NCBI GenBank assembly: GCA_038105035.1
Contig: JAYOBT010000005.1
Location: 12,676-76,675 of the forward strand
DNA: 64,000 nt
Direction: 5' to 3'
Source of the DNA: Candidatus Poseidoniales archaeon
Lineage (GTDB): Archaea; Thermoplasmatota; Poseidoniia; Poseidoniales; Poseidoniaceae
Shown here: in pieces, positions 1 to 64,000 of the stretch
Numbering within the stretch: position 1 is the first letter of the stretch
Layout of the letters: each line of letters begins with the position of its first letter
Translations under genes and position numbers: made by a program
The notes under the pieces: model-generated
What the model was told of the DNA's origin: nothing
The model's input: only the letters and a program-made list of their open reading frames with translations
The model's database searches: none

Positions 1-524
1 TCAGCCCAGTTATCGCTACCATTCTCATGGTCGCTATCACTGTCGTTCTCTCCGGTGTCATCTATGTCTGGGCTTCTTCCCTTGCAGAGACTGGCAAGTT
101 GGGTGTTCCTCGAGTCACTTTCGACATCGAGAACAAGGAACTTGGAACTGAAGATGGTTTCTGGGCAATCACAGTTGATCAGACCGAAGCAGAGTTGGCC
201 ACAGCGGCTGTAACAGTCGTCGTGATCTACTCGGCATCTGATGGTGTTCGAACCTCGTACGAAACACTGCTCTCAAACACAAGCAACGTCTATGGATTCG
301 ATCCATCGAACAGCGATGCGTTTGTGACCTTCGTCGACAAGGTAGAGAACCAAGGTTCGTTCAAGGAATCAACCTTCGGAATCGGTGACCAAATCTTCGT
401 GCGCACGCACGCTGGTGGTGAAGCTCTTACTGATGTTACCATCCGTATCATCTACGAGCCAGGACCAGGCGAAGGATCTGTTATCAAGACCTACGAAGGA
501 CTTGACTACAACAAGATTGTTTGA
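1..524 (+). CDS. archaeal type IV pilin-like protein (class III signal peptide, Pilin_N/DUF1628-like); 5' end outside window
   Basis: Frame 3 is open from base 3. It reads SPVIATILMVAITVVLSGVIYVW, the conserved hydrophobic N-terminus of archaeal type IV pilins. The ORF track shows only the part from the internal Met at 27. Stop at 522-524. Confidence 0.6.
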   Translation, partial: SPVIATILMVAITVVLSGVIYVWASSLAETGKLGVPRVTFDIENKELGTEDGFWAITVDQTEAELATAAVTVVVIYSASDGVRTSYETLLSNTSNVYGFDPSNSDAFVTFVDKVENQGSFKESTFGIGDQIFVRTHAGGEALTDVTIRIIYEPGPGEGSVIKTYEGLDYNKIV

Positions 525-551
525 GATTGGGAACGACTGAGAACAGTTGAT

Positions 552-579
552 GGGCCGGTGGCCTTACCGCCACCGGCCC
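552..579 (+). terminator. GC-rich hairpin downstream of the pilin-like gene
   Basis: GGGCCGGTGG-ccttaccg-CCACCGGCCC forms a perfect 10-bp stem with an 8-nt loop, 28 nt after the stop codon. Its role (terminator or RNA stabiliser) is not established. Confidence 0.3.
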
Positions 580-616
580 AATCTTCTGGAACCAAGCGAA
601 TGCTGTTAAGCAGGAG

Positions 617-1312
617 ATGCTAGCCATGGCTATGTCCACGGTCTGCAGATGCGTTGTTTTTGATTGCGATGGTGTCCTCGTGGACTCAGTGAGTTCATGG
701 AAAACGTTGCATGATGGCTTTGGTACAGACAACAGTAAGAATCTCTCACGATTCATTGCTGGTGAACTCACGGATGTTGAGTTTATGCGCTCTGATATTG
801 CCATGTGGAAAGCGATTCAAGATCCGATTCACAAGGATGAGCTGTTCCGGATGTATTCCGGAGTCACACTCATGGAGGGCACACGAGAAACTGTTCAGGC
901 GTTGCAAGATGCTGGTATCTACGTAGCCATCGTTAGTGCAGGAGTTGACTTGTTCGTGAGTAGCATTGCTGCCATGCTCAAAGTCGACGATTGGATTGCG
1001 AATGGTTTCGAATTTGATGCTGATGGATATCTCACTGATGACGGAATCTGTCGCCTTCACGCAAGTGGAAAAGGTGACGTGATCAATCGTTTGATGGATA
1101 TGCATGGGTTCAAGCCTGAAGAAGTCGTTTCGGTTGGTGACTCAGAAATGGATCTCTCGATGATGGTCCCAGGTAGTGGATTCATTGGCTTTAATCCGAG
1201 CCGTGAATCTTCACTCAATGCCTTTACCAATGCTGGCGTGCCTATCGTAACGGAAAAGAATCTTTCAGAAATCCTTGACCACATTGTATTGCCTTCAAGC
1301 GAAGGGAATTGA
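617..1312 (+). CDS. HAD-superfamily hydrolase, phosphoserine-phosphatase-like (HAD-IB)
   Basis: HAD motif I is VVFDCDGVLVD. Also present are IVSAG, a GKGDV lysine motif and GDSEMDLSMM (GDxxxD). AGGAG at 612-616 favours the in-frame ATG at 626 as the true start. Confidence 0.65.
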   Translation: MLAMAMSTVCRCVVFDCDGVLVDSVSSWKTLHDGFGTDNSKNLSRFIAGELTDVEFMRSDIAMWKAIQDPIHKDELFRMYSGVTLMEGTRETVQALQDAGIYVAIVSAGVDLFVSSIAAMLKVDDWIANGFEFDADGYLTDDGICRLHASGKGDVINRLMDMHGFKPEEVVSVGDSEMDLSMMVPGSGFIGFNPSRESSLNAFTNAGVPIVTEKNLSEILDHIVLPSSEGN

Positions 1313-2902
1313 TGTTGATTTGTGTGATTGTAAGTTCACAATTGTGAGCATGCACGGTTTCGGTTGAAATCCGAGCATCTTCTGATACGATGTCTGATCT
1401 TGCCATGTGGACGAGCAAACAAGTGTTGTTCCTCGGAAGTCCAAGCATGCATGGCCATGGACGTGACCGGTAACGAAAATGTCCGGAACTTCTCGAATGA
1501 CAAGACCATCTTCAATTTCTGGTGATAATGGGGTCTTACCCCCCCATTGCGGGGCTAAATGACGCCTTCTGAGCATCTGTCGCATAGCTTCAACTGGTTC
1601 TGAATAGGTGACTGTCCGTAAGCCAGCCACGAAGTCATCGATCGATTTTCCATGATAGGAAAGAAGGCGAACATCGTGCAATGAAAAATCACAAGGATTA
1701 CCAACAAAAGTCGTTTGGTTGTAGTCTTGTTGAATGTCCTTTTCGAAAGTTGGTTGTGGTTCTGCGGGCCGAACTGCATCGTGATTTCCAGGGAGCATGA
1801 CACATTCAACCCAATCAGGAAGAAGTTCCAGTAACCTCGCAAATTCACTGTACTGGCCAAACAAATCTGGAATAGCAAGTTCTTTGTCTTGGCCAGGATA
1901 GATACCTACCCCATCCACACAATCTCCACTCAAGATGAGATACTTGATGGTCTTCGCTAACGGATCTGTATGGAACCATCGGACCATTTTGTGCCATTGT
2001 GCTTCAAGAAACGTCTTTGATCCGACATGGATATCGGACAAGAAGGCCACACTTACACCGATTTCAGCGCTCTTCTTTTCGTGTCGATCTTTCATAGGGA
2101 AGTGCAAATCATCAACATAGAAGATATCACCTGTCTGTGAGAATGATCCGCTTACGCCAAGCACATCATCTGGCATTAGCCCAGCCTCAACAACCTGTTC
2201 ATGCATTCGATCACGGTCATCACCCTGGCGAATGGTGAGCAAACAATTCATTTCACCCGTTTCATCTTCAAGACCAAACATGAGATGCCCATTCTTTGTA
2301 TGGCGTGGTTCATTCACCAAACCGATCGCTACTGCTAGGTTCTCATAGCCCTGATATCGCCGATATTCAACGTTCAATCGTGCAATTTCTTGTGGTTTTC
2401 TAGGAAGCCTCGAATTTTTGATGATCATCTTTCGGATGCTCTCTAAACGATCATTGAAGCACGCTTGTATATGTCCCATCTTACCTTCAGTTGTGCTGTT
2501 TCCAGTGATATCATAGTGGACAAAGATGTCATTGTCAACATCTGTTGCAATCCCCGAAAAATCTCGTTCTTTCCAATCTGGAAGATTGTTTCTGTATTGA
2601 ATTTGAACGGGTTCAGGTTCCTTGATTGGAGCAATCGTTCGTCCTATTGAAACAGGTTGTTTTTCAGAATCGTCCGAACCTTTTGGAGAAGATTCTTGAA
2701 TCATTTTGTTGAGAATGTCGACGGATAACATCCCGCGTTCAAACCCTACATTCGATGCTTGATTCAGTACCTTCAACGGATCCTCGAGGGCGAGCAACAT
2801 CTCTTTGACACCCGTGGTAACGAGCATCCCCCGTTTCATTAATTCCTGCGAAATTACCCCCCATTCCGCAGTCATGATGTCCAATGGGGGGCGACCCTCC
2901 AA
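1295..2902 (-). CDS. polB: DNA polymerase II (PolD) small subunit DP1
   Basis: Calcineurin-like phosphoesterase motifs typical of archaeal DP1: FLSDIHVGSK, LILSGDCVDGVGIYPGQ, LPGNHDAVR, VTGHVHG. The size (535 aa) fits. Confidence 0.9.
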   Translation of the reverse strand: MEGRPPLDIMTAEWGVISQELMKRGMLVTTGVKEMLLALEDPLKVLNQASNVGFERGMLSVDILNKMIQESSPKGSDDSEKQPVSIGRTIAPIKEPEPVQIQYRNNLPDWKERDFSGIATDVDNDIFVHYDITGNSTTEGKMGHIQACFNDRLESIRKMIIKNSRLPRKPQEIARLNVEYRRYQGYENLAVAIGLVNEPRHTKNGHLMFGLEDETGEMNCLLTIRQGDDRDRMHEQVVEAGLMPDDVLGVSGSFSQTGDIFYVDDLHFPMKDRHEKKSAEIGVSVAFLSDIHVGSKTFLEAQWHKMVRWFHTDPLAKTIKYLILSGDCVDGVGIYPGQDKELAIPDLFGQYSEFARLLELLPDWVECVMLPGNHDAVRPAEPQPTFEKDIQQDYNQTTFVGNPCDFSLHDVRLLSYHGKSIDDFVAGLRTVTYSEPVEAMRQMLRRRHLAPQWGGKTPLSPEIEDGLVIREVPDIFVTGHVHGHACLDFRGTTLVCSSTWQDQTSYQKMLGFQPKPCMLTIVNLQSHKSTSIPFA

Positions 2903-2914
2903 AAGGCTTCATGT

Positions 2915-3637
2915 TCATTCGTTTGCTGAATCACTCGACCATTCAACATCCGTTCCAAGGTTCGAATCAGGATTATCGACAGAATCACCGGACCATGACT
3001 GAGATTGCCATTCCGCTGATTCAGCCGCAGCGGCAGCTCTCTGATTTCTTGCTATTTCTTCTAGTGCCTTGAGCCGGGCTTGTTCTTCCCGCTGCTTTAT
3101 TTCGTCTTTGAGGGATTGTTCTGCGAGTTCCATGGCTTGATCCCAGTGACGGATGGCCGTGAGTAGAGCGAAATGAACGAATCCTTGCTTGTTTTCTTGG
3201 CGGCTACCACCAATTTGGGTTGCTTCTGCAATGGCCCATGTTTTTGATGCGATACCAACGTAAACGAATCCAACTTTTTTCTTTGTACCATCGTTGCTTG
3301 GACCTGCAATTCCAGTGATCGAAATGGCAATGTCTGCATTGGCCCGGGCGAGTGCTCCTTGTGCCATCTGGATCGCAACTTCTGCGGATACCGCTCCTCG
3401 CTTTTCGAGCGTTTTAGGATCTACATTCAACTCGCGCATTTTTGCATCATACGAGTATGTGACCCAGGATTGATTGAACCATTTGCTTGCGCCTGCAATA
3501 TCGGTGAGAGTACTCGCCAACAAACCTCCTGTGCAAGACTCGGCAATGGTAATTGTGTACCCGTCCTTGAGACGGCGAACCAACCGGGCCGCAGCGGCTT
3601 GAGCCTCTTCGTCCATTGTTTGACCGTGATTCCACAT
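2915..3637 (-). CDS. CinA C-terminal-domain / nicotinamide-nucleotide amidase (PncC-like) protein with a ~75-aa C-terminal extension
   Basis: ITIAESCTGGLLASTLTDIAGASKWF ... ISITGIAGP is the CinA/PncC signature. The gene lies 13 nt upstream of polB on the same strand. Confidence 0.75.
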   Translation of the reverse strand: MWNHGQTMDEEAQAAAARLVRRLKDGYTITIAESCTGGLLASTLTDIAGASKWFNQSWVTYSYDAKMRELNVDPKTLEKRGAVSAEVAIQMAQGALARANADIAISITGIAGPSNDGTKKKVGFVYVGIASKTWAIAEATQIGGSRQENKQGFVHFALLTAIRHWDQAMELAEQSLKDEIKQREEQARLKALEEIARNQRAAAAAESAEWQSQSWSGDSVDNPDSNLGTDVEWSSDSANE

Positions 3638-3666
3638 CGGTTTTGAGGTTATTGCATTGCCAAGCG

Positions 3667-3675
3667 TTTCAAATA
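3667..3675 (+). promoter_or_regulatory. candidate TATA box for tRNA-Val
   Basis: TTTCAAATA is centred about 25 nt upstream of the tRNA 5' end. The same TTCAAAT core occurs upstream of the tRNA-Met gene. Confidence 0.3.
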
Positions 3676-3696
3676 CGTCACCAACAACGGAAGGTT

Positions 3697-3770
3697 GGGT
3701 CTGTGGTCTAGGGGTTTATGACGTCGCCCTTACAAGGCGAAGATCGAGGGTTCAATTCCCTCCGGACCCA
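3697..3770 (+). tRNA. tRNA-Val (anticodon TAC)
   Basis: Manual cloverleaf. Acceptor GGGTCTG/CGGACCC; anticodon stem TCGCC/GGCGA with loop CTTACAA; T arm GAGGG-TTCAATT-CCCTC; discriminator A. No encoded CCA. Confidence 0.85.
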
Positions 3771-4076
3771 CTACCACAGGTGTTCCTCAAGAGAACTGTC
3801 ATCGCTAGAAATGACCTTCGTAATTCCACTTTTTATTCGAATTTCTTCGGCATTTTGCCCACTTGACACGAGCATCAAATGTACTGCCCGTCTCCATAAT
3901 CCATCATCAGGATGTGAATCACGATGATCAACAGCAACCAGTATACCATCCAACTCTGCAAACATGAGTGCTCCAAGAGCGTCTTTGATTTCGTCTTGGT
4001 GAAGCAAAATCCACCGAGCTCCTTTCATCTCTTCTCGGACATTGTCGCCGAGTTCCGAGAAGCGAACAATCTTCAT
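3771..4076 (-). CDS. small conserved-looking protein, possibly Roadblock/LC7 (MglB-like) domain
   Basis: IKDALGALMFAELDGILVAVDH resembles the Roadblock/LC7 core (gv.ga.lv..dGl.va). The start is 3 nt after the pelota stop, so the two are probably co-transcribed. The assignment is tentative. Confidence 0.35.
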   Translation of the reverse strand: MKIVRFSELGDNVREEMKGARWILLHQDEIKDALGALMFAELDGILVAVDHRDSHPDDGLWRRAVHLMLVSSGQNAEEIRIKSGITKVISSDDSSLEEHLW

Positions 4077-4079
4077 GTT

Positions 4080-5144
4080 TTACACCATTTTGTAACGAAG
4101 TAAGGCTACGACACCGCCTAACCCGAGGAGTTGCTCTCCTGCATCATGTTCAGTTGAGCATTGGACCAACTTTCCACCAATATCATCGAGTCCACGAATC
4201 CAATGGCTTAACTTCACACCATCAATCTCTGTTTGTTCATCTCGAAGCAAATCAATAGCGACGAGCAACGTTTCAATCGCACCTTCTTCCATAGCGCGAA
4301 CAAGGTCTAAGTGTCCGTAGGCTACTGCACCATTGGAACTAATTCTTGCCCAGACTTCCTCGAGCAACTGGATTTCTTTGTTGATCGCAAAATCTTGTAA
4401 GAACTCGTTTGCTAAGCCCTCTCGAATGATTTCATTGGCTCCTGCTCGACCAGCCATCGATGTTGCAATTAAGCGGAGTGACCGTTCAGGTTCGATATCA
4501 AGAATAACGGTCTTGAGTTTTTCACGAGCGTGACCCGGGCCGCAGAGAATCATCGGCAATTCAGACGACGTTGCAGCAAGAATCTCTTTCGCAACTTGCT
4601 TTTGGAACGACTGGGCAACACTCTCGCTCATTCGAACATCACCCCGCTTACCTCCGCCGCGCATTGTCCATGTTGCCCCCTCTCGAAGTCCTCTTGCAGT
4701 GATTTCAAAGAGAATGATTTCATCGTGCTCAACAACAACTACCGCAATGTTGCTTTTGTTGGAGGAATCGACTGCATCATTGAGGAGCGTTGTATCAAAA
4801 TCTGGAAAAGGTTCGTTTGCAATCAACTCAATGTCATCTCCCACCTCGATGAGATGGGTATGATGTGATCCGATATCCATCGGAGCCTGGACAATCGTTC
4901 CGTGTGCTCGGAGGATGCCAGAATAGGACTGATACTCTGTCGATAAAATGCGCAACTCAATCCACATTTTCTTTCGTTCAGCAGCTTTCGCTCGAGAACC
5001 TGATTCTGCCGTCGTTGTATCACGACGCTCACCGAGCATCGCAAGATGACGTCCATTGCTTGCCAGTCGAGCAAGAACCCACAAGTCATCCTCAGATTCA
5101 ATCCGAAGTTTCCACTGGTTCTCACCCCGATTGAGAATTTGCAT
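4080..5144 (-). CDS. pelA: mRNA surveillance protein Pelota (Dom34 homolog)
   Basis: The N-terminus MQILNRGENQWKLRIESEDDLWVLARL and an eRF1-like central/C-terminal region; 354 aa. Confidence 0.85.
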   Translation of the reverse strand: MQILNRGENQWKLRIESEDDLWVLARLASNGRHLAMLGERRDTTTAESGSRAKAAERKKMWIELRILSTEYQSYSGILRAHGTIVQAPMDIGSHHTHLIEVGDDIELIANEPFPDFDTTLLNDAVDSSNKSNIAVVVVEHDEIILFEITARGLREGATWTMRGGGKRGDVRMSESVAQSFQKQVAKEILAATSSELPMILCGPGHAREKLKTVILDIEPERSLRLIATSMAGRAGANEIIREGLANEFLQDFAINKEIQLLEEVWARISSNGAVAYGHLDLVRAMEEGAIETLLVAIDLLRDEQTEIDGVKLSHWIRGLDDIGGKLVQCSTEHDAGEQLLGLGGVVALLRYKMV

Positions 5145-5150
5145 CGATGT

Positions 5151-6884
5151 TCACCCGAAGACACCCTTGAGGTGTCCGTCCTCATCCATATCCATATCGT
5201 TGGCTGCAGGTCGTTTTGGAAGACCAGGCATCGTCATCATCGAGCCAAGTATGGCTACAACAAATCCTGCTCCTGCATTCAAACGGAATTCACGTACAGG
5301 CAAGTCAAATCCATTTGGAGCACCTAGCAGCCCCGCATCATGGGAAAACGAATACTGTGTTTTGGCCATGCACACCGGTAATGAACCGTATCCCCAATCT
5401 TGAATTTTCTTCAATTGGCGCATGGCTGCTGTTTCGATTTGAACACTGTTTGCACCGTACATACGTGTTGCGATAGCGCTGACCTTGTCCTCAATGGAAT
5501 CGTTTGGAGCAACGAGAGGAAGAAATGGACGTCCAGCAGCAACGTGGTCGTGAATCGCCTCAACAACGGCATTGGCAAGGTCTGACCCACCCTCGCCACC
5601 TTTGGCGTGGACTTCCGTTCGACAAACGCGAGCTGCACCACTTGCACGCGCAGCACTTTCAATGGCATCCAGTTCTGCCTCAGTATCACTCATGAATTGG
5701 TTGATAGAAACAACGACAGGGACACCGAATCTTGCCATATTTTTGATGTGTCGATCGAGGTTGGACGTGGCTCCAGAAATGACTGCTTGGACATTCTCAG
5801 TCTCAAGTTCTTCCTTTGAAGGTCGATATCCACCACGCTCACCAAACGCCTTACCATGCAACTTCATTGACCGGACGGTCACGTTCATCACGACACAATC
5901 GGGCGCTTTTCCAGAGGTATTGGCTTTGATGTGCATGAATTTTTCAGCACCCATATCACTGCCAAACCCTGCCTCTGTGACGACATAATCGGCACATGAT
6001 AATGCAATTCGGTCGGCGACGATGGATGAATTACCGTGAGCAATGTTGGCAAAAGGTCCTCCATGAATAAACGCAGGATTACCTTCCAATGTTTGAACAA
6101 GGTTTGGCAAGAAAGCGTTCCGGAGGAGCAACGCCATGGCTCCAGCGGCTTCGATTTGTTCCGCTTTGATGGGATTTCCGTCCATCGATTCAGCGATGAC
6201 GATATCGCCGAGCCGCTTTCGCAGGTCAGCATAATCCCTTGCAAGGACGAGAATCGCCATGATTTCGGAAGCGGCTGTGATGTCGAACCGATCCTGGCGA
6301 ACATTACCGTTGGCTGGACCTCCTAATCCGATGACAACCTCTCGCAAGGAACGATCGTTCAAGTCAACCACTCGTGGCCAAAACACACGGTTCGTGTCGA
6401 TGTTGCATGCGTTTCCATGTTTGATGTGGTTGTCGATCAAGGAAGAGAGTAGGTTATGAGCAGATGTCACTGCATGGAGGTCCCCTGTAAAGTGGAGATT
6501 GATTTCTTCCATTGGAAGAACTTGCGATTGTCCTCCCCCTGCTGCGCCTCCTTTGATTCCAAACACAGGTCCCATCGAGGGTTCACGAATGACGCAAGTT
6601 GCATTCTTCCCGATATGGCACAGGGCTTGTGTCAAACCGATGGTTGTGACTGTTTTACCCTCACCAAACGGAGTGGGATTAACGGAGGTGACGAGGATAA
6701 GATTTCCTTTAGCAGAATCAAATCGTTGTTTCATACCTTCCCAGTTGAGTTTGGCCATGTACTTACCATGCGGTATCAACTCTCCAGAGGGGATGCCTAA
6801 CTTCCACGCAATGGTCTCAATGGGTTCCAGTTTGGCTGCTCGAGCAATCTCCAAATCACTTGCCATGAACCTCTGCATGTCCAT
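5151..6884 (-). CDS. fhs: formate--tetrahydrofolate ligase
   Basis: SDLEIARAAKLEPI...GKYMAKL...PTPFGEGKTVTTIGL plus the remaining conserved FTHFS blocks; 577 aa. Confidence 0.9.
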   Translation of the reverse strand: MDMQRFMASDLEIARAAKLEPIETIAWKLGIPSGELIPHGKYMAKLNWEGMKQRFDSAKGNLILVTSVNPTPFGEGKTVTTIGLTQALCHIGKNATCVIREPSMGPVFGIKGGAAGGGQSQVLPMEEINLHFTGDLHAVTSAHNLLSSLIDNHIKHGNACNIDTNRVFWPRVVDLNDRSLREVVIGLGGPANGNVRQDRFDITAASEIMAILVLARDYADLRKRLGDIVIAESMDGNPIKAEQIEAAGAMALLLRNAFLPNLVQTLEGNPAFIHGGPFANIAHGNSSIVADRIALSCADYVVTEAGFGSDMGAEKFMHIKANTSGKAPDCVVMNVTVRSMKLHGKAFGERGGYRPSKEELETENVQAVISGATSNLDRHIKNMARFGVPVVVSINQFMSDTEAELDAIESAARASGAARVCRTEVHAKGGEGGSDLANAVVEAIHDHVAAGRPFLPLVAPNDSIEDKVSAIATRMYGANSVQIETAAMRQLKKIQDWGYGSLPVCMAKTQYSFSHDAGLLGAPNGFDLPVREFRLNAGAGFVVAILGSMMTMPGLPKRPAANDMDMDEDGHLKGVFG

Positions 6885-6955
6885 TCGGCTATCAAATCAA
6901 CCCCTGTTACCAGGGCGAAACTCTCAATTTTCGAAGGGTTTCAATCCTACGGGTT

Positions 6956-8344
6956 TCACTCTTCCTTCATGGAACCGAGGTAGTCTGGTAGATCAACACC
7001 AGCCATCTTGGCTACATCATGGACAGGAGGCAATGAACGAATCAAGGAAGATACGAAGTTCGCAGTGCTTCCACCTTCGCCACCATTGCCTGAATCCCAA
7101 ACGGTGATCTTGTCGATTTGGAGGTTGGCGATGGCTTCGGTTTGCCGAGCAACAATCTCTTCAATCTTCTCAACCATCAAGAGCGTAGCAGCGGCCTTTA
7201 CATCGCCACCAGCACTTGCAACGAGTTGCTTGTAACCGTTCGCCTTTGCTTCAAGGACCGCCTTGGTACCCTCTGCTTCTGCGTTGTATCGAGCAAGAAC
7301 AGCATCTGCCTCACCTTGAGCGATGCGGCGTTGGCGCTCTGCTTCTGCTTCTGCAGCAATCTCAATCTGTGTCTTAGAGATCTCCTCACGGACGATTTCT
7401 TCAGCACGTAGACGCTCTTGTTCAAGGTTGTATTGAGCCTTTTGAACTTCCATTTCAGCAGTTCGTCGGGCGACTTCGGCTCGCTGCATTGCGGCTGCCT
7501 CTTTCTCTTCAAGGTCGGCTTGGTACGATGCGATTTCAGCACGGGACAAGTTTTCTCCTTGCACACCAGTTGCTTCCTGTTGTTGAACGAAAACACGACG
7601 ATCGACTTCAGCAGCTTTCTGTCCCTTTTGGGACTCAGCCACGTTTTGAGCGACCTGAACTTCACGGTCTCGATCAGCGTTTGCCTTACCAATTGCACCA
7701 TCACGCTCAGCGTTGGCCACGTCGACAAGAGCCTTGTTGACCGCACCAGCAGCAGCCTTCTTTCCGATGCTGTTGATGTAGTTGGATTCGTCAGTGATGT
7801 CAATGATGTTAACGTTGATGAGGTAAAGACCCAACTTGTGAAGTTCAGCACCAACGTTGTCACGAATGAGTTCGAGGAACGCATCACGGTCTTGGTTGAT
7901 TTGCTCAATGGTCAAACTTGCAACAGTCAAACGGAGTTGACCGAGGATGATTTCTTGCGCCATTGCTTCAATGTCGTTCTTTGTTAGGTGAAGCAATCGC
8001 TCAGCAGCGTTGTTCATGATGAGCGGATTTGTGCTGACACCAACCGTGAATGTCGATGGAACGTTGATACGGATATTTTGGAGTGAGAGAGCATTGTCAA
8101 GTGGGATAGAAATCGTCATTGGAATCAATGAGATTTTCTTGTACTCTTGAATCAATGGCCATACCATGACAGCACCACCATGGATACATCTCGAGGCTTT
8201 ACCACCTCGAATTCGTCCGTAGACAACGAGAATTTCGTCGGACGCACAACGCTTGTAGCGTGTTGCGACCAAAATTATTCCAAAGGCTGCGATAGCCAAT
8301 ACGCCAAAAACAATGAATACTGCCCAAAAACCTGCATCCGCCAT
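6956..8344 (-). CDS. flotillin-like SPFH/Band-7 protein (YqiK-like)
   Basis: An N-terminal TM helix and an SPFH domain, followed by a long Ala/Glu-rich coiled-coil flotillin region (AERDGAIGKANADRDREVQVAQ...). Confidence 0.85.
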   Translation of the reverse strand: MADAGFWAVFIVFGVLAIAAFGIILVATRYKRCASDEILVVYGRIRGGKASRCIHGGAVMVWPLIQEYKKISLIPMTISIPLDNALSLQNIRINVPSTFTVGVSTNPLIMNNAAERLLHLTKNDIEAMAQEIILGQLRLTVASLTIEQINQDRDAFLELIRDNVGAELHKLGLYLINVNIIDITDESNYINSIGKKAAAGAVNKALVDVANAERDGAIGKANADRDREVQVAQNVAESQKGQKAAEVDRRVFVQQQEATGVQGENLSRAEIASYQADLEEKEAAAMQRAEVARRTAEMEVQKAQYNLEQERLRAEEIVREEISKTQIEIAAEAEAERQRRIAQGEADAVLARYNAEAEGTKAVLEAKANGYKQLVASAGGDVKAAATLLMVEKIEEIVARQTEAIANLQIDKITVWDSGNGGEGGSTANFVSSLIRSLPPVHDVAKMAGVDLPDYLGSMKEE

Positions 8345-8403
8345 GGTTCAAAGTAGAGTTCGACGTTTTTAATCACTTTGCCTGCGCTCTATTTGCAGAA
8401 GAC

Positions 8404-9024
8404 TCACTCTTCGGACGAACCATCATCGAGGGGTACGACAATCATCGTCGATCCAATGATGTCGACAACTCGGATGAATTCTCCAGATGGAATCAACAAT
8501 GTCTTGTCTTGTGCCCTTGCCAGTAATGTCTTGAGTGTGCCATCGACAGGGACTTGGATTTCTCCAGTTTCGTTAGGCTTGATGCGAGAATAGACTTGGC
8601 CACGTTGACCAACAGCATCGTTGTAATTGATGGTGCCGTCTGCTTGCAATTGATTGATTCCATACATCATTTTCCCCATGCCGTACATACCTGCTGCAGC
8701 ACCGACGCCACCAGCCAAAACTGCAACGACATCGCTTCCAGTCGCAGACAAGCCAAACATACCAGTCAATCCAAACATCATGACTGCCACAGATAAACCT
8801 TGAACGCTCAGGATTTCAAAGGCGCCACCACCTGCGTCAATATCGAGGCCGATAGCATCGGTTACGCCACCGAGGACGTCCCCTACCATCATGAGAAGCA
8901 TCATGATAAAGAAGAGAATTCCGCCAAGAACCGCACAGCTCACAAAGATGATTTCCATTAACGAGGGTGCTTCGATTCCAACGAATTCTGTAATCATCTC
9001 AAATAAGGTCATGAATATCATCAA
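8404..9024 (-). CDS. NfeD-like / YqiJ-like membrane protein
   Basis: Multi-TM Gly-rich N-terminal half. The C-terminal OB-like segment GQRGQVYSRIKPNETGEIQVPVDGTLKTLLARA...GEFIRVVDIIGSTMIVVP is typical of NfeD partners of SPFH proteins. Confidence 0.55.
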   Translation of the reverse strand: MMIFMTLFEMITEFVGIEAPSLMEIIFVSCAVLGGILFFIMMLLMMVGDVLGGVTDAIGLDIDAGGGAFEILSVQGLSVAVMMFGLTGMFGLSATGSDVVAVLAGGVGAAAGMYGMGKMMYGINQLQADGTINYNDAVGQRGQVYSRIKPNETGEIQVPVDGTLKTLLARAQDKTLLIPSGEFIRVVDIIGSTMIVVPLDDGSSEE

Positions 9025-9034
9025 CCGCTAGTCA

Positions 9035-9286
9035 TTAATTGTCTTTTCCTGCAATTTGTTGTAATTTGTAGCGTTCTATTGCGACAATAATCGATAACGA
9101 GAGGCCAGAAAGGAGCGCTGAAACGATGTTCGGTAGGCCTGCAGCCCACAACAACAACCACACCCAAAGAGGCAGGAATAACATCAGTGTTCGGCGAATA
9201 AATGGCCAAAGGCCTCCAAAGAGTTCTTCTGAGCCTTCATCGATGGCGCGAATCGTTGTAACCGTTCCAGGGTCGACTGGTATCAT
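9035..9286 (-). CDS. small membrane protein (hypothetical)
   Basis: 83 aa with two predicted TM helices (LMLFLPLWVWLLLWAAG, ALLSGLSLSIIVAI). Same strand and tightly packed with the NfeD/flotillin genes. Confidence 0.4.
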   Translation of the reverse strand: MIPVDPGTVTTIRAIDEGSEELFGGLWPFIRRTLMLFLPLWVWLLLWAAGLPNIVSALLSGLSLSIIVAIERYKLQQIAGKDN

Positions 9287-9302
9287 ATCGTTCGCCCAAG
9301 AT

Positions 9303-9674
9303 TCAAAGAGCAGCGAGTAAGAAGATCAACGAAACGACCCAGAGACCAACGCCGAATCCAACGCCTTTGCCTTGGCCTTTGATTGCATCTTCGTGAACTT
9401 CACGACTCATCTTGAGTGGATTGAGCAAGAGGTCGCGCTGTTCTTGCCTGAAAATAATCAAAGCGAGCATAAAGGCAGCGGCTGCACCTCCGCCAAAGAG
9501 TGTTGTAATCCAACCTTCGACCTCGCCTACAAGTTTGATCGAAAGAAACACTTGCGTAATTGCAAACATCATCCAGAGAAAAGACCCACGTTCTGCTGCG
9601 GCCATGGTATTAGGATAACGGCCTTCTTTTTGAATACATGGCCTACATTCCTGTGTTTGTGCCAACATGCTCAA
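9303..9674 (-). CDS. membrane protein (hypothetical)
   Basis: 123 aa with three hydrophobic segments. The in-frame Met at 9605 is an alternative start. It is the first gene of the apparent four-gene minus-strand unit. Confidence 0.4.
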   Translation of the reverse strand: MSMLAQTQECRPCIQKEGRYPNTMAAAERGSFLWMMFAITQVFLSIKLVGEVEGWITTLFGGGAAAAFMLALIIFRQEQRDLLLNPLKMSREVHEDAIKGQGKGVGFGVGLWVVSLIFLLAAL

Positions 9675-9711
9675 AGCAGATGTTCATGAACAATGACGAC
9701 AAAGTCGTGTC

Positions 9712-10695
9712 ATGTTCGGTTTGAGGTACGCTGTGGGGGGCGCTCCAATCGATCAATCTCTCTCTCCCATTTTGTTCGATCTCGTTCTCGCCCACCTCCG
9801 TTCACAAGGCTTCTTCTCCGAACTCGAAGTATCCTCTGCTACGATATTAGAAGCAGACAATATCGATGAGGTTCTTGGATGGGCGTACATCGAACATGAT
9901 AAACACCAGCCTATTTGGAAGCCTGCCAATCAAAAGTTGAGGTTGTTTCAGCCACATCTCTTGAAAGAAGCAATGGGTGTGATTGAGCTTGCGCCAGATG
10001 CGAGGCTTGTTCCAAGTCTTCAAGCGAATGTTCGACGGACCGAGAATGCTCACATTCCAAATCGATCCTCTTCCGAGGAGGTATGGATCAATCTCACATC
10101 CCCTTTGAAACATCAAATTCAGAGCATGGCGTTTACTTCCATTGATGAGGCATTGGATATTCTTTCAGTCAATGCCCTCCGATACGACGGACAAGGTTGG
10201 TATTGTGCAACCACCGATGGAGAAGGAGTGGTCCATGTGGCTTCGCAATTTGGTATCGACGTTTCCGAGGGGGCCGTCCTTGGCATCAACGGTGGAGGAG
10301 GTGCAGCTCGGTCGATCGCCTCAGCATGGGTCCAACATGGTGGAGGTGTTGTTTCGATTGGGGGGAAGAGACAACTCCCTGCAACTTTGGTCAATGAGAA
10401 AAGGACAACCGAAACGGTTTTTGATTTGATTATCGATACTGAAGGTACGTTTGACGATTCCATAAGTGCAACTGCCCAACTAAACCCTCGTTATTCTCCA
10501 TTGTCAGGTTCAATCGAAGAAAGGATTGAGTTGCTTTCAACAGCCAACAATGTCATTGATGGTCGATGGATGCTTGCTGCTCAACATCTCGAATGTTGGC
10601 GCAGTTTATGGACGCCTCATCTTACAGACAATCTTCCTAATCTTGAACAATTGATGACATGGTTGGTTGCTGTTGAATCCAAATTGGAGCAATAG
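9712..10695 (+). CDS. aroE: shikimate dehydrogenase-like protein (divergent, long)
   Basis: GGAPIDQSLSPILFDL (cf. G.PI.HS.SP), NALRYDGQGWYCATTDGEGV (cf. G.NTDG.G) and GINGGGGAARSIA (cf. GAGGAARA). At 327 aa it is longer than typical AroE. Confidence 0.55.
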   Translation: MFGLRYAVGGAPIDQSLSPILFDLVLAHLRSQGFFSELEVSSATILEADNIDEVLGWAYIEHDKHQPIWKPANQKLRLFQPHLLKEAMGVIELAPDARLVPSLQANVRRTENAHIPNRSSSEEVWINLTSPLKHQIQSMAFTSIDEALDILSVNALRYDGQGWYCATTDGEGVVHVASQFGIDVSEGAVLGINGGGGAARSIASAWVQHGGGVVSIGGKRQLPATLVNEKRTTETVFDLIIDTEGTFDDSISATAQLNPRYSPLSGSIEERIELLSTANNVIDGRWMLAAQHLECWRSLWTPHLTDNLPNLEQLMTWLVAVESKLEQ

Positions 10696-10720
10696 TGATG
10701 CAATCGAATGCAACAATCAA

Positions 10721-13426
10721 ATGTCTCTACAGGAACCGACCTGCATGAGAGAGAGAGCGCTTGCACTCATTTGTTTGCTCCTCTTATCAACAGTTTCCAA
10801 CGCAGCAGCGGTTCCCGAAGAGGATCAAAATTTCCAACCAACACATACGGGCGTGGATTTTCCGGTCGGCTATGTTGATTTTGCTCAACAAGGAGGGGCC
10901 TTCGAAGAACAACACCGATTGGTGTATCCTGCATTAAACAGCGGTGAAGGGCAAGAGATGGCTGGGAATGGCCCGTTTCCTTGGGTACTGCTTCTCATCG
11001 ATGAAAATGAATCTCCTGAGAATTACATGCTCATTTCAACGCGAATTGCTCAACGTGGGACCATGGTTTACATTCATACTGAGATCAACGGTGAAACTAA
11101 CCCTACCTGGCAGAGCCTCATCGATGCCATACTCGATGTCCAGTCTTGGATGAGTCAAGCCAATCAATCCAATGATGTCGTTCTCGGAATGTATGGCTCA
11201 GTTGATGAGCAACACTGGGGTCTCATCGGTCATGGATATGGTGCAGTTTGGGCAAGCAACGTCTACATCAATTGGGATAATTTGGTGGCTGATGAAATGC
11301 TCCAACCACCTCGTGCACTGGTCGGACTCGCCATGCAAGTAGACTCCGTTCAGGACCCAATGGTCACAAGTGGAGCCATGCCGAATGTAGCGCTATTCAT
11401 CACAGGAAGCGCTGATGAGATTGCTCCTGCAACGGAGAACGTAATCCCCGTATTGGAGAATGTCGATGGTCTCGCATGGCAAATCCTACATTCGCTTGGA
11501 GCCAACCACTATCAGTATCAAGACACATCATCCTTCTTGGAAGATTTCAACGATGGCGATGCATCCTTAACACAAGAGGAGCAAATCGACCATGCGATGG
11601 AACACATTCTGCCTTACTTCGATCTAACGCTTCGTGGCGACCATTCCAAGTTTCGAGAGGCGTTCAATCGCGAGAACAATCTCTACTCCTCCTCGGATTC
11701 CAACGGATACGTCGACGAGTTGTTGGATGATGCAAAGTTGATTCGAATATCAAACGTAACCAGCCTCAATGGTACTGTATTCGGTCCTCAGGATGATGCG
11801 GCATTTGAGGCCTTATGGTCAATGAGAAACGGGGATGTGTATGCGGATTTACCCTCAATGTGGACGGTTGAGGCTCATTGCCTGTTGGACAATACTACAG
11901 AATATCAAGCTACGATTTCCAATGATAACGTCTTCTGTACAGTGCCAATGGAAGGAATAGCTCCAGGTCAGCATGAATTGAGACTGGTTGTCGGCGTTGA
12001 AGGTGGGACAGGATTTGCAAGTTTTGACTTCACTCGGACCAACGATCCGATCGAATTTGAGGATCCATTGCCTGAACTTCTCGTCCCTCAGCGTGGGGCG
12101 GTCGTCCTCAATACATCGGATGTTGCCAACGATCCGGATGGGCAAGTCATTCGCATCATTGGTGCTACGCTTCTCGAAAACGAATCGCACTTTTCAGCAG
12201 TCGTTGCCTCAGACGGTCTTTCTCTCACGTTGTATCATTCCATTGACGAGGAATGGGAAGGCACTACGAAAATCAATCTCGAATTGGAAGCAGATGGTGA
12301 AATCCTCGACCAAGCAAACGTGACGATCAATGCTAGCATCCTTCCTGTCAATGACCCAATTGTACGACTATCGACCATTGAGCAACAAACGTTGGTTGAA
12401 GATGGAGGTTCCTTGTTCCTCAATTATCAAAACTATTTCTTTGACCCTGAACAACAACCGTTGACGGTTCTCGTCAATGGGATGCCTCAAGGCATTGGAG
12501 ATGTTGTATCATGGAATGTGTCCAGCGATTCATCGATCATCGAATTCACACCGCTTCCTGATGCAAACGGTGCTGAGGTCCTCCAACTCTCCATCTCGGA
12601 TGGGTTCAATCCTCCGCTCTATGCAGATGTTCCTCTTCGAATCGAAGCGGTGGACGACGACTTTGTTGTTGATGAATCGTCATGGTCTGTCTCGATGGAT
12701 GAAGAAGAAACGCTGCTCTTCGATTTAACTGAATTTGCATCCGATGTTGATGGCGATGTGCTCACATGGACGGTTGAGTCGAGTGGGGAATCAATGATTG
12801 CAGCAGCAGTATCGGGACAAGAACTGCTTCTTTCTGCACTTCTTGATGCATGGGGTACGGATGCAAAATGGTGGCTGAACGTATCCGATGGTACGACCAC
12901 GTATTCGAAGCTGCTCAGCGTAACGATTGAACCGATGCCAGATCAACCAACGATTACCAATGCTTCTGCAACGACGCCTGATGTTTCCACGCTGCTCATT
13001 GCATGGAACTATTACGATGCTGATGGAGATACGATGGATGTCGAAATTCGAATCAATGGAGTTCAATCGAATGGATCTCGAACATGCAGCGAAATGGGGG
13101 TTTGCTCAGAAAACAATTCCATTGTGTTTGATCCTGGGACAATCGTAAACATCGATATTATTGCTCGCGACTCGGAATTTCCAGATCTCGTCATCCGACT
13201 AAATTCGCTTAGAATTGAAGATACGACACCTGCGAGTACAAACGATGGCGACAATTCGGAAGCAAGTTCAGGTGGTACCTTTGTCGCGGCGATCATCATT
13301 GTTCCACTTTTAGCAATCGTTGGTTGGCTCTTGTTCCAATTCAGAAGACCACCTCAAGAGCCGGTTCCTGAAGCAACCTCGGGAGGGTTGTTGGCTCGTG
13401 CAGAAGCGAAAGTCAAGCAATCATAG
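10721..13426 (+). CDS. large secreted, C-terminally TM-anchored surface protein (alpha/beta-hydrolase-like N-domain plus cadherin/Ig-like repeats)
   Basis: Signal-like RERALALICLLLLSTVSNAAA. The hydrolase-fold segment has GLIGHGYGAVWAS. Repeats carry P(V/I)NDP motifs. C-terminal TM FVAAIIIVPLLAIVGWLLFQF is followed by RRPPQ. Start taken at ATG 10721 (10745 is also possible); the track start at 10667 overlaps aroE. Confidence 0.7.
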   Translation: MSLQEPTCMRERALALICLLLLSTVSNAAAVPEEDQNFQPTHTGVDFPVGYVDFAQQGGAFEEQHRLVYPALNSGEGQEMAGNGPFPWVLLLIDENESPENYMLISTRIAQRGTMVYIHTEINGETNPTWQSLIDAILDVQSWMSQANQSNDVVLGMYGSVDEQHWGLIGHGYGAVWASNVYINWDNLVADEMLQPPRALVGLAMQVDSVQDPMVTSGAMPNVALFITGSADEIAPATENVIPVLENVDGLAWQILHSLGANHYQYQDTSSFLEDFNDGDASLTQEEQIDHAMEHILPYFDLTLRGDHSKFREAFNRENNLYSSSDSNGYVDELLDDAKLIRISNVTSLNGTVFGPQDDAAFEALWSMRNGDVYADLPSMWTVEAHCLLDNTTEYQATISNDNVFCTVPMEGIAPGQHELRLVVGVEGGTGFASFDFTRTNDPIEFEDPLPELLVPQRGAVVLNTSDVANDPDGQVIRIIGATLLENESHFSAVVASDGLSLTLYHSIDEEWEGTTKINLELEADGEILDQANVTINASILPVNDPIVRLSTIEQQTLVEDGGSLFLNYQNYFFDPEQQPLTVLVNGMPQGIGDVVSWNVSSDSSIIEFTPLPDANGAEVLQLSISDGFNPPLYADVPLRIEAVDDDFVVDESSWSVSMDEEETLLFDLTEFASDVDGDVLTWTVESSGESMIAAAVSGQELLLSALLDAWGTDAKWWLNVSDGTTTYSKLLSVTIEPMPDQPTITNASATTPDVSTLLIAWNYYDADGDTMDVEIRINGVQSNGSRTCSEMGVCSENNSIVFDPGTIVNIDIIARDSEFPDLVIRLNSLRIEDTTPASTNDGDNSEASSGGTFVAAIIIVPLLAIVGWLLFQFRRPPQEPVPEATSGGLLARAEAKVKQS

Positions 13427-15013
13427 TGGAATGTTGCCGTGTTTCTTTGGAGGGCTCCATTCTCGTTTCGAACGTAGGATTGCCAGTGCACGACAGAGCC
13501 GTAGTCGACTTTCAGTTGGTTCGATGACATCATCAAGCCAACCGTTTCGTGCAGCAACATATGGATCGCCAAACTTTGCCTTGTACTCTTCAACAAGTCG
13601 TTGACGAACCTCTTCCTTCTGGTCGTCTTCCACAGCATTGATTTCTCGACGGTGGATGATGTTCACGGCTCCTTCAGCTCCCATAACAGCGAGTTCGGCT
13701 GTCGGCCAAGCAACGTTGTAATCGCTTTGCAGATGTTTGCAGGACATGGCAAGATAAGCGCCACCGTATGCTTTTCGAGTGACCAGTGTGAGTTTCGGAA
13801 CGGTTGCTTCAGCATAGGCGAACAGCAACTTCGCTCCGTGACGAATGATGCCTCCCCACTCTTGGACGACGCCAGGAAGGAAACCAGGAACATCCTCGAA
13901 CGTAACGAGTGGGATATTGAAGGCATCACACAATCGAATGAATCGTGCAGCCTTGATTGAGGCATCAATATCCAAACAACCAGCAAGAACGTTTGGCTGA
14001 TTTCCTACCACGCCGATGCTACGACCGTCAAGACGAGCAAATCCAATGATGATGTTTTCAGCATAATTTGGGAACAACTCGAGGAATTCCCCATCGTCAA
14101 CAACTTCTTCAACAACACTCACCATGTTGTATGGCCGGTTAGGGTTGTCTGGAACAAGCGATTCGAGCACGTCGTTACTGCGGTCAATTGGGTCCTCTGT
14201 AGGAATGTGTGGTGGTTCAGCATCGTTGTGATCTGGGAGATAAGAAAGAATTTCTTGAACCAAAAAGAACGCATCGTCTTCATCGTCTGCGACCAAGCAT
14301 GCAATACCTGAGCGAGATGCGTGAAGATTCGCTCCACCGAGGCCAGCAGCATCCACTTCACCACGTTGAACTTCGGGAGTTTCCAATGGCGATGAGAGGA
14401 ACAGTTGGCCGTGTTCTTCTCCTAATATGGTGAAATCAGAAAGACTCGCCGCCAAGGCAGAGACACCAACTACCGGTCCCAAGACGAGGCTGATGACGGG
14501 CACTCTTCCACTGCATTGGACCAATCGATCAAGAAGTTCACCCGTTCCTGCCAGTGCATCAATTCCATCGTGCGCTCGTTGACCTCCTCCATCCCAGACA
14601 CAAACAAGGGGCGTCTTGGAGCGTTCAGCCATTTCCACAAGTTTGGCGATTTTTTTGGCGTGCATTTCTCCCATCGATCCACCATGAACGCTGAAATCTT
14701 GTGCAAAGCAGTACACTCGGCGACCTTCTATGGTCCCGTGACCAGTTACAACACCATCTCCAAGCGTTTGGTGTAGGAACATGTTGTGGTCCTTTGTTCG
14801 ATGGGTGACGAATGTATCGACTTCAACAAAGGAATCTGGGTCGAGGAGCAGATCGATACGGTCACGTGCAGTACCTCTCCCTGTGGCGCGGATGGCTTCC
14901 AGTGCCTTTCGTCCACCGCCTGCCCGAGCACGTTCACGACGCGACTTGAGTTCGGAAATTGGGTCACCTACAGGGCTTGCCATACACAGGTCAGAGCCGA
15001 TAAGGTTCTTCAT
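13421..15013 (-). CDS. pccB: acyl-CoA (propionyl-/methylmalonyl-CoA) carboxyltransferase beta subunit
   Basis: Two carboxyltransferase halves, with GGGRKALEAIRATGRGTARDRIDLLLDPDSFVE and the conserved C-terminal half; 530 aa. Confidence 0.9.
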   Translation of the reverse strand: MKNLIGSDLCMASPVGDPISELKSRRERARAGGGRKALEAIRATGRGTARDRIDLLLDPDSFVEVDTFVTHRTKDHNMFLHQTLGDGVVTGHGTIEGRRVYCFAQDFSVHGGSMGEMHAKKIAKLVEMAERSKTPLVCVWDGGGQRAHDGIDALAGTGELLDRLVQCSGRVPVISLVLGPVVGVSALAASLSDFTILGEEHGQLFLSSPLETPEVQRGEVDAAGLGGANLHASRSGIACLVADDEDDAFFLVQEILSYLPDHNDAEPPHIPTEDPIDRSNDVLESLVPDNPNRPYNMVSVVEEVVDDGEFLELFPNYAENIIIGFARLDGRSIGVVGNQPNVLAGCLDIDASIKAARFIRLCDAFNIPLVTFEDVPGFLPGVVQEWGGIIRHGAKLLFAYAEATVPKLTLVTRKAYGGAYLAMSCKHLQSDYNVAWPTAELAVMGAEGAVNIIHRREINAVEDDQKEEVRQRLVEEYKAKFGDPYVAARNGWLDDVIEPTESRLRLCRALAILRSKREWSPPKKHGNIPL

Positions 15014-15021
15014 CGAATCGC

Positions 15022-16365
15022 TTAGTTGAGAATGGTTTGCTGCTGTTCTCCAAACAAATTCTTCGCCATTGTTGAAACAACATCCATGTTGTTTGAAAGC
15101 GCAAAATGGAGCTTGACAACAGCAGCCTCAGGCGATGATGTCAAGCCATGTCCAAGAAGCCCAATATCCTGTTGAATGCGTCCTTTTGAGTAGACATTCA
15201 TATTGATGGGGCCGTGAATGCACTGGTTGACCACCAAGGCAGGAATGCTCAAGTTTGCGAGTGCATCGTGGAGTTCGATGTTCTGTGGTGCATCGTTGTT
15301 TGGATCTTCAATCGGTAGATGGCCAAGTCCTGTTCCATGGATGACGAGTGCATTGACATTCGAACCAACAGCATCGTGAATCTCTTGCGGTGTCAACCAC
15401 GGGCCTGCAATCATTTGCCGGATGACTATGTTCTCGTTGAAACGCAGTGCGTTGGTTGTGGATGGTCTTGGTTGGATGGCTGACCTCGCTTCATTGTAGT
15501 GGTCCCCGAGATTGAGGCTGACATCAGAATTCTCGATATGAACTGTCGCAAGTGGCATTGTGTTGACAGGGCGGAAAGCATCCCTTCGGCTCGAATGGAG
15601 TTTACGAACGCCGGTTGCTGCATGGATTGAGCAAGTTCCATCATCGCTCGTTGTATGCATTGAAACAACAACAGCATCGCTGAGTTCACCAGAGGGCTGA
15701 GGCCCTTCTGCTGCCCACTTGACAGCGGAGATGAGGTTCTGTGCAGCATCTGAGGAAGCCCGATCACTCGACCGTTGTGAGCCAACGAAAGCAATGCGTC
15801 CTGGCGGATTGCCGCCGTTTCCACACCACGCAAATGCGACAGCTGAAGCCGTGATGTGGAGTGTATCTGTCCCGTGTGTGACGACGACACCAACGCATCC
15901 ATCAGCAAACGCTTTCTCGGAAGCGTCAATGATTTGATTCCAGTGGTTTGGACGGATATCTTCGCTGAACATGTTTCCGATTTTATGAACGTCAAGGTTC
16001 GCAATGCTCTGGAGTTCAGGAACGTGTTCAACCAGTTCAGACGGTTCAAATTGTGCTGTTACAGCACCGGTTGTGTAGTCGACTTTCGAAGCGATCGTCC
16101 CTCCAGTGTGAACAATACGAACAGTCGGTAAATCTGGATTTGTTGTTGGCATATCAGATCCGATGGATTCAACGATTTTTGGTTGCTCACAGGAAAGGAT
16201 TTCGATCGAGGAAAGAGGGTGGCTAATGTTGTAGCCATTTGCCAATTTGACAGTGATGTGCTCAGCAACTGCTGGGGGCAGTACAACGCCATCAATCTCG
16301 GTGTCACCATCATGCGTTGTGAGTTTGAGGCGAACGTGACTGCCAACATCAGGGGCCTGTGCCAT
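15022..16365 (-). CDS. gatD: glutamyl-tRNA(Gln) amidotransferase subunit D
   Basis: GatD N-domain followed by an asparaginase-type domain (VRIVHTGGTIASKVDYTTGAV, VVTHGTDT). Start set at ATG 16365 (MAQAPDVG...) because the track extension to 16458 runs through the tRNA gene. Confidence 0.85.
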   Translation of the reverse strand: MAQAPDVGSHVRLKLTTHDGDTEIDGVVLPPAVAEHITVKLANGYNISHPLSSIEILSCEQPKIVESIGSDMPTTNPDLPTVRIVHTGGTIASKVDYTTGAVTAQFEPSELVEHVPELQSIANLDVHKIGNMFSEDIRPNHWNQIIDASEKAFADGCVGVVVTHGTDTLHITASAVAFAWCGNGGNPPGRIAFVGSQRSSDRASSDAAQNLISAVKWAAEGPQPSGELSDAVVVSMHTTSDDGTCSIHAATGVRKLHSSRRDAFRPVNTMPLATVHIENSDVSLNLGDHYNEARSAIQPRPSTTNALRFNENIVIRQMIAGPWLTPQEIHDAVGSNVNALVIHGTGLGHLPIEDPNNDAPQNIELHDALANLSIPALVVNQCIHGPINMNVYSKGRIQQDIGLLGHGLTSSPEAAVVKLHFALSNNMDVVSTMAKNLFGEQQQTILN

Positions 16366-16405
16366 GGTGCTTGGAGTGAACTCCAGCCCTTCAACAATCC
16401 GATGG

Positions 16406-16536
16406 TGGTGCCGGGAGCGGGGCTCGAACCCGCGACCTTCGGATGTCTCAGACACCACAAGGGGCTTTGCACGTCATACGATCGCCTTGAAGGCTGCCCT
16501 ATGAGTCCGACGCGCTACCAACTACGCCACCCCGGC
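16406..16536 (-). tRNA. tRNA-Met (or Ile2; anticodon CAT) with a 55-nt intron after position 37 and encoded CCA
   Basis: The reverse complement reads GCCGGGG-TG-GCGT-AGTTGGTA-GCGC-G-TCGGA-CTCATA[55 nt]A-TCCGA-AGGTC-GCGGG-TTCGAGC-CCCGC-TCCCGGC-A-CCA. The intron contains TGAG, complementary to the anticodon region CTCA. Confidence 0.8.
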
Positions 16537-16559
16537 CTGCTCTCGCCTGCGAAAACCCC

Positions 16560-16568
16560 CATTTGAAG
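16560..16568 (-). promoter_or_regulatory. candidate TATA box for tRNA-Met
   Basis: The minus-strand sequence CTTCAAATG is centred about 28 nt upstream of the tRNA 5' end. Confidence 0.3.
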
Positions 16569-16633
16569 AATGCGGGTTCAAACAGAAGGAATTCGACCGC
16601 ATCCTTCATTCACTCTCACCCATCCGAAGGGTC

Positions 16634-17560
16634 ATGGTCGACCTCTCCACGGCGATGACTGCGGCCCAAGGCGAACGTCGTCAGCGAACGCAAGGAGGTG
16701 ACAAGGAAAAGAAGGTGCGTCGAACAGGTCGAAACCTCGGAATCGAAGCATTTGACCCAGTCAAGCACGTTCAGAAGGAAAAGGCAGATACAGCTTCGAT
16801 GTGGCTTGTCCTTGCGTTTTCTCTAACCATTACACTCCTCATGCGCTATGTATTGATGGATTCCACAGATCCGGAGAATTCCAAGATTCTGTACATTTTG
16901 CCATTGACGTGTATTTTCCTTATACCCACCCTTCACCGAACAGTGATGCCAGAGCGTTTTGTCGAGCATTATGGTGGTGGCACGTGGTTCAAGGCTGCGT
17001 TCTTGCATACCTTCACTTTCCTCGCATTGTCCTTCCTCCTGGTCAATCCACCATTCGGCGATATAGCGGCGCCAGAACTTGCCAGTAAATGGACGGTTGT
17101 CACCGATGATGGTGAGGACCTCGCTTACCCTCACAGCATGGCAACATCGGGAGATACTCTGATGTGGTATACTGAAGGGTCTCCAATTCTTCAGGGTGAA
17201 GCATGGTTGTTGTTTGGATTGATGGACAACGTCAACTCCGATGGGGCTATTGTTGAAGTTACGCGTGAATACCAGGCGAATGAAACCATCCGTGAGGACA
17301 ACATTTCCTATTGGAACAACAACGCTGAGCGCATTGCCAATGGCACGTCAACATCCAACAAATCGGCGCCAAATCTGATGCCACACGGTGATTTGGACCA
17401 GCCTTTCTCCATCTTTTTAGGAACTGACCTTGAGGAAGGAACACACAAAATTGTTGTGAAGATTACCGAGCAAGGAGATCCTTGGGAAAACGTCCAACGA
17501 TACACCTGGAACCTCGTTGTTTCAAGCGATTCAGCTCTTCAAGACAACATGTCCGAGTGA
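16634..17560 (+). CDS. membrane protein (hypothetical)
   Basis: A basic N-terminus and three hydrophobic helices, then a ~170-aa probably extracytoplasmic domain. I did not recognise a family. Confidence 0.5.
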   Translation: MVDLSTAMTAAQGERRQRTQGGDKEKKVRRTGRNLGIEAFDPVKHVQKEKADTASMWLVLAFSLTITLLMRYVLMDSTDPENSKILYILPLTCIFLIPTLHRTVMPERFVEHYGGGTWFKAAFLHTFTFLALSFLLVNPPFGDIAAPELASKWTVVTDDGEDLAYPHSMATSGDTLMWYTEGSPILQGEAWLLFGLMDNVNSDGAIVEVTREYQANETIREDNISYWNNNAERIANGTSTSNKSAPNLMPHGDLDQPFSIFLGTDLEEGTHKIVVKITEQGDPWENVQRYTWNLVVSSDSALQDNMSE

Positions 17561-17782
17561 CGCTTGAGTATGCTCTCAAACACAGAATCGATTTTTTTCG
17601 ACATTCTGAGTTCAACGGTTCTTTGATTCAATTGCTGAATTCGATAACTTCGAATGAAACCAGCAAGTGGAGTCCATGACAAGACATCGAGAAGAGTGTC
17701 AACCGTTTGGTGCATGATGGTCCGAGTGTGCTCTACATGACCCTCTTGTTGCCGAGGCGTTTCGAAAAGTGAAAGTGAACAT

Positions 17783-18739
17783 TCAAGATTTCAACATGGT
17801 GACGAGTTTTGCCGTCATCGCATCCAACTGAATCTTCTCGCCACCCCCCTCAACAAGACGATAATCGACCTCTGCCATGATTTCAGTGAGGTCCAACTTG
17901 TCCATTTCTGAAATGAAATCGACGTTGTACAATTCTCGATGAAGTTGCCCAACAAAATCAGTGCCTGCGAGACCGTATTTGTTCAGAAGTTCCTGAAGAC
18001 GTCGTCGAGCAACGTGAAAACCATCGTCTTTGCATGCCATGATGTATTGATGAAGGGCCTCTGGCGGAGCGGTGGCAGACGTTTCGTAGACGATGGATCG
18101 AGTGATGGTTTCGCTGATGGCTGCAGACACCTGCAAAGCGGTGATGGCTCGCCGCAAGTCACCCTGTGCAATTTTTGCTAAGGCTTCCGCAGCATCGTCA
18201 TCGAGGATGACCTTCTCTTCGCTTGCAACGTGCTTGACTTGGTCAAGAACTTCCGAATCTGCAAGTGGACGAAACCGGAACACTGCACAGCGCGATTGGA
18301 TTGGCTCAATAACTTTGGAAGAATAGTTGCACGAAAGGATGAATCGGCACGTCTCAGCGTATTGTTCCATGATTCGACGTAGGGCGCCTTGAGCGTCGTT
18401 TGTCAAAGCATCGGACTCATCGAGAAAAATGATCTTGAATTTCGCATCGCCATAGGGCTGGGTTCGGGCAAACTGTTTGACTTTCGATCGTATTTTATCC
18501 AACCCTCGTTCGTCCGAGGCGTTCATTTCCAGAAGATTGTCACGATAATGCTCGCCAAAGACGTCTTTCGTTAGAGCCATTGCTGCTGTGGTTTTTCCTG
18601 TTCCGGGCGGTCCTGCAAACAGCAGGTGTGGGAATTCTTTGTGTTCTGCATAGACCGATAAACGACTGACAACAGAGGCTTGTCCTCGAATTTCACCTAC
18701 ACTTTGTGGGCGATGTCGTTCGACCCAAAGTTCGCTCAT
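17783..18739 (-). CDS. rfcS: replication factor C small subunit
   Basis: MSELWVERHRPQSVGEIRGQ, Walker A GPPGTGKTT, LDESD and the SRC motif IQSRCAVFRF. Start set at ATG 18739; the track start at 18772 adds 11 non-conserved residues. Confidence 0.9.
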   Translation of the reverse strand: MSELWVERHRPQSVGEIRGQASVVSRLSVYAEHKEFPHLLFAGPPGTGKTTAAMALTKDVFGEHYRDNLLEMNASDERGLDKIRSKVKQFARTQPYGDAKFKIIFLDESDALTNDAQGALRRIMEQYAETCRFILSCNYSSKVIEPIQSRCAVFRFRPLADSEVLDQVKHVASEEKVILDDDAAEALAKIAQGDLRRAITALQVSAAISETITRSIVYETSATAPPEALHQYIMACKDDGFHVARRRLQELLNKYGLAGTDFVGQLHRELYNVDFISEMDKLDLTEIMAEVDYRLVEGGGEKIQLDAMTAKLVTMLKS

Positions 18740-18801
18740 GAACACCAGAGAATGGCGAGCATCTTTCAACATTCGGTTTGAATTTTTTCGAGCCGGAATC
18801 T

Positions 18802-18821
18802 CGCCCCCCTATAGGGGGGCG
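18802..18821. promoter_or_regulatory. perfect 20-bp palindrome with a TATA core in a divergent intergenic region
   Basis: CGCCCCCC-TATA-GGGGGGCG lies between rfcS (start 18739, minus strand) and the giant surface gene (start 18870, plus strand). Confidence 0.4.
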
Positions 18822-18869
18822 TGCGCCGAATCAGTCATAACCTTCCACACCTTAGGTCGAACGAGCGCC

Positions 18870-21800
18870 ATGAGAAACAGCACCACAAATCGAAATGTCT
18901 TCACAGCAGTGACTCTCATCCTGATGTTCCTTTTTGCCGACGTCTTTGTCCCATCTGCCTTCCCTGCACCAGAGGTGCTAGAAGAAGAACCGACGGTTCA
19001 GCATGTCATTTCAACCATCAGCCCAACACTCGACACCTACATTGATTCCGATAATCCAAACGACGATTATGCGGGCGAAGATACGGGTCTCCTCGGAGTT
19101 TCTGGAACGAGCGATGCGCGCCTCCTTCTCTCGTTCCCGCTCAACTTTGCATCAACGGACACCATCCATTCTGCTCGTTTGGATCTTGTCTGTTCGAATA
19201 CTGGTGCGACCAATGGTCTTGCGGTCTACCCTGCCTCAACGAGCGTCACTTGGGATGAAAACGCAACGTGGAATTCTCGCGATGGGATGCTCATGTGGGG
19301 TGAACCTGGTGCGGATGATGGTACGGACCGTTCCGACTGGGAGCCGCCCATCGTTACTTCACCGCTGGGTCCTTCTGGTGGGTCCTCAAACGTGCAACTC
19401 AACGTGACTGCACTCGCTCAAAGTGCGGTTGCATCCAGCGCATCTGCTCTTGAAATTCTAGTTTCCGCTCTTGGTTCACAATACGATTGTGCCATGAATG
19501 AAACGCTCAATATCCCTGACCGACCAAGCCTTCGAGTGGATTCCTCGACGGCGACAGCAGGATCAGGGGGGACCATTGCACCGAATTTTGTCGATGATGG
19601 TGCTCCGCTTATGTCTGACGACTTCTACCTCACTGCTGATTTGACACCGAGCATGACATGGGATTCCTACTCGGGAATTTTCGCAGAAGTTCAGCTCTCG
19701 ATGGATGATGGGTTCAAGAGCGATGAAGACAATTACAACTGGTTGTACAACACCGATGCCCACGCATCGAGTTTCACTGTATCAGGGACCACGGGTGCTT
19801 TGGATATTCCATCATCCGATGCTTTCGACAATGGGACATTTATGCATTACAGAATGCGGGCAATGGACTCGACAGGCACCTTGAGTTCGTGGGAGCAAGG
19901 CTCGTTCTTCCTGCCAACGCATGACGTTACGGCCAACAACGATGGTACAGCTTCGATTGCAGTTGATGTCAACGATCTTGCTGATGACGTGGATTTCATT
20001 GAGGACACGTATGTCGACGAGGACAACAAAAACGACAACTTCGGCACTGTTTCAACGCTGGTAACGCAAGTGACTTCCACTCGTGAAACCATTTCCCACC
20101 TACGAGTCAACTTCGATCGATTGGGATTGCATACGAACGCAACCATCATCGAAGCTTCTCTGAATCTGACTCGCTCAACTTCGAGTGGCTCAGCAACACT
20201 CGCTCTGCACGAAATGGATACAGTTGACGTTTGGTCTGAGGGCGATGCAACATGGCGCCGCCCGACAAGCAACCAACTCTGGGATGATGGTGGTCGAGAG
20301 TACCTCGGCTATGCAACCGAATCTGGTGTGATGGGGTCGCAAACCAGCGATGACTTTTCGTTTGATTTGACAAGTATGCTTCAACAGTACCTCGACAATA
20401 GCGGTCCGGATTCCCTTGACTTTGCTCTAACTGCTCGCTCGCAAAATGGTGCGTATGCGGCCAACAATGGCGTTGATTCAGTGACGTTCCACTCCTCAGA
20501 CGCATTCAATGAGGGTGACAAGCCGCAATTGTACATCAAGTATGACTGGTCTTCTCCAGTCACAGTCGCTCCCTCGCTCACATCGCCATGGGATGGTGAA
20601 ACCTTGTGGAACCAAACAGGTCACAACTTCACCGGCAACACAACGCCAACGCTCACTTGGGCATCTTCTACCTCCTCATCCTACGACATGATCTTCGAAC
20701 TTTCTACCGATTCCTTGTTCCACGATCGAATTGCACGCATCGACACCCGAACAGATACGGAATTCGCTCCGAGCGATGGTGAAGTCAGTTTCACCGGTCT
20801 TGATAGTCTCGAAGCAGGGCACATGTACAACTGGCGTATGCTTCATGTCGATTCCAACAATCGTCATGGAGAGTGGTCCTACTCTTCATTCCTCATCAGT
20901 GCCATGAACTCAACATGGCTTGGTGGTGATCGATACGAATTCCGATTAAAGCAAGGAAACGCGAGTTCTGACGGTCTTCATCCAGCGTGTGCAGACACCT
21001 ACATCGATTCGGGTATGCCTAGTTCAAATTACGGTTCTGAGACCGAATTGCAAGTTTCGTACAACACCATTCCTTCAGAAACAACAGTTCTGTTTGGTTG
21101 TGATCTTTCCACCACCTTCCTGCCGTCTGGGTACGCTGTTGAATCTGCAAATCTTGAACTGTACCTCAGTGATTTCCCATTTGGAACACCCGTCGTTGGT
21201 GCTTGGGAAAACACCCAGCATGGATGGACTGAGGACGGCGCCACGTGGGCGACATACGACGGAACAAACACATGGAACTCGGTCGGTGCGAAAGGAAACG
21301 AGCGTTCCTCGCTTCTTGACTCAGTGAGCATTGGATCTGGATTTACCTCAAGTTCTTCTGCCAACTGGAACGTGACCTTGGCCGTTCAAAATGCCATGCG
21401 TAACAATCACTCTGCTGATTTCATTCTCGGAATCATTGGAGCAGGCAGCGGTCAAATCCGCGACGTTCTGTTCCATACAGGTGCAGCCATCGATGCCAAG
21501 CGTCCAGAGCTTTCCTTCGTCTACGTACCCGGTTCGAATGCCATTCCAATTGAGCCCGTTCCAGTTCTCCCGTTGAACGGAAGTTGGAGCGTTGCCGATG
21601 GAGTCAATCCTGAACCAATTTATCGGCCTCTCATGAACTGGACACACTCAACGGGCGTTGGAGTCAGCGGCTATGCTGTCCAAATGGATACAGTCAATAC
21701 CTTCGACAGCAGTGCCATGAGCATCGAAACATCGTGGTCAAATTCAGGTTTCGATCTAACCAACAACTCGTTTACACCAACGTCTGACCTCGATGATGGC

Positions 21801-24800
21801 AAGACATGGTATTGGCGAGTACGTGCGATTTCTTCCACCAACCAACTCGGAAATTGGTCCGAAACATTCCACTTCAATCTCCCTTCTTTGGTCACGTGGA
21901 ACCTATCATCGACCACTGCTGCTGTTGAAATCCGTCACCATGAAGCCATGCCTGAACTACAACTTCCACACTTCATTGACACCTGGCTTGCCGAAGATGG
22001 CATCGAGGGCCAACAAAACCATTCGGCCTCAACTTCGCTTAAGGTTGGTGAGTTAGGTAGTGGACATCATGCTTCTGCGCTTCTGAAAATTCCTCTGAAC
22101 CAGCTGCCAACACCAAGCAATGCCCGTGTGACCAATGCTGAACTCACCATGTGGGCGCAGTCAGGTTCCGATACCAACGTGCAGGTTGCCGTTCGGCCAG
22201 TCCTTCAAACATGGACTACAGCCCTCAACAATTCCACCTACGATGGCACGAACAACTGGTCTGCCGATGGTGCTCGAGGCATTGGAACAGACGTCGGTTC
22301 ACTGAGCGACCTCAGCGCATCAGCATCGGCAGATTGGATGGATTGGGACGTGACCGAACTTGTGCAAGCAGCGCTTGCCAACGGTGATTCCTATCTCTCC
22401 ATCGCTTTGATGACCAGTGATGCCTCAGACGCTCTGATAACCTTCACAAGTACGGAAGGAGCGTCCAACCAGCGACCTTGGCTCAATCTTACATGGACGG
22501 ACGGAACTGCAACAATTCCAACCGTTGCTGCAAGCAATGCACTTCCAGTGGATGGAGACATGGCTTGGGATTTGAGCACACACGTTCCTGAACCTTCGAC
22601 CCGGCCTGTGATGACATGGACGCACTCCAATGCAGCAAACATCGATGATTGGAAGGTCTTCATCCAAAACGATCCAACCGACATTATGCTAGGGTTCTCA
22701 ATCTACGATTCTCGAACCGATACAGCCATGTTTGACTTGCAGAGCCTTTCATTCCAACCAGCAAATGACCTCGCGACCAACCAAAGCATTCGATGGTTTG
22801 TTCAACCAGTCAACGATGAAATGCTCGGTCCACGTTCGACCAGTTCCGTCTTCCACATCCCACACGACATTGGAAATCAAATCAACAGTACTTGGGGTTA
22901 CATCAACGTCTCCGAAGGAGGCTTCTTGCCAGACCTCAATGAACCGTCAGGATTTGTGACAGATACAACACTCGATTCAGCTGCATCAAACGCGAATCTC
23001 TACAATTCGGGAACCATCAGTGTTGGACGATCATCATACAGTTCTGGATCATCACAACGTTCCTCAACCATCGTTTCCGTTGATTTAACCAAGTTGCCAA
23101 TCAATGGTACGTACGAAATCATGAGTGCTTACTTCACGTTGAGTACGAAGTCGAGCAGTTACGGCGAAGTGTGGTGGAGTGGATCTGTACTCAACACCGC
23201 CTTTGATGGTGATGCGAACTGGAACAATGCCACCAATTCAACGCAGTGGAATTCCCCCGGTGCATACCATTCATCCGACACGGATATCCCGTGGGGCGGA
23301 GCAGGATTGATTGACTCATCGAACGCAACACATCGCGGAAACATTACACCCATGCTTCAACAAGCAGTTGCGAACGGTCTGACAACGTTTGACTTCCTTA
23401 TTCAAGCCGAGGAAAACAACAGCAATGTTGACGGCCGACTGGACTTCTATTCAAGCGATGAAGCGAGTACGGCACTACGTCCTTCTTTGAACATCACGTA
23501 TCGGATGACCAACGCATACATTGATGCTAGCCCAACTGGACTACTGCCAGTTGATGCAACAACCGTTTGGAACTACTCTTCCCCAAGACCATCTGGCGCC
23601 GACCACGTAAACCTGTCATGGACACCACCATCAAACAATGAAACTGGGTTCTACATGTGCTTCGCTTCAGATGCACGTATGATTTACGACCTCAATTGTG
23701 CATCTGTAAACACATCTTCTGGATTCACCGATGGAAATTACACTTGGGATCCAACAAACTCCACATTCACGATCAGAAACCCTACTTCGGCAGATAATTG
23801 GATTTATTGGCGTGTGTTCTCCTTCCAAGAAGTTACCCAAGAGAAATATTACCGGCAAGGTGAGTGGTCGCAAGTCAACACATACCGAGTTCCAGACGAT
23901 CAAGGCTACGACGATGGTGCGGGCAATCACACCGTCAACCTCTCAAGCGGTTCCATCTTCTCCAACACAGGACTGTTACCAGCAGCTCCGGATACGCACA
24001 CCGTTTCTTCTGCATTGAACACAAACTACGGTGGTAGTACGACGCTGAAATTAGGTGCGAGTTCATCCGGCGACCATGAGATCTTCATCGAATTTGATCT
24101 CTCGCAGATGCCATGGCCAAATGCCATGACGCCGACCTCGACCATGCTTCGATTGTATCGAACGCAAGTTGCTGGTATCTCGCCACTGACAGTGAGCGCT
24201 CACGCTTGTTCGACGTTCACGGAATCGAGTGTAACTGCACTTCAACCGCCTTCATGCAGTGCTACAGAAATCACACGGTCGACGCTTTCTGTTACACCTC
24301 CATCTGGATGGCTTGAGTGGGACATTACCTCACTTGCACAATCGAACATAGCGAACGGTAACCAAACCATGACCATCCAACTCAAAGCAGTTGGTTCAGG
24401 AAGCAGTCTGCACACGTTTGCCTCTGGTGAATACGCAACAGAATCTCTGCGTCCAACGCTCCGAATCGATTATGTTGACAACGTTGCTGGTGTTGTTCCA
24501 CCAGCACAACCAGTCTTGCTTTCACCGCTTGATGGTGCTGTGCTGTACGATACGACCAACAACCTCCTAGATTCGCTCGACAAACCAGTTCTCAACTGGA
24601 ACACTGTTTCTGGAGCCACGGGCTACATTGTCACAATCCGTAACGAGTCAGGCCAGTACACCTTCAAATCTGCAACCTCGAGCCAGATTACTGGAACAAG
24701 CTTCACCTTTGCCAACACCGTTGCACCAGGTTCCACCTTTGAGTGGTGGGTCCAAGCGGTCAATGGATCGATTCCAGGACCATCGTCCTCACGATGGGTT

Positions 24801-27800
24801 GTTGGAGTTGGTGACCCACAAACCATGGACAACAACGACCATACATGGACCTATGAGTTCCAAACTGGGAACGAGATTGAAGAACTTGCACACACCAATG
24901 TCCAAGATGTCTCAATCTTCAGTGGCCTGATTGATACAAACCTCGATGGAGACGCCAACGTGATTGGCATCGATGCTGCACAAGACGAATACCGCTTACT
25001 TGTCGATGTCGATTTCGGGCAAATACCGTTTAATCCAAGCATGAACGTTCATGATGTAACCTACAGCATGTATCTCGAAGATTTGAAATTCGGCAGTGGT
25101 GCCACCGGTATGACGCTCTCAGTCCATCGTGTTTTGACCACTGGTTGGTCAGAGACCTCTGCAACATGGAACGGCACGGGTAGCGCTTCTTGGGGTGCTC
25201 AAGGTATGCAGGCTGGAGTTGATTATGATTCCACACCGCTCGATTCCGTCTTCATCAGCAATTCGCAAGTTACGGACACCTGGATTTTCTTTAATTTAGG
25301 GCACAGAATGCTCTACATCGATGGCACACATAGCTGGGTCATTATCGGCACACCGACGCAAGGTTGGATGGAATTGGACTTCAGCGATAACAGCGATGAA
25401 ACGTCCTCAAAGCGTCCCCTTTTGATGATGAATTACACCGATATTGATTCGATTACCATCTCGCCAACTGCTACCTCAACGGATGCTGATTCAACCGTTC
25501 AGTTCAGTGCCTCCACATTTGATTACAATTCTTTGGTTGCGAGTGTTCCCGTTGTTTGGTCGACAAGCAGCGGCAGCATCGACTCGACAGGATTGTTCAC
25601 GCCAACAGCAGTCGGCACCCATACTGTGACTGCATGTTTCGGAGTCATCTGTGAAGATGAAACAGTCACGGTGACACCCGGTGCCCCAGTCGACTTGGTT
25701 GTTACACCTTTGACGGCAACAATTACGACGGATGAAACGCTTGAATTGACTGCAGATGTGGTGGATCAACACGGTAACGCTGTGCCTGGTCAGAGCATCA
25801 CGTTCACGCCGAGCAACGGAACCATGGGTGGCACGTTTGGTGATGTCTTCCAACCTTACGCCGTTGGTGGGCAGACCGTTACTGTCACTTGGCAAACAGA
25901 CTCTATTGTTGTCAACATTCTGGTCGAGTTAGGAGCGCCAACGACCATCGAATTGACAGGATGCGACGGCGTCGTTCCTGCAGGTACTGAATGCGAAGTC
26001 ACAACCACGCTTTACGACCAATTTGGAAACGTCATCCCGCTCACCGAAGCAGGTGCACTCTCCTACTCAGTCAACGATGGATTCTACAGTGAAGCAACGA
26101 GCATGTATTTCGCTGACACCGTAGGCACATGGCAACTCTCTATCACATCGGCAATCGGTCTATCCGATTCGATCACTGTTCAAACAGGTCATGGTCAGAT
26201 GGCTTCTCTGGAAATTGTCCCATCGGTTTGGGACATCACGGCGGACGAAGTTGTCTTCCTCAACACGACCAGAATCGATGTTCAAGGCAACCGGTTGCCT
26301 GTGAACTTGCCACTTGCAAACTGGACTTCCATCGATGATGGCGCACTCAACATCACTCTGGACCATCCAGTCCAGTGGATTCCAAACGGCCTCGGTGCTC
26401 GAGTGATTTCAGCACAGTATGAAACCACGTTTGCATCGATAACGATCAACGTCTCCAAGGGTGTCATGGTCGATATGGTGCTTATCGTTGATTCAAACGA
26501 TGCAGACGACCAAACGTTCGGTATTACTGCTGATGAAACGCTTGTTGTCAAGGCCAAAGCAAGCGATGGAAAAGGCAACCGCTGGACCATCGATGTCAAC
26601 TGGACCGTTGCTCACCCAGACTGGAGCGAACAATCTGTGTTGCTGTATCCATTGTCCGATGAGACCGAATTTATGCCTGTCTTGGCCTCTTCAACTGCCT
26701 ATGTCATTCGTGCTGAATACACGTATGATGGCCAACTGTTCAGCGAGATTGTGAACGTTGAAGTTTCGGAAGGCATCATCCAAGTCTTCACAATGAACAC
26801 GATTGCTTCCAATGGAGACACTGGATCGGTCTACAACATCAGTGCCGACCATTCGATTGATTTCTCTGTCGCTCTTAGTGACGGCGATTTGAACCCGCTC
26901 AGTGTTGATGTCCTGACATGGCTGTTCGAGGATACAGATTCTGGAACTGTCACCGATATCACAACCGACTTCGTCGCCGATGGCTATCAATGGGAAGCGA
27001 CAACTGTAGGAAACTATCGATTGTTGGCTTATGTTGAGAATGCTGATGGATTCAACTACACACGTTCCGTTGACATCTCAGTATACCACGGAATCGCCGT
27101 ATCGCTCGACCATGAACTCAACACGTTTGATGAGGATGCAGGTGAATCGATTGATATCACCATTACTGGTACAGACAGCGATGGAAACACCTTCCCACAA
27201 GATGTCGAATGGGAAGAGGATGGTTCCTTGTCAGATCGTGTGATTCCAGGCGATGATCCTGGTACTTACATCTACCAAGCATCTGCTGCTGGAGACCACG
27301 TCATGGTATATTCAACCCCGAGTGCTTCAAACACATTCGACCTGAAGATTTCACCCCAGATGATTGTCGATTTCATCGAAGTTGAGCTGTCCGCCGTCAC
27401 GGTTGAGCAACAGGCTTCCATCGAGGTAACGGTTCAAGCGTTTGATCGATTTGCCAACCCGATTCCAGTTCCGAGCAGTGCTCGTGTTGACGCAACTGGA
27501 CGCGGTACGGCCGAAAGTACTGGCCAGGGCACATGGAAGGTGACAACCTTGGACAGTGGTCCTCAAATCATCACAGTATCCGCAGGTCAAGTTAGTGAAG
27601 ATTTCAATATTGAAGTCACAGGCACACTCGGTGGATTCTTTGCAGCAGGTGGAACATTGTATTACATCGGGGCAGTGTTGATTGGACTCATCGTTGCCGT
27701 GCTTGTTGGCCTCCTCGTTATGGCCTTGCGCTCAGGTCGAGGTGATGACGATTGGGACGACGACTATGATGACGATGAGGATGACGAACCACGCTCCTCT

Positions 27801-28037
27801 CCTGGTCCGTCTGGACCAGCACCCGGTCCATCTGGCCCAGCACCTGGTCCAAGTGGTCCGGCTCCGGGTACAGGTCCGTCAGGATCACCACCACAGGAAG
27901 AGGAAGAGAAGGAAGACACCAGTTGGATGGTTGACCACCGAACCGATGACGATGGTACTGAGTGGGCTCAAAGCGAAGATGAGACGTGGTACTACCGAGA
28001 ACCTGGACAGAGTGATTGGGTCGAGTGGCAGGATTAG
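18870..28037 (+). CDS. giant (3,055-aa) secreted, C-terminally TM-anchored surface protein: repeated DTYxD/NYG beta-sandwich plus FN3-like modules, an Ig-like array and an acidic Pro/Trp-rich tail
   Basis: An uninterrupted ORF. Start set at ATG 18870, which gives the signal peptide MRNSTTNRNVFTAVTLILMFLFADVFVPSAFP. TM helix at about 27631-27733; stop at 28035-28037. Confidence 0.85.
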   Translation: MRNSTTNRNVFTAVTLILMFLFADVFVPSAFPAPEVLEEEPTVQHVISTISPTLDTYIDSDNPNDDYAGEDTGLLGVSGTSDARLLLSFPLNFASTDTIHSARLDLVCSNTGATNGLAVYPASTSVTWDENATWNSRDGMLMWGEPGADDGTDRSDWEPPIVTSPLGPSGGSSNVQLNVTALAQSAVASSASALEILVSALGSQYDCAMNETLNIPDRPSLRVDSSTATAGSGGTIAPNFVDDGAPLMSDDFYLTADLTPSMTWDSYSGIFAEVQLSMDDGFKSDEDNYNWLYNTDAHASSFTVSGTTGALDIPSSDAFDNGTFMHYRMRAMDSTGTLSSWEQGSFFLPTHDVTANNDGTASIAVDVNDLADDVDFIEDTYVDEDNKNDNFGTVSTLVTQVTSTRETISHLRVNFDRLGLHTNATIIEASLNLTRSTSSGSATLALHEMDTVDVWSEGDATWRRPTSNQLWDDGGREYLGYATESGVMGSQTSDDFSFDLTSMLQQYLDNSGPDSLDFALTARSQNGAYAANNGVDSVTFHSSDAFNEGDKPQLYIKYDWSSPVTVAPSLTSPWDGETLWNQTGHNFTGNTTPTLTWASSTSSSYDMIFELSTDSLFHDRIARIDTRTDTEFAPSDGEVSFTGLDSLEAGHMYNWRMLHVDSNNRHGEWSYSSFLISAMNSTWLGGDRYEFRLKQGNASSDGLHPACADTYIDSGMPSSNYGSETELQVSYNTIPSETTVLFGCDLSTTFLPSGYAVESANLELYLSDFPFGTPVVGAWENTQHGWTEDGATWATYDGTNTWNSVGAKGNERSSLLDSVSIGSGFTSSSSANWNVTLAVQNAMRNNHSADFILGIIGAGSGQIRDVLFHTGAAIDAKRPELSFVYVPGSNAIPIEPVPVLPLNGSWSVADGVNPEPIYRPLMNWTHSTGVGVSGYAVQMDTVNTFDSSAMSIETSWSNSGFDLTNNSFTPTSDLDDGKTWYWRVRAISSTNQLGNWSETFHFNLPSLVTWNLSSTTAAVEIRHHEAMPELQLPHFIDTWLAEDGIEGQQNHSASTSLKVGELGSGHHASALLKIPLNQLPTPSNARVTNAELTMWAQSGSDTNVQVAVRPVLQTWTTALNNSTYDGTNNWSADGARGIGTDVGSLSDLSASASADWMDWDVTELVQAALANGDSYLSIALMTSDASDALITFTSTEGASNQRPWLNLTWTDGTATIPTVAASNALPVDGDMAWDLSTHVPEPSTRPVMTWTHSNAANIDDWKVFIQNDPTDIMLGFSIYDSRTDTAMFDLQSLSFQPANDLATNQSIRWFVQPVNDEMLGPRSTSSVFHIPHDIGNQINSTWGYINVSEGGFLPDLNEPSGFVTDTTLDSAASNANLYNSGTISVGRSSYSSGSSQRSSTIVSVDLTKLPINGTYEIMSAYFTLSTKSSSYGEVWWSGSVLNTAFDGDANWNNATNSTQWNSPGAYHSSDTDIPWGGAGLIDSSNATHRGNITPMLQQAVANGLTTFDFLIQAEENNSNVDGRLDFYSSDEASTALRPSLNITYRMTNAYIDASPTGLLPVDATTVWNYSSPRPSGADHVNLSWTPPSNNETGFYMCFASDARMIYDLNCASVNTSSGFTDGNYTWDPTNSTFTIRNPTSADNWIYWRVFSFQEVTQEKYYRQGEWSQVNTYRVPDDQGYDDGAGNHTVNLSSGSIFSNTGLLPAAPDTHTVSSALNTNYGGSTTLKLGASSSGDHEIFIEFDLSQMPWPNAMTPTSTMLRLYRTQVAGISPLTVSAHACSTFTESSVTALQPPSCSATEITRSTLSVTPPSGWLEWDITSLAQSNIANGNQTMTIQLKAVGSGSSLHTFASGEYATESLRPTLRIDYVDNVAGVVPPAQPVLLSPLDGAVLYDTTNNLLDSLDKPVLNWNTVSGATGYIVTIRNESGQYTFKSATSSQITGTSFTFANTVAPGSTFEWWVQAVNGSIPGPSSSRWVVGVGDPQTMDNNDHTWTYEFQTGNEIEELAHTNVQDVSIFSGLIDTNLDGDANVIGIDAAQDEYRLLVDVDFGQIPFNPSMNVHDVTYSMYLEDLKFGSGATGMTLSVHRVLTTGWSETSATWNGTGSASWGAQGMQAGVDYDSTPLDSVFISNSQVTDTWIFFNLGHRMLYIDGTHSWVIIGTPTQGWMELDFSDNSDETSSKRPLLMMNYTDIDSITISPTATSTDADSTVQFSASTFDYNSLVASVPVVWSTSSGSIDSTGLFTPTAVGTHTVTACFGVICEDETVTVTPGAPVDLVVTPLTATITTDETLELTADVVDQHGNAVPGQSITFTPSNGTMGGTFGDVFQPYAVGGQTVTVTWQTDSIVVNILVELGAPTTIELTGCDGVVPAGTECEVTTTLYDQFGNVIPLTEAGALSYSVNDGFYSEATSMYFADTVGTWQLSITSAIGLSDSITVQTGHGQMASLEIVPSVWDITADEVVFLNTTRIDVQGNRLPVNLPLANWTSIDDGALNITLDHPVQWIPNGLGARVISAQYETTFASITINVSKGVMVDMVLIVDSNDADDQTFGITADETLVVKAKASDGKGNRWTIDVNWTVAHPDWSEQSVLLYPLSDETEFMPVLASSTAYVIRAEYTYDGQLFSEIVNVEVSEGIIQVFTMNTIASNGDTGSVYNISADHSIDFSVALSDGDLNPLSVDVLTWLFEDTDSGTVTDITTDFVADGYQWEATTVGNYRLLAYVENADGFNYTRSVDISVYHGIAVSLDHELNTFDEDAGESIDITITGTDSDGNTFPQDVEWEEDGSLSDRVIPGDDPGTYIYQASAAGDHVMVYSTPSASNTFDLKISPQMIVDFIEVELSAVTVEQQASIEVTVQAFDRFANPIPVPSSARVDATGRGTAESTGQGTWKVTTLDSGPQIITVSAGQVSEDFNIEVTGTLGGFFAAGGTLYYIGAVLIGLIVAVLVGLLVMALRSGRGDDDWDDDYDDDEDDEPRSSPGPSGPAPGPSGPAPGPSGPAPGTGPSGSPPQEEEEKEDTSWMVDHRTDDDGTEWAQSEDETWYYREPGQSDWVEWQD
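19014..25440 (+). repeat. protein-level super-repeat (six full units and one half unit, period ~0.94-1.03 kb)
   Basis: The module-initiating D-T-x codons sit at 19032, 20004, 20994, 21978, 22962, 23991 and 24933. The copies have diverged, so this is not a nucleotide-identical repeat. Confidence 0.6.
27801..27863 (+). repeat. 3 x 21-nt imperfect tandem repeat encoding (PGPSGPA)x3
   Basis: cctggtccgtctggaccagca / cccggtccatctggcccagca / cctggtccaagtggtccggct, followed by a degenerate fourth unit. Confidence 0.8.
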
Positions 28038-28045
28038 GTGATCAC

Positions 28046-30640
28046 ATGAATCAGCAACGGACTGCACTCTTTTTGTGTAGCCTAATGCTCATTTCAGTCG
28101 TCGCAACACTCCCAGCAGCAGCGGGAGGGCCTCCTGCACAGATTGTGATTTCAACGCCATCTACCGTTATTTCATCCGATGGTGTCTTGCAGATGGAGGC
28201 CACATTGTATGACGCCCTGAACAATGTTGTCGATGGTGAAATCACGTGGTCTGCAACAAATGGAACCATCGAAGATAGCGGTTTGTTCTTCCCTTGGTCA
28301 GCGGGCCAAGTGACCATTCGGGCTGAGCATGCAGGGTTCAATGACACTGTTGTAGTCACCGTCCAAGCTGGCTTTGGTCAATCCATTGCCATCAACACAT
28401 CCGCTCATCCTCGGGCAAAATTCCCGTTCACCTTGCAAGCAAATCTCATCGATTCGCATGACAACCCCCGGCCGGGACAAGATGTTGTTTGGACCGTCGA
28501 TGGCCTCTATGTTGGACAAGGCGAACCGTCTTGGACGCCCCCTTCACTTGGTTTGTATGAAGTGGTTGCTCGATACGATCAGTTGGAACAGCGCGTGACC
28601 ATGGAAGCCATTGCTGGTGATCCTTACGAGTTCTCTTTCCCATCTGATTTGGTTCTACGAAGTGGTGAAGGCATGCAACTTTACCCTGATTTGCTCGATT
28701 CCTTTGGTCAAAAGATGAACAACACGCTCGCTGGGAACAAGGCTTGGACGGTCGAAAATGGAACGATTACACCTGTTGGCTACTATTATGCCTCAGCCCC
28801 TGGCATCTGGAATCTTTCCGTGCGTGCTGGCTCGGTTTGGGGCAACAGCACCATTCGAGTGGTTCCTGCTGATGCATCCATCGTCGAGATTCAGATTACG
28901 CCTGAAGCAGAAACCTATGTTTCCGGAGAAGTCTATCGCCTCGATGCCATTCGCACAGATTCGCAAGGTTACTCTTCCCCAGTTCCGGTTCCTATTGGAA
29001 ATTGGACCGTAGGCAATGGTATTCTGTCACAAGCCGATGATGAAGTGCATTGGACACCCGGACAAGCCGGAGAATTCACCTTGCACGTCGTTGATTCAGA
29101 TGTCCCAGCAACCATGAACGTCGACGTGATGCATGGTTCTGCTGATGCTACACGCTTGGTTCCAAGCCAATCAAGTGTAACAGCAGGAACGCAACTCGTT
29201 TTGGTGCATGAAGCCATCGACTCCTTCGGAAATGTGTGGCAGGTCGATGCCAATATCTCACAAACTGAGGGCGTTCACGCGGGTGTTGACATCTTCTCGT
29301 CGTATGTTTCCGTGATGCCAAAGGAAATGGAAACCATTGGCTTCACTGCCGACTACATCGACACAAACTCAGGTGCAATGTTCCAATCCGTTTGGTCGAA
29401 AGATGTTGAACCAGGCCGCCTCGCCTTCATTGAATTGCCCGAGTCAGGCACAGAAGTTGCAGCAGATTCTTATCTGGATTTCGACCCAGAATTCACCGAT
29501 GCATACGGGAACAGCATTCCCTATGTGGCTGTTAATTGGACCATATCTGGTGCGGACCGGACCCTCGAAATTCGGATGGCAGATGGGAAATGGTACCCAA
29601 CCCAAACCGGTGAGCACGAAGTTCGTGCCAATGCGGATGGTGTCTTTGCGTCAGTTCGCATTAACGTGGTTCCTGGGTCTGGGACTTCCTTGGTATCCGA
29701 TAGTGACGATGGCTTAACCATCGAAGCGGGCGTCCCATTCGATTTGTTTGTCGAACTAGTTGATGTCCATGGGAACACCGCTCCAGCAGAAAACGTCGAA
29801 CTGATGAGCGGTGAGTATGTTGTCTTGGAGGCTTCCTCAAGTGGCCGTGGTTTCTGGCAACTCACCGGACTTACCAGTGGATTCTACGAACTCGACATTG
29901 CAGAAGGTGAAGCAGAACATTCCATTCCACTTACCATTGTTCCAGGTCAACCCGTCCGAGTCATCACCGGCATGAGCAACGAAACCAGAAGCCAAGGTGA
30001 AGTGACACTCATCACCATATGGGCTGAAGATTCTCAAGGAAATCGAGTTGAAGTCAATCCAGATCAAACCTCGCTTTCCTGTACCTCTGGCAAGGCAACA
30101 CACGTCAAATCGGACACTTGGGAAATTGAACTCGAAGAGGCGGGCGCTGATCGTTCTTGCACAGTTACATGGAATGGATTGATTTCGCAACAATTCTATG
30201 ATGTTGAATCGGTTCTTCTCGGCGGCGCACTGGGTTCAACGAACATGGCCGTGTCGATCATTATCGCTCTAATGCTGCTTATTTTCGTCGTTCTTGTTGT
30301 CCTAATTCGCCGTGGGATTTCAAAAGATGAAGAGTGGGATGAAGAAGAATTCTACGAAGTTTCTGAAGATGATGAAGAACGTTTGGTTGAAAGTGATGAC
30401 GATGCAGTCGAGATGGACGTTCAGGCACCTACGGAAGCACGTGTGGTCGAAGCAACCAATGCGGAACCTGCGCTCGAAGGTACTCTGCGCCAAGAATTGG
30501 CAACAAAAGCAGGCCAGGTCGGTGTTATGCAAGCCGCTCCCGGCACGCAGCAAGGTGAAACAGGATGGTATGTTGATGCGAGCACTGAACTGCAATACTG
30601 GAATGTCGGTCCTGATGGATCTTGGACTCGCGTTCAATGA
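28046..30640 (+). CDS. secreted, C-terminally TM-anchored protein made of Ig-like (Big_2-like) repeats with an acidic Trp-motif tail
   Basis: Signal MNQQRTALFLCSLMLISVVATLPAAAGG, with GGTGA 6 nt upstream of ATG 28046. About eight ~85-aa repeats of the type V.V.P......G..L....A...D..GN. TM helix AVSIIIALMLLIFVVLVVLI. Confidence 0.8.
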   Translation: MNQQRTALFLCSLMLISVVATLPAAAGGPPAQIVISTPSTVISSDGVLQMEATLYDALNNVVDGEITWSATNGTIEDSGLFFPWSAGQVTIRAEHAGFNDTVVVTVQAGFGQSIAINTSAHPRAKFPFTLQANLIDSHDNPRPGQDVVWTVDGLYVGQGEPSWTPPSLGLYEVVARYDQLEQRVTMEAIAGDPYEFSFPSDLVLRSGEGMQLYPDLLDSFGQKMNNTLAGNKAWTVENGTITPVGYYYASAPGIWNLSVRAGSVWGNSTIRVVPADASIVEIQITPEAETYVSGEVYRLDAIRTDSQGYSSPVPVPIGNWTVGNGILSQADDEVHWTPGQAGEFTLHVVDSDVPATMNVDVMHGSADATRLVPSQSSVTAGTQLVLVHEAIDSFGNVWQVDANISQTEGVHAGVDIFSSYVSVMPKEMETIGFTADYIDTNSGAMFQSVWSKDVEPGRLAFIELPESGTEVAADSYLDFDPEFTDAYGNSIPYVAVNWTISGADRTLEIRMADGKWYPTQTGEHEVRANADGVFASVRINVVPGSGTSLVSDSDDGLTIEAGVPFDLFVELVDVHGNTAPAENVELMSGEYVVLEASSSGRGFWQLTGLTSGFYELDIAEGEAEHSIPLTIVPGQPVRVITGMSNETRSQGEVTLITIWAEDSQGNRVEVNPDQTSLSCTSGKATHVKSDTWEIELEEAGADRSCTVTWNGLISQQFYDVESVLLGGALGSTNMAVSIIIALMLLIFVVLVVLIRRGISKDEEWDEEEFYEVSEDDEERLVESDDDAVEMDVQAPTEARVVEATNAEPALEGTLRQELATKAGQVGVMQAAPGTQQGETGWYVDASTELQYWNVGPDGSWTRVQ

Positions 30641-32631
30641 CGGTCAGTGATCTCATGGGTGTAGAAGAACATCGAAACTGGGACGATGTTGATTATTCCA
30701 AATTGATGAGTGGGCAAGCATTCCCAAGCAATTTCATGTGGGGTGTAGCTACAGCCTCGCACCAAATTGAGGGTGGAAACTCCAACAATTGGACTCGATT
30801 TGAACCCGGTTCGAAAAGCGGCCAAGAGAGCGGTGATGCCTGCGATCACTGGAACCGCAAAGAGCAAGATGTTCAACTCATCAAAGACTTGAATGTCACG
30901 CACTACAGGTTTTCACTCGAATGGAGCCGTATCGAACCTGAGATGGGTACTTGGAATCAAGATGCCATCGATTGGTACAGCGACCTTGTCGATCAACTTC
31001 TTTACAACGGAATCCAGCCCATGGTCACACTCCATCACTTTACAAATCCACTCTGGTGGGAAGACATGGGCGCGTTTGAAGATGAAGCAAACATACTCTA
31101 TTGGATTCGATTTTGCTCCAAGATGTTTGAAGTGCTAAGTGACCGAGTTGAGTGGTGGTGCACCATCAATGAACCTGCTGTTTATGCTTCAATGGGGTAT
31201 GTATTGGGGGAATTTCCCCCTGGTGAGCGTTCCTTCAAGAAAACACGAGTGGTTTCATTGAACCTGATGCGAGCGCATGCTCGATGCTATCGGACGCTCA
31301 AGTCAATGGAGAATGGAGCGTCAAGAAAGATTGGATTGGTGAAGAACATCAACATCTTTGATGCGTATCGGCGCTGGAATCCATTGCATCGTTTCCAAGC
31401 AAAGCTCTTGGATGGGATGTTCAACCGATGTTGGATTGATGGTCTGAAAACCGGCCGTTTCAAGCCACCCTCAGCATTCAGGAGCGTTTCTATTGATGGC
31501 CTCAAAGGGAGCAGCGATTTCATCGGCGTGAATTACTACACGCATCTACTCACAACACCATTCATGCCGACCAAGGTTGAGATCGACCCACTCATCCGAC
31601 CTTGGGAGGAACGAACAGATTTCCGCTATCCCATGTATGCTGAAGGGTTGAAGCGTGCATTTGAGATGGTCGCCCCATTGAACATACCAATCATCGTGAC
31701 CGAAAACGGGGTTGCTGATGATGATGATGACATGCGCCCCGAGCATGTCCGGAGACATTTGCAAATCACTGCGGAAGCCATTGGCGATGGTCATGATATC
31801 CGGGGATTCTACCATTGGAGTTTGATGGACAATTTCGAATGGGCCGAGGGATATGAACAGTGTTTTGGATTGTACCATGTTGATTTTGAAACCCAACAAC
31901 GAACGCTTCGTGAGAGTGGGAAGTTGTATGCGGGTATTGCTCAATCGCATCGAATGCCACAAGTGGTTATCCTTGCAGGTGGGCTTGGCACCAGACTTGG
32001 TGACTTGACCAAAAACCAACCAAAGTCATTGATTGAAGTCGCAGGTCAACCTATCTTGGCCCATATCCTCGACTGGGTCAAAGAGCAAGGCTGCAATCGT
32101 GTACTCGTTTTAACAGGACATCATGGTGAACAATTCGAAGGGTTCCATTATCCGGGTATCGACATGACCTTTGTCCAAGAACAGGAGCAATTAGGTACTG
32201 GAGGTGCACTTTGGAACGCTCGTGATTACTTGGAAGAGGAATTCATATTGTTGTGGGGTGACGATTACCACCCAATTCAATATGCGCCATTGATTCATCG
32301 CCATCGAGCAGCAAACTCGACGTTGACCATGACCGTGACAACCGAACATCAAGACAAGAACCTGCACTATGCTGATGGTCGATTGGTTGATTATGGTAAG
32401 CATGACGATGTCCCAGAGGAATTCAATGGATACGAAGCAGGAACGTCCATTGTGAAGAAATCGGTGATCGATGAACACGGTAAAGAGGGCAAGTGGTCAT
32501 GGGAAAAGACGGTATATCCAACCATGTCGAACAACATCCATGTCCATCTTGACAACACAAAATTTTGGGACATGGGGACGCCAGAACGCCTCGAACGCTT
32601 AGAGGAATTCTTCAACGAATCCAGGTCGTGA
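30637..32631 (+). CDS. fusion protein: GH1 beta-glycosidase (N-terminal ~440 aa) plus sugar-1-phosphate nucleotidyltransferase (C-terminal ~230 aa)
   Basis: GH1 motifs: FPSNFMWGVATASHQIEGG, acid/base TINEP (about 31167) and nucleophile VTENG (about 31698). From about 31954 the sequence reads MPQVVILAGGLGTRLGDLTKNQPKSLIEVAG...LGTGGAL...WGDD, a nucleotidyltransferase. The ATG at 30637 overlaps the upstream stop (ATGA). Confidence 0.8.
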   Translation: MTVSDLMGVEEHRNWDDVDYSKLMSGQAFPSNFMWGVATASHQIEGGNSNNWTRFEPGSKSGQESGDACDHWNRKEQDVQLIKDLNVTHYRFSLEWSRIEPEMGTWNQDAIDWYSDLVDQLLYNGIQPMVTLHHFTNPLWWEDMGAFEDEANILYWIRFCSKMFEVLSDRVEWWCTINEPAVYASMGYVLGEFPPGERSFKKTRVVSLNLMRAHARCYRTLKSMENGASRKIGLVKNINIFDAYRRWNPLHRFQAKLLDGMFNRCWIDGLKTGRFKPPSAFRSVSIDGLKGSSDFIGVNYYTHLLTTPFMPTKVEIDPLIRPWEERTDFRYPMYAEGLKRAFEMVAPLNIPIIVTENGVADDDDDMRPEHVRRHLQITAEAIGDGHDIRGFYHWSLMDNFEWAEGYEQCFGLYHVDFETQQRTLRESGKLYAGIAQSHRMPQVVILAGGLGTRLGDLTKNQPKSLIEVAGQPILAHILDWVKEQGCNRVLVLTGHHGEQFEGFHYPGIDMTFVQEQEQLGTGGALWNARDYLEEEFILLWGDDYHPIQYAPLIHRHRAANSTLTMTVTTEHQDKNLHYADGRLVDYGKHDDVPEEFNGYEAGTSIVKKSVIDEHGKEGKWSWEKTVYPTMSNNIHVHLDNTKFWDMGTPERLERLEEFFNESRS

Positions 32632-33432
32632 TGAAACGATAACTTCGTGTTCTGGAAGAACCGATTCGTTCTCAACAAGAACGAGAATCATGCCGCCGAA
32701 ACCACCACCCATCATTCGAGCGCCATGTACGCCATCAATGGATTGTAGGGATTCGACAAGAGCGTCAACTTTGGTTGTACTCACGCCGATTGTTTTCAAT
32801 GATTCGTGTGTTGCATTGAGAAGTTTTCCTAGCGCTTCCTTGTTGGAATCCAACGCTTCTTCGACACGACGATTCTCGGATTCTATGTGATTTCGCTTTG
32901 TCAATTCATTCGAAGTATTCCGATAATCTTCAGAATTCAAAGATCGATGAAGTCCTGAATCAACGAGTTTGAAGATCCAGTCAGGTGGTAGTGCGATCGT
33001 TGTTGAGGTCTTCGTTGAGAAGTCGATGAGGACGCAATGCTCCTCAAGAGAATGCATCATCGTCATTTGATCGAGCAAGCCACAAGGTGTTCCAAGTACA
33101 ACATGCTCCAGTCTTTGTGCTTCTTCACATGCGTCTTGTTTGCTAATGCTGTCTCCATGAACGCACAGAACTACACTCAAGCACAGTGCGGCAGATGAAG
33201 ACATGCCTTTCCCAATTGGAATCGTGCTTGATACCTCCAACTGGGCGGGAGGTCCTCCTGCTTCTCTCCACAATGCCACCACCTCTGGGTCACCGCTGAA
33301 TCCACTTTCAAGAAATTCAGCTTCAAGCACAAGCCGATGTTGGGATGCGAATGCAAGCGAAAGCCCACCCGCATAATCGGTGTGCTCGCCAATGATGTTG
33401 ATTCGACCGGGGATGGATGCACGCCGTTTCAT
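32599..33432 (-). CDS. GHMP-family sugar kinase, short galactokinase-like
   Basis: Galactokinase signature GRINIIGEHTDYAGG, GHMP ATP motif PIGKGMSSSAAL and motif III GARMMGGGFGGMILVL. It is only 277 aa. Confidence 0.75.
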   Translation of the reverse strand: MKRRASIPGRINIIGEHTDYAGGLSLAFASQHRLVLEAEFLESGFSGDPEVVALWREAGGPPAQLEVSSTIPIGKGMSSSAALCLSVVLCVHGDSISKQDACEEAQRLEHVVLGTPCGLLDQMTMMHSLEEHCVLIDFSTKTSTTIALPPDWIFKLVDSGLHRSLNSEDYRNTSNELTKRNHIESENRRVEEALDSNKEALGKLLNATHESLKTIGVSTTKVDALVESLQSIDGVHGARMMGGGFGGMILVLVENESVLPEHEVIVSSRPGFVEEFL

Positions 33433-34400
33433 GCAAGCACATCCTCAGTTCTGTCGAGGTCGAACCAGACGGGATAGTGATCAGATACATCCGAGTCGCT
33501 CATGTCCCTATCGACGCCCCAACGTCCGAAGAATCGGTCCTCAATATCGCTTGTTAGGACAATCCGATCGTAGGCACAATGTGTGTTTTCTGAGAAGGTT
33601 GTATCCGCAGAGTCCGGTACGACCCAGAGATATTCTGGGCTTCGAATCTCAAGTTGATTCAATTCATAGGTCGAAGCATAACTGCAATCTGCATTGAAAT
33701 CACCAAGAAGGATGATGTCGGATTCGGTTGAATTTTGTTTGAATGTTTCAACGACATGATGCAGAGCAGCCGTTTCATTAACCGCATTGGCAGGTTTGGT
33801 ATGTACTGTGATGAATGTCATATCTTCGAGCACTGTTCCATTTTGTGAGAGGAGTTTGAACGATGAAATGTACGGTTCCCTTTGAAATTCATCCAACTCT
33901 GAATCGTTGTGTAACCAGGCAGAATCCAACTGGAAATACGATGTTCGATAGTAGAATGCATACTGTTCTTGTCCTCCCTGGTCGTCTTCTTGTTGCCCAG
34001 AACGTTCACTCAAGGCCATAGCATAGGTTTCATTTGATGCTGAATTGATGGCATCAAGGAAGTCGTAAGGGACGGTCTGATCAAGATCTTTGATTTCTTG
34101 AACGACCACCATATCATAACGTAGGGTAATGTTGACAAGTTCCGAAACAACATCCGCTTTGCTCATTTTCGTCTCACCAAAGACTTTGATGTTGAAGGTT
34201 GCAATTCGTGCAACATCTTCGCGACTTCGTGACTCAGCGCGTGCTTCAGCATCTTCATCTTCTTCTCCCTCAACTTCAACGTAGACGGTTTTCCACAGTG
34301 GGCTTTCATCTTGGTGGACCAAAAGTTGGATGGTCATTGGAAAGAGTACCAACAAGGCTACGAGCATAACGCCTTGCAACGCGTTGTCATGCCGTGCCAT
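33429..34400 (-). CDS. membrane-anchored DNase I-family (EEP) nuclease
   Basis: N-terminal TM helix VMLVALLVLFPMTIQLLV. DNase I blocks follow: IATFNIKVFGETKMSK, VVQEIKD, TVHTKP, LLGDFNADCSY, VPDSADTT, CAYDRIV, SDHYPVWFDL. Confidence 0.85.
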   Translation of the reverse strand: MARHDNALQGVMLVALLVLFPMTIQLLVHQDESPLWKTVYVEVEGEEDEDAEARAESRSREDVARIATFNIKVFGETKMSKADVVSELVNITLRYDMVVVQEIKDLDQTVPYDFLDAINSASNETYAMALSERSGQQEDDQGGQEQYAFYYRTSYFQLDSAWLHNDSELDEFQREPYISSFKLLSQNGTVLEDMTFITVHTKPANAVNETAALHHVVETFKQNSTESDIILLGDFNADCSYASTYELNQLEIRSPEYLWVVPDSADTTFSENTHCAYDRIVLTSDIEDRFFGRWGVDRDMSDSDVSDHYPVWFDLDRTEDVLA

Positions 34401-34488
34401 GGCGTTGCATAAACTCCAATGTTATCAATCATCAAGGTTCATCGTGGACCAAGCATAGGTTCTTGACGCGAATCTCTTTGGTTGCAAC

Positions 34489-35319
34489 ATGGCTGAAGAG
34501 GTCTCTCCAGAAAAGGCGAAGGAAATCGTCGAGATGTTGACAGGAGGCGGTTCAATCGAATCCATCAACACCTCTCTTGCACTTGGGATCTTACCACTGG
34601 TCGAATCCATTGGCGACATGGATCTTTTGCATCGATTGGTCGAACATGCCGAGCAAGTCGCAGAAGATGACATTGAGAAAGGTTGGGCACGGTTCGAGCA
34701 TCTGAAGCGATATACAGGATCCATCGATGATGTTGCAGAATTAGCATTCCATGCTGAATCCTTGCAAAATGGTGCTCCTCTCGCAGCTGCAGTTCTCCAT
34801 CATCACGCACTGATGCTGCTCTCCATCGAGGAGATTGAGTCGGCACAAACCTCCATTCGTCGTTCTCTAACGTTACGAGAATCCATCGAAGATCAGGAAG
34901 GCATTGTTTACGGCTTGGCAGTACTCTCACGCTGTTCGCGACTCAATCAAGATTGGGATTCCGCCATCATCCATGATACCCGCAGGCTTGAATTGGCCAT
35001 ATCCATGCAGAACGATGTCCTCCGCATGGAGGCACTTGCAGATGTTGCTCATGCACAAGCTAGTATCGGTGAACTCGCTACAGCGAGTGAAATGTACCAA
35101 GAAAGTCTTGACTTTGCTAAGCGGCTTGAACATCCCGCTGGTCATCTCGTAGCTAGTTGGGGTCTTGCGGACCTTGCCGAAATTGAGACCAGATACGACG
35201 ATGCCCTGCTGACTTTATCGGATACAATGCACCTGTTCATGCAACTTGGGATCCCTGCCCCGGACCTGCTGAAAAAACGACTCCATGCTCTCACATCACT
35301 CGGTGAAGAAGTCAACTGA
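34489..35319 (+). CDS. helical-repeat (TPR-like) protein, hypothetical
   Basis: Repeated Ala/Leu-rich helix pairs (ALADVAHAQASIGELATASEMYQESLDFAKRLEH...). I did not recognise a catalytic motif. Confidence 0.45.
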   Translation: MAEEVSPEKAKEIVEMLTGGGSIESINTSLALGILPLVESIGDMDLLHRLVEHAEQVAEDDIEKGWARFEHLKRYTGSIDDVAELAFHAESLQNGAPLAAAVLHHHALMLLSIEEIESAQTSIRRSLTLRESIEDQEGIVYGLAVLSRCSRLNQDWDSAIIHDTRRLELAISMQNDVLRMEALADVAHAQASIGELATASEMYQESLDFAKRLEHPAGHLVASWGLADLAEIETRYDDALLTLSDTMHLFMQLGIPAPDLLKKRLHALTSLGEEVN

Positions 35320-35368
35320 GGGTCGAACGGGTTATGTGATTTGACGTATTGGGAAATATGAGGCGAAG

Positions 35369-36601
35369 TTGATGGAACACGACATTTTCTTTTCCATCAG
35401 CCAAACGCCAGACTCGGATGGCCATATTCCGGATGAGCAGACGATGCTTCGAAATTACTTCGAACAACTCGAGTGTGCAGATTCTCTCGGTTTCGGAGTA
35501 GGTTGGATTGCTCAAGCCCATCTCTCAACTGAAACACAAAAATCCAACAGCAAACCAGTTGTACCCCACTGGCAAGGAGAAGTTGGACTCTGCACAGATT
35601 TCCCTCAACTTGCCATGGAATCATTTCGAAGAACCGAGAACATTGAGATTGGTAGCGCTGTCGTTTCGATTCTTGCATCGGGTGGGCCGATTGCACAAGC
35701 GGAGAGAATCGCAAACACCTTGCAACTTCTCGCAGTCGGCAACGATTCCCGCAAACTCCATGTTGGCTTCTCAGCCGGTCGCTTCGAATTCATGGCTCGC
35801 CCATATGGAATTGTTCCACGAACGGCTGTTGAAGAAGCAGCATGGCCAGCATTACGAGGACAAATTTTCCTTGAAGCGAGTGAGGTTTTCCTCCGTTTGC
35901 TGCGAGGCGATGTTGTTTCATCAGATTCCGTTCGCTCGACCATTTTAACCCGTGAGAATTTCAGAAGCGATGAAGATTGGCAGCATGTGCAAGAGGCTCA
36001 CGGTTTCGATGCTGATGCAATCGAAATCGAACGTCGTTACGTGTTTGAAGACATTCGAATCGTTCCAAACACATTCGATCGAAATCAATTGGTGCTCGTA
36101 GCGGGAACCCACGATCCTAAAGCCCAAGTTTTTGTCAACTCCTTCCTCCCAGTCCGGGTGTTCAACCTGTCCATTACACAACCGGAAGTTATCGAAGCGA
36201 CACACGAGCGCATGCGTTCTTGCTTCCATCCAGATGGAGGAGAGTGGAAGCGCTCAGATATGCCACGAACCAGTTTCGTATTTGTGAACGATGAACCGGG
36301 CATGACGCCTCAAGAGCAACGGGAGGCGGCTCATCGAGAAGCAGATGAAGCATTGGGTGCCTATTGGAACGCTCTCGAAGGGACCATCGACCCCAACAAG
36401 GTTCAGAACGCAGCTCAAAACGCATTGATTGGGAACGTCGAAGATGTCGCCAAACAACTCGTCGAACGCTTCCATCCAGAGGACCGTGTCATGGCGTGGT
36501 TCGATTTCTTCAATCATGATAGCGCTCGAGTTTGCCGTAACATGCGAGCTTACATGGAAAAGGTCGCTCCACGTGTCGAGGAACTTCTCAAGGGTGATTG
36601 A
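35369..36601 (+). CDS. luciferase-like (LLM-class) flavin-dependent oxidoreductase, tentative
   Basis: The N-terminal pattern ...YFEQLECADSLGFGVGWIAQAHLS..., then IEIGSAVVSIL...PIAQAERIANTLQLL...GFSAGR, resembles the LLM TIM-barrel family. Confidence 0.5.
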   Translation: MMEHDIFFSISQTPDSDGHIPDEQTMLRNYFEQLECADSLGFGVGWIAQAHLSTETQKSNSKPVVPHWQGEVGLCTDFPQLAMESFRRTENIEIGSAVVSILASGGPIAQAERIANTLQLLAVGNDSRKLHVGFSAGRFEFMARPYGIVPRTAVEEAAWPALRGQIFLEASEVFLRLLRGDVVSSDSVRSTILTRENFRSDEDWQHVQEAHGFDADAIEIERRYVFEDIRIVPNTFDRNQLVLVAGTHDPKAQVFVNSFLPVRVFNLSITQPEVIEATHERMRSCFHPDGGEWKRSDMPRTSFVFVNDEPGMTPQEQREAAHREADEALGAYWNALEGTIDPNKVQNAAQNALIGNVEDVAKQLVERFHPEDRVMAWFDFFNHDSARVCRNMRAYMEKVAPRVEELLKGD

Positions 36602-36603
36602 AC

Positions 36604-37725
36604 ATGAAAATCAATCATCACAATCATTCCGCAGTTAAACCTGGTCGGCCGGGTAGCGAATTGTTTCCAAATTCTCCTCTTGGTGAACAGGTAGAGGGCA
36701 TCCCAACAGGTCGGGACGTAGCGTGGGAGCCTTTGGTTGACTACCGAAGGAACGGTGTTTCTGAAACAACCATCCATGGCGCAGTTGCTTGGGCGCATGG
36801 TGATGAAGTCATACATTCCTTTGGAGGAAACGTTCTCTGCTATGGAAGATCGATGATGAAACCGTTCATGCTCAAGGCATTTGTGAATGAATTAGCCGAT
36901 CTTTCATGGGAGCAGAAGGCTATTTCGGTGGCCAGCCACAACGGTGATACAGAACACGTTGCTGCCGCACAGTCGCTCCTTTCACAATCTGAATGGCCCC
37001 TCATGTTGACGCCATTGGATGTACCGTTGATTCAATTCGGACGTCAGGTTCGGCGTCCTCGGCGGTGGTATCACACATGCTCAGGTGAACACGCAGCAAT
37101 TCTTCGTGGATGCAGGGAAAAAGGTTGGAATCGTGCAGGTTACACATTGCCAAGTCACCAAGTGTTCGATGCATACATGTCCGAAATTCGGCGCTTCCTT
37201 GGCGAGGATTGGACGCCCTTACGAATTGCAAAAGATGGATGTGGGTTGCCAACCGTTTCAAACACGGTTGCTGAATTGGCTCAGATTTATGCTGGCTTGG
37301 TTCGCGATAAGGATGAGGACTGGATTTGGGAATCCATGGTTCGTCACCCAGACCTTGTTGGTGGATTCAATCGTCTCGATTCAACAATTCTCAAAGCGGG
37401 TGAAGGGACTGTCATAGCGAAGGAAGGGGCAGATGGATTACTCGGCCTTGCAATTGAACACCCTGATTATCCGAAAGGCCTCGGCATCGTTGTGAAGATT
37501 GCTCATGGATGGAATGCACAAGCAACATGGTACGTTGCGAGAGCCATCCTTGGTGTGCTTGGGATTGATCTGAGAAATCCATACCCACTCCATCGTCAGA
37601 AAGCATTCATTGTACCTGGGATTGTTCCAGAACGATATCTTGGTGTTCTCGAGACCATTCCTACATGGGACGAATGGGACCCTGATCAAGACCGTTGGAT
37701 GTACGATGCGGAGTTGGACGCATGA
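36604..37725 (+). CDS. asparaginase-II-family (PF06089-like) protein
   Basis: GRSMMKPFMLKAF, VASHNGDTEHV, CSGEHAAIL, AKDGCGLP, AKEGADGL and VKIAHGW match the conserved blocks of that family as I recall them. ATG 36604 lies 2 nt after the upstream TGA. Confidence 0.7.
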   Translation: MKINHHNHSAVKPGRPGSELFPNSPLGEQVEGIPTGRDVAWEPLVDYRRNGVSETTIHGAVAWAHGDEVIHSFGGNVLCYGRSMMKPFMLKAFVNELADLSWEQKAISVASHNGDTEHVAAAQSLLSQSEWPLMLTPLDVPLIQFGRQVRRPRRWYHTCSGEHAAILRGCREKGWNRAGYTLPSHQVFDAYMSEIRRFLGEDWTPLRIAKDGCGLPTVSNTVAELAQIYAGLVRDKDEDWIWESMVRHPDLVGGFNRLDSTILKAGEGTVIAKEGADGLLGLAIEHPDYPKGLGIVVKIAHGWNAQATWYVARAILGVLGIDLRNPYPLHRQKAFIVPGIVPERYLGVLETIPTWDEWDPDQDRWMYDAELDA

Positions 37726-39173
37726 ATGCGTTGAACTTCATCGATGGAATCTTTGTCAATGCCGTTGATGGGGAAACGCTTCCAAATGTGAACCCTGCAA
37801 CTGGGGATGAGATTGGAACAATCGCTCGCTCCAATCAGGACGATGTCGATTTGGCGGTTCAAGCCGCATCCCGAGCCCGCAAGGATTGGGCTGCACTCTC
37901 CATGCTCGAGCGTGCAGATTGGCTCGACCGTATGGCAGATGGTCTTGAGCAGCGCAAGGAGGAGATTGCACAGCGTGAATCAAGAGATACTGGTAAGCCA
38001 CTTGCGCTTGCTCGACGAGTAGATGCGCAACGTTCGATCGATAATTTTCGATTCTTTGCAGATTTCGCTCGACAACAAAAGCCAGAAGTGTTCGAAATGT
38101 CGGATGCAACCAACGTTGTTCATCGCAATCCAATCGGTGTGGTTGGACTGATTACGCCTTGGAATCTTCCGCTGTATTTGTTGAGTTGGAAAGTTGCTCC
38201 CGCGTTGCTGATGGGCAACACCATCGTTGCGAAACCGAGCGAAATGACGCCACTTACAGCAGCATTGATGTGCGAAGTGGCTTCAGATATCGGTCTTCCT
38301 TCAGGTGTCATCAACGTTGTTCATGGCTATGGGCCAGAGGTGGGACAAGCCATTCTTGAGCACGCCTCAATCGGTGCGATTTCGTTTACAGGGGGAACAG
38401 CAACAGGCCGACATGTTGCTGCAACTGCAGCTCCAATGTTCAAGAAACTCTCTTTGGAATTGGGTGGCAAAAACGCAACCATCGTGCTCGAAGATGCGGA
38501 TTTAGATGTGGCTGTTGAGGGTGCAGTTCGAGCTGGTTTCACAAACGGCGGGCAGGTTTGTCTCTGTGGTTCTCGAATACTTGTTCACAGATCGATTGCA
38601 GATGAATTCACTCGTCGCCTTGTCGACTCGGTTGCTTCAATGATTTGCGGGCCACCTGAGGACCCATCAACGCAAATTGGGGCGCTAATCAGTCTCGATC
38701 ATCTCCAGAAAGTGGAATCGTACATTGAACTTGGAGTCGAGGAGGGTGGAACCATATTGACAGGTGGTACTCGAGAGATGACAGGACCAGTCACAACAGC
38801 TGAGGCCGGGGCTTTCTTGCGACCAACCATTATCGATGGGCTTGAACATACTTCGCGAACGTCGACAGAGGAGATTTTTGGACCCGTTGTTACCATCCAT
38901 CGGTTTGATTCCGATAAAGAAGCCATCGAAATGGCCAATTCAACGGAATATGGGCTTGCAGGCTCTGTATGGTCAAAAGACGTCGAGCGAGCACATGCGC
39001 TCGCTAGGCAAATCGAGACAGGAATCATCTGGGTCAATACGTGGTTGCATCGTGATCTGAGAACGCCATTTGGTGGCGTCAAGAATTCAGGTGTTGGTCG
39101 AGAAGGTGGCGATTGGAGCCTCGGATTTTTCTCTGAGCCGCTCAATGTTTGCATCAAACATGACCAAGAATGA
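37722..39173 (+). CDS. NAD-dependent aldehyde dehydrogenase, 2-hydroxy-/2-aminomuconic-semialdehyde dehydrogenase-like
   Basis: LNFIDGIFVNAVDGETLPNVNPATGDEIG, RDTGKPLALARRVDAQRSIDNFRFFADF, ELGGKNA, GGQVCLCGSR, EEIFGPV. ATG 37722 overlaps the upstream TGA (ATGA). Confidence 0.8.
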   Translation: MNALNFIDGIFVNAVDGETLPNVNPATGDEIGTIARSNQDDVDLAVQAASRARKDWAALSMLERADWLDRMADGLEQRKEEIAQRESRDTGKPLALARRVDAQRSIDNFRFFADFARQQKPEVFEMSDATNVVHRNPIGVVGLITPWNLPLYLLSWKVAPALLMGNTIVAKPSEMTPLTAALMCEVASDIGLPSGVINVVHGYGPEVGQAILEHASIGAISFTGGTATGRHVAATAAPMFKKLSLELGGKNATIVLEDADLDVAVEGAVRAGFTNGGQVCLCGSRILVHRSIADEFTRRLVDSVASMICGPPEDPSTQIGALISLDHLQKVESYIELGVEEGGTILTGGTREMTGPVTTAEAGAFLRPTIIDGLEHTSRTSTEEIFGPVVTIHRFDSDKEAIEMANSTEYGLAGSVWSKDVERAHALARQIETGIIWVNTWLHRDLRTPFGGVKNSGVGREGGDWSLGFFSEPLNVCIKHDQE

Positions 39174-39222
39174 CGGCGAGCCTTTGAAATGTTGAATTCA
39201 ATCGGAAGCATGAGGCAGAACG

Positions 39223-40044
39223 ATGTCGGTTCACAGGAAAGCAACGAAAGTTACCACGCATACGCTTCAGGAAATGAAGCGGGCCAAAGAACCGATTACG
39301 ATGTTGACGGCGTACGATTACTCCCTTGCCCGTCTGGTTGATGCAGCAGGTGTTGACGTTATCCTCGTCGGCGATTCTGCTTCGAACGTCATGGCAGGTC
39401 AAGTGACAACCGTTCCTATGACACTCGACCACATGATCTACCATGCTCAGTGCGTCCAGCGTGCTGTTGATCGAGCACTGATTGTCGTTGACATGCCGTT
39501 TGGAACCTACCAAGGAAATTCCCGGCAGGCTCTTGAAAGCGCTATCCGTATCATGAAAGAAGCGGAGGGCCATGCTGTCAAACTCGAGGGAGGTTCAGAG
39601 ATTGTTGAATCCATTGAACGAATCTTAACCGCAGGAATCCCTGTTATGGGCCATCTCGGACTCACACCTCAAAGCATCTACAAGTTTGGAACGTACACCG
39701 TTCGTGCCAAAGAAAACGAAGAGGCGGAGAAGTTGATTGAGGATGCAAAACTTCTCGAGGAAGCGGGTTGCTTTGCCATCGTTCTCGAAAAAATTCCAAA
39801 GGAACTTGCTCAACGCGTTCAAAGCGAGTTGAACATTCCAGTAATCGGTATCGGAGCCGGTCCTCACTGCGATGGGCAAGTCCTCGTTCTTCACGATCTT
39901 CTAGGGATTACAATGGACTTCTCACCACGATTCCTTCGCCGCTATCTCAATCTTGCTGAAGAAATTGATGGTGCCATTCGTTCCTATTGCGAAGATGTAC
40001 GCTCAGGAGACTTCCCGAATGAATCCGAGTCGTACACGTCCTAG
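39223..40044 (+). CDS. panB: 3-methyl-2-oxobutanoate hydroxymethyltransferase
   Basis: [38 protein letters not shown] and VKLEGG are conserved PanB blocks. Confidence 0.9.
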
Positions 40045-40550
40045 AAATAGATGAATGCGAGTACACTGCCGCCAAAGGCACCAACGTTGACGGCCATGCC
40101 GTGCCAAAGCCCATATCTGAACGGTGGGAACTCAAATTGAAGCCAAAAGGAACTGATGAACAACCAAGCAATTGCAGGTAGAAATCCAGCAAGATAGACC
40201 GATGAGGATCCGAACATCCAAACCATGGAAAGGCAACATGCTGTGACTGCGAAACCCATAGCATACTCACCTGCACGGCTCATTTCCATACCAATGAGTA
40301 GTCTGTAAATTAGTGGTGAAACAACGAGGTAGATGGCGAACGCGCCATGCACAGGATTTGGAACGAATGTATCGATACGAGGCATCACCGTGAGTTGCCA
40401 AATTGCACCAAGGACCATGCCAATCAGCAATGGAGCCATCATATGGCGAAGCATATCTGAGAAGATTTCGCTTCCCGTAACCGCTTCATCATGAGCGACA
40501 TCTGCCGGCAAATCATCGGATGTTGTAACAACATCATCTGCCTCCGACAT
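40041..40550 (-). CDS. membrane protein (hypothetical)
   Basis: 169 aa with an acidic N-terminus and about five hydrophobic helices. I did not recognise a family. Confidence 0.45.
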
Positions 40551-40607
40551 GCTGTGGGCTTAGCCCCTTCTCGTTTGAGGTTTAGCCTTCCGTTGCGATG
40601 CATCCAT

Positions 40608-41528
40608 ATGCGTCCAATGCTTCGTCGAACCATGTCCAAGGGTTCGATTGTTGCGGGCTGTCTTGCACCGCATCCACCTCATCTTGTGTACGCAGAAAAT
40701 CCTCCGCAGAATGAACCAACCTCTGAGGGAGGTTGGGAACAACTACGGTGGGGATACGAGAGGCTGCGTGAATCGCTTTCCAAGATCGATCACGATGTAT
40801 TGGTTATCCTTTCGCCACATTGGCAGACGTATGTGGGGACACATTTCCTAGGTCTGCCTCATTTTGAGGGGCTCTCGGTCGACCCTATTTTCCCCAACCT
40901 CTTCCGTTATTCGTACAACCTTGACATCGATGTCGACTTGAGCAAAGCCATCCATGACAAAGCAGCGGATGCAGGTCTCGCTGTAAAAATGATGGAAAAC
41001 CCAGATTTCCGTGTCGACTATGGGACAATCACAACAGGACACATGGTCAATCCATCCTTTGACAAACCTCTTGTTGTCATTTCATCGAATCGTTCTCGAC
41101 ATTATTACTCGGTCGAGGTCATGCAAGAGATGATGATGGAACTTGGTCGCGTCACACGCGATGCCATTCTCGAAAGCGGCAAGAAGGCCGTTGTACTTGC
41201 ATCAAATTCACTTTCACATCGTCATTTTACAACAGAATCCGATGTGCCTGAGGACATGAGCAAAGAGCACATAACGAGTCACGCGATGCACCTTTGGGAC
41301 ATGCGAATCATCGAATATATGCGAACCGGACAAGCACAGCGAATCATCGATGAAATGCCAGAATTCACTGAACAAGCGATAGCTGAGTCCGATGGAGGTG
41401 GCTTAACATGGCTTCTCAGTACCCTGACTGTACCTACGTATCCTGCAATTCTTCATGGATATGGAACAATCATTGGAACGGGGAATGCCATCGTAGAGTG
41501 GCCCTGTTATGCCCATGAGGAGGTCTGA
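40608..41528 (+). CDS. LigB-family (class III) extradiol ring-cleavage dioxygenase, catalytic-type subunit
   Basis: GCLAPHPPHLV, ILSPHWQ and SLSHRHF match the LigB His positions. Start set at ATG 40608 (40632 is also possible) because the track start at 40491 overlaps the divergent gene. Confidence 0.75.
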   Translation: MRPMLRRTMSKGSIVAGCLAPHPPHLVYAENPPQNEPTSEGGWEQLRWGYERLRESLSKIDHDVLVILSPHWQTYVGTHFLGLPHFEGLSVDPIFPNLFRYSYNLDIDVDLSKAIHDKAADAGLAVKMMENPDFRVDYGTITTGHMVNPSFDKPLVVISSNRSRHYYSVEVMQEMMMELGRVTRDAILESGKKAVVLASNSLSHRHFTTESDVPEDMSKEHITSHAMHLWDMRIIEYMRTGQAQRIIDEMPEFTEQAIAESDGGGLTWLLSTLTVPTYPAILHGYGTIIGTGNAIVEWPCYAHEEV

Positions 41529-41530
41529 TT

Positions 41531-42928
41531 TTGACCAACCCAATTCTAGCCTCGTACGTGGTTCCTGTTCACCCACACCCTCTCCTCGTTCCTGAACAAA
41601 ACGAAGGATGGCAAAGGCTACGGGACGCTTTTGACGAAGCACGTCAACAGATTTCAGACAGTGATGCAGATTTGATCATCATCTATTCCACAACATGGCC
41701 GAGCATCATTGGACACCAGATTCAAGCTGATCCGAACCCTACCTGGACGTTGGTCGATCAAGATTTTCACGACCTTGGATCAATGGACTATTCGTTCCGA
41801 ATCGATTCTGAATTTGCTGAAGCATGGAATACGGCAAATCATGCAAGAGGTCTCCAAAGCAGGACTGTTGCGTACAACGGATTCCCCATCGACGTCGGTT
41901 CTGTTGTCGCTCTGAAACTCCTCAATCCAGACAATGCCATTCCAGCAGTCATCGTCTCTTCCAACGTTTATGCCAATCGTGCTGAAACCACGGTCCTTGC
42001 AAAATCGTGTCTTGATGTTCTCAAGTCAACAGGAAAGAAAGCGGTTGCAGTTACTGCAATGTCAATGTCCAATCGGATGTTCACAGAATTCATCGACGCT
42101 GCTGATGATAAAATTCACTCACTCAAAGACGATGAATGGAATCGGAAGGTGCTGGAGTTTCTTGAAGAAGGACGTCTCGAGGATGTTGCACAACTCTCTC
42201 GCACCATCCATCAGCAAATTCGTGTGCAAAAGGTCGTCACCTTCAAACCGATGTGGTGGCTATCCGCTATGAACGATAATCGAAACGATTTGACCGGTCG
42301 AGTCCTTGCCTATGAGGCACTGCACGGTGCCGGTGGAGCTGTCGTCCATCTTGACCCAATGTCAAACGGGATGGGGGACAAGGAGTACGACGAGGACGAT
42401 GTTGAGGTATATCACGGAGAACGTAACGTTCTCGATGCAGAGGGTGACGACAATATTCCTGAATCTGAACCAGTCGAAGACAACGGCCCAGCATTGTGGG
42501 ACCCTGCCCAAGGAAAGGATGCTGTGAATACTGATTCTGCGCCAAAACCTGTTGGTTTGTATCCTCATGCACGACGGGTTGGTGACTTGTTGTATCTCTC
42601 AGGCGTCGGTCCTCGTCAACCAGGTACAAATGCCATTCCGGGTGGACCGATTCGAGATGCGAATGGGAATTCGCTCGATTATGATATCAAAGCTCAAACA
42701 AGGGCTGTTGTCGAAAACATCGCTCGCATCCTTGAAGAGGCTGGTTCTTCGATGGAAAAGGTCGTCGATGTGACATCGTTCCTCGTAGACATGGATCGAG
42801 ATTTTGCGGGTTACAACGAGGTTTGGGCAGAGACGCTCGGCCATTACGGTCCGACACGAACGACGCTTGCGATTCGTGCATTACCAACACCAATCGCCGT
42901 TGAGATGAAGGTTATCGCAAAAATCTAG
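41531..42928 (+). CDS. fusion: His-depleted LigB-like domain (AmnA-like, probably non-catalytic) plus a RidA/YjgF-type deaminase domain
   Basis: TTG start with GAGGAGG 7 nt upstream. The N-domain is paralogous to the upstream gene, but SPHW is replaced by STTW and SHRHF by SNRMF. After an acidic linker, the C-domain reads PKPVGLYPHARRVGDLLYLSGVGP...PTRTTLAIRALPTPIAVEMKVIA (RidA fold). Confidence 0.75.
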   Translation: MTNPILASYVVPVHPHPLLVPEQNEGWQRLRDAFDEARQQISDSDADLIIIYSTTWPSIIGHQIQADPNPTWTLVDQDFHDLGSMDYSFRIDSEFAEAWNTANHARGLQSRTVAYNGFPIDVGSVVALKLLNPDNAIPAVIVSSNVYANRAETTVLAKSCLDVLKSTGKKAVAVTAMSMSNRMFTEFIDAADDKIHSLKDDEWNRKVLEFLEEGRLEDVAQLSRTIHQQIRVQKVVTFKPMWWLSAMNDNRNDLTGRVLAYEALHGAGGAVVHLDPMSNGMGDKEYDEDDVEVYHGERNVLDAEGDDNIPESEPVEDNGPALWDPAQGKDAVNTDSAPKPVGLYPHARRVGDLLYLSGVGPRQPGTNAIPGGPIRDANGNSLDYDIKAQTRAVVENIARILEEAGSSMEKVVDVTSFLVDMDRDFAGYNEVWAETLGHYGPTRTTLAIRALPTPIAVEMKVIAKI

Positions 42929-43036
42929 ATTCCGGATTTCGGGAAGATGTATCCTCAAAAAATGCAAGAGAATATATCCTTTGTTTGCTTGAAGGGACTT
43001 GTAAGCACTCTTTGTGCATGAATTCGGGGATTTGCC

Positions 43037-44437
43037 ATGCCAATTTCAAAACTCGATTCTATCGTTGAACAAGGGACTGAAACCATCAAGAAGACCTTGA
43101 AGCGAAGCGTTGGTCTTGCAGGTGTTGTCATTATCTCGCTCTCCGCCATGCTTCCGGGCATTTTCGTGACACCAACCTTCGCTGCCGAGATCATGGGAGC
43201 AGGAATCTGGCTCGCATTCATCGTCGCAGCAGCTGTCGTTCTTCCTGCAGCCATCTCGAAAGCTGAATTGGCATCAGGCATGCCATCGAGTGGTGGTTCC
43301 TACGTCTACCTTGAGCGAACTTATGGGCCAATGATCGGAACCATCAGTGGTCTCGGACTATGGGCTTCGTTTTTGCTTAAATCAGGTTTTGCACTCATTG
43401 GATTCTCTGCTTACTTCATCGCAGTGACCACCTATTTCGATATCGACATGGAAATGCTCGTCCTCTCTATGAGCGCTCTGGTTCTTATTACGGTCGTCAA
43501 CATTCTCGGTGTCAAGAAGGTCAAAGCGATCCAAACACCAGTCTTGCTCGTCACGCTCGCTATGCTTCTCATCACCTGTGCTGCTGCTTTCTTTTCTGCT
43601 GATTTTGATGGCTCGCGACCGTTCAAGGCAGCGTTTGATACCGATTTATGGACACTTGCTGAAACATCAGCCTTCGTGTTTGTTGCCTATGCCGGTGTTA
43701 CCAAGGTCGCAGCGATTGGAGGCGAAGTCAAAGATCCAGAAAAGAATCTACCCGCAGGTATGTTGCTTTCACTACTCATCGCCACGGTATTGTACGCACT
43801 TATTGCCTATCTTATGATGGCAGCCATCCCAGGTACGTGGTGGGAGGGTGACGATGGGAAAATCGTTGAGAACCCCATCTTTGTGTTTGCCGAGCAAGTT
43901 GCAGGTACCGAATTTGGTATATTTGCAGCTATTATCTCTGTTCTCGCTATGATTTCAATGGCGCTTGCAGGTATTCTAGCGTCTTCTCGATTTTTGTTCG
44001 CCATGGGGCAAGACAAGCTTCTCCCTCCAGCACTTGAGCGTGTTCATGAGAAATACGAGACGCCACATTGGCCGATTATCGTCACAGGTGTGGCGATGGG
44101 TCTTGCTATCTTTTTCGTCCCTCTCAAGGATGTCGTAAAGTTAGCATCTGGATTCAAAATCATGATTTTCATCATGATCAACACCTGTGTCATCATTCTT
44201 CGACAAACGAGCGATCGTTATGATTGGAATCCGTCGTACAAAGGAGCATTGTATCCGTTCATGCAATTGTGGGGTATTCTTGCTGGTCTGTTCTTGATTT
44301 ACTTCATTGGCGATAAAGCATTCATCGGTGCATCAGCAGCCATTGCTGCCGGCCTTGTGACCTACTTCCTTTATGGAAAGAAGCATGCAGAGATATCGAA
44401 GACACCTTTCCAATCGTTCATCAAGCGTGACGATTAG
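43037..44437 (+). CDS. APC-superfamily amino acid/polyamine permease
   Basis: About 12 TM helices, with AELASGMPSSGGSYVYLERTYGP, a typical APC N-terminal block. Confidence 0.85.
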   Translation: MPISKLDSIVEQGTETIKKTLKRSVGLAGVVIISLSAMLPGIFVTPTFAAEIMGAGIWLAFIVAAAVVLPAAISKAELASGMPSSGGSYVYLERTYGPMIGTISGLGLWASFLLKSGFALIGFSAYFIAVTTYFDIDMEMLVLSMSALVLITVVNILGVKKVKAIQTPVLLVTLAMLLITCAAAFFSADFDGSRPFKAAFDTDLWTLAETSAFVFVAYAGVTKVAAIGGEVKDPEKNLPAGMLLSLLIATVLYALIAYLMMAAIPGTWWEGDDGKIVENPIFVFAEQVAGTEFGIFAAIISVLAMISMALAGILASSRFLFAMGQDKLLPPALERVHEKYETPHWPIIVTGVAMGLAIFFVPLKDVVKLASGFKIMIFIMINTCVIILRQTSDRYDWNPSYKGALYPFMQLWGILAGLFLIYFIGDKAFIGASAAIAAGLVTYFLYGKKHAEISKTPFQSFIKRDD

Positions 44438-44439
44438 AT

Positions 44440-44607
44440 TCATCGCTTGTAAGCATCGGATGTCTTCTTTCCAGCATCGATAAAGACGCTCGGAATCAAC
44501 CCGTGGATGAGAAGTTGGATGGCACCAAGCCCATATCGGAATGCGAGCTTGTATGCTCCAATCATGTGTTCAAAATATCCCATTCCAACGTCTTTGAGGT
44601 GACCCAT
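44440..44607 (-). CDS. small (55-aa) protein, possibly DUF6356-like
   Basis: Not in the ORF track (under 60 aa). The reverse strand reads MGHLKDVGMGYFEHMIGAYKLAFRYGLGAIQLLIHGLIPSVFIDAGKKTSDAYKR. The family assignment is from memory only. Confidence 0.3.
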   Translation of the reverse strand: MGHLKDVGMGYFEHMIGAYKLAFRYGLGAIQLLIHGLIPSVFIDAGKKTSDAYKR

Positions 44608-44680
44608 AGGTATCCCTCAGCAGTTGTCCTTCTTGAGGCTATGTTAAACGAAGTGCTTCGTTGATGGATTTGTTGTCGAA

Positions 44681-45514
44681 TCAGATGCTGCGAAGACGAC
44701 CGCCATCCACAGGTAACGAGACACCGCGAATCGCTCCTGCTGCAGGTGAAGCGAGGAAGGCGATGACGGATGCAGTCTCCAATGGATCAATCAGTCGCTC
44801 AATAGGAACTTGACTCATCCAACCATCATGGATGGCTTCGACCGATTGTCCAGTACGCTCATGGATGGATTGTGCCAAACTTCCCAATCGCTCCGTATTG
44901 GTAAAACCAGGTAAGACATTGTTGATGGTGATCGAAGGATGGAGTTCGCGTGATAGGGACTTTGCCCAGGATGCCATAGCCCCACGGAGTGTATTCGATA
45001 CGCCAAGGTTTGGAATCGGTTCACGAACACTGGTTGAGATGATTTGGATGATACGACCATAATTTGCGCCGATCATTCCGGGTGTGACCAATTTCACCAA
45101 CGTATGTGCTGCGTGAAGGTGTCGCGTAAACGGCTGAGCAAGTTCCTCAACGCTTGCATTCAACAACGGACCTCCAGGAGGTCCGCCTGCATTGTTGATG
45201 AGAATGTGAATCGGTCCGTCATCGAGAATTGGTTGAACACATCCAGCGATGCCTTCCGTATCTTCCAAGTCCATGACCAATGTTTGGTGATGACCTTTTC
45301 CGAGTTCTGTAAGTTCGTCGAGTAAGGAATTGAGTTGCTCCTCATTCCGAGATGCAAGGATGACGTTCGCACCAGCTTTCGCCATGATACGGGCGGTTGC
45401 TGCACCAATCCCCCGACTTGCACCACAAATAAGCGCTGTTTTTCCTTCAAGTGCATTGTTCTGAAGTACGGCTTGGTCTCCTAAGAGGTCCATGTGTGAC
45501 CCTACAGGTGCCAT
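44681..45514 (-). CDS. short-chain dehydrogenase/reductase (SDR)
   Basis: GKTALICGASRGIGAATARIMAKAGANVILASR (TGxxxGIG), NNAG and the active-site region; 277 aa. Alternative start at 45496. Confidence 0.85.
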   Translation of the reverse strand: MAPVGSHMDLLGDQAVLQNNALEGKTALICGASRGIGAATARIMAKAGANVILASRNEEQLNSLLDELTELGKGHHQTLVMDLEDTEGIAGCVQPILDDGPIHILINNAGGPPGGPLLNASVEELAQPFTRHLHAAHTLVKLVTPGMIGANYGRIIQIISTSVREPIPNLGVSNTLRGAMASWAKSLSRELHPSITINNVLPGFTNTERLGSLAQSIHERTGQSVEAIHDGWMSQVPIERLIDPLETASVIAFLASPAAGAIRGVSLPVDGGRLRSI

Positions 45515-45531
45515 ATCTTAGTGATTCGCTC

Positions 45532-46287
45532 TCAAAGCCAATCCAAGATTGCATCTTGCTGAACAAGCCAATCGTCGCTTGCCGCATCGATGATGCTGTA
45601 GTGATCACCAGGGAGCCAAACTTTCTGAACATCGCAACCTTTTGCCTTCATGGCACGTGCGTAGGTTTCGCTCTGTTCGATCGGAACATCTTCGTCACGT
45701 TCCCCATGAAACAGAAGAACGGGTGATTGTGGAGGCATGTCGATTGGATTGACTTTCTTCCACAAGGATTCGTTTTCGTAGGGCAGACAGCCCATCCATT
45801 TGCGAATCGCATCACCTTCGTCGCTGAGTTGTGCCTCGTCCGCACCAAACAAATCTGTAATCGGCGATTGAGCGATGGCCAGCCATGGTTTCCGCTCTGC
45901 TTTGCTTGCCATGAGAAGGGCGAGATGGCCGCCAGCGGAATGTCCCATTACCATGCTTCGAGTGATATCAATTCCTGGGAGAAGAGCAAGTTGCCCCCAC
46001 GCACGTAGAACATCCGAGAGTGTGTCCATCCATACGCCCTCGTCGCCATCTTCCCATCTTCGAAATTCAATGTTCCAACTGGCTACACCTGCATCGCTCA
46101 ACGCATTTGCAATCGGTTGCATCAACTCGTACGTGTACTGTTTCTTCCAAAATCCACCGTGAATCAACATGATGCAAGGGACGCCATGATCGTTCTGAAA
46201 CGGCGAGGGCTCATCGGGCATATGCAAATCTGCAAACTGCCAAGATTCGGCGCCCCATTGCATCCTGTCGACAGGCATAATGGCCAA
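45532..46287 (-). CDS. alpha/beta hydrolase (esterase / arylformamidase-like)
   Basis: Oxyanion HGGFW and nucleophile elbow GHSAGGHLAL. The general pattern resembles arylformamidase/esterase family members. Confidence 0.7.
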   Translation of the reverse strand: MAIMPVDRMQWGAESWQFADLHMPDEPSPFQNDHGVPCIMLIHGGFWKKQYTYELMQPIANALSDAGVASWNIEFRRWEDGDEGVWMDTLSDVLRAWGQLALLPGIDITRSMVMGHSAGGHLALLMASKAERKPWLAIAQSPITDLFGADEAQLSDEGDAIRKWMGCLPYENESLWKKVNPIDMPPQSPVLLFHGERDEDVPIEQSETYARAMKAKGCDVQKVWLPGDHYSIIDAASDDWLVQQDAILDWL

Positions 46288-46288
46288 C

Positions 46289-47689
46289 TCATGGCGTGAC
46301 GCGGTGTCGGTCTCGCGGGAACAAGACGGTCTCTCGTACGTTCCGTGATCCGGTTAGAACCATCAACAGACGAGCAACACCAAGGCCCCAACCAGCGTGT
46401 GGCGGTGCTCCAAATCGGAAACCGTCTGTGTAGAATGCGAAGTCTTCAGGATTGAGTCCCTTGCTGCGGAGATTTTCTTCAAGAACATCGACGTTGTGCT
46501 CTCGCTGTCCGCCACTTGTCATTTCATCACGGCCATAATTGAGGTCAAACCCACGACTGAGTTGCTCACCTGTGACACCGTTTTCACCAGCAACGTGATG
46601 AATGTAGAACGGCTTCATTTCCATTGGCCAACGCGGCAAGAAATGGAATCCTGGATACTTAGCAGCAATGATATCACAGTGGGAGGAATCGATGTCATCT
46701 CCCCATTGAATGTCTTCGCCAGCATCCTGAACCATTTGAATGGCTTCACAATAATCGATGCGTGGGAACGGTAGGCTTGGAATATCGACAGATATGGGCT
46801 CCAACTCCTGAGATTCTCGGTATGCATTGATTGTTTCAATGTGCTCCTGGTCGTTTTCTGCAACACATTTCCAGATGTGATGAATCATGCGCTCTTGGAC
46901 ACCCATGACATCCTCGTCGGTCATCCAAGCCGCTTCGATATCGAAGGAAATGAATTCGTTTAGGTGACGATATGTATCGTGATTTTCTGCCCTGAAGGCA
47001 GGACCAATCTCGAACACGCGCTCCATGCCGCCAAGGATGGCGAGTTGTTTGTACAATTGTGGACTTTGCGAGAGGAAAGCAGGCGTGTCAAAGTACATCA
47101 TTGGGAACAGGTTGGTGCCTCCTTCCGATGCAGAAGCGATGATTTTCGGTGTATTGATTTCTTTGAATCCTTCAGTGATGAGATGTTGTCGTCCGTATTG
47201 TAGAACGCGTGCCCGGAGCGTGAACATAGCATTGACGTGAGCACGACGGAGGTCAAGAAATCGATTGTCCAATCGCGTGTCAAGACCAATGGACACCGTG
47301 TCGGTAATGCCCAACGGAAGTGGCACGTTGGCACGTGTGAGAACATTGACATCGGACGCTACAACTTCGTAAGCTGGAGGAGGGGGTGTCTCGCCTTCCT
47401 TGACCTTCGGTGGTCGCTTCTGTGCAACAGTTCCCGTGAATTGCAGGGTTGACTCGCGAGTCATCCTCTGAACAAGGTCAAGATTCTCCTCGCCAATGGT
47501 ATCTCCTTTGAGGAAGACCTGGAGTTTCCCAGTACCGTCGCGAAGATCGACAAAACAAATCGCACCTTTGCCGCGATTTGCTTCCATGAAACCGCAAACT
47601 GTGACTTCAGTTCCGACGAGGTCTGCGCCCTTGTCTTGGATTTCGCCTAATGTGTGTGTTCGGTATGCCGTTGGATGCCAGTCAGCCAT
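46289..47689 (-). CDS. aspS: aspartate--tRNA ligase (archaeal type)
   Basis: An OB anticodon-binding N-domain, FRAENHDTYRHLNEFISFDIEA, class II motif 3 GAPPHAGWGLGVARL and a C-terminal FPRDRHRVTP. Confidence 0.85.
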   Translation of the reverse strand: MADWHPTAYRTHTLGEIQDKGADLVGTEVTVCGFMEANRGKGAICFVDLRDGTGKLQVFLKGDTIGEENLDLVQRMTRESTLQFTGTVAQKRPPKVKEGETPPPPAYEVVASDVNVLTRANVPLPLGITDTVSIGLDTRLDNRFLDLRRAHVNAMFTLRARVLQYGRQHLITEGFKEINTPKIIASASEGGTNLFPMMYFDTPAFLSQSPQLYKQLAILGGMERVFEIGPAFRAENHDTYRHLNEFISFDIEAAWMTDEDVMGVQERMIHHIWKCVAENDQEHIETINAYRESQELEPISVDIPSLPFPRIDYCEAIQMVQDAGEDIQWGDDIDSSHCDIIAAKYPGFHFLPRWPMEMKPFYIHHVAGENGVTGEQLSRGFDLNYGRDEMTSGGQREHNVDVLEENLRSKGLNPEDFAFYTDGFRFGAPPHAGWGLGVARLLMVLTGSRNVRETVLFPRDRHRVTP

Positions 47690-47855
47690 GTCAATTCCTG
47701 CGAGATGTTCTTAAAATAGCAATCGCCAAAACACATACCTGACAAAAATGAGACCTCTCCTTGTGCATTCGCTGAATGTTGCATTCAATCGTGAACTTTT
47801 CATCCAACCAGCCGATTCGCTCAAGTGCTGAGAACACCTCGCTCGGACCGGTCCC

Positions 47856-50800
47856 ATGTCGCAACTCTCCATTCGTGCGGTCGTTTTGGTTGGAATGATG
47901 CTGCTCGCAAGCGCATCGCCTCTGTCTCAGTTGTCCCAAGCGGATCCTGAAATCGAGTTACAGGTCGACATGAGCCACATGATTTTGATACCAGGGGAGT
48001 CAGTCAATCTTTCGTTAACCATTGAGAACAACGGCTCATCGATCGAAACCTATGACGTTGAAACTTCACTGGATGGGCTCTCTTCGTTGTGGATGGCTAC
48101 GCCAACAGCATCCTCTGTGAGCAATGTTCTTCCAACCTACAACGCCACGACGACAATCGTCGTTGAACTCGCTGAATCGGCAACGCCGAGCGACAACGGA
48201 AAGTTCACGATTTTCGTGAACGAAAGCGATGGGATTTCGTCCTCCTCAATTGACGTCTATGTTAGCGTCGCTGTCGTCTACAATCCCCATTTGGATGCGA
48301 CAGGAGTCGGGGACCAAGGTTTGTTGGCGATTGAACCTGGGCAATCGGTTGACCTTTCCATTCCAGTAAGCAATTTTGGCAGTGTTACGGATTCTTACCT
48401 TCTCGGTGTTGGTGAGGAGCCTGATCTCAGCGGATGGTGGGCCAACTATTCCTCCAGTGGTTCTTCGAACACAACAACATCTCCGCCTTCATGGTCGACC
48501 TCGGTCAGTGATGTCCTCACTTTTGGCAACTCCTACACGTCTCAGAACGGACTTTCATTCATGCTCGAGGAACTCCTGCGAAGTGCGGCTAGTCCAAGCA
48601 ATACCTCGGATTTTACAAGCGGTGGTTGGACGATTGCCGATCACTGGGATGACGTAAACACCTCGGGTAGTGCCCAAAACCTCTCACTCGCATCCAGTGT
48701 TTGGGACACTGTAATCGTTCATGATCAATCACAAATTCCAGGGTTCTTCCGTACCAATTCCGATTGGCTAGCGAGCAAGAACGGCAGTGTTCACCTTGCT
48801 GAACGGATTGATTCAGAAGGTGCGGCGATGATGCTGATGATGACATGGGGGCGTCGAAATGGCGATGCTCAAAATCCGATTCTCTATTCGAACTTCACGG
48901 TGATGCAAGATCGAATCGAACAAGGCTACATCGACTATCGAGACAACATTTCACTCGAAACCTCTGCTGAGATTTACATCGCTCCAGTCGGTCTTGCATT
49001 CAAACACATTCACGATTCAATCGAAGCTTCAGGAGGCAATCCCTTGTCACCAACATCGACGTTCTATGGTCTCTATTCCACCGATGGAAGCCACCCTTCA
49101 ACATCTGGCTCCTACTTGGCAGCATGTGTTTTGTTCGCAGCCCTCACAGGTGATTCGCCCGTTGGCTTGACCGACAATACGACCATGGATGCAACGCTTC
49201 GTCTGACACTTCAGCAGACTGCAGCAGAAGTTGTGTTCAACGGATCTTCCGAGTACGCCTATCCCTGGGAATCAACCGGTGCCATTCAAGCCATGAGCCA
49301 ACATTCTACGTTCCCCGCTGGGTGGGAAGTTCGATGGTTGGATGATCAAATCGAGAATCTATCTGCCAATGGCCAAGAGACCGCCACTCTTCGAATTTCT
49401 ATTCCTTCTGATGCGAGTCCTGGAGCGACTGGTGTTCGCTTGTATGCAGGTTCCTTGTTTGGAAATCTGACCACTTCCACGCTCATGGTCGTTGATGTGC
49501 AGGCCGATTACGATTTGCAAGTCAATTTCCTCAATGCAGACGATGCGTTCTTGCCCGGCGAACAGACCAACTCCTCTGTTCGATTAACCAACACTGGTAC
49601 AACCGACGCTTCCTATGAATACACCTTGACCGTGCTTTCTGGACCGTGCACTGCTGCTCTTCTCACGTATGCTTCCTCCATCAACATGGGTGCAAATGAG
49701 GATCTTGGGTTCAGCGTCGATATCGGAACTACAGCCAACGTAGGCGATGTCTGTTCACTTCGGCTGACCTCGACACTTGCTTCAGATGCGTCTGTATCGT
49801 TTGTCCGCGATTTCTCGTTTGAGGTCGACCGTGACATCAATTTCACGCTTCAAGGTCCGAACGGGGCTGTTGTCATGGACCCAGAAACGGAAACCATGTT
49901 GGAGGTTCGTGTTTTCAATACTGGAAGTGAAACGGAAACGTTCTCGTTGCAAATCAACAGTGATGCAGCGTCACCTGTCTCGCTCATGCTCGAGAGCGCT
50001 TCAAGTCTCTCTGTCGCTGCCGATTCTTCCGCTGTATGGACGTTGAAAGCAGTCGCTTCAGAGGGTTCATTGGGTCTTCTTGAACGCGTTGTAACGGTTA
50101 CGCATGATTCGATCATCAGCCAAAATCTGGCCTTGCAATTCGATGTTCAGGAACAAGCAAGTCTGAACCTCCGAGGTCCGTTGGATGGTCGAATTGTTGT
50201 CCAATCAGGAGAAGAAGCATCCGTCATGCTCACCATTGAAAACGATGGTACTTCGAACATTACGCTCGACACGTTCACCATCACTGGATTGCCTGGAGGA
50301 GTGAACGCCGTTCTACCAGAGGTAGATGGTTACCTCCTCGAGGCGGGGACGTCCCACAACGTTTCATTCAACGTTTCAGCCTCTGCTGCAACGAGCGCCC
50401 GCACGGATTCGCTCTCGCTTCAATTGCTCTCAGATTCGACCAGCGCAGTCCTATCGATTGAGTTGCAAGTTGTTGACCGAACGCTCGCACAACTGAGCCC
50501 AAACACCAATCAGGTCATCGCAGGACCGTCGGTTGCAACCAATGTCACCATTGAGGTAACCAACATCGGAACGCTTCAGGACACCTTCCTTTTGTCGATT
50601 GGCGCCGGTGAAACATCAAATTATTTTGAACTCTCATTGTCCCAGACCTCGGTCAATCTCGGCATAGGTCAATCCGAAACAGTGATTCTAAGCGTCCGAG
50701 AAACTTCTCAGGGAGCAAGTTCCAGTGGCTTACCAATCAATGTTGTTGCTACTTCAACACTCGATTCGGCTTCGACGGATGTCGCCCTCATCACACTTCT

Positions 50801-51842
50801 TCCAATGACGGCGGGATCCGACCTCTTCGTTTACGAAAACGATGCAAGTTCGGAAGCGGGTGGAACCATCGATGGAACACTCAAGGTAACCAATACAGGC
50901 AACAGTGTCGATGTGTTTACACTGTCCTCCGTAGGTTTGGATTGCGAGATTGAATCGTCAGTTCTGCTGCTTCCAGGTTCATCATCATCCGAACTTCCTT
51001 GGGTCTGCGACATCCCATCGAACGCATTGGCTGGCACCAACGCCTTCAGCTTCAGGTCAGTATCAAATGCTCGTTCTGATGCGATTCAGAGTGAAGTCGT
51101 TGTCTACACCGTCGATGCAACTTGGGATTCATCCACGGTTGCAGCGATTACTCTCGGTGATGAAGCCTTGGATATCCCGTATCAAGGTGGGTCATCCACG
51201 ACCGTGACCATCACCAATCTCGCCAACATCGCCATCTCTGGCAAATTGACCATGGTAGGTGTCGGAGATGGTGTTCTTGACATTCTATGGAACAATTCTC
51301 TGGGTGAAGTAACCGATGCGTTCACACTCGAACCGGGCGCATCGGAAATTTTCGTTGTCCGATTCAACGCATTGACAACGGAACCCACGGATGTGGAACT
51401 TCGTGTGCGTGCGCTGATTCAGGTCGATGGCAGCAGTGTCGATGCTGAGTCGTCCTCGATTGAAATCGATGTTCGAGGTGAGTCAAAACCGCCTCAAGGC
51501 ATCGAACTCCTTGGCATTGAAATTGGAAAGCAAACGACCCTCCAATTGATCGCTGCAGGCTATATTCTCTTTGCGCTTGCCTTGTTGGTTCTTCGGTTCC
51601 GAACACCGCGTGCGCCCGCACTTGACTCTGATGAGGAAGAGGAAGAAGAGGAGGAAGAAACCAAGCAATACGCTCTCGGTCCGAACGAATGTCGAATGGA
51701 CACAAATCGGCGTATTTCATGTCCCTCGTGTGAGGCACGGCTTGCTGTTCCTGGTGGAAACGAACCGCCGTTCCGATTCACTTGTCCAACATGCGAGTCG
51801 AGTATCCGCGTCGTTGAGTACGGTTCGGCTCCGAAATTCTGA
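47856..51842 (+). CDS. large (1,328-aa) secreted, TM-anchored surface protein: CARDB/NEW3-like repeats, an embedded SGNH-like esterase domain, and a poly-Glu plus zinc-ribbon tail
   Basis: Signal MSQLSIRAVVLVGMMLLASASP. About nine repeats of the type PG.s..l.l.v.N.G..... A GNSYT...DGSHPS domain. TM helix LQLIAAGYILFALALLVL. Tail CPSC-x17-CPTC. Confidence 0.85.
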   Translation: MSQLSIRAVVLVGMMLLASASPLSQLSQADPEIELQVDMSHMILIPGESVNLSLTIENNGSSIETYDVETSLDGLSSLWMATPTASSVSNVLPTYNATTTIVVELAESATPSDNGKFTIFVNESDGISSSSIDVYVSVAVVYNPHLDATGVGDQGLLAIEPGQSVDLSIPVSNFGSVTDSYLLGVGEEPDLSGWWANYSSSGSSNTTTSPPSWSTSVSDVLTFGNSYTSQNGLSFMLEELLRSAASPSNTSDFTSGGWTIADHWDDVNTSGSAQNLSLASSVWDTVIVHDQSQIPGFFRTNSDWLASKNGSVHLAERIDSEGAAMMLMMTWGRRNGDAQNPILYSNFTVMQDRIEQGYIDYRDNISLETSAEIYIAPVGLAFKHIHDSIEASGGNPLSPTSTFYGLYSTDGSHPSTSGSYLAACVLFAALTGDSPVGLTDNTTMDATLRLTLQQTAAEVVFNGSSEYAYPWESTGAIQAMSQHSTFPAGWEVRWLDDQIENLSANGQETATLRISIPSDASPGATGVRLYAGSLFGNLTTSTLMVVDVQADYDLQVNFLNADDAFLPGEQTNSSVRLTNTGTTDASYEYTLTVLSGPCTAALLTYASSINMGANEDLGFSVDIGTTANVGDVCSLRLTSTLASDASVSFVRDFSFEVDRDINFTLQGPNGAVVMDPETETMLEVRVFNTGSETETFSLQINSDAASPVSLMLESASSLSVAADSSAVWTLKAVASEGSLGLLERVVTVTHDSIISQNLALQFDVQEQASLNLRGPLDGRIVVQSGEEASVMLTIENDGTSNITLDTFTITGLPGGVNAVLPEVDGYLLEAGTSHNVSFNVSASAATSARTDSLSLQLLSDSTSAVLSIELQVVDRTLAQLSPNTNQVIAGPSVATNVTIEVTNIGTLQDTFLLSIGAGETSNYFELSLSQTSVNLGIGQSETVILSVRETSQGASSSGLPINVVATSTLDSASTDVALITLLPMTAGSDLFVYENDASSEAGGTIDGTLKVTNTGNSVDVFTLSSVGLDCEIESSVLLLPGSSSSELPWVCDIPSNALAGTNAFSFRSVSNARSDAIQSEVVVYTVDATWDSSTVAAITLGDEALDIPYQGGSSTTVTITNLANIAISGKLTMVGVGDGVLDILWNNSLGEVTDAFTLEPGASEIFVVRFNALTTEPTDVELRVRALIQVDGSSVDAESSSIEIDVRGESKPPQGIELLGIEIGKQTTLQLIAAGYILFALALLVLRFRTPRAPALDSDEEEEEEEEETKQYALGPNECRMDTNRRISCPSCEARLAVPGGNEPPFRFTCPTCESSIRVVEYGSAPKF

Positions 51843-52631
51843 TCACGCTCTTCGTTGAGCGATCAGAAGAAAAGCGGTATGTCCAAATGGCCCGTTAACA
51901 GGTCGCACGCCGCCTTTGCTAGCCTTACCCCATTCTCGTTCGATGACTTCGCCTGCCCATTCAACGTCGAGTCCTGCTTCTTCGCAAGCTGTCCATGCAT
52001 GTTCGAGTTGACTTGAAACTGGGCAATAACAAGACAGCCTGCCTCCAACGCTGAGCAAGGGTGCGACTGCTTCGACGGCAATAGGGTGGTCGGGAAGATC
52101 AAGAAGCACCGCATCAACATGGCTCGAAAGCGTTTGAATCTCATCAATGCTCGATTCGATTCTCCCATAGACGTGTGAATGCTTCGGGAATTCTGGTACA
52201 GCGTTGGCCAGAGTCTTCAAATTCTCGAGCCCAACTTCGGAGTGTTCCTCTCTTGGCTCGACAGTAATGAGATGCCCCGATTCTCCCAGAACTCGTGCGA
52301 GATGCATCGATTGTCCGCCTGAGCCTAAGCCTGCCTCAAGGACAACATCTCCAGGGCCAATACCCAATCTGGAAATAAGAACTCCAGCATCCTTGGATCC
52401 AATGGTTTGGGCTCGCCTCTTCATGCCAGCAACCAATTCGGGCAAGCGTGGAGGTAAGTGTGTGAAAATCTTCGAACCAATTTGCACCTCTTTTCCGAAT
52501 GCAATGTTCTCAACAGTCGTCTTTGGATTGAAGACACCAATTCCCTTGATTTTGACTGTCTCTTCAACCAGTTCAACGATGTGAACGCGACCGTTCTCTT
52601 CGACCAATGCCGTGATGGACGGGTCTGCCAT
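51843..52631 (-). CDS. trmI: tRNA (adenine-N1)-methyltransferase TrmI/Gcd14 family
   Basis: An N-terminal beta-domain followed by SAM motif I (GDVVLEAGLGSGGQSMHLAR); 262 aa. The stop directly abuts the convergent upstream gene. Confidence 0.8.
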   Translation of the reverse strand: MADPSITALVEENGRVHIVELVEETVKIKGIGVFNPKTTVENIAFGKEVQIGSKIFTHLPPRLPELVAGMKRRAQTIGSKDAGVLISRLGIGPGDVVLEAGLGSGGQSMHLARVLGESGHLITVEPREEHSEVGLENLKTLANAVPEFPKHSHVYGRIESSIDEIQTLSSHVDAVLLDLPDHPIAVEAVAPLLSVGGRLSCYCPVSSQLEHAWTACEEAGLDVEWAGEVIEREWGKASKGGVRPVNGPFGHTAFLLIAQRRA

Positions 52632-52717
52632 GGTTGCGGGAATCCGTTTTCGTCATCAGTCTTTTGCCAAAATAATGAAAAAAATTGAATAAAATTGTCC
52701 AGACGACAACAGAGTAG

Positions 52718-52727
52718 CATTATATAT
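52718..52727 (+). promoter_or_regulatory. candidate TATA box (leaderless-type spacing) for the 52748 gene
   Basis: CATTATATAT in an AT-rich spacer, centred about 25 nt upstream of the ATG. Confidence 0.4.
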
Positions 52728-52747
52728 CGAATAGTATTGCGTTTATC

Positions 52748-55700
52748 ATGCAAATTAGTGTCCGAACAATGGCTTTTACAATCGTCCTCCTTTTCGTTGG
52801 AAGTCTCATGGCAGGTTTAGCCTCTGAGTACAACGGTATTGAGGCTGAAGCTTTGGAAGAAGAAACCGTCGTACAGAACCCATCACAGGCTACCAGCCCT
52901 GGGCACGTTGTCTTCGGCCAATACATCTCTTCTGACAATTGTGGCCACTGCTCGAAGACAGGTGGCGGCTCAGACGCTCACCACGCTATCAAGCAAAATC
53001 ACCCTGATGAATACGTCTACGTCACGTACATGTCCGCGTCCTATGGGGACACTGACACGGCTCGTGCTGGAAATGTCGCTCCGTACAACTGGCCATGGAC
53101 CACTGGTGGTGCACCCGATGCTTACTTTGGTGACCGAACCGATAAGCGCCAATCTGGTGCCTCAGCAAACTACGACACATACGATCAACAGTTCTCAAGC
53201 GGTGGAGGAATGCACAGCACCGTCAACGACTACGGCATGACCGCAGCTATCAGCCAATCCGGGACGAATTACAACATCGATATCACGTACAAATACACAG
53301 GATCTGGAAGTGCAGCAAGCAACATGAAACTTTACGCAGCCCTCGTGGACAAGGACTGTACAGGATATTCTTACACATCGGGTATCCCACATGGATACAA
53401 CTGCTGGATGGCTTGGCTCACCAGTGGTGACACCTACAAATCAAAGAGTTCAGGCTCAGGCTCCGCCTTTGCCAGCGTCACACCAACATCAACTTCTCAA
53501 TCTGTTTCGTGGACCAGTGTCCCTGCTGCTGTCGTCCCAGGTGGACTCAGCAAGGCGATTGTTGTCGGCGTTCTCATGAGTGGGAACACTGTCTCAGTCG
53601 GTGGTTCAAGTCCTCACGTCTACCACGCCATTGACTCAACCATGGGCCCGAAGATGGATCTCTCAATCCCAAGCTTCACAGCAACCAGCACTGCTGGTGC
53701 ATCCTACGTCCGTGGAGACATCATCACGCTCGATGCTACAGTGGCCAACTCTGGTGATCTTGAGTACAACAGCGGTGGCTCTGTCGATTTCTACTACGTC
53801 ATCAACGGAAACAAGAACTACATCGGTCAGGGCACACCGATCAACACGCTTACAACGAGCGGAGCATCACAAACGATGACCGCTCAGGCAACATTCGATA
53901 CGAGTGTTCTGCCAACAAATGGTTGGAAGACCGTCTTCGGTGTTGAACTTTCAACATCTGGCGAAAGTGTCACATCCAACAATCAAGCGACCACAGAACT
54001 CGATCACGACCGCCCTCCAACCTCGAAGACACCTCAAGTCATCGGTACATCCGATATCAGCCGCGGCCAGTACTTCTCAGTGCTTGCCAAGGGAGATGCA
54101 GACGACAATGTCGACAGCGTTGACACGATGTCCTTCGATGTTGAGATTTCAGAGGCAGGAAAAGGCCAATGGACTGGAGCAGTTGTGACCGGCGGCGACA
54201 ATATCCTTTACCTCGGTTCCGCAAACGAAGGTCGAGAATACTCTGTCTTGCCGACGATGGATATGCCTGCTGGTTTGTACGATCTCCGCTCACGCACTGT
54301 TGACGCTCGAGGACAGACTTCTGGTTGGTCGATGGCATACGATGCGTTCAACCTCATGAATGCTCCACCATCCATCACTCCGAACCAAGTTAACCCGGTT
54401 CCATGCGACATTTCAACAAAAGTCGACTTAACCGGAGTCGTCTCTGATCCGGAGACTCCACTGTCGGATTTGACGATCACAAGCAACGATGCGTCCTTCG
54501 TTGGATGGCATCCTGCTACCACGGAAATTGAAGTCTTGTTTGCCTGGAGTCCTACGCAAGGATGCCCGCTTGGTCAGCAAGGCATTGAAATCTTCATGGA
54601 CGATGGTGGCGACTACACAGCACAAGGACAACTTCCCTACGGAACCCTGCTGTTCAACGTTATCGAGAACGGTCAGCCACGATGGCAAGCTTTGCCAACA
54701 CAAATCGTCGATGAGGGTGCAATGGGTACTCTCAGCTTACTTCCGTTCCTTTCTGATACGGATGACGAGGGTAATTCAGCCCCGGCATCTTCCTTGTCCC
54801 TCGAAATTATCTCAACAACAAACAGCGATGTGTTCGACGTTTACCTTGACATCACAAACATCGTCTTCGAAACGCTTGACGATGATGTCAACGGTGAGGT
54901 AACCGTCACTCTTCGTGCCAGTGATGGCGAGCAGTACTCTGACCAGACGCTGTTGATCAAGGTCAACCCAATCAACGACGCTCCTCGTCTCGACCTCACA
55001 GGTCTTGAAGAAACAACACAGAAGCTTGGTACGCAACGTGTCATTAATCTCATGGCATTGTTGACCGACGTTGATGACCCTGCGAATGAGGCATTCATCA
55101 CAGTCTCTTCGGACGAACAAGGTGCAGCAAAGTACAACCCAATCGACGGCACCATGACGCTGAATTTCCAAACATCAGGCCTTCACACAGTCACTATGAA
55201 CACAATCGATCGCTACGACAGCAACACCTACACCATCACTGTCGATGTGTTTGATTCGTACCCGCTCTACATCACCAAGACTGACGATGGCAGCGGTCAC
55301 TTCTACGTCGAGATGGAAAACACCTACATCGACCAAATCCCAACGGCCAACATCTTCCTCACCGACCTTGCACCAACCTTCACGGTCATCGAGACCACAT
55401 GGAACATTTGCAACGAAGAGACAGGTACCTGCGATGGTTTGTATGAAGAGAATTTGGACATCACTCGGTCATTGGTGGGTTGGTCAACAGAATTGAACAT
55501 TCCTTCAATCTTCATGCCTGACCAAAGTGCTCGTCCATCCGGTTCTGTCTACAAGGACTACTACCAACTCACGATTACTGCCTCTGACACAAACGGAGAC
55601 GATTACAAGACCGTTGCCGGTGTGAAGTGGGACATCCTCGAAGAACTCCCTGCACCAGTGGACATGGACGATGACATGCTTACGTCTTATATCGACCAAC

Positions 55701-56236
55701 TGAAGGCGGAAATCGCAGCCCTTGAAGCCCAACAAGATGATGAGACCATCATGAACGATGCTTACAGGGAAGAGATTGCACAGATTCTCACTGACAAGCG
55801 TGCTCAGTACGACACTGCTTGTGACGATCCTCGTGCGAACTGCCCCGTCGAGAACATGCAATCAGGCGATTCACCAGAGGTTTCCAGTGACACCAACTGG
55901 ATGCTCATCTTGGGCATCGTTGCTGGCGTAATCTTTGTTGCACTGGCGCTTGGTTTGATGATGACCCGTCGAGGAGGCGATGACAAACTCTACGAGTCAG
56001 AAGCAGAATGGACGCAAAACACCTTGCCAATCCACGACACAGTTGCGAACTCGATGTATGGTGGTGCAGCACCAATCTTCCAACAACAACTCCCGCAACC
56101 TGCAGTCCAGCCTATGCCTCAACCTGCAGCTCCGGTTGTCGCAGGACCTCCATTGCCACCAGGCGGCCTACCAGCCGGTTGGACCATGGAACAATGGCAG
56201 CATTACGGCCAGCAATATCTCGACCGATTGCAGTAA
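52748..56236 (+). CDS. large (1,162-aa) secreted, TM-anchored surface protein: thioredoxin-fold CxxC domain, CARDB-like and cadherin-like repeats, coiled coil and a Pro-rich tail
   Basis: Signal MQISVRTMAFTIVLLFVGSLMAGLAS. Also DNCGHCS, VNPINDAPRL, TM helix WMLILGIVAGVIFVALALGLMM and a tail ending PPLPPGGLPAGWTMEQWQHYGQQYLDRLQ. Confidence 0.85.
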   Translation: MQISVRTMAFTIVLLFVGSLMAGLASEYNGIEAEALEEETVVQNPSQATSPGHVVFGQYISSDNCGHCSKTGGGSDAHHAIKQNHPDEYVYVTYMSASYGDTDTARAGNVAPYNWPWTTGGAPDAYFGDRTDKRQSGASANYDTYDQQFSSGGGMHSTVNDYGMTAAISQSGTNYNIDITYKYTGSGSAASNMKLYAALVDKDCTGYSYTSGIPHGYNCWMAWLTSGDTYKSKSSGSGSAFASVTPTSTSQSVSWTSVPAAVVPGGLSKAIVVGVLMSGNTVSVGGSSPHVYHAIDSTMGPKMDLSIPSFTATSTAGASYVRGDIITLDATVANSGDLEYNSGGSVDFYYVINGNKNYIGQGTPINTLTTSGASQTMTAQATFDTSVLPTNGWKTVFGVELSTSGESVTSNNQATTELDHDRPPTSKTPQVIGTSDISRGQYFSVLAKGDADDNVDSVDTMSFDVEISEAGKGQWTGAVVTGGDNILYLGSANEGREYSVLPTMDMPAGLYDLRSRTVDARGQTSGWSMAYDAFNLMNAPPSITPNQVNPVPCDISTKVDLTGVVSDPETPLSDLTITSNDASFVGWHPATTEIEVLFAWSPTQGCPLGQQGIEIFMDDGGDYTAQGQLPYGTLLFNVIENGQPRWQALPTQIVDEGAMGTLSLLPFLSDTDDEGNSAPASSLSLEIISTTNSDVFDVYLDITNIVFETLDDDVNGEVTVTLRASDGEQYSDQTLLIKVNPINDAPRLDLTGLEETTQKLGTQRVINLMALLTDVDDPANEAFITVSSDEQGAAKYNPIDGTMTLNFQTSGLHTVTMNTIDRYDSNTYTITVDVFDSYPLYITKTDDGSGHFYVEMENTYIDQIPTANIFLTDLAPTFTVIETTWNICNEETGTCDGLYEENLDITRSLVGWSTELNIPSIFMPDQSARPSGSVYKDYYQLTITASDTNGDDYKTVAGVKWDILEELPAPVDMDDDMLTSYIDQLKAEIAALEAQQDDETIMNDAYREEIAQILTDKRAQYDTACDDPRANCPVENMQSGDSPEVSSDTNWMLILGIVAGVIFVALALGLMMTRRGGDDKLYESEAEWTQNTLPIHDTVANSMYGGAAPIFQQQLPQPAVQPMPQPAAPVVAGPPLPPGGLPAGWTMEQWQHYGQQYLDRLQ

Positions 56237-56303
56237 TTGAGCAATCAGTCAATCCCTATGGCTTATGCTAAAGTCCTAAAGGGGAGGAGAGTGAGGAATC
56301 ATT

Positions 56304-58340
56304 ATGTCAGAGGACGACCCTGTTGAGGATGTCATCGTGGATGATGACTCTGAAATGGTTACTGTTTGGGCACCTGAGCCAACAAACGACGCTGACGACC
56401 TGCTCTCTTCAAGCATCGATCAGTGGATTGATGATGTTAATTTTGAAACAACCGAAGATGTCCCAATCCCCGACCGATTGGTTGATCAGGTCATTGGACA
56501 AGAAGCAGGTTCTGTTGTTATTCGCAAGGCAGCTGAACAGCGTCGACACATGCTGATGATTGGCGATCCGGGTACCGGTAAATCGATGCTTGCTCGTTCG
56601 ATGACGGACCTTTTGCCTCAAGATGCTCTCGAAGATGTTCTCGTTTATCCGAACGAGGACGATGAAAATGAACCTCGCGTTCGCTCCGTCCCAGCGGGAC
56701 GCGCAGAACGCATTGTTCGAATCCAAAAAGAAGCTATCCGTGAACAAAAGGAAAAAGCACAGCGTATGCTTCTCATAGGATTCGGTGCTGTTGCGTTCCT
56801 CTTGGTTATCGTCGCCATTCCGACTGGGGATATTTTGACACTCTTGTTTGGTATGTTCCTGTTGATGTTCGGTTACATGTTCATTCGAAGTCGACTCGGC
56901 TCTGGTGATGAAGGACGTATCCCGAAGGTTCTCGTGAAACACGATTTGGACGAGAGGCCACCGTTCGTCGACGCAACTGCTACCCTTTCTGGATCCCTTC
57001 TGGGAGATGTCCGTCACGATCCGTTCCAATCTGGTGGTATGGAAACCCCTGCACACGATCGAGTCGAGCCTGGTGCCATTCACCGTGCCAACAAAGGTGT
57101 TCTCTACATCGACGAGATCAACCTGCTTCGACTTGAAGAACAACAAGCACTCCTCACGGCCATGCAAGAACGTGCCTTCCCAATTTCTGGTCGCTCCGAG
57201 CGTTCCTCTGGAGCGTTAACCAAGACCGAACCAGTTCCGTGCGACTTTATTCTCATCGCTGCAGGCAACCTTGATGCAATCCAAGGTATGCATCCTGCAC
57301 TGCGAAGTCGTATCCGTGGGTATGGGTATGAGGTTTACGTGAATTCAGAAATGCCTGATACCAACCGTAACCGAAAGCGCTTGATTCGTTTCATTGCACA
57401 GGAAGTTCGCCGCGATATGGGCAGCACCAGAGAGATTCCTCACTTTGATAAGTCGGGTGTTGGATTGATTCTACGTGAAGCCCAACGCCGTGCAGGTCGT
57501 CGAGGTAAACTCTCCCTGCGTCTCCGTGAACTGGGAGGCTTGGTCCGAATTGCAGGAGATCTCGCTGCTGAAGATGGTGCCCCATACGTCACGGATGCTC
57601 ACGTTCTTGCAGCGCGCTCGATTGCTAAGCCACTCGAGCAACAAGTTGCAGACCGAATGATTGAGCGACGTTTGGACTACGCTCTTATCGTCAATTCTGG
57701 CAACCGAATTGGACGTGTAAACGGTCTAGCCGTGCTTGGTGCGAATTCTGGTCTTTCCGATTTTTCAGGCATCATGTTGCCTGTTGAAGCACTTGTTACA
57801 CCATCCCAAGGCGGTGGTGGAAAAATTCACGCTACAGGTGGTTTGAGCGACCTTGCCAAAGAGAGTGTCACCAACGTGAGCGCGGTCATCAAGAAACTTA
57901 CAGGCAAGGATGTCTCTGATTACGATATCCACATTCAGTTTGTTGATACACACGGTGTTGATGGCGATTCTGCTTCAATTACGATTGCAACGGCCATCAT
58001 TTCTGCGCTTGAAAACATTCCAATTCGTCAGGATCTTGCCATGACTGGCTCACTCTCGGTTCGTGGAGAAGTTCTGCCAATTGGTGGTGTCACAGCGAAA
58101 ATCGAAGCGGCTGCTCGTGCAGGCGTCAAGACGGTGGTCATTCCTCGCTCGAACATGCAGGATGTATTGTTGGATGAACAATTTGAAGGTAAAATTGAGG
58201 TCATTGCAGTCGATACATTGGATGAAGTCATGGAGCATGCACTCATCACACACGAGCAAAAGCAGAGCCTCGTCGAGCGTCTTGGCTCGGTCATCGACCG
58301 CTTGACGCCTGAATTGACAGGTCCTACAACCTCGATTTGA
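56304..58340 (+). CDS. lonB: archaeal membrane-bound Lon protease (LonB)
   Basis: Walker [12 protein letters not shown]. Two TM helices are inserted in the AAA+ domain ([18 protein letters not shown]...LLMFGYMFI). The protease domain has GDSASI and a downstream Lys. GGAGGAGAGTGAGG lies upstream. Confidence 0.9.
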
Positions 58341-58389
58341 TTCCCTGATTGAAGCATGACTTCAAAGGGAGGGCTACCTCCAGTCAAAT

Positions 58390-59736
58390 ATGGATGATGA
58401 TGCCCACACTCCATCCACTATGGATGCAGGCAAGGGGGCATTGGTCGTTCTCTTCCTCGTTACCATGATTGATATGATCGGTTTTGGTATTGTTATTCCA
58501 TTCTTGACATATCTGGTTGAAGACTTGGCTGCTGCCGAAAACATCACCTCAACTGGGATTTGGGTTGGTTTGCTGATGACCTCGTATTCAGCCGCTCAAT
58601 TTCTCTTCTCTCCGGTTTGGGGAAGCCTGAGCGACCGTATTGGTCGTCGCCCAGTACTAATGATAGGTTTGGTAGGGAATACGGTCTTCTTTACCATGTT
58701 TGGTCTTGCAAACACGTTGTTGATGGCCCTTGTAGCTCGGTTTCTCGCAGGTGTATTCAATGGGAACATCGCTGTTGCTCGTGCTTACATTGGCGACGTT
58801 AGTACACCGAAGCAGCTCGCTACCCGAATGGGGCTTATTGGAGCAGCCTTCGGACTTGGATTCACGATTGGACCTTTCCTAGGGGGTGAACTCTCGGCAC
58901 CCGCTGAGCGATGGGATGTGTTTACTGGAACCATCCTTGAAACGTATCCTTATCTCTTACCTTGTCTCTTAGCGAGCGTACTTTCCATCGTGTCCCTTCT
59001 TTTGGCGTTTCGATATCTCCCTGAATCCCTCGCTCCTGAATCGCGCTCCAATCGTACAACACAAACGTGGAGTGTGACCATGAAACGAACAGCTTCCAAT
59101 GTACAGCGAATGCTCGGTACCAAAAACATCGGTTCACTCATGTGGGTTACGTTCCTCTACATGTTTGGCTTCACGGTTATGCACGCCGTTTTCATCCTCT
59201 ACACGCAGATGGATCCTTCGACGGGGGGTCTCGGATTCAGTGAGGCAGATAATGGACGAATTTTCGCTTTGATAGGCATTCTAGGCATCGTTACACAAGG
59301 AGGCCTTATTGGACCTCTCTCGCGGAAATATGGTTCCTTGTTCATCCTACGGTTCGGGTCGGTTCTCTCAGGAATTGGCCTTGTGTTGATTCCATATTCA
59401 TCGTTGGACTTTGTTTGGACATGGATGATCATCATCACGGGATGCATCGCTATTGGAAACGGTCTGTTTCAACCATCATCGAGCACGCTTCTCACATCGT
59501 TAGCACGCCGAGATGATTACGAATTGGGTGCAGTTATGGGTTCACAAGAATCACTTTCATCCTTTGCTCGAATCTTAGGTCCTCTGACTGGGGGATATGT
59601 ATGGACGGTAACGGTGAACCGTACTGGATTCTTCGATTACCACACTGCATTCCACATCTGTGGCGTATTGATGCTCCTCGCTTTTCTTCTCTCCTTCAAA
59701 GTTGAATTTTCTCAGGCTGAGGAGACGTCACAATAA
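58390..59736 (+). CDS. MFS transporter (drug/H+ antiporter-like)
   Basis: 12 TM helices with the MFS loop motif GSLSDRIGRRPVLM. Confidence 0.85.
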   Translation: MDDDAHTPSTMDAGKGALVVLFLVTMIDMIGFGIVIPFLTYLVEDLAAAENITSTGIWVGLLMTSYSAAQFLFSPVWGSLSDRIGRRPVLMIGLVGNTVFFTMFGLANTLLMALVARFLAGVFNGNIAVARAYIGDVSTPKQLATRMGLIGAAFGLGFTIGPFLGGELSAPAERWDVFTGTILETYPYLLPCLLASVLSIVSLLLAFRYLPESLAPESRSNRTTQTWSVTMKRTASNVQRMLGTKNIGSLMWVTFLYMFGFTVMHAVFILYTQMDPSTGGLGFSEADNGRIFALIGILGIVTQGGLIGPLSRKYGSLFILRFGSVLSGIGLVLIPYSSLDFVWTWMIIITGCIAIGNGLFQPSSSTLLTSLARRDDYELGAVMGSQESLSSFARILGPLTGGYVWTVTVNRTGFFDYHTAFHICGVLMLLAFLLSFKVEFSQAEETSQ

Positions 59737-59766
59737 ATTCAAACGTAATGTCGAAGAGAGCACCGT

Positions 59767-61191
59767 ATGGACGGACAGGAGTCTATGTTTGACAACGAGA
59801 CGTTCCACAAGCGTCTCGGCAATCTTGCATTCGCAGCAATCCTTCTGACCTTGCTCACGGTTTGGATGATTGAACTAAAGGGAATTTTCCAACCGTTTTT
59901 CATTGCCTTAGGGATTTATTTTGTCCTCAAACCTGGTTCTGATTATTTGTCCAAGAATGGGTTTCCCGTTGGGCTCTCCTATCTTACAATGCTTCTTTCA
60001 GCGTTTTTGATTATCGTTGCAGCTGGCTATCTTGCCTTCGACCAAGTCAGTGATCTTGCTGATGATGAAGATCGAATCAAGCAGTACAATCAGAAGTTGG
60101 ATAAGCGTTGGGATCAACTGAAAGGTACGCCTGTTGTCGGTTCCTCTATCACTGAATCCTTGAATTCAACCAATGGAACTTTCACAGAAGATTTGGCAGA
60201 GATGGGTCTTCTTTCCAATGATTCAGGCATTGCAGATCTCGTAGGAGGGGTCGTCTCAAGCGTTGGAAGCATGCTGGGGATGGGTCTAACTGTGACCTTT
60301 TTCCTGATTTTCATTATCTTTGAAGCGAACTTCTTGCCTGGACGAATCGAACGTGCTTGGCCTGGTGGCGTTTCCGGTCGTGTCCAAGACATGCAGATAC
60401 AGATTCAGGAGAGTATCAATACATACGTCATCGTCAAAACTGGTGTTGGTTTCGGTACGGCTGGAATTACCGGTATCATTCTATTTTTGTTTGGAATCGA
60501 TCTTTGGTTCACATGGGCTTTGTTGACCTTCATTCTGAATTACGTCCCTTACATTGGTTCCCTGATTGCAACCATCCCTCCACTCATTCTTGGATTTGTG
60601 ACGCTTGTACCGCTCGCATGGTTTGTATTGCTGATTTTGCTGGTTTCCAACCAGCAGCTCTGGGGAAGCATCATTGAGACAAAATGGGCTGGGCGTGCAC
60701 TGGACATCTCTCCGGTCTTGTTGCTTCTGACGACTGCATATTCCTACTGGGTTTGGGGTATTCTCGGCATGGTATTGGTTGTTCCATTCACGGTCATTTT
60801 CAAGATTGTACTCGAAAACATCGAACCAACTCGCCCGATTGCAATCCTCCTTGCAGAACGAGCACCATCCATAGATGAGGCTTGGAAAGAGGCCATGAAA
60901 GATGGTCGAATCTCGAGTCATGAAAGCCGTTCGTTAGAAGAACTTCAACGCATTTTGGGACTAAGCGACCGCCAGATGAGCAAGGTTGCAGCAAAACACG
61001 CCATTGAGCGTTCCCTCAAGCGAAACCGAATTACAGCAGAACAATATTCATTCATCCAAGATGCCGCTTCCTTGTATGACAACGATGCTTATGTCCTTCA
61101 ACTCAACAACATTGATGTGGAATCAGGACGATTGAAGAAATCCAACAGGATGGTTTTGCAATCCATCTATGATTTGCTGGAAGAAGAGTAA
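59767..61191 (+). CDS. AI-2E/PerM (UPF0118) family transporter with a ~115-aa C-terminal extension
   Basis: LNYVPYIGSLIATIPP is the family hallmark. The multi-TM core is followed by a soluble helical tail. Confidence 0.8.
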   Translation: MDGQESMFDNETFHKRLGNLAFAAILLTLLTVWMIELKGIFQPFFIALGIYFVLKPGSDYLSKNGFPVGLSYLTMLLSAFLIIVAAGYLAFDQVSDLADDEDRIKQYNQKLDKRWDQLKGTPVVGSSITESLNSTNGTFTEDLAEMGLLSNDSGIADLVGGVVSSVGSMLGMGLTVTFFLIFIIFEANFLPGRIERAWPGGVSGRVQDMQIQIQESINTYVIVKTGVGFGTAGITGIILFLFGIDLWFTWALLTFILNYVPYIGSLIATIPPLILGFVTLVPLAWFVLLILLVSNQQLWGSIIETKWAGRALDISPVLLLLTTAYSYWVWGILGMVLVVPFTVIFKIVLENIEPTRPIAILLAERAPSIDEAWKEAMKDGRISSHESRSLEELQRILGLSDRQMSKVAAKHAIERSLKRNRITAEQYSFIQDAASLYDNDAYVLQLNNIDVESGRLKKSNRMVLQSIYDLLEEE

Positions 61192-61458
61192 TCACAGAAT
61201 ATCTGTGAGAATTTTCTCAAGTTCAGTGTTGATCATGAGGATGAGCGTTCCGAATTCAGGTGGAATGTTTGGATCTTCGTACAACTCTTCAAGCTTGGAT
61301 TGAGACATGGCAATTCGAACATCGAGTTTCTTGCTCTTGTTGAGCAACCAGTTGTCACAGGTTTCTTTTGCTTGCTTGCGAATGTTCCGTGGAACCTTTG
61401 GGTCATCGATTTGGTTGATGACGGTTGCAACTTGTTGTAGTCGTGTCTCAACGTCCAT
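61192..61458 (-). CDS. UPF0147-family small archaeal protein
   Basis: IDDPKVPRNIRKQAKETCDNWL matches the D.sVPRNIR core I recall for UPF0147. Start set at Met 61458 (88 aa); 61518 is possible. The track ORF extends to 61734 and overlaps the divergent peptidase gene. Confidence 0.55.
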   Translation of the reverse strand: MDVETRLQQVATVINQIDDPKVPRNIRKQAKETCDNWLLNKSKKLDVRIAMSQSKLEELYEDPNIPPEFGTLILMINTELEKILTDIL

Positions 61459-61537
61459 CTCATCAGCCCCTGGAAAGCCCAATACTTCCTTCTTGTCGTG
61501 GGCCGTCTTTAAGGTCATTGGCGACGTGGACACATCA

Positions 61538-62536
61538 ATGGATGTCGATTCCGATACCATTCTTGGGTGGGCACGGATGGGTGTCCTCATCATCTGTATG
61601 GGATGGGCTGCATGGTTCGACCACAAGGAACGTCGTGTTTCGAACGAACATTGGATGGTCTGGACAAAACCGATTGTCTTCATCTGGACTCTTGATTTAT
61701 TGATGCAAGCCCCCCATTGGTCGGTTTGGCTCACCGCCTCTGCACTTCTCGCATATGCCAGTGGTTCTGTTCTCGGCAGGCCTACACTGAAGGATGCTCG
61801 ACAAGGAAATCGAATGGATCAATTTGTTCTTTTGTGGTATCTTCTTTCTGTGGTTGGATTGATTGCTGGAGCATTACGGTTCATGGAGGTCTCTCCCCTT
61901 GATGTTCTCATTGGTGAAGCATCAACGGAGGCAACCTTGTGGTGGTCGTACATTGGAGCGATGTTTACACTGATTGTCATCGACATCGCTTGGAGATTCA
62001 GATTCATTCATGGTGGAGCAGACGCAAAGGCGCTGATGTGGGTTACTTTGCTCTTCCCTTCATGGGCAGAAGTACCGGTTTATTCAGATACTGCCATGGC
62101 CGAGATCGTATTGCATCTCCCTCCATCACTGAGCCTTTTGATTTGGGGCGGATTTTTGTTCGTGCTCATCCCATTCGTTTTGTTGTTGAGAAACATTGCA
62201 ACAGGTTCTGTAAGGAACGTATCGGATATTCTCATGGCATGGATGTCTCTTTCAGTACCGTTAGCATCTGTCCGTGAGAGGCATGTTTGGATTCTTTCCG
62301 ATACGATGGATATGCCGAGTGGTGAGACAGTACTGATTCACAAAAAGCGAGCACCACGAAGAACTCCAACGGATGAGGAGATGAGCGAGCACATCAAGCG
62401 TCTCGAAGAAATGGGAACTGAACGAATTTGGGTCAGTCTGAAACTACCCCTTCTGTTGTTCTTGTTCCCAGCAATCATACCATTTTGGTTGATTGGGGAT
62501 CCAATGGCAGCCATTCTGCCTTTGCTATTACCGTGA
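61538..62536 (+). CDS. A24-family aspartic peptidase (archaeal prepilin/preflagellin peptidase, PibD/FlaK-like)
   Basis: The first catalytic Asp lies in AAWFDHKERRVSNEHW and the second in IHGGADAKALMW (GxxDxK). Polytopic membrane protein. Start set at Met 61538. Confidence 0.65.
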   Translation: MDVDSDTILGWARMGVLIICMGWAAWFDHKERRVSNEHWMVWTKPIVFIWTLDLLMQAPHWSVWLTASALLAYASGSVLGRPTLKDARQGNRMDQFVLLWYLLSVVGLIAGALRFMEVSPLDVLIGEASTEATLWWSYIGAMFTLIVIDIAWRFRFIHGGADAKALMWVTLLFPSWAEVPVYSDTAMAEIVLHLPPSLSLLIWGGFLFVLIPFVLLLRNIATGSVRNVSDILMAWMSLSVPLASVRERHVWILSDTMDMPSGETVLIHKKRAPRRTPTDEEMSEHIKRLEEMGTERIWVSLKLPLLLFLFPAIIPFWLIGDPMAAILPLLLP

Positions 62537-62539
62537 GGA

Positions 62540-62689
62540 TCAGTTGCCCTTACGCTCGATGTTCTTCCATCGTAGGCCCTTGTAGCCACACTTTCTGCAG
62601 CGTGCGGCACGTGCAGCGTTTCGAGCGTTACACTTCATGCAAATCTTGCGCACAAGCATACGAGCCTCTGCTTCAGGAAATCGTGCCAT
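62540..62689 (-). CDS. rpl40e: 50S ribosomal protein L40e
   Basis: Not in the ORF track (49 aa). The reverse strand reads [49 protein letters not shown], with the CxxC...CxxC zinc-ribbon typical of L40e. Confidence 0.85.
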
Positions 62690-62710
62690 GCATTGGCGAC
62701 CAACTTCCTC

Positions 62711-62717
62711 TATTTAA
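62711..62717. promoter_or_regulatory. candidate shared TATA box (TATTTAA)
   Basis: Centred 25 nt upstream of the rpl40e ATG (leaderless spacing) and about 37 nt upstream of the divergent 62751 gene. Confidence 0.35.
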
Positions 62718-62750
62718 CCGCAACCACCATAACCGAGACAACCGGATGGC

Positions 62751-63572
62751 ATGATTCAAACACTTGACGGCATACCGGGATTCATGCGCATCGTGCGTCT
62801 TCCAGGAATTCATCACGATGCGAATGCGGTCTTGTTGATGGATTCAAAGGAAGCCATTCTCATTGATTCTGGGACCGCTTGGTATCAACTGCTCCAACAA
62901 GAACGCATTGTCGGGCAGCTTGGTGATGAATTGCAATTAATAGAAATCGTACTCACATCTCGACGCTACCCTTTCAGTGGAGGTAGTGCGTCGATTTCAG
63001 AGCGATTTGGGAATATTCCAATCAAAGCCCACGCATCAGCGATATCTTCACTTGCAACGGGTGATTTTTTCACAACATGGGCCAACAGATTTGACTCGGA
63101 TATGCCTGTTGTGAATGCAATGGAATTGGAGATTCACCGAGAATCAATGCTCGACGGTCAAACCATCGAATTCATCGAAGCACCAGGTCCGAGCAGTTGC
63201 AATCTCATGGTCTACATTCCATCCGCAAAGACGGTCATTGCAGGTGCATTGCTTCCAAGGGCAGACCGGCCAATGCGCTGGGATGTACCAACGGGCAATC
63301 TCATCGATGGAAAAGAGAGTCTTGAGGTTTTGAAATCACTCGGCGCAGAGAAACTGATTCCAATGCATGGGCCGAGTATCAAAGGACATGATCACATTTC
63401 TGAAACGATACAACGGCACATAACAATGCTCGAGAGTATTATTCAAGATCAAGGCGTCCTACCACGCTCATGGCCCAAACCTGCTCATACTTCGCTGTGG
63501 CATGAACCAGTGCCTTCTTGGCCAAGAGTTGAGCAAGAAACCAATCAGGCCGATGGTAACAATCTGAGTTGA
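62751..63572 (+). CDS. metallo-beta-lactamase-fold protein lacking the canonical metal ligands
   Basis: MBL-like blocks AILIDSG, IVLTSRRYPFSGG (in place of THxHxDHxGG), APGPSSC (in place of PGHTxG) and IPMHGP. Confidence 0.55.
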   Translation: MIQTLDGIPGFMRIVRLPGIHHDANAVLLMDSKEAILIDSGTAWYQLLQQERIVGQLGDELQLIEIVLTSRRYPFSGGSASISERFGNIPIKAHASAISSLATGDFFTTWANRFDSDMPVVNAMELEIHRESMLDGQTIEFIEAPGPSSCNLMVYIPSAKTVIAGALLPRADRPMRWDVPTGNLIDGKESLEVLKSLGAEKLIPMHGPSIKGHDHISETIQRHITMLESIIQDQGVLPRSWPKPAHTSLWHEPVPSWPRVEQETNQADGNNLS

Positions 63573-64000
63573 GCCTCTGCCTCACGACGTTGAGCCTCAT
63601 TCGCCTTCTTCTCCCGCATTCTACGTAGCATGAGATTGTCTCCAAACGATGTTGAGGCATCTTTCCGATTGGCAAGGGTTCCATCATGGTTGTAGACGCA
63701 CTGTTCCCAACCGGATTGGATACGGATGATACCACGTTCACTTCGTATGGACGATACAGAACGATTTGTCTCGAACAGGAGTGTGGCTTTACATCCTGCA
63801 TCTACAGTGAAGATGCGTCCTTCTGCATCGGCTATGAGAAGTTGAGATTGTTCGTTCATGCACATGGATCGCAATGGTGTATGACTGATGGTTGAAGTAG
63901 ATACGAGCGTGAACTCAGGGAGCTGTACAATATGGAGTTGACCGAGTTTGTCCCCAACATAAAGTTTGGAGAGAGCGACGTCGTCTTCCTTGACGCCAAG
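63545..64000 (-). CDS. hypothetical protein; 5' end outside window
   Basis: The reading frame stays open on the minus strand from 64000 down to the stop at 63545. The TTG at 63874 listed in the track is probably internal. Beta-strand-rich sequence; I did not recognise a family. Confidence 0.4.
   Translation of the reverse strand, partial: LGVKEDDVALSKLYVGDKLGQLHIVQLPEFTLVSTSTISHTPLRSMCMNEQSQLLIADAEGRIFTVDAGCKATLLFETNRSVSSIRSERGIIRIQSGWEQCVYNHDGTLANRKDASTSFGDNLMLRRMREKKANEAQRREAEAQLRLLPSA

What the first reader, a model, noticed from the sequence alone, without database searches (positions are those of the whole stretch)
41531..42928. His-depleted LigB paralog covalently fused to a RidA domain
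Aligning the two adjacent paralogs by eye gives two informative pairs:
- VLVILSPHWQTYVG against LIIIYSTTWPSIIG.
- VVLASNSLSHRHFT against AVTAMSMSNRMFT.

The second protein has therefore lost the His residues that correspond, by analogy to LigB, to a metal ligand and the catalytic base. It keeps the first motif (VHPHP). This matches a non-catalytic alpha-type subunit.

An acidic ~60-aa linker then joins it to a full RidA domain that retains the conserved Arg context (PTRTTLAIRALP...VEMKVIA). Tethering an imine/enamine deaminase to the dioxygenase complex would let a reactive amino-intermediate be channelled. I do not recall this architecture.

The start is TTG, with a strong GAGGAGG 7 nt upstream and only 2 nt after the upstream stop.
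Basis: partly seen in the sequence, partly recalled or inferred. Interest (0 to 1): 0.65.

Follow-up and report, generated by a model that had tools for sequence, protein, structure and literature searches.

The report
Aminophenol dioxygenase alpha subunit fused to deaminase
This gene of a marine archaeon (Poseidoniales, Marine Group II) joins the inactive helper subunit of an aminophenol ring-opening enzyme to the deaminase that acts two steps later, and the same undescribed fusion sits in a conserved operon in hundreds of marine archaeal and bacterial genomes.

Summary
ORF 41531..42928 (465 aa, TTG start) is one continuous protein with three parts:
- an N-terminal LigB-fold domain whose closest relatives are the non-catalytic alpha subunits of 2-aminophenol 1,6-dioxygenase (AmnA/CnbCa);
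- a 63-aa acidic, predicted-disordered linker;
- a C-terminal Rid domain closest to 2-aminomuconate deaminase (AmnD/AmnE), including that enzyme's characteristic loop insertion.

The gene just upstream is a bona fide catalytic beta subunit (AmnB) with all iron ligands. The alpha domain lacks all three ligands and the catalytic His. A 2-aminomuconate-semialdehyde-dehydrogenase-like ALDH lies 2.4 kb upstream.

The fusion is not an artefact. All 240 listed database hits carry both Pfam domains. Full-length copies occur in Poseidoniaceae, Thalassarchaeaceae and at least eight bacterial lineages, including the cultured Oligoflexus tunisiensis.

It sits in a conserved module: SDR, LLM-like protein, asparaginase-II-like protein, ALDH, AmnB, AmnA::RidA. 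An arylformamidase (bacteria) or an amino-acid permease (Poseidoniales) follows.

Both domains belong to known families. The fusion and the operon are undescribed in the literature I could search. Verdict: a new variant of a known kind, of moderate to high interest, mostly because the operon hints at an unrecognised natural route to 2-aminophenol, perhaps from kynurenine.

The parts
41517..41523 (+). Shine-Dalgarno-like GAGGAGG, 7 nt upstream of the TTG start of the fusion gene.
   Evidence: Read directly from the sequence.
40632..41528 (+). amnB-like gene: the catalytic beta subunit of a 2-aminophenol 1,6-dioxygenase-type extradiol dioxygenase (298 aa from ATG 40632).
   Evidence: phmmer against PDB: 8ihg_A 3.7e-111 and 3vsg_B 4.9e-107. 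It is 56% identical to AmnB and 54% to CnbCb. His13, His62, Glu251 and His195 equivalents are all present.
41531..42355 (+). Residues 1-275 of the fusion: AmnA/CnbCa-like non-catalytic alpha-subunit domain (LigB fold).
   Evidence: phmmer: 3vsg_A 8.5e-39, 7txy_A 6e-37, 8ihg_B 7e-33. Foldseek TM 0.92 to 3vsg_A against about 0.80 to beta chains. The ligand columns are V13, T55 and Q233, and the base column is N181. It shares the three deletions typical of alpha subunits.
42356..42544 (+). Residues 276-338: acidic linker with net charge -16. It contains two motifs invariant in Poseidoniales: GDKEYDEDD(V/I)E..GERNVL (42374..42433) and GPxLWxP (42485..42505).
   Evidence: Composition. AF2 pLDDT below 50 for residues 287-318. 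Invariant columns in 27 Poseidoniales sequences. Linker length is 22-99 aa across the family.
42545..42928 (+). Residues 339-465 plus stop: Rid-family domain of the 2-aminomuconate deaminase (AmnD/AmnE) type.
   Evidence: Best PDB match is 6izh_A at 1.4e-25. It shares the roughly 12-aa Lp2 insertion that generic RidA structures lack. Foldseek gives 6izh TM 0.87 at 40% identity. S357-G358, N429, R443, E458 and K460 are kept. It scores below the TIGR00004 RidA cutoff (85 against 106 bits).
37695..39173 (+). Aldehyde dehydrogenase, 2-aminomuconate-6-semialdehyde dehydrogenase-like (AmnC-like). The likely start is ATG 37722.
   Evidence: phmmer against PDB: 4u3w 3e-143 and 4i1w 5e-141, both AMSDH. 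The best NCBIfam match is TIGR03216. It is syntenic with amnB and the fusion in 59 of 84 loci.
36598..37725 (+). Asparaginase-II-like (PF06089) serine hydrolase, a conserved operon partner.
   Evidence: Pfam 2.9e-48. ReAV 7os3 at 2.5e-16, with Ser-x-x-Lys and both Zn-site Cys kept and the Zn-site Lys replaced by Glu. It is 58-98% identical across archaeal and bacterial loci.
35369..36601 (+). Divergent luciferase-like (LLM) flavin-oxidoreductase-fold protein, a conserved operon partner.
   Evidence: Weak Pfam and PDB sequence matches. The AF2 model matches LLM monooxygenases by Foldseek. Syntenic.
43037..44437 (+). Amino-acid permease (APC family) directly downstream of the fusion. It occupies the slot that an arylformamidase holds in bacteria.
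   Evidence: Pfam AA_permease_2 1e-36. Present downstream in 38 of 51 archaeal-labelled loci and in 0 of 33 bacterial ones.
44681..45514 (-). SDR oxidoreductase, orthologous to the SDR that heads the operon in bacteria and Thalassarchaeaceae.
   Evidence: Pfam adh_short. It is 39-60% identical to the SDR placed upstream of the LLM-like gene in L004, L054, L055, L057, L063, L074 and L087.

Best explanation
The gene encodes the non-catalytic alpha subunit (AmnA type) of a heteromeric 2-aminophenol-1,6-dioxygenase-type enzyme. A flexible acidic tether at its C-terminus carries the pathway's 2-aminomuconate deaminase (AmnD/AmnE type, Rid family).

Proposed reaction sequence:
1. The alpha subunit pairs with the AmnB-like beta subunit encoded just upstream, which holds the Fe(II) site. 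Together they open an o-aminophenol ring to 2-aminomuconic 6-semialdehyde.
2. The operon's ALDH oxidises that to 2-aminomuconate.
3. The tethered Rid domain hydrolyses the enamine/imine to 4-oxalocrotonate plus ammonia.

What is shown: the domain identities, the loss of catalytic residues in alpha and their retention in beta, the conserved operon, and the conservation of the fusion.

What is inferred:
- Rid active sites lie between the subunits of a trimer, and each alpha2beta2 tetramer offers only two Rid domains. An active enzyme must therefore be a higher-order assembly. The smallest closed form is alpha6beta6, about 0.5 MDa, with three tetramers bridged by two Rid trimers.
- The fusion fixes a 1:1 stoichiometry and co-localises the first and third steps. 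This limits loss of the unstable intermediates: 2-aminomuconic semialdehyde cyclises to picolinate, and 2-aminomuconate decays spontaneously.
For: Domains:
- Pfam LigB plus Ribonuc_L-PSP.
- The N-terminal part is closest to alpha subunits 3vsg_A, 7txy_A and 8ihg_B. Foldseek TM is 0.92 to alpha chains against 0.80 to beta chains.
- The C-terminal part is closest to AmnE 6izh and shares its Lp2 insertion and cleft residues.

Ligands: present in the window's AmnB, absent in the fusion and in all 51 fused homologues.

ALDH: best matches are AMSDH structures at 3e-143.

Gene order: amnB then amnA, as in Pseudomonas amnBAC.

Conservation:
- 120 of 120 and 120 of 120 listed hits carry both domains.
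- The best 80 GTDB loci are full length and come from Poseidoniales and many bacterial phyla.
- Synteny with AmnB, ALDH, the asparaginase-II-like gene and the LLM-like gene.

Independent Rosetta-stone fusions of the same Rid subtype to enzymes of the same branch:
- ALDH plus three Rid domains (P0125; its ALDH is 56% identical to the window's).
- ACMSD-like plus ALDH plus Rid in Chrysochromulina.

Literature:
- Rid clefts lie at subunit interfaces (PMC6742747).
- Alpha/beta heterodimers dimerise through beta, and the first three enzymes co-occur with microcompartment shell genes in Actinobacteria (PMC10470539).
- 2-aminomuconic semialdehyde gives picolinate non-enzymatically (PMC3790839).
- 2-aminomuconate has a half-life of about 160 min, and the deaminase is a specialised Rid that generic RIDA cannot replace (bioRxiv 10.64898/2026.06.05.730449).
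Against: - There are no biochemical data for any member of this fused family.
- The fused activities are not consecutive steps, so simple substrate channelling between them is not expected.
- The alpha domain is only 27-31% identical to characterised alpha subunits.
- The Rid domain is 40% identical to AmnE and lacks its hexamer-forming Arg56 (Asn here). Glu88 is Asp.
- The downstream meta-pathway genes (decarboxylase, hydratase, aldolase) are not in the window.
- The true substrate is unknown. The conserved partners (LLM-like, asparaginase-II-like, SDR, arylformamidase) do not belong to the classical amn operon.
- The oligomer model is geometric inference only.
Confidence: 0.75

Rival explanations
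1. The tethered Rid domain acts on the immediate dioxygenase product. It deaminates 2-aminomuconic 6-semialdehyde (through its imine tautomer) to 2-hydroxymuconic semialdehyde, and the ALDH then oxidises that. The fusion would then couple truly consecutive steps and directly prevent cyclisation to picolinate.
For: - A fusion to the dioxygenase rather than to the ALDH makes most kinetic sense if the steps are consecutive.
- 2-aminomuconic semialdehyde is the most unstable intermediate (PMC3790839).
- The ALDH's best NCBIfam model is 2-hydroxymuconic semialdehyde dehydrogenase, TIGR03216.
- The Rid domain is only 40% identical to AmnE, so its specificity could differ.
Against: - The closest characterised relatives are 2-aminomuconate deaminases.
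- The ALDH's best structural relatives are 2-aminomuconate-semialdehyde dehydrogenases.
- In other lineages the same Rid subtype is fused to the C-terminus of the ALDH (P0125, P0411). That fits the order ALDH then Rid.
Confidence: 0.15
2. The Rid domain is a generic RidA or a purely structural oligomerisation module. As a generic RidA it would be a 2-aminoacrylate/iminopropanoate scavenger protecting nearby enzymes. In neither case would it be a pathway-specific deaminase.
For: - The domain keeps the universal Rid arginine and fold.
- Rid trimers are very stable and would multimerise the dioxygenase.
Against: - It scores below NCBIfam's RidA cutoff (85 against 106 bits).
- It shares the AmnE-specific loop insertion.
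- It always sits beside AmnB and usually beside an AMSDH-like ALDH.
- Generic human RIDA does not act on 2-aminomuconate, and the specialised deaminase does not act on iminopropanoate.
Confidence: 0.06
3. The fusion is an artefact: a frameshift, a mis-assembly, or a missed stop between separate amnA and amnD genes.
For: - One short contig carries a stand-alone homologous Rid gene that overlaps an upstream partial ORF (L088). That could be a split or frameshifted copy.
Against: - The reading frame is continuous in the window and in 80 of 80 best GTDB loci from independent projects.
- The 240 listed cluster representatives all have both domains.
- The fusion is present in the complete 7.57-Mb genome of a cultured bacterium.
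- Linker motifs are under selection.
Confidence: 0.01

Closest known systems
AmnA / CnbCa, alpha subunit of 2-aminophenol (2-amino-5-chlorophenol) 1,6-dioxygenase (PDB 8IHG_B, 3VSG_A, 7TXY_A)
   Same: - LigB fold.
- Loss of the Fe ligands and of the catalytic His.
- The same three deletions relative to the beta subunit.
- Encoded directly after the beta subunit gene.
- Best sequence and fold matches.
   Different: - Only 27-31% identical.
- Carries a 22-99-aa linker plus a C-terminal Rid domain that no characterised alpha subunit has.
- The Poseidoniales versions have a lineage-specific VHPH motif.
AmnD/AmnE 2-aminomuconate deaminase of Pseudomonas sp. AP-3 (PDB 6IZH), and the fungal and Burkholderia 2-aminomuconate deaminases
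   Same: - Rid fold.
- The long Lp2 loop insertion.
- Conserved cleft residues: Ser-Gly, Asn, Arg, Glu, Lys.
- Genomic association with an aminophenol dioxygenase and AMSDH.
   Different: - Not a free-standing 15-kDa protein.
- Arg56, which stacks AmnE trimers into hexamers, is Asn.
- Glu88 is Asp.
- About 40% identity.
ARO bacterial microcompartment of Actinobacteria (PMC10470539)
   Same: The same three early enzymes (aminophenol dioxygenase, ALDH, 2-aminomuconate deaminase) are physically co-localised, presumably to contain reactive intermediates.
   Different: Co-localisation there is by encapsulation in a protein shell and uses separate polypeptides. Here it is by covalent fusion, with no shell genes.
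Other fusions of the same Rid subtype: ALDH::3xRid (P0125) and ACMSD-like::ALDH::Rid of Chrysochromulina tobinii (KOO23627.1, P0411); 3x-RidA proteins (Niehaus et al. 2015, PMC4433059)
   Same: A 2-aminomuconate-deaminase-like Rid domain is covalently attached to an upstream enzyme of the 2-aminomuconate branch. Tandem Rid domains mimic the trimer.
   Different: The partner there is the ALDH or the decarboxylase, that is, the preceding step. It is not the inactive dioxygenase subunit.

Membership tests
2-aminophenol 1,6-dioxygenase alpha subunit (AmnA/CnbCa) | LigB (class III extradiol dioxygenase) fold, closer to alpha than to beta subunits. | tested here: met
   phmmer 8.5e-39 to 3vsg_A against 4.9e-24 to 3vsg_B. 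Foldseek TM 0.92 to alpha against 0.80 to beta.
2-aminophenol 1,6-dioxygenase alpha subunit (AmnA/CnbCa) | Lacks the Fe(II) ligands (beta His13, His62, Glu251) and the catalytic His195. | tested here: met
   The columns are V13, T55, Q233 and N181 in the window protein. Across 51 fused homologues they are G/V, Q/T, N/Q and mostly N.
2-aminophenol 1,6-dioxygenase alpha subunit (AmnA/CnbCa) | Encoded next to, and downstream of, an intact catalytic beta subunit gene. | tested here: met
   AmnB 40632..41528 ends 2 nt before the fusion start. AmnB is adjacent in 80 of 84 loci.
2-aminophenol 1,6-dioxygenase alpha subunit (AmnA/CnbCa) | Forms an alpha2beta2 complex with beta and supports 2-aminophenol ring cleavage. 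| not testable with these tools
   No multimer prediction or biochemistry is available.
2-aminomuconate deaminase (AmnD/AmnE, Rid family) | Rid/YjgF fold with the conserved cleft residues, including the Arg. | tested here: met
   PF01042 at 3e-25. S357-G358, N429, R443, E458 and K460 align with AmnE S35-G36, position 103, R117, E133 and K135. Glu88 is Asp.
2-aminomuconate deaminase (AmnD/AmnE, Rid family) | Extended Lp2 loop (AmnE residues 38-60) that is absent from generic RidA. | tested here: met
   The insertion is aligned in register with 6izh. 2dyy, 2csl and 3l7q show a 12-13-residue gap there.
2-aminomuconate deaminase (AmnD/AmnE, Rid family) | Homohexamer through Arg56-Met96 contacts, as in AmnE of strain AP-3. 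| tested here: not met
   The Arg56 position is Asn. This feature is specific to AmnE of AP-3 rather than to the activity.
2-aminomuconate deaminase (AmnD/AmnE, Rid family) | Catalyses 2-aminomuconate to 4-oxalocrotonate plus NH3. | not testable with these tools
   Needs an enzyme assay.
Generic RidA (2-iminobutanoate/2-iminopropanoate deaminase, TIGR00004) | Score above the curated NCBIfam cutoff. | tested here: not met
   85.2 bits against a cutoff of 106.25.
Catalytic LigB-type extradiol dioxygenase | 2-His-1-carboxylate Fe(II) site plus the catalytic His. | tested here: not met
   All four positions are substituted in the fusion. They are met by the upstream AmnB instead.

The most novel reading that the evidence does not exclude
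The fusion is the core of an unrecognised, widespread pathway that makes and then burns 2-aminophenol from kynurenine.

Proposed route:
1. The arylformamidase (bacteria) or the amino-acid permease (Poseidoniales) supplies kynurenine.
2. The LLM-fold flavoenzyme performs a Baeyer-Villiger-type oxygen insertion at the aryl ketone. This gives the 2-aminophenyl beta-ester of aspartate, or its O-to-N-shifted anilide.
3. The asparaginase-II-like hydrolase releases L-aspartate and 2-aminophenol.
4. AmnB/AmnA::RidA with the ALDH converts 2-aminophenol to 4-oxalocrotonate plus ammonia.

This route would bypass kynurenine monooxygenase, kynureninase, HAAO and ACMSD. It would give the most abundant planktonic archaea a defined aromatic amino-acid-derived substrate.
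Probability: 0.25. Interest if true: 0.85.

Novelty: new variant of a known kind. Interest (0 to 1): 0.55.

Why it matters
The 2-aminophenol meta-cleavage enzymes are known almost only from soil bacteria that degrade nitrobenzene or aniline pollutants. Here the same chemistry is conserved in Marine Group II archaea, the dominant uncultured surface-ocean archaea, and in many marine and soil bacterial phyla. It comes in a fixed operon with partners that do not belong to the xenobiotic pathway. That argues for a natural, abundant o-aminophenol source in the sea, and for a role in recovering nitrogen and carbon from it.

The fusion is also a natural experiment in enzyme co-localisation. Joining a C2 complex to a C3 enzyme forces a large assembly. 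This is an alternative to the microcompartment that Actinobacteria use for the same three enzymes.

The identical operon exists in the cultured Oligoflexus tunisiensis, so both the assembly and the pathway can be tested directly.

Tried and rejected
- Assembly or frameshift artefact: rejected by conservation.
- Metal ligands retained at shifted positions: rejected. The only nearby His (His14) is lineage-specific, and the other fused homologues have Gly-x there.
- The alpha/beta hydrolase at 45532..46287 as a eukaryote-type kynurenine formamidase replacing KynB: not supported. It gives no PDB or NCBIfam match to formamidases, and it is syntenic only in the closest relatives L007-L016.
- Search for tryptophan 2,3-dioxygenase or classical downstream meta-pathway genes: none found in the window or in bacterial flanks. 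My crude ORF calling in high-GC loci limits that result.
- Stand-alone homologues P0159 (Rid) and P0146 (alpha-like), examined to detect fission events: the contexts were too short or uninformative.
- GC composition: no island was found.
- He & Spain 1998 (deaminase specificity) is not held in the library.
- Two literature searches were malformed or too broad and gave nothing useful.
- Searches combining aminophenol or aminomuconate with MGII terms, kynurenine with 2-aminophenol plus Baeyer-Villiger, LLM or asparaginase, and RidA with LigB and fusion found no description of the fusion or the operon. Two key MGII metabolism papers do not mention dioxygenases or kynurenine.
Full report
**Observation**

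The + strand ORF 41531..42928 (TTG start, 465 aa) is present as described. GAGGAGG at 41517..41523 lies 7 nt before the start. The upstream gene's TGA (41526..41528) ends 2 nt before it.

Pfam finds a LigB domain (aa 21-263, 4e-11) and a Ribonuc_L-PSP/Rid domain (aa 335-464, 3e-25) in the one polypeptide.

The upstream ORF is best read from ATG 40632 (298 aa). The longer 40491 start overlaps a minus-strand gene and adds residues that homologues lack.

**What the two LigB paralogues are**

The upstream protein matches the catalytic beta subunits of 2-aminophenol 1,6-dioxygenase:
- 8ihg_A at 3.7e-111 and 3vsg_B at 4.9e-107;
- 56% and 54% identity respectively.

The N-terminal 275 residues of the fusion match the alpha subunits of the same enzymes better than the beta subunits:
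- alpha: 3vsg_A 8.5e-39, 7txy_A 6e-37, 8ihg_B 7e-33;
- beta: about 1e-23.

An AlphaFold2 model (51-sequence alignment, pLDDT 81, pTM 0.74) superposes on alpha chains with TM 0.89-0.92. It superposes on beta chains with TM about 0.80.

I aligned the window proteins with the PDB sequences and distant fused homologues. The beta-subunit iron ligands (His13, His62, Glu251, CnbCb numbering) and His195 are all present in the window's AmnB. In the fusion they are replaced by Val13, Thr55, Gln233 and Asn181.

Across 51 fused proteins these columns are Gly/Val, Gln/Thr, Asn/Gln and mostly Asn. The fusion also shares the three deletions that distinguish alpha from beta subunits.

The His lies one column beside the ligand position and is specific to Poseidoniales. 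The domain is an orthodox non-catalytic alpha subunit.

**What the Rid domain is**

The best solved relative is AmnE/AmnD, the 2-aminomuconate deaminase of Pseudomonas sp. AP-3 (6izh):
- phmmer 1.4e-25;
- Foldseek TM 0.87 at 40% identity.

The alignment is in register through AmnE's long Lp2 loop. Generic RidA structures (2dyy, 2csl, 3l7q) have a 12-13-residue gap there.

The cleft residues named in the AmnE paper (PMC6742747) are kept as Ser357-Gly358, Asn429, Arg443 and Lys460. Glu458, which aligns with AmnE Glu133, is also kept. Two positions differ: Glu88 is Asp413, and the hexamer-forming Arg56 is Asn.

The domain scores below NCBIfam's RidA cutoff (85 against 106 bits).

A 2026 preprint shows two relevant things (10.64898/2026.06.05.730449):
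- 2-aminomuconate deaminases are a specialised Rid subgroup. Human RIDA does not act on 2-aminomuconate, and the fungal deaminase does not act on iminopropanoate.
- 2-aminomuconate decays with a half-life of about 160 min.

**The linker**

Residues 276-338 carry 19 acidic and 3 basic residues. Residues 287-318 have pLDDT below 50.

Within 27 Poseidoniales sequences (76-95% identical) two stretches are invariant: GDKEYDEDD(V/I)E..GERNVL and GPxLWxP. A variable spacer lies between them.

Across the family the linker ranges from 22 to 99 aa. An Oligoflexia-type group has a different conserved acidic-aromatic motif, SEEGSQAxxVEELTDFE...DYEIVS.

The tether is thus flexible but not featureless. The motifs may dock onto a partner. 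That is inference.

**Reality and spread of the fusion**

- All 120 best hits to the window protein (76-95% identical, 433-487 aa) carry both Pfam domains. Where they are named, they come from Poseidoniales or 'Euryarchaeota' MAGs.
- At the 50%-cluster level, full-length fused representatives persist down to 41% identity (P0121, P0123, P0130).
- All 120 best hits to P0123 also carry both domains. They include a protein of the cultured bacterium Oligoflexus tunisiensis (P0314, 501 aa).
- A scan of one genome per GTDB species returned 585 relatives. The best 80 are all full length except where a contig ends. They come from Poseidoniaceae, Thalassarchaeaceae, other Thermoplasmatota, Planctomycetota, Myxococcota, Thermoanaerobaculia, Holophagaceae, Solibacteraceae, Krumholzibacteriia, Bdellovibrionales and proteobacterial MAGs.
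- The window itself is closest (96%) to a Ca. Poseidoniaceae MAG (L007).
- The other genes in the window are archaeal: PolD small subunit, RFC, LonB, aRF1-like.
- GC content is flat, so there is no island.

An artefact is excluded.

**Context**

The ALDH at 37695..39173 is closest to 2-aminomuconate-6-semialdehyde dehydrogenases (4u3w 3e-143).

tblastn of the window's proteins against 84 loci shows a conserved module. Its gene order is an LLM-like protein, an asparaginase-II-like protein, the ALDH, AmnB and AmnA::RidA.
- It is often headed by an SDR.
- In Poseidoniaceae, panB and a small membrane-protein gene are inserted between the ALDH and amnB.
- In Poseidoniaceae the SDR ortholog sits downstream on the opposite strand (44681..45514).

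In 26 of 33 bacterial-labelled loci the next gene on the same strand is a PF04199 arylformamidase. The O. tunisiensis copy scores 209 bits against TIGR03035, whose cutoff is 223.

In Poseidoniales that slot holds an amino-acid permease instead: 38 of 51 loci, against 0 of 33 bacterial loci.

O. tunisiensis has the full seven-gene operon on one strand.

The asparaginase-II-like protein is the most conserved member, at 58-77% identity between domains of life. It keeps the ReAV Ser-x-x-Lys motif and both Zn-site cysteines, while the Zn-site Lys is Glu.

The LLM-like protein is only weakly recognised by sequence. Its model (pLDDT 77) matches LLM flavin monooxygenases, and type II Baeyer-Villiger monooxygenases are among the hits.

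No TDO, kynureninase, KMO, HAAO, ACMSD or downstream meta-pathway genes were found in the window or in the flanks I examined.

**Mechanism**

Shown: this is the alpha subunit of an AmnAB-type dioxygenase carrying the pathway's deaminase.

Established for the family:
- AmnAB makes 2-aminomuconic 6-semialdehyde, which cyclises non-enzymatically to picolinate (PMC3790839).
- AmnC oxidises it to 2-aminomuconate.
- AmnD/E deaminates that to 4-oxalocrotonate (PMC6742747).

The fused activities are therefore steps 1 and 3.

Inferred: Rid active sites lie at trimer interfaces, and alpha/beta heterodimers pair through beta, leaving the alpha subunits peripheral (PMC10470539). Each tetramer supplies only two Rid domains. 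An active Rid trimer must therefore draw on at least two tetramers. The smallest closed assembly is alpha6beta6, about 0.5 MDa.

The benefit is probably fixed stoichiometry and co-localisation rather than a tunnel.

Nature co-localises the same three enzymes in other ways:
- in a microcompartment in Actinobacteria;
- by fusing this Rid subtype to the ALDH (P0125, whose ALDH is 56% identical to the window's, plus three Rid domains);
- by fusing it to an ACMSD-like domain plus ALDH in the haptophyte Chrysochromulina (P0411).

The main rival is that the tethered Rid deaminates the semialdehyde directly, which would make the fused steps consecutive. I rate it at about 0.15, because the ALDH::Rid fusions and the closest homologues favour the classical order.

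**Novelty**

Both domains are members of known families. The covalent AmnA::deaminase architecture is not mentioned in any source I could reach:
- the Rid family survey mentions 3x-RidA and unspecified fusions only (PMC4433059);
- the AmnE structure paper and the ARO microcompartment paper do not mention it;
- two MGII metabolism papers do not mention it;
- none of the literature searches found it.

No PDB chain spans both domains. Databases label these proteins inconsistently. I class the finding as a new variant of a known kind.

**The most novel reading not excluded**

The conserved partners fit a two-step conversion of kynurenine to 2-aminophenol plus aspartate:
1. Baeyer-Villiger oxygenation by the LLM-fold enzyme.
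2. Hydrolysis of the resulting beta-aspartyl aryl ester or anilide by the asparaginase-like enzyme.

Kynurenine would be supplied by the arylformamidase in bacteria, or by the permease in Poseidoniales. This explains why an arylformamidase of tryptophan catabolism is linked to an aminophenol dioxygenase in the absence of KMO, kynureninase, HAAO and ACMSD.

No paper in the library links these elements.

The reading rests on gene co-occurrence and chemical logic only. The SDR is unexplained. No flavin reductase or TDO is linked. I give it about 0.25.

Noticed in passing
window 35369..39173 and 40632..45514; loci L004, L050, L055, L063, L074, L087 and others: The module LLM-like, asparaginase-II-like, AMSDH-like ALDH, AmnB and AmnA::RidA, often with an SDR, is conserved across Poseidoniales and many bacterial phyla. 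A PF04199/TIGR03035-like arylformamidase follows the fusion in 26 of 33 bacterial loci. An amino-acid permease takes that slot in 38 of 51 archaeal loci. The substrate is unknown and may be kynurenine.
   Followed up: partly
P0125 (metagenome, 873 aa); P0229; P0231; P0411 (Chrysochromulina tobinii KOO23627.1, 1018 aa): Other Rosetta-stone fusions involve the same deaminase-like Rid subtype. One is an AMSDH-like ALDH followed by three tandem Rid domains. Another, in a haptophyte alga, is Amidohydro_2 (ACMSD-like), ALDH and Rid in one chain.
   Followed up: partly
P0122 (Diplonema japonicum), P0177, P0225/P0280 (Nitrospinota): Single polypeptides carry three tandem Rid domains that are closely related to the window's Rid domain. 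They are presumably covalent trimers.
   Followed up: no
P0197 (983 aa), P0220 (1034 aa), P0224 (682 aa): An AmnA-like alpha domain sits about 400 residues into longer proteins. In P0197 the N-terminal part is a BPD_transp_2 branched-chain amino-acid ABC permease domain. This is either a different fusion partner for the inactive subunit or a gene-calling run-on.
   Followed up: no
window 36598..37725: The asparaginase-II-like protein keeps the ReAV Ser-x-x-Lys motif and both zinc-site cysteines, but the zinc-site Lys is Glu (CSGEH). It is the most conserved gene of the module, at up to 77% identity between archaea and bacteria.
   Followed up: partly
window 42374..42433 and 42485..42505; P0292-P0330 linkers: The 'linker' holds lineage-specific invariant acidic-aromatic motifs. 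Poseidoniales have GDKEYDEDDVE..GERNVL and GPxLWxP. Oligoflexia-type proteins have SEEGSQAxxVEELTDFE...DYEIVS. These may be docking peptides for an unknown partner.
   Followed up: partly
window 30622..32631: One 669-aa ORF combines a complete Glyco_hydro_1 domain (aa 32-444) with an NTP_transferase domain (aa 448-580). This is an unusual pairing that I did not examine further.
   Followed up: no
window 18738..28037, 10667..13426, 28016..30640 and 47856..51842: These are very large ORFs (3099, 919, 874 and 1328 aa). Two of them (10667..13426 and 28016..30640) carry only faint Ig/cadherin-like Pfam hits; the other two were not scanned. The 1328-aa ORF ends in a hydrophobic stretch, a poly-Glu run and two CxxC pairs. 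They are probably surface proteins typical of Poseidoniales.
   Followed up: no
window 39223..40550; L001 4918..5640; L042: In Poseidoniaceae the module is interrupted between the ALDH and amnB by panB and a small minus-strand membrane-protein gene. Some relatives add a LON_substr_bdg gene. L042 has the LLM-like, asparaginase-II-like and ALDH block inverted. Thalassarchaeaceae and bacteria keep the module contiguous.
   Followed up: partly
window 45532..46287 (-): An alpha/beta hydrolase (BD-FAE/Abhydrolase_3-like, with HGGFW and GHSAGG motifs) lies next to the SDR. I considered it as a possible formamidase substitute. It has no specific match and is syntenic only in the closest relatives.
   Followed up: yes
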